Positions 1 to 42,089 of a DNA stretch of 42,089 nt are shown here, piece after piece; positions within the stretch are counted from its first letter, which is position 1, and the number at the start of each line of letters is the position of its first letter. The stretch lies in sequence record DRR723986_5222; one strand, written 5' to 3'. The notes below the pieces were generated by a model. It was not told the origin of the DNA and made no database searches. It saw only the letters and a list, made by a program, of their open reading frames with translations. The position numbers and the translations under genes were made by a program.

Positions 1-28
1 GTAGGTTCAAATCCTACTCCCGCAACCA
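1..28 (+). tRNA. 3' end of a tRNA, probably initiator tRNA-fMet (5' part outside the window)
   Basis: GTAGG-TTCAAAT-CCTAC is a perfect T-arm. It is followed by acceptor strand TCCCGCA, discriminator A and an encoded CCA. The ending ...CCCGCAACCA is typical of bacterial tRNA-fMet. The anticodon is not visible. Confidence 0.75.
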
Positions 29-349
29 ATAAACAAGCAAGATCAGCAACTAAGCCGGACAGTCGTTAATTCGACAACTCCGCTGCATGTTGGCGCATCC
101 GTGTTTTAGACCCCGTAAATACAAAAAATACGCGTGAGAATACGAGACCAAATTTACACATCAAAAAACCTATAGCTTGTGCCGAGGTCTCGTCGAGGGA
201 GGATCGGCGCAGTTTGATGCAATAGACCGGGCTCGTGCAAGCGAAGGATAGCTCCGGTGGCCTATTTTAAACTTCTGCTTAACTTCCCTTCGAGGATGTA
301 TGATAACATTAAGTTATTTCCTTAGGGTTATATTGGTGGTGCGAGGAAA

Positions 350-886
350 GTGAAGACCACATATCAAGCGTCAAAGTTCAAACACGCCCTGATAATATGG
401 GGCATTTACTTGCCTATGGCCAGCTATGTTATCCACGTCGTTCTTGGGCTTGCTATCTTTCCAATTCCTCTCCTTGAAGATTATTATTTAGATGTTTTGA
501 AGGGTGTTCCGTTAAAGGGCGCCACAATAGAGTTTTTGAGTTTCATTTCTTTTCAAATTTTCGTTGCTGTGATTTGTTTGATTTTGGTGTTTGTTCGTCA
601 AGCTCTCTGGATTATTAGATGTTGGCCGTATGCTAAGATTGATTACTATTTGTTGTTAATCGCTGCTGTTGCAGCATTATTCTGTGTTTCTATTTTTGGC
701 CCTTTAAGCCCAGAAATTTACACAGAGGGCGGGCCACGGCTGAGAGGTCTGCCAATTTGGCTGACTGCGTTTTTTATAACAATGACTTCAGGCGTGACAG
801 TTGGATTTATTGGTCTTCTCTTGTTTGATCCGAAGAATGCTAACGAAAATCATAAACTGTATCGCGCGAAAAAGAGGGGTGTTTGA
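350..886 (+). CDS. Hypothetical integral membrane protein (about 4 hydrophobic segments), AT-rich
   Basis: 178-aa ORF with a GTG start preceded by GAGGA. Alternating hydrophobic stretches and a basic C-terminus. Visibly more AT-rich than the rest of the window. No family recognised. Confidence 0.6.
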   Translation: MKTTYQASKFKHALIIWGIYLPMASYVIHVVLGLAIFPIPLLEDYYLDVLKGVPLKGATIEFLSFISFQIFVAVICLILVFVRQALWIIRCWPYAKIDYYLLLIAAVAALFCVSIFGPLSPEIYTEGGPRLRGLPIWLTAFFITMTSGVTVGFIGLLLFDPKNANENHKLYRAKKRGV

Positions 887-1144
887 TGCCTGCAAATAGA
901 CCTGTTCCTGGGGTTTTGCTGCAGTGATAGTGAGCGAAGTTTATAATTGTTTTGGCTCAGAGAGCATAACGCGGAAATTTGCAGAAACTTTCGTATGAAT
1001 TTGGATGGAAATATACATCATACTACCCCGCGATATGCCGCCAGACCTGCCCGCCTTCACTTCTCTTTTCGCAAGAAACGGGTCGCCAGACCATAGGGCA
1101 TGTGATCTTCTCTAAGAAACGAATGTCTTGAGGAATGTTTTAAT

Positions 1145-2062
1145 ATGGCAACGCCCGCTTCTTCCTCGATGGATTTTGGAGCCACAGTTATGCTGTTGGC
1201 TCTAGCTGCAGTGTGGGGCGGTTCGTTTTTCTTTGCAGAGGTGGCTTTGAGAGAGGTTCCACCGCTGACAATCACGCTGCACAGGGTGTTTTGGGCACTG
1301 CCGATCTTGGGACTTATCGTCATTTTGAAAGGCATTCCCATACCCCGAAACGCAAAAGTCTGGGGATCCTATCTTGTGATGGGCGCGCTTAACAATGTGA
1401 TCCCGTTTTCGTTGATCTTCTGGGGGCAGACTCAAATCGAAAGCGGTTTGGCGTCCATCTTAAATGGCACCACAGCAATGTTTGGGGCGGTTGTTGCCGG
1501 TATTTTGCTGTTGGATGAACCTTTAACCGCCAAGAAAATTATCGGAGCGGCATTAGGTGTCTTGGGCGTGGCGTTTATCATGGGACCAGGGGTGTTGACG
1601 GATTTCAACCCCAGCAATCTTGCACAGTTGGCGGTTCTTGGGGCGGCGCTGTCTTATGCTTTTGCCAGTGTGTGGGGAAAGCTCAGGCTTGGTGCACAGC
1701 CACCGCTTATGAATGCGTTTGGAATGGTGGCCGGCAGCACCGTTCTGATGATCCCCATGGTGTTTATCTTTGATGGCCCTCCGAGGTTCGATCTTTCTGT
1801 CCCTGTGTGGGGATCGCTGTTCGGGATTGCGGCTCTGTCGACGTCACTAGCCTATTTCCTCTATTTCGCCATTCTTGCGCGTGCCGGTGCAGCGAATTTG
1901 ATGTTGGTCACGTTATTGATCCCGCCGTTTGCCATCGGACTAGGGGTGCTGTTCTTAGGTGAACGGATGGGAACCGAGGCCTTAGTTGGCTTTGCGATCA
2001 TCGCTTTGGGGTTTGCAGTGACCGACGGGCGTCTGTTTGCGCGGAAGACTGCGGTGAAATAG
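1145..2062 (+). CDS. DMT/EamA family transporter
   Basis: 305 aa with about 10 TM segments in two repeats. Motifs LAAVWGGSFF, NNVIPFSLIFWGQ and LGVLFLGE. Confidence 0.9.
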   Translation: MATPASSSMDFGATVMLLALAAVWGGSFFFAEVALREVPPLTITLHRVFWALPILGLIVILKGIPIPRNAKVWGSYLVMGALNNVIPFSLIFWGQTQIESGLASILNGTTAMFGAVVAGILLLDEPLTAKKIIGAALGVLGVAFIMGPGVLTDFNPSNLAQLAVLGAALSYAFASVWGKLRLGAQPPLMNAFGMVAGSTVLMIPMVFIFDGPPRFDLSVPVWGSLFGIAALSTSLAYFLYFAILARAGAANLMLVTLLIPPFAIGLGVLFLGERMGTEALVGFAIIALGFAVTDGRLFARKTAVK

Positions 2063-2138
2063 TTCTCTGGAGCAGCGCAAGTGCAATTTGCACTACATTA
2101 CAACATAATACAGATTATCGTAGATACAGCTTCATTTG

Positions 2139-2178
2139 AACCGCGTCCTTTGTTCACAGCGGGACAAAGGACGCGGTT
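2139..2178. terminator. Hairpin between convergent genes, likely bidirectional terminator
   Basis: Perfect 15-bp inverted repeat AACCGCGTCCTTTGT / ACAAAGGACGCGGTT, 2 bp from the stop codon of the minus-strand hydrolase. Confidence 0.75.
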
Positions 2179-2180
2179 TA

Positions 2181-3029
2181 CTAGGCCGACAATAGATCGA
2201 TTTTATAATCGTCCAACCTATCTTTCAGGAACGTATAGTCCCGCCGTGCGGTTTCCAATGCCTCCCGGTTCACTGTAAGGGATCGGAACTCTTCTGCGGT
2301 TTCTTCAAACGCAATCGGGGGGGTGTTTTCGTCCTGCCAGGGCAAGCAGAACAGCGAATTCCCGTAAGTTGCACCAGCGCGGTTCAGGGAGAGAAAGAAC
2401 ACTTGGTTTTCTAGAGCACGAGCAATCGCAAATGGGTGCCAGGTGTGAAAAGATTCATCGCGATAATACGCGCCACAATGCAAGATCACATCGACACCAT
2501 GATCCACCACCAAGGTGCGCGCCAATTCCGGAATGCGTATGTCGTAACAGATGATCGGTGACAGGCGGAACCCGTTGACCGTAAAGGTGAACAGGTGATT
2601 GCCGCGGTTGAAGTATTCCTTTTCCATCGATGCGCCATATTGCGCTAGATGCAGTTTGTCGTAATGCCCAACCAAGGCCCCATCGGGCCCGACAACGCCG
2701 ATCGAGATAAATGGCCCGCCTGAGCCAGCGCGTGGAAAACTGTAAGAAACAAACACACCCAGGTCCACAGCGACTCGTCGCCATGCCTGAAACGAAGGGC
2801 CATCCAATGGCTCTGCGAGCGTGCTCAGTTCGGCAAAGGTTTCACGCGCATAGTCGATGCTAGACAACTCAGGCAGTACCACCAAATCCACCGGCGTTTC
2901 AGATTGCGCCACCTTTTGGCGCACTTTGGTTGCAGACACCTTTAGATGCGCATCTCGCTGGGCAGCCGTTGTCATCGGCGGAATGCTGATCTGGCAGGCC
3001 AGAATGGTCAGGGTGTCGTTGGCGGTCAT
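2181..3029 (-). CDS. Carbon-nitrogen hydrolase (nitrilase superfamily amidase)
   Basis: Glu-Lys-Cys triad motifs VVLPEL, YDKLHL and IICYDIRIPE, plus ARALENQ. Confidence 0.9.
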   Translation of the reverse strand: MTANDTLTILACQISIPPMTTAAQRDAHLKVSATKVRQKVAQSETPVDLVVLPELSSIDYARETFAELSTLAEPLDGPSFQAWRRVAVDLGVFVSYSFPRAGSGGPFISIGVVGPDGALVGHYDKLHLAQYGASMEKEYFNRGNHLFTFTVNGFRLSPIICYDIRIPELARTLVVDHGVDVILHCGAYYRDESFHTWHPFAIARALENQVFFLSLNRAGATYGNSLFCLPWQDENTPPIAFEETAEEFRSLTVNREALETARRDYTFLKDRLDDYKIDLLSA

Positions 3030-3032
3030 GGT

Positions 3033-3941
3033 TTAGGCTTTCTTATTTTTCCAATATTCGTTCATGCGCAGGCGATCCGCTTCGATCCGTTCGATCCGGG
3101 CAACTGCCTCGCTGGACTGGCCGATCGTAAAGAACCCAATCAACGCCTCGATCAACACCGTGCTGCCCACATAGGATTCAAAAAACAACGGACTGCGGTT
3201 GGGGCTGAGCAGCACATAATCGGCATGCATAGCGATTGGCGCCGCCGGGCTATCCGTCAGGGCGACAACCTTGGCTCCGCGCTCGCGCGCAATCATAGCA
3301 AGCTCGATGGAGGCGCGGGCACAGGGTTGCTGGCTGATGGTGATCATCGCATCGCCTTCGCCAATATCCGCAATCGGGTCGGCAAAAACACCACCCTCGC
3401 CACGAACCAACCGGAATTTGTTGCTCGCCATGCCTCCGATGTAATGCGCATAGCCCGAAAAGCTGGCCGAAGCCTGCATGCCGGCGATATAGATCTGATT
3501 GCTGTCATTCAGCACCTTGGCCACCAAGGCAAAGTAGTCCGGATCGATGGCATCGAAAATTGCTGTCAAATTACCCAGCGTTGATTGGCGAAACTCATCC
3601 CACAAACGCGCGGCGCCGATGTCGCTGCCTGCTTGTTGCAGGTTTTCGGCGCGCAAGTGGTATTCGCTGATGTCGTTTTGCTGCACCTGCTTGCGGTAGA
3701 TCTCGCGCAGCTCGCCATAGGTTTCAAACCCCAACGCCTTAGCTATTCGGGAAAAGTTGGGCAACGACACCCCCGCATTCGACGCCACTTGCCGCATCGA
3801 CAGGGTCGCGATATCACCGGGATGTTCCAGCATGTAGGTCGCCGCAATCTTCAACGCGCGGGGCAGCTCTGGGAACAGCTCTTTCAGGCGCTCGCTGGTT
3901 TGAAGATAGTCGTTCATGTCGGGTGACATTTCCTTTGGCAT
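3033..3941 (-). CDS. MurR/RpiR family transcriptional regulator (HTH + SIS domain)
   Basis: N-terminal HTH (LSMRQVASNAGVSLPNFSRIAKALGF) and SIS domain (GAKVVALTDSPAAPIAMHAD). The start could be 3929 or 3917. Confidence 0.88.
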   Translation of the reverse strand: MPKEMSPDMNDYLQTSERLKELFPELPRALKIAATYMLEHPGDIATLSMRQVASNAGVSLPNFSRIAKALGFETYGELREIYRKQVQQNDISEYHLRAENLQQAGSDIGAARLWDEFRQSTLGNLTAIFDAIDPDYFALVAKVLNDSNQIYIAGMQASASFSGYAHYIGGMASNKFRLVRGEGGVFADPIADIGEGDAMITISQQPCARASIELAMIARERGAKVVALTDSPAAPIAMHADYVLLSPNRSPLFFESYVGSTVLIEALIGFFTIGQSSEAVARIERIEADRLRMNEYWKNKKA

Positions 3942-4003
3942 TCTGGCTACGCTCCGTCCCTGTCTTGGACGTCAGTTAGAGCATTTGTTTCACAACAACG
4001 CAC

Positions 4004-4022
4004 GAAGTATTGCATTTGCAAT
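4004..4022. promoter_or_regulatory. Candidate RpiR operator upstream of the rpiR-family gene
   Basis: GAAGTATTGCATTTGCAAT overlaps the palindrome TATTGCA-TT-TGCAATA (4008-4023). It is 16/19 identical to 7139-7157. Confidence 0.5.
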
Positions 4023-4092
4023 ATCTTTGCCCATTTGGGGCTTTCGGGCAGCGGGGGGAGAAAGTACCACCGCCCGAAAGCTCTGCTTGCAC

Positions 4093-5385
4093 CTATCGGC
4101 TCAGCAGCAACTCGGGCAGCCATAGCGACAACTGCGGAATGAACGTGGTCAACGCAAGTGTCGGCAGCCAGGCGAAAAAGATGAACATCAAGGTAGGCCC
4201 AAGCATCTTGCTGACCGGCGTTTCTGTGACCTGCGCGCCAAGATACAACAGCGGCGCAGTGGGTGGAGTCACATTGGCCATGCCCAGATTAACGCCCAGG
4301 ATCGCCGCAAAGTGGATCGGGTCGACCCCGATGCTTTGCACGATGGGCAGTAACAGCGGTGTCGACAGCAACAGGCCAGAGATATCATCCATCAACATCC
4401 CAATGAGGATCATCACCAGATTGACCATCAACAAGATCACAATCGGGTTTTCAGAGACGGAAAACACCATTTCACGTGCGATTGTGGGGATGTCTTCAAA
4501 AATCAGAAAACGGCTGACGATCAGCACCATAAAGATCATCGTCATCACGATCCCGATGGTGACGCCTGCCCCTGTCAGAGTCTCCATCAACCCGCGCCAC
4601 GTCAGCCCGCGATAGACATAGATCGCAATCGGGATCGAATAGACCACCGCAACCCCGGCGGCCTCGGTTGGCGTCATGATACCACCATAGATGCCCCCCA
4701 GAATGATCAACGGCATGATCAACGCGGGCATCGCCTGACGCGATTGCAGTTTGAATTGGGGTACGAAATCCGCAGGGCGGTCGGTGACTTTGATGTCTTT
4801 GTGTTTGCGCAGAGCTACTTGGGTGGTCACGATCAACAGAACGATCAGGATAATGCCGGGGATGACGGTCGACAGAAACGCCTTGAGCACGGATTGCTGC
4901 GCCACCCAGGCATAAAGGATGTGGGATGAACTGGGCGGGATCAACAGACCCAGCGGACTGGCACTTACGATCAAGGCGGCCGACAATCCCTGAGGATAAT
5001 TCGCCTTACGCAGATGGGGCATCATGATGCCGCCAATGCAGGTCAGCGTGGCATTGGCACTGCCCGAGATCGACCCAAAGATGCCGCTGGCTATAACCGC
5101 CGCTGCGGTCATGCCGCCTTTGATGTGACCAATGAACAGTTCGGCCAGCGCAACCAACGGCGCAGCTATCTTGCCCTTTTCCATGATCGCGCCTGCAATC
5201 ATGAACAACGGGATCGCCAGCAACACCAGTGTGTTCATTTTCCAATACCCAGCGGGCAGATATCCGGTGATATCGTAGCCCCCGGTATAAGCCAGAAACA
5301 ACAGAACCGCGCCAAAGGCGATATAAACGCTAACCCCGGCCAACAGCAGGCCGCAAATGATCGCGATGCTTCCAAAGATGATCAT
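4093..5385 (-). CDS. dctM: TRAP transporter large permease
   Basis: 430 aa, highly hydrophobic. Motifs LLAIPLFMIAG, GIMTPTEAA, GVDPIHFA and TPP. Overlaps dctQ by ATGA. Confidence 0.93.
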   Translation of the reverse strand: MIIFGSIAIICGLLLAGVSVYIAFGAVLLFLAYTGGYDITGYLPAGYWKMNTLVLLAIPLFMIAGAIMEKGKIAAPLVALAELFIGHIKGGMTAAAVIASGIFGSISGSANATLTCIGGIMMPHLRKANYPQGLSAALIVSASPLGLLIPPSSSHILYAWVAQQSVLKAFLSTVIPGIILIVLLIVTTQVALRKHKDIKVTDRPADFVPQFKLQSRQAMPALIMPLIILGGIYGGIMTPTEAAGVAVVYSIPIAIYVYRGLTWRGLMETLTGAGVTIGIVMTMIFMVLIVSRFLIFEDIPTIAREMVFSVSENPIVILLMVNLVMILIGMLMDDISGLLLSTPLLLPIVQSIGVDPIHFAAILGVNLGMANVTPPTAPLLYLGAQVTETPVSKMLGPTLMFIFFAWLPTLALTTFIPQLSLWLPELLLSR

Positions 5386-5927
5386 GCATCTGACTCCGAT
5401 GGGCTAGGGTGTGGGCCGTCAATGATGTGCAGGGCCAGATAAATCGCGGTGAACAAATTCATGAACACAAAGCCGGTCAGGATCGCAATACGGGGGAACA
5501 CCGCCGGAATTTGCAACGCGGTTGTGCGTTCCCATAGCGGATAAGCAAGGAATTCGGATTCCACCGCCAGATAACACCAGTAGACAATGTAGGCGCCGAT
5601 CACCAACTCGATCAGGTAAACGATCAAGCCCCGCCACCAGATCAATTTGGGGTTCTTTAGAATGACACCCAGAATATCAGCATTCACATGGCTTTTGCGT
5701 TCAGCCGCCAGAGCTGCGCCCAGAAAGAAGGTCCAAAAGCTGATGGCCAACAGCCATTCTTCGTAAGCGAACAGGTTCCCGGAAAAGCCATAGCGGATGA
5801 TCACAACCGCCATAAAAGTCAGCGCCATCAGCAATCCGCCAAAGGCGACAAAGATCCGCATAAATTTCAAAACTCCGCGCAGAGGCACAGCCGCCGCTCT
5901 TGGTAGCCTGTCGGTTATCTCACTCAT
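5382..5927 (-). CDS. dctQ: TRAP transporter small permease
   Basis: 4 TM segments with the YEEW...HVNADIL pattern. Start set at ATG 5927, downstream of an AAGGGGG RBS. Lies between dctP and dctM. Confidence 0.88.
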   Translation of the reverse strand: MSEITDRLPRAAAVPLRGVLKFMRIFVAFGGLLMALTFMAVVIIRYGFSGNLFAYEEWLLAISFWTFFLGAALAAERKSHVNADILGVILKNPKLIWWRGLIVYLIELVIGAYIVYWCYLAVESEFLAYPLWERTTALQIPAVFPRIAILTGFVFMNLFTAIYLALHIIDGPHPSPSESDA

Positions 5928-5952
5928 GCGTTGCCCCCTTTTGGATTGTGGG

Positions 5953-5981
5953 TTGGCCAGCGATTTTGCACCGCCGGCCAA
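5953..5981 (-). other. Intercistronic stem-loop downstream of dctP
   Basis: Minus strand reads TTGGCCGGCG-gtgcaaaat-CGCTGGCCAA, a 10-bp stem with one G-U pair and no U-tract. Confidence 0.5.
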
Positions 5982-5988
5982 ACAGGTC

Positions 5989-7002
5989 TTAGTTTTCAGT
6001 CAGACGGTCCAGCGTATCCTGACCAATCGTATCAACCATAGTTGGCCAGATGTTTTCACGCACCCACGCAGCCATTGCGGCCTGTTGGTCAGCGTTCAGA
6101 GCCAGGATTTCGTATCCTTTTTCCTCAAGCTTCTTACCGAATTCCGCGTCATTCGCTCGGTTGTAGGCAAAGAAGTCATCCGATGCTTTGGTGAACGCGG
6201 CCTGCACAACATCCTTTTGCGCTTCGTCCAATTTCGCCCATGTCTTTTCGGATGCGTAATACGAGGTCAGCTCGGAAACCGAGTTGTATTGAACATAGTA
6301 TTTGCCCACATCAGACTGCGCAAAAATCGAATAGGTGGCGGATTTGGTGCAACAAATCGCGCCGTCTACAATACCCGATTGCAGCGCAGGAAAGATGTCA
6401 CCCCAAGCCATTGTTGTCGCTTGGAACCCCAGACCTTCGACCATGTTTTTGACAACGGGGGATGACCAGACCCGGATATTCATGTTTTTGGGGCCACGTT
6501 CGGCCCAGTTGTCGGGCTTTTTGTTGGCGACGATGCCGGTGAACCCTTCGGGGTTGTTGGCGAGCAGACGCAAGCCCAAACCATTCAGGCGTTCCTGCAG
6601 GATCTGGTTGAATGCACTGTCCATGTTGCGCATGACGCTGTCCATTTCGTCAAAGTTATTGACGAGGAACGGCATCGACAGGAACTCAAGGCGCGGGTCT
6701 TTGTGGGAATAGACAAAGGCCGCGGTGAAATCGATGTTACCGCGAATGGTGTCTTCCATTAGCGCCTCACCCGACCCCAGCTGGTTGGCTGGGAATAGCG
6801 ACATTTTCAGGCCCACATTCGCGGCTTCGATGTCTGCTTTGATCTGCTCCATCATTTTGGTGCCGGGGTGATCCACCGGGAATGTCCCCGCAAATTTCAA
6901 CCGCATGTCCGCCGCCGAGGCAAACGTCGCAACTGACAAGGCCATGACGCCCGCCAGACCGATACGGCCCAGGGTTTTTCCGAATTTCCGTGAATTGAGC
7001 AT
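5989..7002 (-). CDS. dctP: TRAP transporter substrate-binding protein
   Basis: Signal peptide ending ASA. DctP motifs FPANQLG, NIRV and DIFPALQSGIVDG. GGAGG RBS. Confidence 0.92.
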   Translation of the reverse strand: MLNSRKFGKTLGRIGLAGVMALSVATFASAADMRLKFAGTFPVDHPGTKMMEQIKADIEAANVGLKMSLFPANQLGSGEALMEDTIRGNIDFTAAFVYSHKDPRLEFLSMPFLVNNFDEMDSVMRNMDSAFNQILQERLNGLGLRLLANNPEGFTGIVANKKPDNWAERGPKNMNIRVWSSPVVKNMVEGLGFQATTMAWGDIFPALQSGIVDGAICCTKSATYSIFAQSDVGKYYVQYNSVSELTSYYASEKTWAKLDEAQKDVVQAAFTKASDDFFAYNRANDAEFGKKLEEKGYEILALNADQQAAMAAWVRENIWPTMVDTIGQDTLDRLTEN

Positions 7003-7138
7003 GATGTCCTCCCTCGCTCAGTGCCCCTGTAAACAGGAGCAGATGCATCTTGTGATGCATGTCGAAACTGCGCCCCGGTGCTAAGCACGCCCTGTTCAAG
7101 GCCCCGACCAGCAGCAGGTTGGCGATACGTTACGGCAG

Positions 7139-7157
7139 GAAATATTACGTTTGCAAT
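7139..7157. promoter_or_regulatory. Candidate RpiR operator overlapping a possible dctP promoter
   Basis: GAAATATTACGTTTGCAAT is 16/19 identical to 4004-4022. On the minus strand, TTGCAA (7156-7151), an 18-bp spacer and TAACGT (7132-7127) resemble a sigma70 promoter. Confidence 0.5.
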
Positions 7158-7217
7158 CTATTTATTATTTTTTGTTACATTTGATAAATCTCAAGCAACA
7201 ACATCACTTCGAACACA

Positions 7218-7257
7218 CACAAAAGGCAGCGCCGGTTGCCCGGTGCTGCCTTTTGTG
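7218..7257. terminator. Rho-independent terminator downstream of the FAD oxidoreductase genes
   Basis: CACAAAAGGCAGCGCCGG-ttgc-CCGGTGCTGCCTTTTGTG, a long stem flanked by A and T runs. Confidence 0.75.
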
Positions 7258-7301
7258 ATTCATGAAACAAGATCAGAAGGTTGCGACTTAATCGGCGGCC
7301 T

Positions 7302-8636
7302 TCACAGTTGGTCTTTGAACCGATACCACGCAAAGGCAGGCGGCAATGACGCGCGACGCCACCGGCCCAGCTCAAACCGCCGCAATGGCTTTTGCAGCAG
7401 CTTTGCATGTGGTCGTTTTGTCCGCCCAAGGGCCAAATCAGCAATCAAAGCCCCGGCGTAATTCGCCATCGTAACTCCGCCGCCATGGTATCCCAATGCC
7501 GCAAACGCGCCCTCAGTTCCGGGCAAAGCACCTGCAAATGGGACCAGATTACGGGTCATGCAAATCAAACCCGACCAGAAAAACGGGGTTTCAACATGCT
7601 GCCAGGCCGGGAACATCCGGTCGAAATCGGCCCGCGCAACGGCACGGGTGCGGGCGATGTTGTCTTCGGTAACCCGCACGGAACCTCGCAGCCCCAACAG
7701 CATCCGCCGGTCTGGTAGCAACCTAAAATAATGCAGCAAGGTGCGGGAATCGACGATCATCTGATCGCTCCACCATCCCTGCGTCTGAATCTCGTCATCC
7801 GTCAGGGGGCGCGACACCAGAATGTTAGACTGCACCGGCAGATACCGCCCTGCCAAAGCCGGGGGCAGATCATCGCTTGAATACCCGTTGGTGGCAATCA
7901 GCAGCTTTTTGGCCTGCACCTGCCCGGTGGGTGTTGTCAGGGTAAAGCCACCGTTGGATGAAATGTCTGTCACCGGAGTGTTTGAATACATCCGCACACC
8001 TGCGGCCTCGGCTGCGCCAGTCAGGCCCAAAACGAACTTCATCGGGTTCAGCGCAAACCCGATCGGCAGGTTCACCGCCGCGTGGAAATCCGGGCTATTC
8101 AGACCCTGTGCTGCCATGTCATCTTTGGCAATAAACTCATACGGAAGCCCATAACGCGATGTGTAAGACGCCCCATAGTCTTTGATCCCGGCAATCGCCG
8201 AAGCAGAATGCGCAACAAACGTATACCCGCGCGAGTGCCGATCCACGTCCAGCCCATAGGTTTCAAGATACTCTTCAACCAACTCGACCGAGGCCCGATC
8301 CCCATCAAACAGGGTCTGCGCATCCTCGGCACCGTATTTTCGAATGATCTCGCTATCATCAATCTTGCACGCCCCGGCAGAGACCAATCCGCCGTTGCGA
8401 CCAGAGGCGCCCCACCCCGGGATCTTGGCATCAACCAGAACCACATCAGCGCCCGCTTCGACGAGATTGAGCGCTGCAGACAGCCCGGTATAACCGCCAC
8501 CGATAATGGCAAAATCACAGGTCACCGACTCTGTCAGGGCGTCATAGACAGGTCGGTCCTTGGACACTGTTGTTGGCCAAAACCCATCCTGCAATGGGCG
8601 ATCGCCATAGGCCAAGGATTCATAAATTCGTTTCAT
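7302..8636 (-). CDS. FAD-dependent amine/amino-acid oxidoreductase (DAO/PuuB-like family)
   Basis: Rossmann motif IIGGGYTGLSAA, plus GWGASGRNGG, LLIATNGY and GYHGGGV. Confidence 0.88.
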   Translation of the reverse strand: MKRIYESLAYGDRPLQDGFWPTTVSKDRPVYDALTESVTCDFAIIGGGYTGLSAALNLVEAGADVVLVDAKIPGWGASGRNGGLVSAGACKIDDSEIIRKYGAEDAQTLFDGDRASVELVEEYLETYGLDVDRHSRGYTFVAHSASAIAGIKDYGASYTSRYGLPYEFIAKDDMAAQGLNSPDFHAAVNLPIGFALNPMKFVLGLTGAAEAAGVRMYSNTPVTDISSNGGFTLTTPTGQVQAKKLLIATNGYSSDDLPPALAGRYLPVQSNILVSRPLTDDEIQTQGWWSDQMIVDSRTLLHYFRLLPDRRMLLGLRGSVRVTEDNIARTRAVARADFDRMFPAWQHVETPFFWSGLICMTRNLVPFAGALPGTEGAFAALGYHGGGVTMANYAGALIADLALGRTKRPHAKLLQKPLRRFELGRWRRASLPPAFAWYRFKDQL

Positions 8637-8697
8637 ATTCCCGTCCTTTTGAGCCGCTTAGACCCTAAGACCGGTTGGATTGACCAACCCTCATCCC

Positions 8698-10071
8698 TCA
8701 GTGGTGCCGCCCGCCTTGGCGTTCCAACTCAGCCTGAATCAATAATGGGTCAATATCTTTCAGCGCCTTGTTCTGCTGTTTGATCGACAGCGCAGCAGCG
8801 ATACCTGCAGCCTGCCCCGTGACCGCACAGCACGCCATGTTGCGCGTTGCGGCATGGCTATCGCGATCCCCACCCGTTGCACGGCCTGCAACCAACAGGT
8901 TTTCAACCTTTTTCGGCAACAGATTGCGATACGGAATCTGGAAATAGCGCCCCGTCGTGGGCAAGATCAGAATACCGTACCCATCAATGAATTCCGGGAA
9001 AATGCCAACTGAATCCTCGAACCTGGCCTGTTCACGCACATCATGGCTGGTCATGTTGTACTCACAATCCACTTTGCGCGTATCGCGCACGCCCAGCGAC
9101 ATACCGAAATTGCGCAGGCGAATGCCTTCGCAACCCGGCGTGTAGCGGCGCAATGCTTCGATGGCGAGCATCGACTGACGGCGGCCTTCGATCTCGTATT
9201 TGGTCAGACTGTCGGGGTCCGTGCCGTCGCAATCATCCATATGGATGAGGTTCATATACGTCAGCTCACCCGTGTCGTGCACCGCGCCCCATGTGCCTGC
9301 GATCGTGTTCAGATGTGGCGGGATCAACCCGTCCTTGATCGCCTGCTCAAACGGCTTTTTCAAAAATGGAGAAAACATCTCGTCTTCTTTGCCAGTGGTC
9401 TCGATATTCCATTCACCACCGCCGCCCCAATCGGCATAGGTCTGCGGATCGTTCTTGATACCATCCATGAACTTTTGCTTGTCCACGCCCGCAACGTGGA
9501 ACATGACCGAGGCCGCCATCATCTGTTCCAGCGGAGTCTTATAGGTTGGCGCCCCTGCCCGTTCGATGACATCCGCATCCCCGGTTGCATCAATCACCCG
9601 CTTCGCCAAGATCGCTTCGCGTCCGGCTTTGGATTCCGTAATAATGCCTATGATGCCGTTGCCCTCCATGATCGGGGCGACGAACTGACGGTGCAGCATG
9701 GGGCGGATATTGGGTTCATCTGCAACCATCTTATCGGCCACCAGCTTGAACCCTTCGCTGTCGATCTCATAGCTGAGCGATTGGCTTTCGGGAACGGCAG
9801 CGCCCATTTCTTTGGCGCGCTCTTCGAACTCACGCGCGATGCCGTTGGATTCCACGGTCTCTTCGTGGCGATACCAATGCATCCCCTCGACCCCGACCAC
9901 GGTCAGGTTGCCGCCAAAGCAGCCAAAGCGTTCGACCAGAGTCACCTCGACCCCAGCCCGCGCGGCAGCTAGGGCAGCGGGCAAACCGCCGGGGCCCGAT
10001 CCAATCACCAACACATCGGTTTCATGAATGACGTCAATTTCGCGCGCCGGCTCCTGAATTCGTTTTGCCAT
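8698..10071 (-). CDS. FAD-dependent oxidoreductase (FAD_oxidored-type family)
   Basis: Motifs VLVIGSGPGGLPAALAAAR, IDATGDAD, QIPYRNLLPK..NLLVAGR and GQAAGIAAA. Start set at ATG 10071, downstream of GGGGGA. Confidence 0.88.
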   Translation of the reverse strand: MAKRIQEPAREIDVIHETDVLVIGSGPGGLPAALAAARAGVEVTLVERFGCFGGNLTVVGVEGMHWYRHEETVESNGIAREFEERAKEMGAAVPESQSLSYEIDSEGFKLVADKMVADEPNIRPMLHRQFVAPIMEGNGIIGIITESKAGREAILAKRVIDATGDADVIERAGAPTYKTPLEQMMAASVMFHVAGVDKQKFMDGIKNDPQTYADWGGGGEWNIETTGKEDEMFSPFLKKPFEQAIKDGLIPPHLNTIAGTWGAVHDTGELTYMNLIHMDDCDGTDPDSLTKYEIEGRRQSMLAIEALRRYTPGCEGIRLRNFGMSLGVRDTRKVDCEYNMTSHDVREQARFEDSVGIFPEFIDGYGILILPTTGRYFQIPYRNLLPKKVENLLVAGRATGGDRDSHAATRNMACCAVTGQAAGIAAALSIKQQNKALKDIDPLLIQAELERQGGRHH

Positions 10072-10215
10072 GGGTCCCCCAATCTCTGTTCTCGGCAGCA
10101 TTCTCCAAAGGGTTTGGACTTGGCAAGTCCTTGTATGAGGGAATGCCTGTTTTCCGGTCAAAGCTCGGTTTTCTGAGCCCGATTGCCCCAAAACCTGCCG
10201 TCATAAAAAATTCAT

Positions 10216-10230
10216 ATGGATTTTTGTGGC
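10216..10230 (+). promoter_or_regulatory. Candidate DeoR-family operator, copy 1
   Basis: ATGGATTTTTGTGGC, starting 48 bp upstream of the DeoR start. It matches the reverse complement of 21521-21535 at 13/15 positions. Confidence 0.4.
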
Positions 10231-10263
10231 TTTTCGATTGGTTTTGTGTGTTTCATTTCGGTC

Positions 10264-11058
10264 ATGGAAACTGAGACCGATAAAATCCCACATCGGGGGC
10301 ATGAGCTGCTCAACGTTTTGGCACGTTTAGGAGGCTCTGCGCGCAATGCTCAGATCGCTCAGGTTATGAACGTTTCCGAGGAAACCGTGCGCCGCCTGAT
10401 CAAAGGCCTGGCCCAGGCCGGCAAGGTTGAGCGGGTGCACGGCGGAACCTATTTGCGCGGCTCTGCGGACACGCCAATGTATTCCGGTGCACTGGAACAA
10501 AATGCTGTTGAAAAGACCCAGATCGCGCGCGCGGTGTTAGATCACGTGACTGATGGCATGACCATCTTCATCAATGTCGGATCTACAACTACCTATGTTG
10601 CAGAGCAATTAAGGGACCGTAAGTCACTGATTGTGGTGACAAATTCCATCACTGCTGTTGCAGCACTGGCCGATCACAACGACAACCGTGTATTTATGGC
10701 CGGGGGTGAAATCCAACCTGCAGAACGCGGCACCTTTGGCAGCGCCACAGAAGAGTTCGCCGCCCAGTTCAGCTATGATCTGGTGATCTTTGGGTCGGAT
10801 GCCATTTCCGCCAATCAGGGGTTTCTGGCCTCCAATCCGGCCGAGGCATCGTTGACCCGTGTGATCATCAAACAATCTCAGCTCGCATTGGTCGCAGCGG
10901 ACTGTCGCAAGTTCAACAGACGGGCGCCGATTGTAGCCTGCCCCCCAGACAAAGTTACACACTTAATTACAGATGCCCCCCCCGATCCGGCCTTACAACT
11001 GGCCCTGAATGACTGGGGGGTCGAGGTTCACATCGCGCAAAAACTGTCAAAAAAATGA
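10264..11058 (+). CDS. DeoR/GlpR family transcriptional regulator
   Basis: HTH motif VSEETVRRLI..L...VERVHGG and sensor-domain motifs IFINVGSTT, VVTNS and ADCRKF. Start set at ATG 10264. Confidence 0.9.
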   Translation: METETDKIPHRGHELLNVLARLGGSARNAQIAQVMNVSEETVRRLIKGLAQAGKVERVHGGTYLRGSADTPMYSGALEQNAVEKTQIARAVLDHVTDGMTIFINVGSTTTYVAEQLRDRKSLIVVTNSITAVAALADHNDNRVFMAGGEIQPAERGTFGSATEEFAAQFSYDLVIFGSDAISANQGFLASNPAEASLTRVIIKQSQLALVAADCRKFNRRAPIVACPPDKVTHLITDAPPDPALQLALNDWGVEVHIAQKLSKK

Positions 11059-11127
11059 AACATAAGAACAATAAGCGGGGCAAATCGCGGGTCAACCGTT
11101 CCCCAATTTAATCCAACTGGAGGTAAC

Positions 11128-13170
11128 ATGAAAAAGATTCTTCTTTCCGGCGTCGCCGCTATCGCCCTACCGGGCATGGCCGCAGCTGCCAGCTGTCCGG
11201 CGGTCACCGTCGCAGATGCCATGGGCGTCGCCGCAGGCGCATTCCCACAGCAGTACGACCTGACTGAATTCCAAGGCGCCGCATCCTGCGAGATGACGTT
11301 TGCCGAAAACCCGGCCATCGGCGATCTGAACGCGCGTATTCGTGGCAACGGCGATCTGCCAGCTCTCGCCGACCGTTTGCCATCCGAGCCCCTGGTGATG
11401 GCACCCTATGCAGCAACCGGCACCTATGGCGGTCAATTGGATGTCCTGTCCAACGCCACTGAATCCGGCACCTCGGATTTCCTGTCCGTGCGTCACGTCA
11501 ACCTGTTCCGCTATTCCGATGATCTGCAGACTGTTGTGCCCAACGTCTCTAAATCCTGGACTTGGAACGACGACTTCACCGAGCTGACGGTATCGCTGCG
11601 TGCGGGCCACAAATGGTCGGATGGTGAACCCTTCACCGCAGCTGATGTGGTGTTCTGGTACGACAACCTGATGATGGACACCAATGTCATCGCCGAACCC
11701 AAAGGCTATGCATTGGCCGGTGGCGAACCGATGAAGGTTGAAGCCATTGACGACACCACCGTCAAATTCACGCTGGCCGCGCCTAAGCCGGGCCTGATCG
11801 AGACCTTCTCGTTCACCTACGTGCAGCCTTATCAGCCCAAGCACTTCTTTGAGCAGTTCCACCCGGCCCTGAACGATCAAGCCGACGCCAACGCCAAGGC
11901 GCTCGGATATGAAGGTGGCTATGATCTGATCAAAGCCTATTACGGCAATTCAGACTGGATGGACACGCCGTCACCGATGCTGACTGCGGGTGACAAACTG
12001 GCTGGTCTGCCCAAAGACACCATGCCCACGCTGGAAAGCCACATCTTGGTGAAAGAAACCACCGAGGGCCGTCACTACGTCGCGAACCCTTACTTCTTCC
12101 AGGTGGACACAGCTGGCAATCAGTTGCCTTATATCTCGGACATGGACGAGACCTATGTGGGCGACGAAGAAGTCCGCACTCTGAAGCTGTTGAATGGCGA
12201 AGTAGATTACAAATCACAGGCCGTGAACCTGACATCAGCCCCCGTGCTGCTAGAGGGTCAGGAAAAGGGCAACTATACGCTGGACGTTAAGCCCGGCATC
12301 GCCAGCCCGACCATCGCGTTCAACGTGACCCACGAAAACGAAGCCCGCCGCGCCATCTTTGGCGATGTCCGGTTCCGCACCGCGATGTCCGTCGCAATGA
12401 ACCGCGCCGAGCTGAACGAAGTGACCGCCTTTGGTTTGGGCACACCCACCCAGTACATCGGTTTTTCACCGCGTCCTGATTTCATCGATGCAAAATGGTC
12501 CGAGCACGAAGCCAGTTTCGACCCGGCCCGCGCCAACGCGCTGCTGGATGAAATGGGCTTGATGGACAAAGACGGTGACGGCGCACGTGACATGCCCGAT
12601 GGATCGCCTTTGGTTCTGGATTGGCAGTTCTCGACACAGGCGAGCCCCGCCCAGTTTGTTGAACTGATCGCCCAGAACTGGACCGACGTGGGTATCAAGA
12701 CGTCGATCAAAGAAGTCACATCAGATGAGTTCCGCGCGGCGCAGTCTGCCAACCAGCTGGACATCACCATGTGGGGCAAAGGTCAGCCTGCCGGGTCTAT
12801 CCTTGGCGATGACGAAACATGGATCCCACCGTTTGATGGCTATTTTGACGTGCGCACTGGGATGCTGTGGGCTGAGTTCATCAGCTCGGATGGCGCCAAT
12901 GGCGTTCAGCCTCCGGAATGGGTTGGCAGCCTGAAAGCTGAGCTGGACACCTACCAGTCTTCGGCTCCGGGTACGGATGCGTCGATTTCAGCGGCACAGA
13001 AAATGGTTGAAATCATGACTGGTGAAATGCTGTTCATCGGGACCGTGAATGCGCCTGCGCCGATCTATCACTCGAACAATCTGAACAACTTTGTCGAGTT
13101 CAAGACGCAGTCGTATGAGTTCTACCGGACCTACCCTTATCGCCCAACCCAGTGGTTCCTGAGCGAGTAA
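11128..13170 (+). CDS. ABC transporter substrate-binding protein, family 5 (long AgpA/OppA-like type)
   Basis: Signal peptide and GGAGG RBS. Motifs LPALADRLPSEPLV, LRAGHKWSDGEPFTAADVVF, NPYFFQVDTAGNQLPYI and a DKDGDG loop. Confidence 0.92.
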   Translation: MKKILLSGVAAIALPGMAAAASCPAVTVADAMGVAAGAFPQQYDLTEFQGAASCEMTFAENPAIGDLNARIRGNGDLPALADRLPSEPLVMAPYAATGTYGGQLDVLSNATESGTSDFLSVRHVNLFRYSDDLQTVVPNVSKSWTWNDDFTELTVSLRAGHKWSDGEPFTAADVVFWYDNLMMDTNVIAEPKGYALAGGEPMKVEAIDDTTVKFTLAAPKPGLIETFSFTYVQPYQPKHFFEQFHPALNDQADANAKALGYEGGYDLIKAYYGNSDWMDTPSPMLTAGDKLAGLPKDTMPTLESHILVKETTEGRHYVANPYFFQVDTAGNQLPYISDMDETYVGDEEVRTLKLLNGEVDYKSQAVNLTSAPVLLEGQEKGNYTLDVKPGIASPTIAFNVTHENEARRAIFGDVRFRTAMSVAMNRAELNEVTAFGLGTPTQYIGFSPRPDFIDAKWSEHEASFDPARANALLDEMGLMDKDGDGARDMPDGSPLVLDWQFSTQASPAQFVELIAQNWTDVGIKTSIKEVTSDEFRAAQSANQLDITMWGKGQPAGSILGDDETWIPPFDGYFDVRTGMLWAEFISSDGANGVQPPEWVGSLKAELDTYQSSAPGTDASISAAQKMVEIMTGEMLFIGTVNAPAPIYHSNNLNNFVEFKTQSYEFYRTYPYRPTQWFLSE

Positions 13171-13197
13171 TCCGGTCCTCATGGACCTAACAACACG

Positions 13198-13229
13198 AGG
13201 TCGGGCATTCCAACGCGGGTGCCCGACCT
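13198..13229 (+). other. Intercistronic stem-loop after the binding-protein gene
   Basis: AGGTCGGGCA...TGCCCGACCT, a 10-bp perfect stem that can be extended with G-U pairs. Confidence 0.6.
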
Positions 13230-13249
13230 TAGCGACCTAGGGGGTAGCC

Positions 13250-14254
13250 ATGCTACAATTTGCACGGTTCGCTGCGACGCGCGCGGCGATGGCACTGATC
13301 ACACTGACGATCGTGTCCTTGGTGGTGTTCACCTTGATGGAACTGGTGCCCGGCGATTGCGCCGAGCGGTACCTGTCCTACAAGAACACCCAAGGATCGG
13401 CGATCACGCTGGCGGATATCGACGCTGAGCGCGCCCGGCTCGGGCTGGACCGTCCATTCCTGACCCGCTGGGTCAGCTGGCTGACCGGCGCGTTTCAGGG
13501 CGATTTTGGCAGCAGCTGCATCCTGCGGGTAGATATTGCTCAGCTTCTGGGCGCGAAATTCTGGATTTCCCTCGCAATCTGTTTGGGTGCCCTGACACTG
13601 GCCTATGCCATTGCAATCCCTGTTGGAATCATCTCGGCCGCGTCCCGCAATGCCGCGATGAACAACGTTCTGCGACTGGTCAGCTACCTTGGTCTGGCCA
13701 TGCCGAATTTCCTGTTGGCGCTGATGATCATGCTGGTTTCGACCGTCTATTTCGGCGAAACTTTGACCGGCCTATTTTCCCCCGAATACAAAGATGCGCC
13801 GTGGTCCTGGGCCAAATTGGGCGATCTGTTGAAACACGCCTGGCTTCCAATCTTTATCCTTGGCTGGTCTGCGACTGCTTTTGCTTTGCAAACCGTGCGG
13901 GCCCTAATGTCCGATGAGATTGGCAAGCTATACGTCACTGCCGCCGCAGCGCGGGGCATTCATGGCACCCGCTTGTTGTGGCGCTATCCGGCGCGGCACG
14001 CGCTGGGGCCAATCGTCAACAGCCTTGGCTTTGACTTGAATCGGATCTTTAACGAACTGCCCATCGTGGCGTTGATCTTGACGTTGACAGAGGCCGGGTC
14101 GCTGCTGCTCGAAGCCCTGGCACGCTCCAATGACCAACAACTGGCCGGCGCGATCATCTTTCTGCTCACGGCATCCATCGTGACGCTGAACTTTTTCACC
14201 GACATTCTGCTGGCGGTCATCGACCCCCGTGTCCGCAAAAGCATCCTGAGGTAG
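13250..14254 (+). CDS. ABC transporter permease (OppB/DppB-like)
   Basis: Motifs LVPGD, LGLDRP, GDFG.S, AMPNFLLAL and C-terminal DILLAVIDPRVR. Confidence 0.92.
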   Translation: MLQFARFAATRAAMALITLTIVSLVVFTLMELVPGDCAERYLSYKNTQGSAITLADIDAERARLGLDRPFLTRWVSWLTGAFQGDFGSSCILRVDIAQLLGAKFWISLAICLGALTLAYAIAIPVGIISAASRNAAMNNVLRLVSYLGLAMPNFLLALMIMLVSTVYFGETLTGLFSPEYKDAPWSWAKLGDLLKHAWLPIFILGWSATAFALQTVRALMSDEIGKLYVTAAAARGIHGTRLLWRYPARHALGPIVNSLGFDLNRIFNELPIVALILTLTEAGSLLLEALARSNDQQLAGAIIFLLTASIVTLNFFTDILLAVIDPRVRKSILR

Positions 14255-14258
14255 GCCG

Positions 14259-15389
14259 ATGAGTGTGACGACACAAAACCAAAAGGCCAAAGAGGCCTAT
14301 TTCACCGCCTCGCAGGGTCAGTTGATCTGGGCACGTTTCAAGAAACAAAAGGCTGCTATGGTCGGGGCCGTGGTGCTGGTGGTATTGATCCTGTCGGGGA
14401 TTTTCGCACCCTTCCTGTCGCCCTATGACCCCACTGTGGCGGGACGAGACAAAGGATACCTGAACGGCGCGCCACAGATCCCGAAATTCTGCGATGACAA
14501 TGGCTGCTCAGTGCGGCCGTTCCTCTACACCGTGACTCGCGAGCGGTCGCTCGCGACCAATTTCCGCTGGGTGGAAAAGATCAACACCGACGAACGCCGC
14601 TATGTGCAGTTCTTTGTACAGGGCGACAAATACAAGCTGTTTGGCTTTATTCCCGGCTCTGTCCATCTTTTTGGCATGGATAATGGATATGTCCATTTGT
14701 TCGGCACCGACAGCGCAGGCAAAGACATCTTTAGCCGGACCTTGCACGCGATCCTGACCTCGCTTCAGGTGGGCACGATGGGGGTTGTGATCTCGTTTGT
14801 GCTGGCGCTCGTGATTGGGGGGATATCCGGGTATTATGGCGGTTGGCTGGACAGTGTGATCCAGATGGTTACAGATGCCATCCGTACCGTACCCGCAATC
14901 CCATTGTTCATGGCAATCGCGGCCTTTATCCCGCCGGAATGGACGGCAGAAACCCGGTTCTTTTTCATCTCAATGATCCTAGGCCTGATCGGCTGGCCCA
15001 CTTTGGCGCGACGGGTCCGCACCCATTTGCTGACCGAACGCAATCAGGAATACGTGCTGGCGGCACAGCTGTGCGGGGCCTCGCCCAGCCACGTCATCCG
15101 ACGCCACCTGCTGCCCAGTTTCACCAGCTACATCATCGTCGATCTGGTCATTTCCTTCCCTTACATGGTGCTGAGTGAAACGGCCCTGTCGTTCATTGGT
15201 TTGGGCCTCAAGGATCCGGTGAACAGCCTGGGCGTGATGTTGCAGAACGTAACCAAGGCGGATGTTTTGCTGAACTATCAATGGTATTTCATCCCGGTGA
15301 TTTTCTTCATCGCGCTGGTGATGGCATTTGTGTTTGTGGGCGATGGCCTGCGCGATGCGGCTGACCCCTATTCGGAGGCCAACAAATGA
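14259..15389 (+). CDS. ABC transporter permease (OppC/DppC-like)
   Basis: Motifs HLFGTDSAGKDIFSR, EAA-loop EYVLAAQLCGA, ETALSFIGLG and GDGLRDAADP. Confidence 0.92.
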   Translation: MSVTTQNQKAKEAYFTASQGQLIWARFKKQKAAMVGAVVLVVLILSGIFAPFLSPYDPTVAGRDKGYLNGAPQIPKFCDDNGCSVRPFLYTVTRERSLATNFRWVEKINTDERRYVQFFVQGDKYKLFGFIPGSVHLFGMDNGYVHLFGTDSAGKDIFSRTLHAILTSLQVGTMGVVISFVLALVIGGISGYYGGWLDSVIQMVTDAIRTVPAIPLFMAIAAFIPPEWTAETRFFFISMILGLIGWPTLARRVRTHLLTERNQEYVLAAQLCGASPSHVIRRHLLPSFTSYIIVDLVISFPYMVLSETALSFIGLGLKDPVNSLGVMLQNVTKADVLLNYQWYFIPVIFFIALVMAFVFVGDGLRDAADPYSEANK

Positions 15390-16381
15390 GCCTGATCGAC
15401 GTCAAAAACCTGACCCTGCAATTTGATACCGACGAGGGGCGCATTACTGCGGTCGACAACGTGTCATTCTCGCTCGCACCAGGCGAAGTCATGGGGTTGG
15501 TCGGAGAATCCGGTTCCGGCAAATCGGTAACCGCTAAAGCGTTGATGAAACTGAACGCGCGCAACGGACACTATTCCAACGACAGCCAGATTACCCTGCA
15601 TCTGGACAGTGGTCCGGTCGATGTCATGTCACTGAAACGCCCACGCGATATGGCCGTCATTCGTGGCGGCGCGATCAGCATGATTTTTCAGGAACCCATG
15701 GCCAGCTTTGCCCCTGCCATGACCGTGGGCAGCCAGATGGTTGAACAGCTGTTGATCCATTCCAACATGAACAAACGACAAGCCAAGGAGCTGTCGATTG
15801 AGATGTTGGATCGTGTTGGTATTTCCGACGCATCTACCCGGTTCAATCAGTATGCGTTCGAGATGTCCGGCGGTATGCGCCAGCGCGCTATGATCGCGAT
15901 GGCCTTGTCCACAAAGCCCAAGCTGTTGATCGCAGATGAACCCACCACGGCGCTGGATGTGACCATTCAGGCGCAGGTCATCGATCTGATGAAGGATCTG
16001 GTAGATGAATTCAAAATGGGCATCATCTTTATCACTCACGATCTGGGCGTTGTTGCCCAAACCGCCGACAAAGTCGCCGTGATGTATCTGGGCCGGATGA
16101 TCGAACAGGGCCCTGTGCGCGAGGTGATCCGCAATCCGCGCCATCCCTATACCCAAGGCTTGATTGACGCATTGCCGAAACTTGACGATCTGGGCGCACC
16201 TCTGCGGGCCATTCCCGGTGATATTCCGTCACCGCTGGAACGCCCCTCGGGCTGTGTGTTTCATACTCGCTGTTCGCAGATCATCGGCGATATCTGTAAA
16301 ACCCACCTGCCCGCTTGGGCAGATACCGGCGCCGATCATCGCACCGCCTGCCATCTCTGTCACCAAGGAGCCAGCGCATGA
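15386..16381 (+). CDS. ABC transporter ATP-binding protein (OppD-like)
   Basis: Walker A GESGSGKS, signature [21 protein letters not shown] and the C-terminal Cys motif GCVFHTRC. Confidence 0.95.
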
Positions 16382-17385
16382 GCGATCCGCTTTTGATCCA
16401 GACCAAGGATCTGTCTGTCACCTTTTCCATCGGCAATGGCGTGTTCAAGAAACAGCAGCTCAAAGCGGTGGATGGAATCTCCATCGACATCCCCAAAGGG
16501 TCATTCTTTGGCGTTGTTGGGGAATCCGGCTCAGGCAAAACCACGCTGGGCCGTGCACTGTTGAATGCGGTTCCGATCTCGGACGGGCACGCCACCTATG
16601 ACGATGGCGAAGTTACGTATGATTTGGCCGATCTCGATGGCGCCGTGCTCAAGGACTATCGCAAACGCGCGCAACTGATTTTTCAGGACCCCTACGCCGC
16701 ACTCAGCCCACGCATGACGGTGCGCGATATCATCGCCGAACCGCTCGAGGTGATGGGGCTGACTGCAAACCGCGAGGAAACCGATGCCCGCGTACGTGAA
16801 ATCGCGGCCAAATGTCGGTTGAATCTGGAACACCTGCGCCGCTTTCCCCATGCATTTTCCGGCGGTCAGCGCCAACGCATTTCCATCGCACGCGCGCTGG
16901 TATCTGGACCTCAGTTCATTGTCGCAGATGAATCCGTCGCGGCGTTGGATGTGTCCATTCAAGCCGACATTCTGAACCTGCTCAAATCCATCCAACAAGA
17001 GATGGGCCTGACGTTTCTGTTCATCAGCCATGACCTGTCTGTGGTCGCCCACACATGTGACCATGTGGCGGTGATGTATCTGGGGCGTATCGTCGAAAGC
17101 GCCCCAACCCGGCAGTTGTTCAAGAATGCGCGTCACCCCTATACCAAGGCGCTGTTCTCGGCGATCCCCTCATTGGATCCGGACGATCGTGGATCAGCGC
17201 AGAAACTGGTTGGGGAAATCCCATCGCCCACCAACCAGCCGACCGGGTGCAAATTCCACACCCGCTGCCCCTATGTGACGGACCTGTGCAAACAACAAGA
17301 ACCCCCATTGGTCACCTGCGAAGAGGGCCACGCCGTATCCTGCCACCGGTGGGAAGAACTGCAAGAAGGTATCACAACCGCCTGA
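16378..17385 (+). CDS. ABC transporter ATP-binding protein (OppF-like)
   Basis: Motifs GESGSGKT, FSGGQRQR, ADESVAALD and GCKFHTRCP. Start set at the ATGA overlap, 16378. Confidence 0.95.
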   Translation: MSDPLLIQTKDLSVTFSIGNGVFKKQQLKAVDGISIDIPKGSFFGVVGESGSGKTTLGRALLNAVPISDGHATYDDGEVTYDLADLDGAVLKDYRKRAQLIFQDPYAALSPRMTVRDIIAEPLEVMGLTANREETDARVREIAAKCRLNLEHLRRFPHAFSGGQRQRISIARALVSGPQFIVADESVAALDVSIQADILNLLKSIQQEMGLTFLFISHDLSVVAHTCDHVAVMYLGRIVESAPTRQLFKNARHPYTKALFSAIPSLDPDDRGSAQKLVGEIPSPTNQPTGCKFHTRCPYVTDLCKQQEPPLVTCEEGHAVSCHRWEELQEGITTA

Positions 17386-17392
17386 ATTAGGC

Positions 17393-18232
17393 TCAGGCGC
17401 TGGTTCCGATCAGCGCCACGCCCATCGCCATCAGCACGGCCGCGCCAAGGCGGCGTTTCCAGTTGCCTTCGCGCAGGAACACGAACCCGATCAATGCGGC
17501 AAAGATCACCGATGTTTCGCGCAAGGCTGAAACCGCCCCCAGCGGCGCAAAGTTTTTGGCATATAGCACCAGACCATAGGCGGTCATCGAAACCAAGCCA
17601 CCCGCGATGCCCAAGGCCCAAACCCGCAGCGGTAGCGCCGCAAGTGTTGCGCGTTTGCGGAGCCCAATGAAGCCCGCGATAAAGATATGCAAGAATGCGC
17701 CCCATGCCCAATAAGACAACGTATTGCCAGACAACCGTACCCCGATCCCATCCACCACGGAATAGATCGAGATACAGAAACCCGTGCCGACAGCAAACCC
17801 AAGTGCGGCCTTACCCACGCCAGAGCGCAGCACTTTCCAACTGCTCAGCTGAATACCTAACGCAATAACGCCGATCCCGATCCACGCTTGCGCAGGCAGT
17901 ACCTCGCCCAACAGGATGAGCGCCCACAGCGACACCAACGCCGGAACAATGCCGCGCGCGATCGGATACACCACGCTCAGATCGCCGTGCTGATAGGCCT
18001 TTCCCAGCATGAAGAAATATCCAAAATGCACCACCGTCGACAGCAGGATATAGACAAAGCTTTCAGCGCTTGGCAGCGGTAGCAGCATCACCATGACCGT
18101 CGCAGGCAACACATGACCAAAAGCCACCAGACCCAGCGTCGTGGTCCGGTCCACGGCGGTTTTCACAATAGCGTTCCAGACCGCATGCAACACAGCGGCG
18201 GACAAGATAATGGCGATGACAAAGGGCGACAT
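17393..18232 (-). CDS. DMT/EamA family transporter
   Basis: About 10 TM segments. Motifs AVLHAVWN, GDLSVVYPIARG and VSALRETSVIFA. Confidence 0.9.
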   Translation of the reverse strand: MSPFVIAIILSAAVLHAVWNAIVKTAVDRTTTLGLVAFGHVLPATVMVMLLPLPSAESFVYILLSTVVHFGYFFMLGKAYQHGDLSVVYPIARGIVPALVSLWALILLGEVLPAQAWIGIGVIALGIQLSSWKVLRSGVGKAALGFAVGTGFCISIYSVVDGIGVRLSGNTLSYWAWGAFLHIFIAGFIGLRKRATLAALPLRVWALGIAGGLVSMTAYGLVLYAKNFAPLGAVSALRETSVIFAALIGFVFLREGNWKRRLGAAVLMAMGVALIGTSA

Positions 18233-18236
18233 ATAG

Positions 18237-19919
18237 TCAGTCCTGCGGTTCGGGGGTGGGCATGTCCTCGATCAATCGGGTCTCTAGCAACTGCCCATTC
18301 TGATACAGGATCGGCGTCGCAACCGAAGCAATATGGCTGTTGAAATCCCGAAACGCCCGCAGGGTTTCCAGATGGATATCGCTTGTTTCAAAACTTTGCA
18401 CCTGACCGGCCTGCAGACGGCGAAAATGACGCTTTCGGCTGTTGCGCTCGGCGCGTTTAACCTCGGTCTTTTCACCGTTCAACAGGCGGGCGCTTTCCAA
18501 ATCATCCGAGATCAGCACATTCGAAGCCAAGCGCAGGTTGGCCAGAATGGTCTCGTGCATGTCCTGCAATTCGCTCCAACCCTCTTTCGAGAACTGTTTG
18601 CCAGTCCGCCGCAGGTCCCCGGCTAATACTGTCAAACGCTTGGCCACCACATCGCCAGCGGTTTCCAAACGGACGGCATATTCCATCATGTCCCGCGCAG
18701 TACCCGCGTTTTCTTTGCCCAACTCTTCGACCGGAAGAGCCGCCACAAAAGCCCTGACCCCGGATAGGCACTCGTTAACCTCGTGGTCTACGGCCTGCAC
18801 CGCCCGGATCTGATCCTTTTCGCCGGTTTTGTACAGCTTGAGCGTGGGGCGGAACATCGCTTCGACCAGGTCGGTCATACGCAGCAGCTCGCGCTTGAGG
18901 CTGAAAATCGCTTGGGAGGGCGACCCGACATCTTGTGGGTCCAATACGCTGGTTGGACGCGCCATCTGGTCAGCATCCACCGCCGGGGTCACGTCCGGCA
19001 ACAGACGCTCAAACGGACCACGCAGCGCTGAACAGAACGGTAAGGCCAAAACCAGCAACGACGCGTTGAACGCCAGATGCGCATTGACCAACATCTGCCC
19101 GCCGTAATCCGCACCCACAAGTCCAGCACCCAGAGCCGCGTTTACGGCAAACAAGGTGAAAACAGCCCATGTCCCGCGTAAAATAAGGTTGGCAACAGGA
19201 ATACGCCGCGCCGCGATATCCATCCCCCGTGTCAGCCAAACCGGGATAAAGGCACTGCCCATATTCGCTCCCAACACCAATGACAGCCCCGCCGCGAAAG
19301 GGATCGCGCCAATTTGCACCAGCGTCACGCACATCAAAATGGCCGCAACCGAGCTGTGCATCACAAAGGCCAGTGCAGCCCCAACGATAAACGCTGTGAT
19401 GTAATCGCGCGCCAGATATTCCGCGAGCGCAGGCAAAAAGGCACTGTCGCGGATTGGGTCCATCGCCTCGCGCAGGAACCGCAGCGAAATCAGGATAAAC
19501 GCAATCCCCATCAAGATCCGCCCCATCTGGCGTAGCTTTTTCTGCTCAGTCTTCACGAACAGCCAACCACCAACGGCAAGCAAAAGTGGCACCAACCAAT
19601 CCAGCTTGAAAGACAGGATCTGAATGATCAGAGCAGACCCCAGATCGCCACCCAGCACAATCGCCAGACCGGCGCCAAACCCCAACATGCCACTGGCGGC
19701 AAACCCCGAGGTCAACAAGGCCACCGCAGCCGAGCTTTGCAACACCACTGCCATCACCAGCCCGGCAAGGCTGGATTGCAGCAGGTTGCTTTGGCCCGTC
19801 ATCACCCGCTGGAACGAGGCGCCGTAACTGCGCTCGATCCCGGTACGCACCATGCGCACAGCAAACAGCAGCAACATGGTTGCACCGGCGAGACTGATAA
19901 GAAAGCTGACAATGGCCAT
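18237..19919 (-). CDS. Na/Pi cotransporter family protein with C-terminal PhoU-like domain
   Basis: Hydrophobic N-terminal half with repeated LQSSAA / MHSSVAA and LGGDLG / LGANMG motifs. Helical soluble C-terminus (LETAGD, ETSDIHLETLR). Confidence 0.88.
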   Translation of the reverse strand: MAIVSFLISLAGATMLLLFAVRMVRTGIERSYGASFQRVMTGQSNLLQSSLAGLVMAVVLQSSAAVALLTSGFAASGMLGFGAGLAIVLGGDLGSALIIQILSFKLDWLVPLLLAVGGWLFVKTEQKKLRQMGRILMGIAFILISLRFLREAMDPIRDSAFLPALAEYLARDYITAFIVGAALAFVMHSSVAAILMCVTLVQIGAIPFAAGLSLVLGANMGSAFIPVWLTRGMDIAARRIPVANLILRGTWAVFTLFAVNAALGAGLVGADYGGQMLVNAHLAFNASLLVLALPFCSALRGPFERLLPDVTPAVDADQMARPTSVLDPQDVGSPSQAIFSLKRELLRMTDLVEAMFRPTLKLYKTGEKDQIRAVQAVDHEVNECLSGVRAFVAALPVEELGKENAGTARDMMEYAVRLETAGDVVAKRLTVLAGDLRRTGKQFSKEGWSELQDMHETILANLRLASNVLISDDLESARLLNGEKTEVKRAERNSRKRHFRRLQAGQVQSFETSDIHLETLRAFRDFNSHIASVATPILYQNGQLLETRLIEDMPTPEPQD

Positions 19920-19923
19920 CGCG

Positions 19924-20697
19924 TTATCCGTTCACCAACGCCAACAGAGCGGCGTGCAACTCTGGCGTCGCCGCCGAAATCACGCGCCCATCAGATCTCA
20001 GAGTCAGAGGCTGGCCCTGCCAATCCGTCATCATGCCACCTGCGGCCTCCACCACCGCAGAGACCGGCAAATAGTCATAGGGCTGCAAATCATAATCGAC
20101 CACTGCGTCCACGTGACCAGCCGCCAACAAGGCGTGCGGATAACAATCATAGGCGAACCGACGCGTTTGGCCCGCCTTGGTGAGACGATCAAAGGTATGT
20201 GGGTGATCACGATAGATCTTTTCGCCTTCGTTCACATAAAGGATCGCCTGATCCAGGTCTGCCTGCTGTGAGCTTTGGATGGGCGTACCATTCAATGTCG
20301 CCCCTGTCCCTTTGGCCCCGATGAACACTTCACGCAGCGCTGGCATTCCAATCACGCCCAGTTGGGGTTCCCCATCCTTGAGCAGCCCCAACAACATGCC
20401 AAACAACGGATGCCCGGACAGAAACGATCGCGTGCCATCAATCGGATCAATGATCCACATGTGCGCACGATCCGCGCCCTCGATCCCGTGTTCTTCGCCG
20501 AAAATCCCGTGATCAGGGAAATGTTCGGCCAAATAGGATCGGATCAGGGCCTCGACCCCTTTGTCGGCCTGAGTGACTGGGCTTTCGTCTTCTTTAAACT
20601 CGATCCCTAGGCTTCCGCGAAAATAACCGCGCGCGGCCTCTCCGGCAAAATCGGCAATCTTGGCCGCGTGGGTCGTATACTCAATCGTGGTCAGCAT
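19924..20697 (-). CDS. Inositol monophosphatase family phosphatase (HisN-like subfamily)
   Basis: Motifs SPVTQAD, GEE, WIIDPIDGTRSF and PYDYLPVSAVVEAAGG. Start set at ATG 20697, downstream of GGAG. Confidence 0.88.
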   Translation of the reverse strand: MLTTIEYTTHAAKIADFAGEAARGYFRGSLGIEFKEDESPVTQADKGVEALIRSYLAEHFPDHGIFGEEHGIEGADRAHMWIIDPIDGTRSFLSGHPLFGMLLGLLKDGEPQLGVIGMPALREVFIGAKGTGATLNGTPIQSSQQADLDQAILYVNEGEKIYRDHPHTFDRLTKAGQTRRFAYDCYPHALLAAGHVDAVVDYDLQPYDYLPVSAVVEAAGGMMTDWQGQPLTLRSDGRVISAATPELHAALLALVNG

Positions 20698-21484
20698 CGC
20701 TGTCCGCTCCACTCGATAAATGTGTGACAATCCCCCAGTCGAGCAAGGCAGACGCCAGTTTTGCTCCGGGGGGTTGATCCGTTACCACCATATCCACCTG
20801 CCGCGGTTCCGGGCCTTGGTGGGGGGCGGTTTCGCTGAATTTGTGATGATCCACGGCCATTAGAACGCGTTCTGCGCTGTCGGCGATCACCCCTGCGAGA
20901 TTGGCTTCGGTCTCGTTTAGGTACAAAAACCCGCGCTTGGCGCTCAGCGCATCAACACTCAGGACCGCCATATCAAACGCAAACCGCCGGGCTTGCCGTT
21001 CGGTGACAAAGCCAAAGGTGCCGCGCTCATCACCCTGCATTTCCCCACCCAACAGGTGCACTTTGTTGCCATTGTGATTGACCAGTGCCTGCGCCACACC
21101 AATCGAATTGGTCGCAACCGTCAGACCCGAACGTTGGCGCAACTCTTCGGCCACAAAGGCCGTCGTGGTTCCGACATCCAGAAACAGGGTCATGCCATCA
21201 TGAACCTGATCCGCGACCCCCGCACCAATGGCCTGTTTTTCATCGGAATGGTGCGAAATGCGGCGGAAAAAGCTGGGATCACTCTGTGACCCGGTCAAAT
21301 AGGCCCCACCGTGCACCCGTTCGACTGCACCGGATTTTGACAGGGATTTGATAGTGCGACGCACGGTTTCCTCGGACACATCCAGCGCTTTGGCCAATTC
21401 CGCCCCGCGCGCCGATCCACCCAGCCGACGCAACGCGTCGAGCAGTTCCAGTTCCCGATGCGAATGGGTCGAGGATTGGGCCAC
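20681..21484 (-). CDS. DeoR/GlpR family transcriptional regulator (paralog of 10264-11058)
   Basis: HTH motif LGGSARGAELAKALDVSEETVRRTI..VERVHGG, plus LFLDVGTTT and VATNS. GTG start at 21484, downstream of GGAGG. Confidence 0.9.
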   Translation of the reverse strand: MAQSSTHSHRELELLDALRRLGGSARGAELAKALDVSEETVRRTIKSLSKSGAVERVHGGAYLTGSQSDPSFFRRISHHSDEKQAIGAGVADQVHDGMTLFLDVGTTTAFVAEELRQRSGLTVATNSIGVAQALVNHNGNKVHLLGGEMQGDERGTFGFVTERQARRFAFDMAVLSVDALSAKRGFLYLNETEANLAGVIADSAERVLMAVDHHKFSETAPHQGPEPRQVDMVVTDQPPGAKLASALLDWGIVTHLSSGADSDADHD

Positions 21485-21520
21485 GTTTGGGCCTCCGGTC
21501 AATTTGAATTCCCTCGTGAT

Positions 21521-21556
21521 GCCACAAAACTCCACAATTATTCAACCAAATTGTGG
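21521..21556. promoter_or_regulatory. Candidate DeoR-family operator, copy 2, in the divergent deoR/hydrolase promoter region
   Basis: CCACAA direct repeats at 21522 and 21532 (10-bp period) and the inverted repeat CCACAATT-N9-AATTGTGG (21532-21556). Confidence 0.5.
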
Positions 21557-21674
21557 GATATTCACACACGCTTGACCGCGCCACATGGAAAATTTGCGAA
21601 AAACCCTCTTTCCAGTGATGGAAAATGCCGGTTATGTGGGTTTGACCAACGACGCCCGCACATCGGAGCCCCTT

Positions 21675-23204
21675 ATGCGTGAGCCCAAGAATGTTCTCTT
21701 TGTCATAATCGACCAGCTGCGCGCTGATTGCGTCTTTGGGGCGCTAGCGGGTCATGTGGACCTGCCCAACCTGCGCGCCTTTATGGATGAGGCGGTGACG
21801 TTCAAACGCCACTTCTCAGCTGTGAACCCCTGTGGTCCCTCACGCGCGTCCTTGCTGACCGGGCAATATGCGATGAACCATCGGTCCGTGCGCAATGGCA
21901 CACCGCTGCGCCACGATACCCCGTCTGTTGCATCTGAAATGCGCAAGGCTGGATATGTTCCGATGCTGTTTGGCTATACCGACACTTCGCAAGACCCGCG
22001 CGCGTATCACCCCAGCGACCCTGCGGTGCACACCTACGAATACCCAATGGTCGGCTTTCACGAGATGGTGGAAATGCGGTTCGAGATGTCTTACCCGTGG
22101 CGCTCGCATCTGCTGAACAACGGCTACAATTTCGACAGTTATGAACAGGTCTATCAACCTGTCTCGCCCACTGGCGAGGCGCCCCGTGTGAATGACCCCG
22201 CGCTCTACCGGGCCGACGACAGCGACACCGCCTTTCTGACGGATCAATTTCTGGCCACTATGCCAGCCTATGCCGATCAGAACTGGTTCGCGCATCTGAC
22301 CTATATCCGGCCACACCCGCCGATGGTTGCGCCTGCGCCCTACAACGACATGTATGACCCCGGTCAGATCCCCCTGCCCGCCCGGCTTGCGGATGCAGAC
22401 GCGGAAACCGCCATCCATCCGTTCTGTGGCCCGGCGCAGGCCAACGCGACCCCTGCGCGCTTTGTGGTTGGGTTTCCGGATCTGGAACCAACGGATGAAA
22501 ACGTGCAGACCCTGCGCGCCATCTATTTCGGCCTCGCGACCGAGGTTGATCTGCATATCGGACGGGTCATCCAATTCTTGAAAGACAGTGGCCAATACGA
22601 CGACACGCTGGTGGTGATCACCGCCGATCACGGCGAAATGCTAGGCGACCGCCACTCCTGGGGTAAGATGTCCGTCTATGACGCCGCCTATCACACGCCG
22701 CTGATCATTCGTGCGCCGGGACTGTCCGAAGGCGTCGAGGTCACCGTGCCGACGGAATCAATCGACATCTCCCCAACCATTCTGGACTGGGTCGGGCAGG
22801 AAATTCCGAATTCCATGGATGGCCGGTCATTGATGCCGTTCTTGCAAGGTGAAACGCCACACGACTGGCGCGACTATTCCTTTTCCGAGCTGGACTTTTC
22901 AGACCCTGAAACGCCGTCGTTGTGGGAAAAGACCCTTGGCACAGGGCCTAGCGACTCATCGCTCGGCATCCTGCGCGACGATCGTTTTACGTTGGTTGAA
23001 TATGCGGCTGACCTAGCGCCAATCCTGTTTGACCATGAAAACGCAGGTGAATTCGCCAACGTCGCGGATCAGCCCGCGTATCAGGCGGATCTGAACCGCC
23101 TGACCCGGCAGATGCTGCGCCACAGGATGCGGAACATGGATCACACCCTGTCACTGGATTCGATCACCAATGACGGACCACGCAAACAGAAGCGGTATCC
23201 GTGA
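21675..23204 (+). CDS. Phosphonate monoester hydrolase/phosphodiesterase-like enzyme (alkaline phosphatase/sulfatase superfamily)
   Basis: Motifs NVLFVIIDQLRAD, formylglycine signature CGPSRASLLTG, MNHRSVRN, RPHPP and ADHGEMLGD. The GYTDTSQDPR segment resembles PMH/PehA enzymes as I recall them. No signal peptide. Start at ATG 21675, downstream of GGAG. Confidence 0.8.
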   Translation: MREPKNVLFVIIDQLRADCVFGALAGHVDLPNLRAFMDEAVTFKRHFSAVNPCGPSRASLLTGQYAMNHRSVRNGTPLRHDTPSVASEMRKAGYVPMLFGYTDTSQDPRAYHPSDPAVHTYEYPMVGFHEMVEMRFEMSYPWRSHLLNNGYNFDSYEQVYQPVSPTGEAPRVNDPALYRADDSDTAFLTDQFLATMPAYADQNWFAHLTYIRPHPPMVAPAPYNDMYDPGQIPLPARLADADAETAIHPFCGPAQANATPARFVVGFPDLEPTDENVQTLRAIYFGLATEVDLHIGRVIQFLKDSGQYDDTLVVITADHGEMLGDRHSWGKMSVYDAAYHTPLIIRAPGLSEGVEVTVPTESIDISPTILDWVGQEIPNSMDGRSLMPFLQGETPHDWRDYSFSELDFSDPETPSLWEKTLGTGPSDSSLGILRDDRFTLVEYAADLAPILFDHENAGEFANVADQPAYQADLNRLTRQMLRHRMRNMDHTLSLDSITNDGPRKQKRYP

Positions 23205-24668
23205 TCACCGCATCACAAACGGATCAGGGATCGGATCGTCCGAGGTCTTGAGCCAGACCGCCTTGACCTTGGTATAATCCAGCGCCGCCTGCATGCCGCC
23301 TTCGCGGCCATGACCTGACAACCCGTGCCCGCCAAAGGGCGCGATGGGAGAGACTGCGCGATAGGTGTTGACCCAGACGATGCCGGCGCGAATGCCCCGG
23401 ATCATCCGATGCGCGCGGGTCAGGCTGCTGGTGAATACGCCAGAAGCCAGACCAAAGGTTGTGTTATTGGCGATTTCCAACGCTTCTTCTTCGGTATCAA
23501 ACGACAGGACCGACAGTACCGGGCCGAAGAACTCGTTGGTGATGCAATCCGCTTGCGGCGCGTCTGAACAGTCGATGATCGTGGGCGGGAAATAGAACCC
23601 ATCACCCGCAATCGCCTGACCGCCAGTGACCACGCGCGCGCCCTGTTTTTCAGACACTTCGATCAGTGCCAGCGCATTGTCGCGTTGACGCAAGGTGCAC
23701 AACGGGCCGACCTCGGTCGCCATGTCAGTTGGATCCCCGATCACCACGGCTTCAGCCTTGGCCTTGAGCTTAGTCAGAAACTTGTCCTTGATCTTGTTCG
23801 AAATCACCAACCGCGATCCGGCAACACAGCTCTGCCCAGTCGCCGCAAAGATGCCTGAGACCTGCGCGTTGACCGCGCTGTCTATATCTGCGTCGTCAAA
23901 TACGATGAACGGGGATTTGCCGCCCAGCTCAAGCGAGGTTGAAGCGAGATTTTCGGCCGAATTTCGTACGATATGGCGTGCAGTCTCTGGTCCGCCGGTA
24001 AAAGCCACGTGCGCCACCTTTGGGTGGCTGGTCAGGGTCGCGCCCGCTTCGGGACCACCAGTGATGACGTTCAGCACCCCCTTTGGGAACCCGGCCTGAT
24101 CAAAAATCCGGGCAAATTCCAACATTGGCGCGGGACCTTCTTCGGATGCTTTCAGCACCACTGTACAACCAGCGGCCAATGCGGGTCCGATCTTTACAGC
24201 CGACAGGAACAACTGCGAATTCCACGGCACAATTGCAGCGACAACTCCGATGGGCTCGCGGCGCAACCAGACCTCCATATCCGGTTTGTCGATAGGCAGA
24301 TGCGCGCCTTCGATCTTATCCGCCAGCCCGGCGTAATAGCGATAGTACTCCGCAACATAAGCGATCTGCGCGCTGGTTTCGCGAATAATCTTGCCGGTGT
24401 CACGGGTTTCCAGCTCGGCCAGACGAGCGGCGTTTTCTGCCACCAGATCGGCCAGACGATGCAACAACTTGCCGCGCTGGGTCGCTGTCATGAGCGCCCA
24501 TTCAGACCCTAAAAAGGCCGTTTCAGCAGCTTTGACCGCGCGGTTCACATCTGCGGCCTGCGCCTCGGGCATGCTGGCCCACGCCGCACCCGTGGCCGGA
24601 TCGATGCTGTGAAGCTGCGCTGATCCGTCGTCAAACGCGCCGTCGATATACTGCTGAAACTGTTGCAT
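23205..24668 (-). CDS. tgnC: Aldehyde dehydrogenase, TgnC-like
   Basis: Motifs VPWNSQ, FTGG, LELGGKSP, GQSCVAG and EFFGPVL. The tgnC assignment comes from gene context next to the tgnB-like gene. Confidence 0.75.
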   Translation of the reverse strand: MQQFQQYIDGAFDDGSAQLHSIDPATGAAWASMPEAQAADVNRAVKAAETAFLGSEWALMTATQRGKLLHRLADLVAENAARLAELETRDTGKIIRETSAQIAYVAEYYRYYAGLADKIEGAHLPIDKPDMEVWLRREPIGVVAAIVPWNSQLFLSAVKIGPALAAGCTVVLKASEEGPAPMLEFARIFDQAGFPKGVLNVITGGPEAGATLTSHPKVAHVAFTGGPETARHIVRNSAENLASTSLELGGKSPFIVFDDADIDSAVNAQVSGIFAATGQSCVAGSRLVISNKIKDKFLTKLKAKAEAVVIGDPTDMATEVGPLCTLRQRDNALALIEVSEKQGARVVTGGQAIAGDGFYFPPTIIDCSDAPQADCITNEFFGPVLSVLSFDTEEEALEIANNTTFGLASGVFTSSLTRAHRMIRGIRAGIVWVNTYRAVSPIAPFGGHGLSGHGREGGMQAALDYTKVKAVWLKTSDDPIPDPFVMR

Positions 24669-24677
24669 TTCTAATCC

Positions 24678-25715
24678 TTACTGAAACGCGGGCATAACGT
24701 CGTTGATGAACCGTTCGAGCGAAGCCTTCTTACGCTCAAAGCTCATGCTGGAGTCGATCCAGAACGAGAACTCATCATAGCCCAACGCCTCGTACTTTTT
24801 GAGCCGTTCAATTACCGCTGCGGGTTCTCCGATCACCAGATCCCGTTCCATGGCCTCAGGCGTATAGAACGGATGCGCCGCGATTTCTTCGTCGCTGAGC
24901 GTTTTGATCAACCCCTGTTCAACAGGGCGTTCGTTTTTGAACCATGCACCAAAGTAGTTGTAAAACCGGTTCAGCTCTTCGGCGCCCAGTTTAACATCCT
25001 CGGGGCTGTTGGCCACATAGGTGTGCAACAACAACATGATCTTGGGGCGTGGTTGTTCCGGGAATTTGGCGCAAGCGTCGTTGAACTTGACCATCAGGCT
25101 TTCGATTTCAGCGTCACCCTGCCAAAGCGGCGTGACCTGCACGTTGCAACCATTTGAAACCGCGAATTCGTGGCTATTGGGATCGCGCGCCGCGACCCAG
25201 ATGGGCGGGCCGTTTTCCTGTACAGGCATCGGCGATGACGAGGTTTGAGGGAAGGAGTGGAATTCGCCCTCTTGGGCGCAATCGCCCTTCCATAGACCCT
25301 GAATTGCCGGGATCAGTTCACGCATACGCTGCCCTGCCTCCCAAGCATCCATGCCCGGCATCATGCGTTCGTATTCATAAGAATACGCCCCGCGCGCAAT
25401 GCCCAGATCCAGACGCCCCTCGGTGATGATATCGGTCATCGCCGCCTCGCCCGCCAACCGGATCGGGTGCCAGAACGGCGCGATTACGGTGCCGGTGCCT
25501 AGGCGCACGTTTTTCGTATGCCGTGCCACGTCGATTAGGTTCAACATCGGATTGGGCGAGATGGTGAAATTCATCCCGTGGTGTTCGCCGGTCCAGACCG
25601 CGTGCATGCCGCCATCATCGGCGATTTTGCACAGCTCGATGAATTCATCATACAGCTGTTTCTGGTCTTCATCCGGTGAAATACGCTCCATATGCGCAAA
25701 CAAAGAAAACTTCAT
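24678..25715 (-). CDS. tgnB: Luciferase-like flavin-dependent monooxygenase, trigonelline monooxygenase oxygenase component-like
   Basis: LLM motifs WTGEHH, RLGTG and GRLDLGIARG. MKFSLFAHMER, WVAARDPNSHEFAV and FWIDSSMSFERKKASL match my recollection of Acinetobacter TgnB. Confidence 0.8.
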   Translation of the reverse strand: MKFSLFAHMERISPDEDQKQLYDEFIELCKIADDGGMHAVWTGEHHGMNFTISPNPMLNLIDVARHTKNVRLGTGTVIAPFWHPIRLAGEAAMTDIITEGRLDLGIARGAYSYEYERMMPGMDAWEAGQRMRELIPAIQGLWKGDCAQEGEFHSFPQTSSSPMPVQENGPPIWVAARDPNSHEFAVSNGCNVQVTPLWQGDAEIESLMVKFNDACAKFPEQPRPKIMLLLHTYVANSPEDVKLGAEELNRFYNYFGAWFKNERPVEQGLIKTLSDEEIAAHPFYTPEAMERDLVIGEPAAVIERLKKYEALGYDEFSFWIDSSMSFERKKASLERFINDVMPAFQ

Positions 25716-25718
25716 GCC

Positions 25719-26636
25719 TTAACTCCCTGACACGATCGGGCGGACTTTGCCGCTGGTCTGGTTGCCGTAATATACCCCGTAGTTGCCCATGCGGCTTTCG
25801 CTGGCGAACCGTTCGAGCATGATGCGCACTGCTGGGTCAGCAATGTCCATCAAGGTCGACGCGCTCAGCTCGGTAAAACACCCCTTTGCTGGGGTGCCAT
25901 CAGCCGCTTGGCACAGAAACGAGATATGCTGGTGTTCGCGCGCACCATCTTCGAAAACAGAATAAATAAACCCGGGCTCTGCCGTGAGGCCTGAGGCCTC
26001 GATCAGTTTGGTCAAGGCGGCGCTAGCACCGTCTTTTCCAACGCGGATTTCTGGCAGGGCCAAACCGCCGTTGCCGTCATCCACCAACAGAACCTCGTTG
26101 CCACGTGCGATCAGCGCCGAAACGATCAGGTTTGCGTTCTGGCTCAGCGCCTCGGCCTCGGCCGCTGGTGTGACATAGGCCCCGCGCGCATAGCCAAGAC
26201 CCGGTGCGGGGCTGGTGTCATATGCCTGCACCTGACCAATCAGGATGACATGGTCGCCCGCTTCAACCGTTTTGTGCATGGAACAATCAAACCACGCAGA
26301 CACACCATCAAACACCGGCGACCCATGCGGGCCTGTGCGCCAGTCGACACAGGCAAAGCGGTCATCAACCGGGCGGGCAAAAGTGTTCGACACGTCTTTT
26401 TGATGCTCGGACAGGATGTTGATGGCAAAGCCATCCGCCTGCGTCAGCGCATCATAGTTCTGCGAAGAATTCGCCAAACAGACCAACACCAAGGGCGGAT
26501 CCATCGAAACAGAGGTGAATGAGTTCGCGGTAAAGCCCAACGGATTGCCCTCGGCGTCATGCGCCGTCACCACGGTCACGCCGGTCAAAAAGGTGCCAAA
26601 CGCATTGCGCAGGGCACGCGGATCAATCGTGGTCAT
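25719..26636 (-). CDS. tgnA: Flavin reductase with an extra C-terminal domain, TgnA-like
   Basis: Motifs LRNAFGTFLTGVTVVT, GFTANSFTSVSMDPPL and AGDH. Start set at the ATGA overlap, 26636, downstream of AAGGAG. Confidence 0.78.
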   Translation of the reverse strand: MTTIDPRALRNAFGTFLTGVTVVTAHDAEGNPLGFTANSFTSVSMDPPLVLVCLANSSQNYDALTQADGFAINILSEHQKDVSNTFARPVDDRFACVDWRTGPHGSPVFDGVSAWFDCSMHKTVEAGDHVILIGQVQAYDTSPAPGLGYARGAYVTPAAEAEALSQNANLIVSALIARGNEVLLVDDGNGGLALPEIRVGKDGASAALTKLIEASGLTAEPGFIYSVFEDGAREHQHISFLCQAADGTPAKGCFTELSASTLMDIADPAVRIMLERFASESRMGNYGVYYGNQTSGKVRPIVSGS

Positions 26637-27445
26637 GCGGTTCTCCTTTGGGTCAGGGGGCGAGACAGCCAACCTTGCAATATAGCTGTCACTTCGTCGG
26701 GCGCGGTCAAGTTCACCATGTGGCGGTGACCTGTGATCACCTTGGCCGCACCGTTTTGGGCAGCTGCCGCCATGGCCTGGGACATCTCAGGTGTCGAATT
26801 CGGGTCACCATCGCCTGTCAGGGCTAGCATCGGGCACGTCACCCTTCCCCAAGCATCCGCATAGGTGCTATCGCCCCGCGCAAAGGCCCCGTAAGCGGTT
26901 GCATAGCCGCCCATGTCCACGGCGCTGAGCCATCCGGCAACCTGATCGCGGGCGAGCTGATCCTGCGCGCTGTCGCCAAACCAGCGAGTCAGCGGGGTTT
27001 CCAGATCAACCTTGCCCTGTTTAATTTCGGCGGCGCGCGCCTCGACCGCTGCACGTGCGGCGGTGTTGCGGCGATAGACGCCGTTCACGACGGCAACCCG
27101 CGTGACCATGTTCGGATGTTCAGCGGCATAGCCCCCGGCGATCAACGCCCCCATGGAATGCCCTGCCAAATTGACAGGTCCAAGATCCAGCGCCGTCACC
27201 ACCGCGTGCAACCAAGCGACAAAATCTGGCAACTCGGCCGTGGCGGGCAACGGATCGCTGCCCCCATGTCCCGGCATATCCACCGCAATCACGCGGTGGG
27301 TGGCCGACAGCGCGTCGACCTGTGGGCCCCAGGCCGCCGACATCATGCCAACCCCATGGATCAACAGAACCGGCGCGCCGGTGCCTGTGTCGCGATACGC
27401 GACCTGGCCGTATGGCTCAGACAGCTGCAGGGTTGTCGAGGTCAT
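26633..27445 (-). CDS. tgnD: Alpha/beta hydrolase, TgnD-like
   Basis: HGVG oxyanion motif, nucleophile elbow GHSMG, and C-terminal GDGD and GHRHM. Start set at ATG 27445. Confidence 0.75.
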   Translation of the reverse strand: MTSTTLQLSEPYGQVAYRDTGTGAPVLLIHGVGMMSAAWGPQVDALSATHRVIAVDMPGHGGSDPLPATAELPDFVAWLHAVVTALDLGPVNLAGHSMGALIAGGYAAEHPNMVTRVAVVNGVYRRNTAARAAVEARAAEIKQGKVDLETPLTRWFGDSAQDQLARDQVAGWLSAVDMGGYATAYGAFARGDSTYADAWGRVTCPMLALTGDGDPNSTPEMSQAMAAAAQNGAAKVITGHRHMVNLTAPDEVTAILQGWLSRPLTQRRTA

Positions 27446-28019
27446 GGCCCAGATCCTTGAGGTCCTGATAGCGGTCACCGATACGGTGATGCGGACGGCC
27501 CCCGATCGAGGCTCCAAGTGCGATCACCAATTCATCGGGCCCCGGCGCATCTGCAACCGAAGTCTGGATGGTCAGGTAATGCGAACGCTTGCCGCCATCG
27601 TTTTTGTCCATCAGCGGAATGTAGAGCGGCGCGTTGGCCGGGCCGCGAGTGTTGCAGAACGACAGGTAGCTTTTGGCTCCAACAGCTTCGCGGAAATGAT
27701 TGCCGAACCGCAGGGTGTGGATCAGCCCCGAGGCATGTTCGACCTCACCGTTCACGCCAACGATTGCAGATTTGCCGTAGCCTTCGACCTTGTCGCCGCC
27801 ACCAGCGGCATCCAGCACCATATTGGTCAGCAGCTCGCCCAGACCGGGGGCGCAGTCCAGAATGCCGGGTTTCAGATCCTCGACAAAGCCCTGCCCTGCC
27901 CATGGGTTTTTGATCACGGCAATGGCAGCGATCATTCTTAGCGGCGTTTCAGCGACCTTGCCACCTTCGATCAGGGTGTCTTCGATGAAGAGCTGCGTTT
28001 TGCGGATTTCTGCGGGCAT
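27417..28019 (-). CDS. Amino acid synthesis family protein (DUF1185), TgnF-like
   Basis: Motifs IAVIKNPWAG, EGYGKSAIVGVNGEVEH, RSHY and DAPGPDE. Start set at ATG 28019. Confidence 0.8.
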   Translation of the reverse strand: MPAEIRKTQLFIEDTLIEGGKVAETPLRMIAAIAVIKNPWAGQGFVEDLKPGILDCAPGLGELLTNMVLDAAGGGDKVEGYGKSAIVGVNGEVEHASGLIHTLRFGNHFREAVGAKSYLSFCNTRGPANAPLYIPLMDKNDGGKRSHYLTIQTSVADAPGPDELVIALGASIGGRPHHRIGDRYQDLKDLGHDLDNPAAV

Positions 28020-28060
28020 GAGAGGAGCACCTGATTCACTGTGTTTCAAACTGACAAACA

Positions 28061-28074
28061 TATGGTATACCATA
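28061..28074. promoter_or_regulatory. GntR/FadR-type operator
   Basis: Perfect 14-bp palindrome TATGGTATACCATA in the divergent region between the tgn-like operon and the GntR gene. The TGGTATACCA core fits FadR-subfamily operators. Confidence 0.7.
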
Positions 28075-28130
28075 ATCCCGTTAGTCAAGAATTTCTTGTC
28101 TCTCTGTTGGCGGGCTGTTAAATTGCGCTC

Positions 28131-28820
28131 ATGACCCAATCCGACCTTTCCCATCTAAAAATCGAACAACCCCCTGCTACGCTTCGCGAAATTGTGCAGG
28201 ACAAAATGCGTGCGGCGATCATTGATGGGCATTTCAAACCCGGACAACGATTGGTTGAACGCCCGTTGTGCGACCAACTTGGGGTCAGTCGCACCGTCAT
28301 TCGCGAAACCATCCGATACTTAGAAGCTGAAGGTTTAGTGGAGATTCTGCCCAATCGCGGCCCCATCGTGGCCCGGATGGATTGGGATGACGCGCGCCAG
28401 ATATACGACATTCGCCGTATGTTAGAGACCGCAGCGGCAGTCGCCTGTGCCCAAACCGTGACAGCGGATTTGACCCGCGACTTGCAAGCCGCGCTCGCCA
28501 CGCTGGAACAAGAATTTGACCAGACCACACCCGGCGCGCTGTTTCAGGCGTCATCCGGGTTTTATCGGGTCATCTTTCTGGGTGCTGGCCATTCGGTGGC
28601 TTGGGAAATCGTTCAACGGCTAAACGGGCGCATCAGCAGGTTGCGGATCATGACCCTGTCGGCAACCCAGCGCGCGCGCCCTGGGCTGGAGCACATGCGC
28701 GCCATTAGTGATGCCATTATCGCTGGCAACCCTGAAGCCGCGCGCGCAGCAGTCGCCGCCCATTTGGACGACGCCGCTACCGTTGCACAGCGCCTACTGT
28801 CGTTGGAACCATCTGAATAG
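28131..28820 (+). CDS. GntR (FadR/FCD) family transcriptional regulator
   Basis: wHTH motif FKPGQRLVERPLCDQLGVSRTVIRE..L..EGLV and FCD motif EHMRAISDAI...AVAAHL. Confidence 0.92.
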   Translation: MTQSDLSHLKIEQPPATLREIVQDKMRAAIIDGHFKPGQRLVERPLCDQLGVSRTVIRETIRYLEAEGLVEILPNRGPIVARMDWDDARQIYDIRRMLETAAAVACAQTVTADLTRDLQAALATLEQEFDQTTPGALFQASSGFYRVIFLGAGHSVAWEIVQRLNGRISRLRIMTLSATQRARPGLEHMRAISDAIIAGNPEAARAAVAAHLDDAATVAQRLLSLEPSE

Positions 28821-28842
28821 TCCTACATTCCAGAATACATAT

Positions 28843-28856
28843 TTGATTTGGCGCAA
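28843..28856 (+). promoter_or_regulatory. FNR/NnrR(Dnr)-type binding box upstream of nnrS
   Basis: TTGAT-TTGG-CGCAA combines an FNR half-site with an NnrR-like half-site and ends 57 bp upstream of the nnrS start. Confidence 0.65.
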
Positions 28857-28913
28857 CGCGCGCCGCTTCTCTTTGCGCTAGGCCCGGGCAAAATCTGACA
28901 AAGAGAGCCGGCC

Positions 28914-30065
28914 ATGACCTCCCCTCGTTCCGTTCCGTTCTTTGAATTGGGGTTTCGACCCTTCTTTCTGGGCGCTGCTGTTTTTGCGCCGCTCGCCATC
29001 GCCCTTTGGATCCTGTCGCTGCGCATAGATCTGGATTTGGCGTTTAGGTATGACGCTCAAAGCTGGCACGTCCACGAAATGCTGTTTGGCTATGGTTCAG
29101 CGGTTCTGACTGGCTTTTTGCTGACGGCAGTCCCTAACTGGACCAACCGTCCTCCGCTGAGCGGATGGGCCTTGATTGTCTTGTTTGCCGTCTGGATCTT
29201 GGGTCGCGTGGCGATGATCACGCCCCTGCCCCCTTTGGTTGCGATTGTGTGCGAAGGTTTGTTTTTACCGATGGTTTTGGGTGTCATGGCCCGCGAAGTC
29301 ATCGCAGGACGCAATTGGCGCAATATGGCTGTTCTTATTCCTGTCTCTTTGTTCACCATAGCCAACATCGGGTTTCATGTCGAAACCCTGACCGAAGGGT
29401 ACGCCGCAACGACCATCCGTCTTGGGTTTGCTGCGCTCATCTTTCTACTGATGCTGATCGGCGGGCGCATCACCCCTGCGTTTACCCGCAACTGGATGAT
29501 TCAAAAAGGTGTTGAGCCGAAGCCCCCGATGATGAACCGGTTTGATGGTGTCTGTCTGGTGTCAGGGCTGATCTCATTGCTTGCCTGGGTGTTCCTACCA
29601 GAATGGGCCGGCACCGGCGTGGTGTTGTTGCTGAGCGCCACGCTGCACGTGATGCGCCTTGCCCGGTGGGGCGGATGGCGGACCCGCGTGAACCCCATCT
29701 TGTTCGCGCTGCATATTTATTACGCCATGATCCCCGTCGGTTTGGCGGCTGTTGCGCTGGGTGTGTTTGATCCAGCTTATGCCACCGCTGGGCTGCATGT
29801 CATCGGCATTGGGGCGATTGGCGGTATGACTTTGGCCGTCATGATGCGCGCCAGCATGGGTCACACCGGGCGTCCGCTGGTTTCGGATCGCTGGCTCACG
29901 CTGGCCTTGGTCTGCATCATCGCAGCGGTCCTAACCCGGTTTCTCTGGGCCTCGTTTCCCGACATCGATTGGATGCTGGATCTTGCCGCGCTATTTTGGA
30001 TCGCGGCCTTTGGGCTGTTCATCATCCGGATTGGCCCATGGATGTTTACGCCCCGCCTAAGCTGA
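28914..30065 (+). CDS. nnrS: NnrS family haem-copper membrane protein
   Basis: Motifs GFRPFFL, WHVHEMLFGY, GFLLTAVPNWT, IGGRITPAFTRNW and RASMGHTGR. Confidence 0.93.
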   Translation: MTSPRSVPFFELGFRPFFLGAAVFAPLAIALWILSLRIDLDLAFRYDAQSWHVHEMLFGYGSAVLTGFLLTAVPNWTNRPPLSGWALIVLFAVWILGRVAMITPLPPLVAIVCEGLFLPMVLGVMAREVIAGRNWRNMAVLIPVSLFTIANIGFHVETLTEGYAATTIRLGFAALIFLLMLIGGRITPAFTRNWMIQKGVEPKPPMMNRFDGVCLVSGLISLLAWVFLPEWAGTGVVLLLSATLHVMRLARWGGWRTRVNPILFALHIYYAMIPVGLAAVALGVFDPAYATAGLHVIGIGAIGGMTLAVMMRASMGHTGRPLVSDRWLTLALVCIIAAVLTRFLWASFPDIDWMLDLAALFWIAAFGLFIIRIGPWMFTPRLS

Positions 30066-30097
30066 CAGGCGAAGCCATCGCGAAACCAGCAATGACG

Positions 30098-30112
30098 GTT
30101 TCGCGACGAAAC
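30098..30112. repeat. parS-like palindrome 1, at the 3' end of parB
   Basis: GTTTCG-CGA-CGAAAC. Confidence 0.7.
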
Positions 30113-31179
30113 TACCCCAGCTCACGCGCCAGAATATCCATCAGGCGCTGCGCCTCGGCCACGCCCAGATCGCGACCCGCGACCCGGAACCGGACACCGT
30201 CTGGCGACACTTCGGCGTCGAGTTTGCCGCCGCTCGCCAACGTGCGCGCCGACAGCCGGGTGATTTGTTGCGGCCGCCCTCCCCGGGATTTGTCTTTGGG
30301 ACCAACCGGGGTTCCGGCGAAGGCGGCATCCAGCACCTTCCATTCGGCTTTGGCATCGGAGGCATCCGACCCATCCAGCGCATCGCGCAATCGAGATTGC
30401 GCCCCGTCCCGCAATGCAGCGGCAAGTTGCAACCCCGCCTTCTCTGACAGTGACACAGGGAACCGCAACAGATCCCCCAACGCCTCATGCACCGTTGCGA
30501 AACTACGCACTTTGGATCGTTTGGCTTTGGACGCCGCTGCGAACAACACATCCACTGCCGCCTCGACCGAGGGAAACACCCCCTGCCCAGCTGCCAGAAC
30601 CGCGATCCGCCCGCGTTCATAATGGCTCAGGTTAGAGCGCATTTCGTTTTCTTCGACCATCGAGACATAGGCCGTGGCCCCTGCCCCTGCATCACGAACA
30701 AAAGCCGGAATATCTGCAAACATTGGGTCGGTGATCGCCAACTGTCGAAAGGCCATCAACCGCCGATATCCGGAAATCAATCCAAACCCTTCGGGTGTTG
30801 GCGTTACCTCGATCGGGGTGCGCAATCCATTTGCCCGAAGCGAGATTATCAGCTCTTGCATCGCTTCTTCGTCTTCGGTCATCCGGTCGCGGCGAATGAA
30901 ATCCGCCTCGATCTGATCCAAAGGAATGCGTTGCGCCACAAGACCAGCCGCAGTCGCATCACGCCACCGCCCGGCATCGCCTTGGTCCTGTGCCAGGGCA
31001 ACACGATCGGTTACCGCTGCCATCCCAGACAGGCGCGCGGCTTCGGCCGCGACCTGCGCAATCGGTGGAGTCGCAGATGTGTTTTCAAAGGGGCTGAGGC
31101 TGGGTTTCGTGGCGAAACCCGCCTCGAGCTGTTCCAGTTCCGCCGCATCAGGCGCGCTTAGACGTCTGCGTTTAGCCAT
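30112..31179 (-). CDS. parB: ParB family plasmid partitioning protein
   Basis: Motifs GLRTPIEV, LISGYRRL and MVEENEMRSNLSHYERG. ATG 31179 overlaps the parA stop and follows GGAG. Confidence 0.9.
   Translation of the reverse strand: MAKRRRLSAPDAAELEQLEAGFATKPSLSPFENTSATPPIAQVAAEAARLSGMAAVTDRVALAQDQGDAGRWRDATAAGLVAQRIPLDQIEADFIRRDRMTEDEEAMQELIISLRANGLRTPIEVTPTPEGFGLISGYRRLMAFRQLAITDPMFADIPAFVRDAGAGATAYVSMVEENEMRSNLSHYERGRIAVLAAGQGVFPSVEAAVDVLFAAASKAKRSKVRSFATVHEALGDLLRFPVSLSEKAGLQLAAALRDGAQSRLRDALDGSDASDAKAEWKVLDAAFAGTPVGPKDKSRGGRPQQITRLSARTLASGGKLDAEVSPDGVRFRVAGRDLGVAEAQRLMDILARELG
31102..31120. repeat. parS-like palindrome 2, inside the 5' end of parB
   Basis: GGGTTTCG-TGG-CGAAACCC with 8-bp perfect arms. 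Confidence 0.65.
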
Positions 31180-32557
31180 TCTCTGCTCCTCCCATGTTTG
31201 CATCGCGCCACCAGCAGCCAATCAGCAGCTGTTTAAATTCCGCATATGTCCGGTCAAAGGTTTCGCGCCCACGCACATAAGTGTCGCGGTTGAATTCACG
31301 ATAATCCGCTTCGTAAATCCCGTTGACCTGTTCGCCTGCCTGTCCAACCAAGGCGGTGTAATCCTGACGGTAGGCATTCATAAAATCACCAAAGTAGGCT
31401 TGGATCACATTGGCCATGTCGGTCTGCTGGCTGGCGTCAAAGCGGGTGATGATTGCGCGCACCACATCCCATTCGAATTTGATCTCTGGTAGACCTGCGG
31501 CGCGTTGGGCGGCATTTTCGCCGTCTTCGATGCTGGCAAATGTGGTGTAGAGCATGTCGAAAAATCGCCCCGTCGAGTCAAACTCGAGGAACGAGGCACC
31601 AAGGGGTACCAACAGAATGTCGGCTGCCGCAAGCGCGTTGATGGTCAGATAGCCGAGGGCAGGGGGCGTATCCAGAAAGACGATATCGTATTCATCCAAG
31701 ATGCCTTCGCCTTCGAGAAAATTGGTTAAGCCATCCCAAAGCGGCCAAGATCGCAGGCCCATGCGCCAGACCGGAATTTGGAATTCCGCCCAATACAAAT
31801 TCAGCTGCGCGCCAATCAGATCAATGTTTGGCCAGTGGGTTTTCTGGATGACATCCTGCGGTGTGACTTTCAACGCCTCTTGCAGGGTTTCGTCCAACCC
31901 AATTTCCGATTCACCCGCCGCGACGCGCACGGTGTTTTCCTGCATCACCGCCTTTGCGTAATCTTTGGCAATCAGGGGAAAGACTGTCTGCCATTCATCC
32001 GCAACCTTGCCGCCAAGGATTGAGGTCATTGATCCCTGGGAGTCCAGGTCAATTACCAGAACCTTGTAACCGTCCAAGGCCGCAGACATGGCCAGATGGG
32101 CAGCGGTGCTGGTTTTCCCGACGCCGCCTTTGAAGTTTGCGACCGATACCACCTTGGCGGGTTGTCCTTCGGGACGGTAGGGCAAGTATTCTTTGGTGCT
32201 GATCCCCTCGCTGGCGAAATGCTGGCGCAGGGTCAGGACTTCTTCCAATGTGAACCATTTCGATCCGCCTTCCCCTTCGCCCTCGGGGAGGTCAGGGTTT
32301 GCCTTGAGAACCCGGCGCAGATGGGCGGGTGCAACGGGGATCAGGTATTTGGTGATTTCCCAGATTGAAAACTTACGTAAGCGTTTTTCGCCATCCGGGG
32401 CGTATCCTCGGCGGGCTAGATCTTCGCGGCCTTTGCCACAAAATGCAGCCGCTTTCGCGAATCGGGTGGTGCCGATAGGGTCGGGAAGACGCCTGGCTGC
32501 GGCCTCGGGGTCAAGGTTTAAATAGGGTGGCAGAGGAGGTGGGGGTGTTTTGCTCAC
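31172..32557 (-). CDS. parA: ParA family partitioning ATPase with N-terminal extension
   Basis: Deviant Walker A NFKGGVGKTS, plus IDLDSQGS and LDTPPALG. GTG start at 32557, downstream of GAGG. Confidence 0.92.
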   Translation of the reverse strand: MSKTPPPPLPPYLNLDPEAAARRLPDPIGTTRFAKAAAFCGKGREDLARRGYAPDGEKRLRKFSIWEITKYLIPVAPAHLRRVLKANPDLPEGEGEGGSKWFTLEEVLTLRQHFASEGISTKEYLPYRPEGQPAKVVSVANFKGGVGKTSTAAHLAMSAALDGYKVLVIDLDSQGSMTSILGGKVADEWQTVFPLIAKDYAKAVMQENTVRVAAGESEIGLDETLQEALKVTPQDVIQKTHWPNIDLIGAQLNLYWAEFQIPVWRMGLRSWPLWDGLTNFLEGEGILDEYDIVFLDTPPALGYLTINALAAADILLVPLGASFLEFDSTGRFFDMLYTTFASIEDGENAAQRAAGLPEIKFEWDVVRAIITRFDASQQTDMANVIQAYFGDFMNAYRQDYTALVGQAGEQVNGIYEADYREFNRDTYVRGRETFDRTYAEFKQLLIGCWWRDANMGGAENG

Positions 32558-32673
32558 TGTCGGTGCCTCAGTAAATGTTCGCCTTTTTGGCGTATATATC
32601 CGAGAATAGCGAACATAGAAAAATGGTGCCAGCAATTCATACGAAATATGGTGATATTGCAGAACTCCGTGGC

Positions 32674-32690
32674 GGTTTCGCGACGAAACC
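32674..32690. repeat. parS-like palindrome 3, in the parA-rep intergenic region
   Basis: GGTTTCG-CGA-CGAAACC. Confidence 0.7.
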
Positions 32691-33134
32691 TTAGAACTAA
32701 TAAAGGAAAAAGCAGCAACAAAGAGTTTATTTAGTTTAGGATGTTTAGAATCTTTAACCACAGAAAATATATTAATTATAATGTGTTAGCTAAGTTTGGG
32801 GACCCATCATCAGGTTAAAGGGAACCCATTTGCAGGGTTAAAGGTACCTGATTACGGGATCATAGGTACCTGGATACAGGAAGAAGGGTCCCAATTCACG
32901 GGAGAGTTTGGAGCGCCTTGAATCAGCCAAATATGGTCGATTTTTTGCTCGTTTTCGCGCTGTTGAGGGCCGAATTGCGCTTGCGCCGAGTCTTATCAAC
33001 AGGTAGGCATGGCGATCTTGCTGTTAAGGTACCTGAATACGGGACGTCTCTATGATGCAGTAAGGAACCTGAAAAGCCGTTGTGCATGGGTACCTTTCGT
33101 GGCATACCTATGGAAAACGAGCAGGCCCTTTTTC
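32691..33134. other. Putative replication origin (oriV) of a plasmid/chromid
   Basis: AT-rich tract at 32691-32795, DnaA-box-like TTAACCACA (32754-32762) and TTATCAACA (32993-33001), and an iteron array. Lies between divergent parA and rep. Confidence 0.75.
32798..32907 (+). repeat. Five degenerate iteron-like repeats with a 22-bp period
   Basis: Units start at 32798, 32820, 32842, 32864 and 32886: GGGGACCC-atcat-CAGG, GGGAACCC-atttg-CAGG, AGGTACCT-gatta-CGGG, AGGTACCT-ggata-CAGG, GGGTCCCA-attca-CGGG. A sixth copy lies at 33027-33043. Confidence 0.75.
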
Positions 33135-34403
33135 ATGTCCGATACGCAAATAGATATGGACCACCTCAGCGGTGCTTTGCGGCGCGAGACGGTGAAAAAG
33201 AACGTCGCTGCGATCCACATAAGCGGCAAGCTTACATTGCTGCAGCGCAAGTTATCCAACGTCTTGTTGCTCAATGCCTATGACGCGCTGACGTCGGCCC
33301 AAACCCACACCATTGATGCCCGAACATTGGCGATGATGGTGGGATATAACTCTAACGATTTTGATACCCTACGGGCCAGTTTACGGGCCTTGGCTGAAAC
33401 CGTAGCGGAATGGGATATGCTGGATGACAAGGGCCGCCAAGAATGGGGCGTGTCGTCGTTGCTGTCCTTTGCCAAGCTGACGAATGGGGTTTGTGAATAT
33501 GCCTATTCCCCGGCCTTGGCGCAAAAATTGCATGACCCGAAAATCTATGCGCTGATCAATGTGCATATTCAGCGCAACTTTAGCTCGGGACATGGGCTGG
33601 CGTTGTATGAGAACTGTTATCGGTTTGTTCGGACTGGATCGACGGGGTGGTGGACGCTGGAAACCTTTCGCAAGCTGATGGGCGTGGATGGATCGAGTTA
33701 TTACGAAAGCTTCAAACATCTGAACGCCAAGATCATCAAAACCGCTGTGGCCGAGGTGAACAAAAGCGCCGACATCGTGATTGAGCCTGAATTCCGGAAA
33801 AAGGGGCGTTCGGTGACGGACATTCGGTTCCTTATCCGTGAGAACCCCCAGATGGCTATGTTCCAGATCGATGACAGCGACGGTGTTCGAAATCTTGGCG
33901 TGTACCGGGCGTTACGGGCGCAGGGCGTGTCGGACCGGTTGGCGCGTCAGTGGATCGCGGAACACGGCGAGGCCTATGTGCAGCAAAAGCTGGACTATAT
34001 GAAAGGGCAGGGAGATGTGAAATCGACCGTTGGATATTTGTCTGCTGCCCTGCGCGATGATTATTCCGCGACAACGGCGCCAGAACCCGACCTGGCCCCC
34101 CCCACTACCGAGGCCATTGCAGCCGCCGCCGCACGCGCTGCTGAAAGGGCCGCCGAAGATCAGGCTTACGAGGTGCGCGCCACGGAACGCGCCGCCCGAG
34201 CGGCCAAATTTGCCATCGTCGAAGAGTTGGTTTCGCGGCGAAACCCGACCCAACGCGATGCAGATAAGCAGTTGTTCATGGCCAGTCTGAGGGACGACCT
34301 AGAGCGCGAAAGCTTTGCCGCGCATGGGTGGCGGTCGGGACTAAATGCTGCGGCCATTTTTGAGTTCTGGGCCGATTTGGAGCCGGGCGCCTTTACAGAG
34401 TAA
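33135..34403 (+). CDS. Plasmid replication initiator protein (Rep_3/RepB-type)
   Basis: VKKNVAAIHISGKLTLLQRKL..., ALYENCYRF, FRKLMGV..YYESFKHLNAKIIK..V.EVN and KKGRSVTDIRF follow the winged-helix initiator pattern. Divergent from parAB. Start set at ATG 33135. Confidence 0.85.
   Translation: MSDTQIDMDHLSGALRRETVKKNVAAIHISGKLTLLQRKLSNVLLLNAYDALTSAQTHTIDARTLAMMVGYNSNDFDTLRASLRALAETVAEWDMLDDKGRQEWGVSSLLSFAKLTNGVCEYAYSPALAQKLHDPKIYALINVHIQRNFSSGHGLALYENCYRFVRTGSTGWWTLETFRKLMGVDGSSYYESFKHLNAKIIKTAVAEVNKSADIVIEPEFRKKGRSVTDIRFLIRENPQMAMFQIDDSDGVRNLGVYRALRAQGVSDRLARQWIAEHGEAYVQQKLDYMKGQGDVKSTVGYLSAALRDDYSATTAPEPDLAPPTTEAIAAAAARAAERAAEDQAYEVRATERAARAAKFAIVEELVSRRNPTQRDADKQLFMASLRDDLERESFAAHGWRSGLNAAAIFEFWADLEPGAFTE
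34229..34245. repeat. parS-like palindrome 4, inside the 3' part of rep
   Basis: GGTTTCG-CGG-CGAAACC. Confidence 0.65.
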
Positions 34404-35430
34404 CCGAAGGGGCCGGCCCCGTTGTGGCGCGTGTCAGAACCTTAAGCTCACACCGATGGCGGACCAGTGCCGGCTCATCTTCGGAAATAGCAGCGCAGAT
34501 TTCTTCGCCAGCCAACCGCCCGATGCTTTGGGCGGGAATACGAATGGTTGTCAGGGCGGGTTCCATTTCAGCCGATCCTTTGAAGTCCCCGATCCCGATG
34601 ACGGATAGATGATCGGGAATGCGCAATCCAAGGGTATGGGCGGCATAGATCACCCCCTGTGCGATCACATCATTCCCACAGAGCAGCGCCTGCGGGCGTT
34701 GCTCGAGTGACAATAGATCTGTGGCGGCCTGCTTGGCTTGTTGCAGGTTATAGGGGGCTTCGACCTGCCATCCGTCGGGCACAGTGATGCCTGCCTGTTC
34801 GAGTTCATTCATAGCCCCGTCACGACGGTCGCGCGCGCGGTCATTGCCTGCAACGCTGGGAAACATCGTGCCAATCTGGCGATGCCCTAGCTCGATCAAG
34901 TGGTCTGCCGCAAGCCGCCCGGCCTCGGCGTTTTCAGCCCCAACACAAGATATTTCGGACCCTTCGGTAAAGTTCCAGATGGCGATGCAGGGTACACCCT
35001 GTTGCTTGAGCAGTTGAAAGGTCTCTTCGGAATGTTCCAGCCCGATCAGGGCGACACCATCGACCCGGTGTTCCAGCAGCTTGCGTAGCACGTCGTATTC
35101 TTTGGTCAGGTCGTATCCGTGCGAGGCAAGCAGAGTGGTAAAGCCTTCGGCCTCGATCGCGGTTGAGAAGGCCTGAACCACCTCTGCAAAGATGGCGTGA
35201 TCGATGGTGGGCACGATCAATCCGATGGTGGCGGAGCGTTTTCCATGCATCGCTTGGGCCGCGCGATTGCGGATATATCCCAGCTTTCTGACGGCTCTAT
35301 CCACCTTGCGGCGGGTGGTTGGATTCACCAAATCAGGGTGGTTGAAGCAGCGCGATACAGTAGATGCAGATACATTTGCAGCCAGTGCAACGGCAACAAT
35401 ATCAGATCTAGATCTTTGTTTTTTAGCCAT
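34393..35430 (-). CDS. LacI family transcriptional regulator (probable regulator of the sulfoacetate cluster)
   Basis: HTH motif DIVAVALAANVSASTVSR, plus LGYIRNRAAQ, LGHRQIG, IPDHLSVIG and PALTTIR. Confidence 0.92.
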   Translation of the reverse strand: MAKKQRSRSDIVAVALAANVSASTVSRCFNHPDLVNPTTRRKVDRAVRKLGYIRNRAAQAMHGKRSATIGLIVPTIDHAIFAEVVQAFSTAIEAEGFTTLLASHGYDLTKEYDVLRKLLEHRVDGVALIGLEHSEETFQLLKQQGVPCIAIWNFTEGSEISCVGAENAEAGRLAADHLIELGHRQIGTMFPSVAGNDRARDRRDGAMNELEQAGITVPDGWQVEAPYNLQQAKQAATDLLSLEQRPQALLCGNDVIAQGVIYAAHTLGLRIPDHLSVIGIGDFKGSAEMEPALTTIRIPAQSIGRLAGEEICAAISEDEPALVRHRCELKVLTRATTGPAPSVTL

Positions 35431-35455
35431 AAATCACCTCTCCTCAGGTTATTTT

Positions 35456-35483
35456 ATGAAAACATTTGCAATACTATTTTCAT
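35456..35483. promoter_or_regulatory. Candidate LacI-type operator region
   Basis: TGAAAACATTTGCA (35457-35470) resembles TGNAANCGNTTNCA and lies within the inverted repeat ATGAAAA...TTTTCAT in the divergent promoter region. Confidence 0.45.
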
Positions 35484-35545
35484 GGCCTACGCTCAATTGT
35501 CAACAAAGCTGAGAAAGCACAAGACTTGGGTTGGGAGGCCCCAGA

Positions 35546-37057
35546 ATGGAGTTCATCTACTACTTCGGCGACGTATTCTCGCCCCTCTCTTTTATGCTGC
35601 TGTTGGGCGGCACAATCGGAGGTCTGATCCTTGGGGCAACGCCCGGCCTATCGCCGACGATGGCTGTGGCCCTGCTTATCCCGTTCACCTTTCAACTTGA
35701 GGCGGCGCAGGGTCTGATCCTGTTGGGGGCTGCCTATACCTCGACTGTGGCGGGGGGCGCTGTCAGCGCGATCCTGCTGAAAATCCCGGGCGCACCGGCA
35801 AACATCGCGACCACGCTTGATGGGCATACGATGGCAAAGAAAGGGCAGGGGGCAAAGGCATTGCAACTGTCGTTCCTAGCCTCTGCTGTTGGCGGCGTTT
35901 TTGGGGTGCTGCTGCTGATCTTTCTGACGCCGGTTCTGTCAGACTGGGCGCTGGCCTTTGGTCCAAGTCATCTGTTCTGGCTCGCCATTCTGGGCGTCAC
36001 GGTGATTGGTTCGTTGGATTCCGCATCGGTGGTTAAGGGGTTGCTATCGGGCTGCATCGGCCTGTGGCTGGCAACCATCGGCTTTGATGACATCATGGGC
36101 GCACAGCGGTTTATCTTCCATCCATCCTTGGGCGGCGGGATCAACATTATCGCGGCACTGATTGGTCTGTTTGCGATCCCACAGGTTCTGACTATGTTTG
36201 CCAAAGGCCGTAAGGTTGACGGCGCTGAAGTGATCGAGGTGCAAAAGCATTCGGTTCTTGCGGCAACACGTGAATTGATCCGCTGGCCCCGCGCGCTGAC
36301 CATCGGCACGATCACAGGCTCTGTTATTGGTCTGATCCCTGGTGTTGGAGGGCAGATCGCCGGGCTGGTGGCCTATGATCAATCCAAGAAATTTAGCCCC
36401 GAGAAAGACAAGTTTGGTACAGGTCACCCCGAAGGTGTGATTGCCGCTGAATCCGCGAACAACGCCATGGTTGGCCCGTCTCTGGTTCCGTTGCTGACAC
36501 TCTCGATCCCCGGCAGCCCCACAGCTGCGGTATTGTTGGGCGGCTTGCTGATCCACGGGATTTTCCCGGGCACGGATTTGTTTGACAATCACCCCGACGT
36601 GGCGTGGACGTTCATTAACTCGATGCTGATTGGCCAGATCCTGATGTGCATCTTTGGCCTGTATGTTGCTGGTCTTGCGGCGCGAGTTGCTCAGGTGCCT
36701 CAGTCGGTCATGGCCGCGGTGGTTCTGTCGCTGTCCGTCTTTGGCGCCTATTCGGTGCAAAGCTCGATGGGCGATGTCTATGTGATGGCCTGTTTGGGTC
36801 TGGGAATGTTCTTTCTGGAGCGTTTCGGGTTTTCAGCCGCTCCGCTGGTGCTTGGTCTGATCCTTGGGCCGATTGCCGAGGCGAACTTTACCCAAGGGTC
36901 GATGATCGCAAACGCCACTGTTGGCCAAGCCAGCTATTTCTTTTCCGGGCCGCTGAACCTGTTCCTGATCTTCGTAGTGGTTGCCTCAATCGCCTATTCA
37001 ATCTGGATGGAACTTCGGTCGCGTCGCACCACCACCAAAGAGGAGGCCCTGGCATGA
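35546..37057 (+). CDS. tctA: Tripartite tricarboxylate transporter large permease (TctA family)
   Basis: Motifs GATPGLSPT, ILLKIPGAP..IATTLDG, AAESANNA, LTLSIPGS and APLVLGLILGP. Start at ATG 35546, downstream of GGGAGG. Confidence 0.92.
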   Translation: MEFIYYFGDVFSPLSFMLLLGGTIGGLILGATPGLSPTMAVALLIPFTFQLEAAQGLILLGAAYTSTVAGGAVSAILLKIPGAPANIATTLDGHTMAKKGQGAKALQLSFLASAVGGVFGVLLLIFLTPVLSDWALAFGPSHLFWLAILGVTVIGSLDSASVVKGLLSGCIGLWLATIGFDDIMGAQRFIFHPSLGGGINIIAALIGLFAIPQVLTMFAKGRKVDGAEVIEVQKHSVLAATRELIRWPRALTIGTITGSVIGLIPGVGGQIAGLVAYDQSKKFSPEKDKFGTGHPEGVIAAESANNAMVGPSLVPLLTLSIPGSPTAAVLLGGLLIHGIFPGTDLFDNHPDVAWTFINSMLIGQILMCIFGLYVAGLAARVAQVPQSVMAAVVLSLSVFGAYSVQSSMGDVYVMACLGLGMFFLERFGFSAAPLVLGLILGPIAEANFTQGSMIANATVGQASYFFSGPLNLFLIFVVVASIAYSIWMELRSRRTTTKEEALA

Positions 37058-37509
37058 GCCGTACACAACATATCATTCCATCGGGCATTGTTTTTCTGGT
37101 CGGGTGCTGGGTCGCCTGGATCAGTTTCACCCAACAACCGGTTGAGGCCTTTTTGTTCCCACGCATGATCTCGATGGTCTTTGTGGCGTTGGCAGGCTGG
37201 ACCTTTGCCAAGGCCTTGCTGGGGAAATCCAAAGTGGGCCTGGGACTGTCGCGGACAATGGTGATCAATCTGGCACCCGGCCTGCTGGTCATGCTTGTTT
37301 ACATCTTTTGGGCGGCCAAAGGGTTGGGGTTTTACACCGCCACTGCTGGCGCCTTTTTCATCCTGCTGTCGCTTTATGACCCGGCGCCACACTCGGACAT
37401 AAAAGTATGGGTCAAACGCGGGATCATTACCGCGGTGTTTGTGGCCGTGATGTACGGGCTCTTTGCCCAGCTGCTGAGCGTCTACACACCCCGAGAAGTC
37501 CTGTTCTGA
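37054..37509 (+). CDS. tctB: Tripartite tricarboxylate transporter small subunit (TctB family)
   Basis: ATGA overlap with tctA, GAGGAGG RBS, 4-5 TM segments, and FPR / LGFY / LFAQLLSVYTP patterns. Confidence 0.82.
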   Translation: MSRTQHIIPSGIVFLVGCWVAWISFTQQPVEAFLFPRMISMVFVALAGWTFAKALLGKSKVGLGLSRTMVINLAPGLLVMLVYIFWAAKGLGFYTATAGAFFILLSLYDPAPHSDIKVWVKRGIITAVFVAVMYGLFAQLLSVYTPREVLF

Positions 37510-37552
37510 ACCACTGATCACTGGTGGACGCACATCCAAGGGAGGAAACGCG

Positions 37553-38515
37553 ATGAAGAAACTACTACTGAGTGCCGCACTGGCGGTAACTGCACTGTCT
37601 GGGGGCGCTGCCTTGGCAGAAGATTACCCAGAACGCCCCGTCATGATGATGGTGTCGTATGGCGCGGGTGGGGCCACGGATTTCCAAGCCCGGATCGTGA
37701 CGATGACGGCTGGCAACGAAGATGCGTTGGGCATGCCCATCGCGATCATCAACAAGCCCGGCGCGGGTGGCCGCGTGGGCTGGAACTGGCTGGCGACACA
37801 GGCAGATGCGGATGGCTATACGTTGGGGGCCTACAACGTGCCTCACTTTATCGCGCAGTCGATCAAAGGTGGCGTACAGTATTCCACCGACAGCTTTGAG
37901 CCCATCGCAAACTGGGGCGCGGACCCTGCGGTTTTCGTGGTTAAGGCAGACAGCGAATTCCAGTCGATGGATGACGTCGTGGCCTTTGCCAAGGAAAACC
38001 CTGGCAAGTTGACGTTCTCGGGTGCGGGTCTGTTTGTGGGGCACCACATCGCTGCGTTGCAGATTGAAAAAGCTGCGGGCGTAAAGATGGCTTATATCCC
38101 CACCAAAGGTGGCGGTGCTGCAGCGATGAAATCGGTTATCGCGGGAGAAGTTTTGGGCGGCGTAAACAACCTGTCTGATGCGTTCCGCGCTCAGGCGGCG
38201 GGCAACGTACGCATTCTGGGTGTAGCAGATCTGGAGCGCAGCGAATTCCTGCCAGACGTGCCCACGATGAAGGAGCAGGGGCTCGACGTTGACAATGCTT
38301 CGGTCAACTTTCGTGGTGTGATGGTGCCTAAGGGCACCCCGCAAGAGGTCATCGACCGCTTGGCTGTGACTGTCCCGGAAATGTTCAAAAACGGCCGGGT
38401 GTCCAAAAAGATGAAAGCTGGCGGATCGCCTATGCACATCATGACACGTGACGAAGTGATCGAGATGTGGGCCGCGCGCGAAGCAACTTTGAAAGAGCTG
38501 CTTGCAGGGCTCTGA
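37553..38515 (+). CDS. tctC: Tripartite tricarboxylate transporter substrate-binding protein (TctC/Bug family)
   Basis: Signal peptide. Motifs YPERPV..VSYGAGGATD, NKPGAGG, DGYTL, PDVPTMKEQG and PKGTP. Confidence 0.93.
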   Translation: MKKLLLSAALAVTALSGGAALAEDYPERPVMMMVSYGAGGATDFQARIVTMTAGNEDALGMPIAIINKPGAGGRVGWNWLATQADADGYTLGAYNVPHFIAQSIKGGVQYSTDSFEPIANWGADPAVFVVKADSEFQSMDDVVAFAKENPGKLTFSGAGLFVGHHIAALQIEKAAGVKMAYIPTKGGGAAAMKSVIAGEVLGGVNNLSDAFRAQAAGNVRILGVADLERSEFLPDVPTMKEQGLDVDNASVNFRGVMVPKGTPQEVIDRLAVTVPEMFKNGRVSKKMKAGGSPMHIMTRDEVIEMWAAREATLKELLAGL

Positions 38516-38528
38516 TTTTACCGACGCA

Positions 38529-38556
38529 CAGGGGGGCGGGATCAGCCCGCCCTCTG
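38529..38556 (+). other. Intercistronic stem-loop after tctC
   Basis: GGGCGGG-atcag-CCCGCCC core stem, extended by CAG/CTG. Confidence 0.55.
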
Positions 38557-38576
38557 ACAACCAATCGAGGATCAAG

Positions 38577-39986
38577 ATGAACGCTCAGGATGAGTCCGCT
38601 CAAGTGGACCAGATCATTGCACGCGCGCGTGCAGCCCAGAAAGCTTACGAAGCCAAGGGCAGTCAGGCGCTTTATGACAAGGCCGCTTTGGCGGTGGGCT
38701 GGGCCATCATGCAGCCCGAGCGCAACCGCACATTGGCCGAGCTGGCGGTGAAAACCACCGGGCTGGGCAACGTGCCGGACAAGATTACCAAGAACCACCG
38801 CAAGACGCTGGGATTGCTGCGCGATATTGCGGATGCAAAGACCCACGGTGTTGTGCGGGACGATCCAGAGAATGGGATCACTGAAATTGCGCGCCCATTG
38901 GGTGTGGTGGGGGCGGTCGTGCCGTCAACCAACCCGGCGGCGACGCCTGCAAATAACATCATCAATGCGGTGAAGGGTGGCAATGCCATCGTTGTGGCCC
39001 CGTCGCCCAAGGGGGTTGCCTCGTGCGAGGTGCTGTTGTCCTACATTCACGCGGAATTCGACAAGCTGGGGCTGGATCGCGATTTGGTGCAGATGCTGCC
39101 ATCGCCCGGTTCCAAGGCCAAGACACAGCGCCTGATGGAAACCTGTAACCGGGTGATCTGCACCGGCAGTCAGAACAACGTGCATCGCGCGCAGAGCTGT
39201 GGCACCCCGGCAGTGGCTGTGGGTGCGGGCAATGTCACAGTGATCGTGGATGAAACCGCTGATCTGGCGGCAGCAGCGGCGAAAATCACCGCGTCTAAGA
39301 CATTTGATAACGCCACATCCTGTTCGTCGGAAAATGCGTTGGTTGTGGTTGATGCGATCTATGATGATTTTCTGGCGGCCATGGCAGCCGAAGGTGGCGC
39401 ACTGGTGCCAGCCGATCAGGCCCACATCATCATTGAACGGTTGTGGCCCGACGGCCATCTGAACCGCGAAGTGATAGCACAGGACGCCGACAAGATGCTG
39501 GCGGCGCTTGGCATGGCTGATCAGGTGCCAGAAGATACGAAATTCCTAGCCGTGGAAACGGATGGGATCGGCGCAGAGCATCCCCTTTCGGGGGAAAAGC
39601 TGAGCCGCGTTGTGGCGCTCTACCGGGCGCGGGATTACGAGGATGCGGCGGCCACGGCGGCGCGTATTCTGAATTACCAAGGAGCAGGGCACTCTATCGG
39701 CCTTCATTCGGCTCGCGACGATCGGGCGCTCGAACTGGGTCGCAGTATCCCGACTTGTCGGGTTATTGTGAATCAGGCCCATTGTTTCGCAACCGGTGGA
39801 GCGTTCAACAACGGCATGCCGTTTTCCCTGTCGATGGGATGTGGCAGCTGGGGTGGCAACGCAATTGATGACAACCTGAACTGGAAACATTTCGTCCAGA
39901 CCACCAAGGTGATCCGCGAAATTCCCCCTCGTGAACCAGCTGTCGAAGACATCTTTGGCGGATACTGGAGCGAGGTTGGCCAATGA
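38577..39986 (+). CDS. sauS: Acylating sulfoacetaldehyde dehydrogenase
   Basis: CoA-acylating ALDH motifs VPSTNP, GAGN and SKTFDNATSCSSEN. KITKNHRKTLGLLRD and NGMPFSLSMGCGSWG match SauS as I recall it. Coupled to an acyl-CoA ligase. Start at ATG 38577, downstream of GAGGA. Confidence 0.82.
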   Translation: MNAQDESAQVDQIIARARAAQKAYEAKGSQALYDKAALAVGWAIMQPERNRTLAELAVKTTGLGNVPDKITKNHRKTLGLLRDIADAKTHGVVRDDPENGITEIARPLGVVGAVVPSTNPAATPANNIINAVKGGNAIVVAPSPKGVASCEVLLSYIHAEFDKLGLDRDLVQMLPSPGSKAKTQRLMETCNRVICTGSQNNVHRAQSCGTPAVAVGAGNVTVIVDETADLAAAAAKITASKTFDNATSCSSENALVVVDAIYDDFLAAMAAEGGALVPADQAHIIIERLWPDGHLNREVIAQDADKMLAALGMADQVPEDTKFLAVETDGIGAEHPLSGEKLSRVVALYRARDYEDAAATAARILNYQGAGHSIGLHSARDDRALELGRSIPTCRVIVNQAHCFATGGAFNNGMPFSLSMGCGSWGGNAIDDNLNWKHFVQTTKVIREIPPREPAVEDIFGGYWSEVGQ

Positions 39987-41476
39987 CCATGACCCCACCT
40001 AAAGGAACGGTGCGTGATTGGGTCGATATGCGCGCAGAACAGGGCGGCACCGCGTTTGTGTTTCCGGATCTGGATGTGCGTATTTCGTGGGAACAATTGC
40101 GCGATACCGCCTGCAACATCGCATCCTACCTGACGGATCAGGGCATTGCCAAAGGCGAAAGCATTGCGATCCTTCACCCCAATGGCCCCGAAGGTGTTCT
40201 GAGCTTGTTTGGTACGCTTTATGGCGGCTTTCGGGCGACGATGATCAACCTTGTGGCCGGAACCAGCGCGGTGTCTTACGCGTTGGAACACAGTGATGCG
40301 CGCTATGCGTTTGTTCACGATACACAGCGCGCGCTGTTCACCGAATCCGCAGATACTTCCCGGATCTCCCCTCTGGATTATCCAGCGGCAACTGGTGGTT
40401 CATCAGCAGAGCTTCATGACCTCTCTGCTGATGACCACGCTTTGTTGATGTACACCTCGGGGACCACAGGCCGTCCAAAAGGCGTCGTTCATACGCATTC
40501 CAGCCTTCTTGCGGGCGGCTGGACCACGTCCATTGCGCATGAATTGACGGATCAAGATCGCGGTCTGTGTGTTCTCCCGATTTATCACATCAACGGGTTG
40601 TGCGTGACGGTGATGGGAACGCTGATTTCGGGTGGGTCGTTGGCGATGTGTCCAAAATTTTCAGCTAGCCGGTTTTGGGACAATGCCGCCAAATCCGAGG
40701 CAACCTGGTTCTCTGTCGTGCCGACGATCATCTCGCATATGCTGCATTCCGAGCAAAACCCGGATGTGGCGACGCGAGCGCGAATCCGCTTTGGCCGGTC
40801 TGCCTCGTCTGCGTTGTCGCCAGATGTGCAGCGCGCTTTTGAAAAGCGGTTCGAAATTCCGATTGTAGAGACCATGGGGTTGACCGAAACAGCGGCGCAG
40901 ATCTTGTCTAATCCCTTGCCCCCCGGCGTTCGCAAGATCGGCTCGCCCGGTATCGGCTATGGCAACGAGGTGGCGATTTTCGACACAGCACAGCAGCCGG
41001 TTGCGGCTGGGGGCGAGGGCGAATTGGTGATCCGTGGCCCCAATGTGATGTTGGAGTATCTGAAGAACCCCGAGGCAACGACAGGCACATTTGCCCCCGG
41101 CGGGTGGCTGCGGACCGGTGATTTGGGGCGGATGGACGACGACGGTTATGTCTTTGTCACAGGACGCCTGAAAGAGCTGATCATCAAGGGCGGGGAAAAC
41201 ATAGCCCCGCGGGAAATCGACGAGGCGCTGTATTCGCACCCCGAAGTGGTCGAGGCGGCAGCCTTTGCTCGGCCCTGTCAGCAATATGGTGAACGGGTCG
41301 AGGCGGCAGTGCGCATTGGCGATGGGTCAAACGTGACTGAAGAACAGTTGCTGGAAATCTGCGTGTCGTTGCTGGGCAAATTCAAAAGCCCGGACCGGGT
41401 GCATTTTCTGGATGACCTGCCCAAGGGCCCATCGGGCAAGGTGCAGCGGCTGAAGCTGCTGGATATGACCAGCTGA
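39983..41476 (+). CDS. sauT: Acyl-CoA ligase, probable sulfoacetate-CoA ligase
   Basis: AMP-binding motif YTSGTTGRPKG, plus GLTE, TGDLG, KELIIKGGENI and PKGPSGK. ATGA overlap with sauS. Confidence 0.78.
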   Translation: MTMTPPKGTVRDWVDMRAEQGGTAFVFPDLDVRISWEQLRDTACNIASYLTDQGIAKGESIAILHPNGPEGVLSLFGTLYGGFRATMINLVAGTSAVSYALEHSDARYAFVHDTQRALFTESADTSRISPLDYPAATGGSSAELHDLSADDHALLMYTSGTTGRPKGVVHTHSSLLAGGWTTSIAHELTDQDRGLCVLPIYHINGLCVTVMGTLISGGSLAMCPKFSASRFWDNAAKSEATWFSVVPTIISHMLHSEQNPDVATRARIRFGRSASSALSPDVQRAFEKRFEIPIVETMGLTETAAQILSNPLPPGVRKIGSPGIGYGNEVAIFDTAQQPVAAGGEGELVIRGPNVMLEYLKNPEATTGTFAPGGWLRTGDLGRMDDDGYVFVTGRLKELIIKGGENIAPREIDEALYSHPEVVEAAAFARPCQQYGERVEAAVRIGDGSNVTEEQLLEICVSLLGKFKSPDRVHFLDDLPKGPSGKVQRLKLLDMTS

Positions 41477-41481
41477 TTTGT

Positions 41482-41511
41482 AAATGCCCGGTTTTAAATG
41501 CCGGGCACTTT
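41482..41511. terminator. Hairpin between convergent genes
   Basis: AAA-TGCCCGG-ttttaaatg-CCGGGCA-cTTT. Confidence 0.6.
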
Positions 41512-41514
41512 CCA

Positions 41515-42089
41515 CTAATCGGTTTTCACGATGCCCTGCGCGACCCATTGGTCGAATAGCGCCAGCACCGCGTTGCAGAATTCCGGATCGTTGATGTGGG
41601 CGTCGACCTCGGTCATTGGCGCAGCGGCTGGCATCACTTTGCGAGCCTCGTCGATCAAGGCGGCCAACCCGTCGGGATCATGGGTTTCGCCACCTTCCCG
41701 ATCCCAATCTTCGACCCCGCCTAGGGGCAGGATGAAATGGGTTTCGCCCTTGGCAGCGCTTAGCCGGTTGGCCATTTCACGCACCCATGCCCGGCGTTCG
41801 TCTTCGTTAAAGACCGAGCTTTTGATTAGGCGGTTATGTTCGTGAAACGGACGGTCGGCATATTGGTCGGGGATGGTCTGCCAGCCGGCGAAATCCAACA
41901 GATCCAGCGCACCAGGGGCCACGATTTGCGGTGTCCCGACCCGACCGGCATTGGTCAGGCGATCCTCACCGCTGCTGACCAGAGACCCAGCCATCAGATT
42001 GCCGAATTCCTGCATTGAGAAGTCCATGACGCAGGCAAACGCACCTTCGCCTGCCAGTTTTTCAAAAGCCATGCCGCCCATGCCGGTGG
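41515..42089 (-). CDS. Tm-1-like ATP-binding domain (UPF0261) protein, C-terminal part; N-terminus outside the window
   Basis: Motifs (TG)MGG.AFE.L, DRL..AG..G.PQIVAPGA.D..DF, HEHN, LPLGGV..WD and DAHINDPEF. The frame stays open to the window end. Confidence 0.8.
   Translation of the reverse strand, partial: TGMGGMAFEKLAGEGAFACVMDFSMQEFGNLMAGSLVSSGEDRLTNAGRVGTPQIVAPGALDLLDFAGWQTIPDQYADRPFHEHNRLIKSSVFNEDERRAWVREMANRLSAAKGETHFILPLGGVEDWDREGGETHDPDGLAALIDEARKVMPAAAPMTEVDAHINDPEFCNAVLALFDQWVAQGIVKTD

Follow-up and report, generated by a model that had tools for sequence, protein, structure and literature searches.

A phosphonate monoester hydrolase and a family-5 ABC importer in a candidate system for 2-aminoethyl-phosph(on)ate esters

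Phosphonate monoester hydrolases (PMHs) are textbook examples of catalytic promiscuity, and a PMH-like gene that stands within a cluster of transport and phosphatase genes raises the question of what such an enzyme does in nature. We found no paper that names a natural PMH substrate, only the postulate of PMC5649143. The initial annotation of the window (the whole stretch of DNA analyzed here, 42,089 nucleotides) had proposed that this cluster could point to such a substrate, and that idea holds. It had favored a sugar or polyol phosphodiester; nothing was found that indicates a compound of this kind in particular, and the gene neighborhoods of orthologues point rather to esters of 2-aminoethylphosphonate (AEP) and of amino-alcohol phosphates.

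Two operons and a divergent hydrolase gene

All eleven genes previously listed for the cluster were recovered on the strands given, on the basis of open reading frames (ORFs), Pfam, and NCBIfam. On the plus strand, a DeoR-family regulator (DeoR1, positions 10216 to 11058; DeoRC, 149 bits, with HTH_DeoR) is found 5' of the importer genes. These encode a family-5 (cluster C) periplasmic solute-binding protein of 680 amino acids (11128 to 13170; PF00496, 183 bits), an OppB/DppB-type permease (13250 to 14254; BPD_transp_1 and BPD_transp_1_N), an OppC/DppC-type permease (14259 to 15389; BPD_transp_1 and OppC_N), and two ATPases of the OppD/DppD type (15386 to 16381) and the OppF/DppF type (16315 to 17385), each with ABC_tran and oligo_HPY domains. 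Because the profile match of the OppF-type ATPase begins only at residue 20 to 27, its true start is probably about 60 nucleotides 3' of the ORF start. DeoR1 reaches no NCBIfam equivalog cutoff, its best match being GlpR-like (133 bits).

Convergent to the importer operon, as judged from the ORFs, a minus-strand operon encodes a second DeoR-family regulator (DeoR2, 20681 to 21535; DeoRC, 142 bits, with HTH_DeoR), an IMPase-family phosphatase that is a HisN-like paralogue (19924 to 20730; PF00459, 190 bits), a Na/Pi cotransporter family protein with a C-terminal PhoU domain (18237 to 19919; PF02690, 120 bits; PhoU, 31 bits), and, as its final gene, an EamA-family membrane protein (17393 to 18232; EamA, 55 bits). 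The gaps between the IMPase and Na/Pi genes and between the Na/Pi and EamA genes are 4 nucleotides each, and the true start of DeoR2 probably lies about 20 codons inside its ORF. The PMH-like hydrolase gene (21585 to 23204, plus strand) is divergent from DeoR2. The cluster had first been drawn from 10264, which falls within DeoR1 as called here, to 23204, which is the PMH stop.

A candidate DeoR operator with three CCACAAWW sites is located at 21522 to 21556 (no strand assigned) and contains the inverted repeat CCACAATT-N9-AATTGTGG; the orthologous DeoR|PMH spacers of other genera hold tandem CCACA-type repeats. Across the whole window, neither CCACAAWW (8 found versus 7.7 expected) nor CCMCAAWW (17 found versus 16.5 expected) is enriched. 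The clustering of these motifs in control regions is suggestive, as a post hoc lead whose motif was derived from the same regions.

A FAD-dependent oxidoreductase gene (8698 to 10191, minus strand; PF12831, 290 bits) is divergent from DeoR1 and is a possible accessory gene, with a weak link to the cluster: copies 88 to 89% identical lie directly 3' of PMH in L055 and L056, and the gene is present in 2 of the 73 PMH loci of the family sample described below. The aldehyde dehydrogenase (ALDH), luciferase-like monooxygenase, and flavin reductase genes adjoining PMH (23205 to 26672) are conserved only in two near-identical relatives and were excluded from the system. No close counterpart of the DAO gene at 7302 to 8636 was found beside PMH in other loci.

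Identity of the hydrolase and its partners

By sequence, the hydrolase is a true PMH (phosphonate monoester hydrolase/phosphodiesterase) of the D type, like SpPMH, and the corresponding activity is predicted. It matches 4UPK, the solved structure of SpPMH, a PMH studied kinetically, with 879 bits (phmmer); the Ruegeria pomeroyi protein to which it is 73% identical agrees in sequence with the 4UPK rows of the alignment. The formylglycine precursor motif C-x-P-x-R is present as CGPSR and aligns with Cys57 of RlPMH. PMHs are described as differing from arylsulfatases at two positions, "LysA", which is Tyr in PMHs, and "HisA", which is Asp or Thr in place of His (PMC5488252, in part), and alignment of G-Y-T-D-T in the window with G-Y105-T-T107-T of RlPMH places Tyr and Asp at these PMH-defining positions. 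With 428.3 bits against a cutoff of 900 for the PehA equivalog (NF045661), the protein is a relative of PehA and not its equivalog. Translation likely starts at Met31 (nucleotide 21675), since every orthologue aligns from about residue 30. The N terminus, judged by eye from the translation, contains no hydrophobic signal-like stretch, in agreement with the earlier description of a hydrolase lacking a signal peptide.

The best solved relatives of the binding protein are SPH1118 (7VER, 236 bits) and 5IPW (216 bits). When the ligand residues of SPH1118, as named in PMC9314435, were mapped by hand from the phmmer alignment, Arg57, Arg294, and Arg438 corresponded to Leu119, Gln364, and Gln504 of the window protein, and Arg466, Arg496, and Trp594 to Ser532, Glu563, and Tyr663. 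Pectin-oligosaccharide binding of the SPH1118 type was rejected because the ligand arginines are replaced. At the positions aligned with SPH1118 ligand contacts, 20 orthologues with AEP genes nearby and 18 from other surroundings have the same residues; T115, D279, Q364, Q504, and Y663 are invariant. Relatives of the OppB/DppB-type permease found beside PMH relatives are 73 to 100% identical to it.

The IMPase scores 255.9 bits against the histidinol-phosphatase (HisN) model TIGR02067, under its cutoff of 275.15, and 89 bits, against 256 for HisN, with the inositol-1-monophosphatase model; by these scores, it is HisN-like rather than SuhB-like or AccG-like. The catabolic role first proposed for it assumed that it is not the sole HisN, and the two nearest genomes (G001 and G002, with loci L001 and L002), which served as stand-ins for the host genome, indeed each contain another gene elsewhere, at 282 bits; the cluster IMPase and the true HisN of the nearest genome share 38% identity. 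Besides this separate HisN, both genomes encode a protein of the formylglycine-generating enzyme (FGE) family and the C-P lyase subunit PhnJ. The EamA protein scores 143.1 bits against the "phosphonate utilization associated" model TIGR03340, under its cutoff of 288.15, and its relatives (44 to 52% identity) come after PhnW-PhnA-PhnY in L140, L152, L168, and L170.

Co-conservation and the candidate substrate

Among 401 sampled genomes of the family, 69 contain the binding protein (orthologues being defined by at least 45% identity; the identity thresholds were of our own choosing) and 73 contain PMH. Both were found in 55, in 42 of which the pair lies within 25 kb. Their co-occurrence has an odds ratio of 68 (Fisher p, 1.7e-38), a figure that is uncorrected for phylogeny and ignores shared ancestry. 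In 42 of the 73 PMH loci, one or more importer genes are located no farther than about 10 kb from PMH. Since importer and hydrolase are co-conserved across many rearranged layouts, the gene arrangement is beyond chance, and the earlier proposal that both operons belong with the hydrolase to a single system is supported. The remaining genes also recur beside PMH in the loci of relatives, in further support of that proposal: a DeoR of the DeoR2 type adjoins PMH in 16 of the 73 loci, the Na/Pi gene in 15 (5 of these with AEP genes), and the IMPase in 9, and EamA relatives recur as well. Fourteen of the 73 PMH loci, 5 of them on short contigs, contain no partner gene. In 14 genomes the binding protein is present and PMH was not found; among the 40 of 146 ORFs that flank the importer, covering 10 of these 14 genomes, no alternative hydrolase recurs.

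Genes for AEP degradation also recur with this pair. PhnW was found above cutoff in 75 of the 401 genomes, 51 of which also contain PMH, within 25 kb in 28 cases, and PMH, PhnW, and the binding protein are all clustered in 24 genomes. Viewed by locus, AEP genes occur in 26 of the 73 PMH loci, 19 of which also contain the importer. The importer and PMH of relatives share an operon with PhnW-PhnX or adjoin PhnW-PhnA-PhnY, and the PhnX, PhnA, and PhnY proteins of these loci exceed curated cutoffs. L189 encodes, on one strand, binding protein-permease-permease-ATPase-PhnW-PhnX-PMH, and L190, also on one strand, PhnW-PhnX-PMH-binding protein-permease-permease-ATPase-ATPase, with similar arrangements in L181, L187, and L194. 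The proximity of pmh to phnW-phnX or phnWYA has been remarked upon previously (PMC13608971). In the PMH tree, contexts with both importer and AEP genes occupy deep branches, and the clade of the window is nested among them.

Other recurrent neighbors of the orthologues are an AEP-type LysR regulator, a set of glutamine synthetase (GS)-like, alcohol dehydrogenase (ADH), and ALDH genes, and PotD-like importers. IMPase and Na/Pi genes are found together with a GS-like/ALDH/Fe-ADH set in L129 and L144, as in L036, L039, L052, and L076. Such company is consistent with an amino alcohol as the product. For ethanolamine, a route by way of gamma-glutamylethanolamide is known (PMC6529630, in part). No PhnW, PhnX, PhnA, PhnY, or AEP-type LysR was found among the ORFs of the window, and none of the four Phn proteins was found above cutoff in G001 or G002, so the AEP branch is not directly encoded in this lineage.

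In the reading that we prefer, and to which we give about an even chance, the cluster serves to import 2-aminoethyl-phosph(on)ate esters for cleavage by PMH, after which the phosphate form is dephosphorylated by the HisN-like phosphatase. The ester would be AEP or phosphoethanolamine esterified to an alcohol, possibly the glycerol or sugar of lipid or glycan head groups, and would be taken up intact by the family-5 ABC system. In the cytoplasm, the formylglycine enzyme PMH would then cut the P-O bond to the alcohol. From a phosphodiester, this cleavage would free an amino-alcohol phosphate for dephosphorylation by the HisN-like IMPase; from a phosphonate monoester, it would free AEP, on which only C-P lyase could then act in this lineage. 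The Na/Pi-PhoU protein would balance or export the freed phosphate, phosphate export having been reported in AEP catabolism (PMC8316502, in part), while the EamA protein would move a small product and the DeoR proteins would control both operons. The substrate suggested for the IMPase is drawn solely from its likeness to HisN and from its neighbors. Several observations speak against this reading: the regulators are of the DeoR type, an IMPase adjoins PMH in just 9 of 73 loci, PhnW, PhnX, PhnA, and PhnY were not found above cutoff in G001 and G002, some PMH loci contain no partner gene, the SpPMH gene is itself an orphan, and the binding protein also occurs in genomes in which PMH was not found.

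DeoR proteins usually sense sugar or polyol phosphates, and the initial annotation had proposed that a sugar or polyol phosphodiester (agrocinopine-like, a glycerophospho-sugar, or di-inositol phosphate) is imported and cleaved by PMH to a sugar or polyol phosphate that is sensed by DeoR and dephosphorylated by the IMPase. We consider this unlikely, though it draws some weight from the two DeoR regulators and the IMPase-family enzyme in the cluster, from the pTiC58 acc/arc system, which has the same five functional classes with a GDPD in place of PMH, from the oligosaccharide binder SPH1118, which is among the solved proteins most closely related to the binding protein, and from RpiR regulators with SIS domains in some PMH loci. 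Across 153 loci, however, genes for sugar kinases, isomerases, or glycosidases do not recur next to PMH, and the partners that do recur are genes for AEP and amines. The HisN likeness of the IMPase, the replacement of the sugar-binding arginines of SPH1118, and the low identity to the acc proteins (just 21 to 41%) also argue against a sugar substrate. Sulfatase activity in vivo, on an imported sulfated sugar or osmolyte, is very improbable: although the hydrolase matches Pfam Sulfatase with 156 bits, shares its fold and formylglycine motif with arylsulfatases, and belongs to a family with promiscuous sulfatase activity (PMC5488252, in part), the Lys and His that distinguish arylsulfatases are Tyr and Asp in the window protein, its partners are phosphate and phosphonate genes and not sulfur genes, and RlPMH is reported to give no detectable hydrolysis of choline sulfate (PMC5870055).

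Two further explanations were considered. Sugar esters of alkylphosphonates (methylphosphonate or 2-hydroxyethylphosphonate) from marine dissolved organic matter might be imported and cleaved by PMH to supply C-P lyase, with the IMPase and Na/Pi proteins serving general phosphate handling. Sosa et al. (2017) postulated that a Sulfitobacter PMH homologue hydrolyzes such esters (PMC5649143, in part), EamA-PMH-importer arrangements occur in Sulfitobacter loci, and the nearest genomes contain PhnJ and lack PhnW, PhnX, PhnA, and PhnY above cutoff. We nevertheless regard this as improbable, because the genes that accompany PMH and the importer have aminoethylphosphonate as their specific target (PhnW and the AEP-type LysR) and are not specific to C-P lyase, whose use would leave the IMPase and the GS-like set unexplained. 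The importer is also the sole transporter in several AEP operons and could therefore simply be a new importer of free 2-AEP, or of a small amine or peptide-like compound, with PMH as a loosely attached, promiscuous clean-up enzyme that has no substrate in common with it. Family-5 systems commonly carry peptides and opines, and some PMH genes are orphans. The chances of this explanation are nonetheless slim, given that the importer is paired with PMH in more loci (42 of 73) than with AEP genes (19 of 73) and that its pairing with PMH persists where AEP genes were not found, that in Rhizobium and Pseudoroseomonas, too, the genes of more distant PMHs directly precede a family-5 importer, though a different one, and that a cytoplasmic esterase requires an imported ester.

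AEP in nature is mostly bound in lipids and glycans, and uptake and cleavage of AEP or phosphoethanolamine esters would bear on how it is freed. Terms that would mark a step freeing AEP from esters are absent from the 2023 review and from the papers on AEP clusters that we searched, including PMC10590968, so this step is unmentioned there. It is possible, at somewhat below even chances in our estimate, that the PMH family and the family-5 ABC system constitute this missing step, importing and freeing esterified phosphonates and their phosphate look-alikes, and that the window shows this system retooled, with the phosphonate branch of PhnW and its partners replaced by a phosphate branch to which a phosphoethanolamine phosphatase derived from HisN and an exporter of phosphate belong. 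Candidate substrates may then be the head groups of phosphonolipids or phospholipids, or decorated glycans. If this is true, no transporter for phosphonate esters would have been known before this importer, and confirmation would extend the marine phosphorus redox cycle by one step. The conserved importer-hydrolase pair yields a short list of compounds to test. Together with the AEP operons in which relatives place the same importer and hydrolase, the cluster of this marine bacterium suggests a natural role that can be tested for enzymes known so far chiefly for their promiscuity in vitro.

Comparison with known systems

[quoted passage not shown] The window PMH resembles this branch in its CGPSR motif, in a Gln beside the metal-binding Asp, and in the residues at the two PMH-defining positions, Tyr and Asp as in SpPMH. 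In Ruegeria (Silicibacter) pomeroyi DSS-3, the SpPMH gene is an orphan flanked by Crp, HTH, and R-body genes, whereas the window PMH is accompanied by an importer, a phosphatase, and a Pi transporter. RlPMH, to which the window PMH is just 40% identical, is likewise followed directly by a family-5 ABC importer in pRL9, and the binding protein of that importer is 23% identical to that of the window.

In the Ugp/GlpQ-UgpQ systems for uptake and cleavage of glycerophosphodiesters, too, a diesterase works together with an ABC importer, whose substrate is a phosphodiester or monoester; the diesterase of these systems is a GDPD. The Ugp binding protein belongs to a different family, family 1.

The acc/arc system of pTiC58, for agrocinopine catabolism, contains a DeoR regulator, a family-5 importer, a cytoplasmic diesterase, an IMPase-family phosphatase, and a Na/Pi transporter, as does the window, in a similar divergent/convergent layout and with the same logic, in which a diester is taken up whole and cleaved within the cell. 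The Na/Pi cotransporter gene, carried in the arc operon, is an additional likeness that had gone unmentioned when the acc analogy was first drawn. The analogy stands for the layout and does not extend to orthology: identities are at family level, at 29% for AccR (with DeoR1), 21% for AccA, 37% over 148 amino acids for AccG, 33% for the arc Na/Pi protein, and 39 to 41% for the ATPases. The diesterase AccF is of the GDPD type, in place of which the window has PMH, and no GDPD family match was found among the window ORFs scanned. From these comparisons, the two systems are analogous and not orthologous, and their substrates likely differ.

Orthologues of the importer and PMH (47 to 65% identical for the binding protein and 40 to 66% for PMH) lie in hydrolytic AEP clusters (LysR-PhnW-PhnX and LysR-PhnW-PhnA-PhnY), in some cases as one operon, and two of these clusters (L163 and L170) also contain relatives of the EamA, DeoR, and Na/Pi genes. 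The AEP clusters are regulated by LysR, whereas the regulators of the window are of the DeoR type, and in the window a HisN-like IMPase takes the place beside PMH.

Gene content and identity of the hydrolase

All of the genes named in the initial annotation were found by an ORF list, crudely called, together with Pfam and NCBIfam scans. On the plus strand, a DeoR gene (DeoR1, 10216-11058) is followed by genes for a family-5 binding protein of 680 amino acids (SBP, 11128-13170), two permeases (13250-14254 and 14259-15389), and two ATPases with oligopeptide-type C-terminal domains (15386-16381 and 16315-17385). Convergent with these genes is a minus-strand operon of four genes, for a second DeoR protein (DeoR2, 20681-21535), a member of the IMPase family (19924-20730), a PhoU-domain Na/Pi cotransporter (18237-19919), and a protein of the EamA family (17393-18232); gaps of 4 nt separate the last three. 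The hydrolase gene (21585-23204, plus strand) is divergent from DeoR2. Between the SBP gene and the first permease gene lies a G+C-rich inverted repeat (13199-13230, GGTCGGGCA ... TGCCCGACC), a putative stem-loop that could set the SBP:permease expression ratio.

Judged by its sequence, the hydrolase is a true phosphonate monoester hydrolase (PMH). It matches PDB entry 4UPK, "phosphonate monoester hydrolase," at 879 bits, and the Ruegeria pomeroyi DSS-3 megaplasmid protein, which agrees with the 4UPK alignment rows, is 73% identical to it. The formylglycine motif is CGPSR, and alignment with RlPMH, a studied PMH of solved structure, places Tyr and Asp at RlPMH Tyr105 and Thr107. Passages of PMC5488252 give the Thr107-equivalent position as His in arylsulfatases versus Asp or Thr in PMHs, and Lys-A of arylsulfatases as Tyr in PMHs. 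In the NCBIfam scan, the hydrolase scored below the PehA equivalog cut-off (428 versus 900 bits). No hydrophobic stretch was seen at the N terminus when the translation was judged by eye. Translation probably starts at Met31 (nucleotide 21675), because the alignment of orthologues begins at about residue 30.

Conservation of PMH alongside the importer and AEP genes

The analysis shows the gene families, the identity of PMH, and, from genome comparisons, that PMH is conserved along with the importer and with genes for 2-aminoethylphosphonate (AEP) use, namely, PhnW, PhnX, PhnY, or PhnA. Of 153 confirmed PMH relatives on one-genome-per-species contigs, the best 80 formed a first sample, which is biased to close relatives; loci were scored by tblastn, with SBP counted at ≥55% and IMPase at ≥50% identity, thresholds of our own choice. 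SBP lies inside the PMH locus in 26 of these best 80, and three further short contigs with ATPases only bring the importer to 29/80, in many layouts and many genera. IMPase is found in 13, Na/Pi in 17, and EamA in 22 of the same 80 loci. In 32 Ruegeria loci of this sample, Mla-type genes and a two-component system lie beside PMH, and the partner genes are absent.

The second sample, 401 genomes of the family, is less biased. PMH was retained in 73 genomes of 74 hits (a single 206-bit hit was dropped) and SBP in 69 genomes of 89 hits, at ≥45% identity with a clear gap down to ≤37%. Both proteins occur in 55/401 genomes and lie on the same contig, ≤25 kb apart, in 42 (odds ratio, 68; p, 1.7e-38, in a test that ignores shared ancestry). 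A family-5 importer also directly follows RlPMH (pRL9) and a Pseudoroseomonas PehA, the binding protein after RlPMH being only 23% identical to the window's SBP.

In all 73 genomes, the flanks of PMH (about 10 kb per side) were fetched and scored by tblastn with self-chosen thresholds. Any importer gene is present at 42 of the 73 PMH loci, AEP genes at 26, and both together at 19, followed by DeoR (16), Na/Pi (15), EamA (13), IMPase (9), a GS-like/ALDH/Fe-ADH set (8), and a PotD-like importer (6); 14 loci, 5 of these on short contigs, have none of the scored partners. Representative PhnW, PhnX, PhnA, and PhnY proteins of these loci score above curated cut-offs. PhnW is above cut-off in 75/401 family genomes, 51 of which also have PMH, with ≤25 kb between the two in 28, and PMH, SBP, and PhnW are clustered in 24/401. 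Gene maps show the single-strand orders SBP-Perm-Perm-Atp-PhnW-PhnX-PMH (locus L189) and PhnW-PhnX-PMH-SBP-Perm-Perm-Atp-Atp (L190), which the single-strand runs of L181, L187, and L194 resemble. In many loci, LysR lies between PhnW-PhnA-PhnY and PMH-importer; L170 has the order PhnW-PhnA-PhnY-EamA-DeoR-Na/Pi, and in L151 and L152 an IMPase divergent from PMH is part of a PhnWAY-plus-importer cluster. In a quickly built PMH tree with RlPMH as the root, importer-plus-AEP contexts occupy the deep branches, and the window's PMH clade (22 rows; SH-aLRT, 98) is nested among them.

In some of the close PMH relatives (L124, L129, L130, L135, L137, and L146, as well as L024, L032, L040, L045, and L080), the place of the family-5 importer next to PMH is taken by a PotD/PotABC-like one. 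The best match of its ATPase is a putative 2-AEP ABC ATPase (322 bits; cut-off, 458).

PMC13608971 describes pmh adjoining phnW-phnX and phnWYA in three isolates, and PMC5649143 puts forward, as a postulate, hydrolysis of phosphonate esters in dissolved organic matter by a PMH homologue of Sulfitobacter. The terms "monoester," "PehA," and "liberat" do not occur in the text of a 2023 review (PMC10574752), nor do "alkaline phosphatase," "peptide," and "unknown function" in PMC8154272 or "alkaline phosphatase," "phosphonate ester," and "monoester" in PMC10590968, both on AEP clusters. No paper found by the literature search names a natural PMH substrate or the present importer.

The window's variant, its setting, and a proposed pathway

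The two nearest genomes, used as stand-ins for the window's own genome, carry the cluster at 92 to 100% protein identity. PhnW, PhnX, PhnA, and PhnY were not found above cut-off in either, and the window therefore carries the system in a version that lacks the hydrolytic AEP branch. These genomes encode the C-P lyase subunit PhnJ (472 bits), a formylglycine-generating enzyme family protein, and a separate HisN (282 bits) that shares 38% identity with the cluster IMPase.

The SBP positions aligned to the ligand contacts of SPH1118, a solved oligosaccharide-binding relative, were read by hand from an alignment. They are the same in 20 AEP-context and 18 other-context orthologues, which suggests one ligand class for both. 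Pectin oligosaccharide is ruled out as the ligand, since the SPH1118 arginines are replaced in the window's SBP.

L129 and L144, and likewise L036, L039, L052, and L076, have a GS-like/ADH/ALDH set alongside IMPase and Na/Pi, which fits an amino-alcohol product of the kind handled in the gamma-glutamylethanolamide route (PMC6529630). In L177 (= L107), genes for a DAO-GcvT fusion (dimethylglycine-dehydrogenase-like) and an MttB-like methyltransferase after PMH again point to an amine. In some genomes, such genes adjoin PMH or the importer (beside SBP in L090), which hints at N-methylated amine head groups.

We propose that the importer would take up an ester of 2-aminoethyl-phosph(on)ate, that PMH would cleave the bond to the alcohol half, and that the HisN-like IMPase would remove phosphate from the phosphate version of the product. 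Chemically, histidinol phosphate is itself a 2-aminoethyl phosphate with a substituent. The Na/Pi-PhoU protein may dispose of phosphate, EamA may transport some product, and the DeoR proteins may control both operons. PMC8316502 reports export of phosphate in the course of AEP use. Within the DeoR2/PMH spacer, a 35-nt stretch contains three CCACAAWW sites, one inverted repeat among them, related sites occur at 10186, 10222, and 11101, and orthologous DeoR/PMH spacers of other genera contain tandem CCACA-type repeats. These sites, recognized post hoc, are a lead as candidate regulatory sites.

The cluster is on a plasmid or chromid, because partition and replication genes occupy 30112-34403: ParB/RepB-like (30112-31221, minus), RepA/ParA-like (31172-32761, minus), and replication initiator-like (33009-34403, plus). 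G+C is lower near 32 to 34 kb, consistent with a replication region. The genes at 34393-41476, for a LacI-type regulator, a TctA/TctB/TctC tripartite transporter, the acylating sulfoacetaldehyde dehydrogenase SauS (685 bits, above its cut-off of 600), and an acyl-CoA ligase, look like a sulfoacetate-type degradation cluster using a TTT transporter. Those at 23205-28820 are kept beside PMH only in two near-identical relatives and encode an ALDH closest to betaine/aminobutyraldehyde dehydrogenases (under cut-offs), a luciferase-like monooxygenase, a flavin reductase, an alpha/beta hydrolase, a PF06684 "amino acid synthesis" protein, and a weakly phnR-like GntR regulator (107 versus 271 bits). 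At 2181-8636 are a CN-hydrolase, an RpiR regulator, a TRAP transporter (DctPQM), and a DAO-family oxidase with weak likeness to L-pipecolate oxidase and to TIGR03329, "putative aminophosphonate oxidoreductase" (164 versus 633 bits). A few other loci have RpiR and TRAP genes of another lineage (22 to 25% identity) in the vicinity of PMH.

Comparison with the agrocinopine operons of pTiC58

In pTiC58, the AccR gene precedes those for AccA-E, a GDPD protein, and a member of the IMPase family, and genes for a Na/Pi cotransporter and sucrose phosphorylase are divergent from it. The Na/Pi cotransporter family protein of this divergent arc operon (L195, pTiC58 155270-156922) is 33% identical to the window's, and the acc/arc region therefore has all five functional classes of the window cluster. 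Although the genes are not orthologous, with 21 to 41% identity between acc/arc and window proteins, and the diesterase differs (GDPD versus PMH), the acc-like layout and logic proposed in the initial annotation match.
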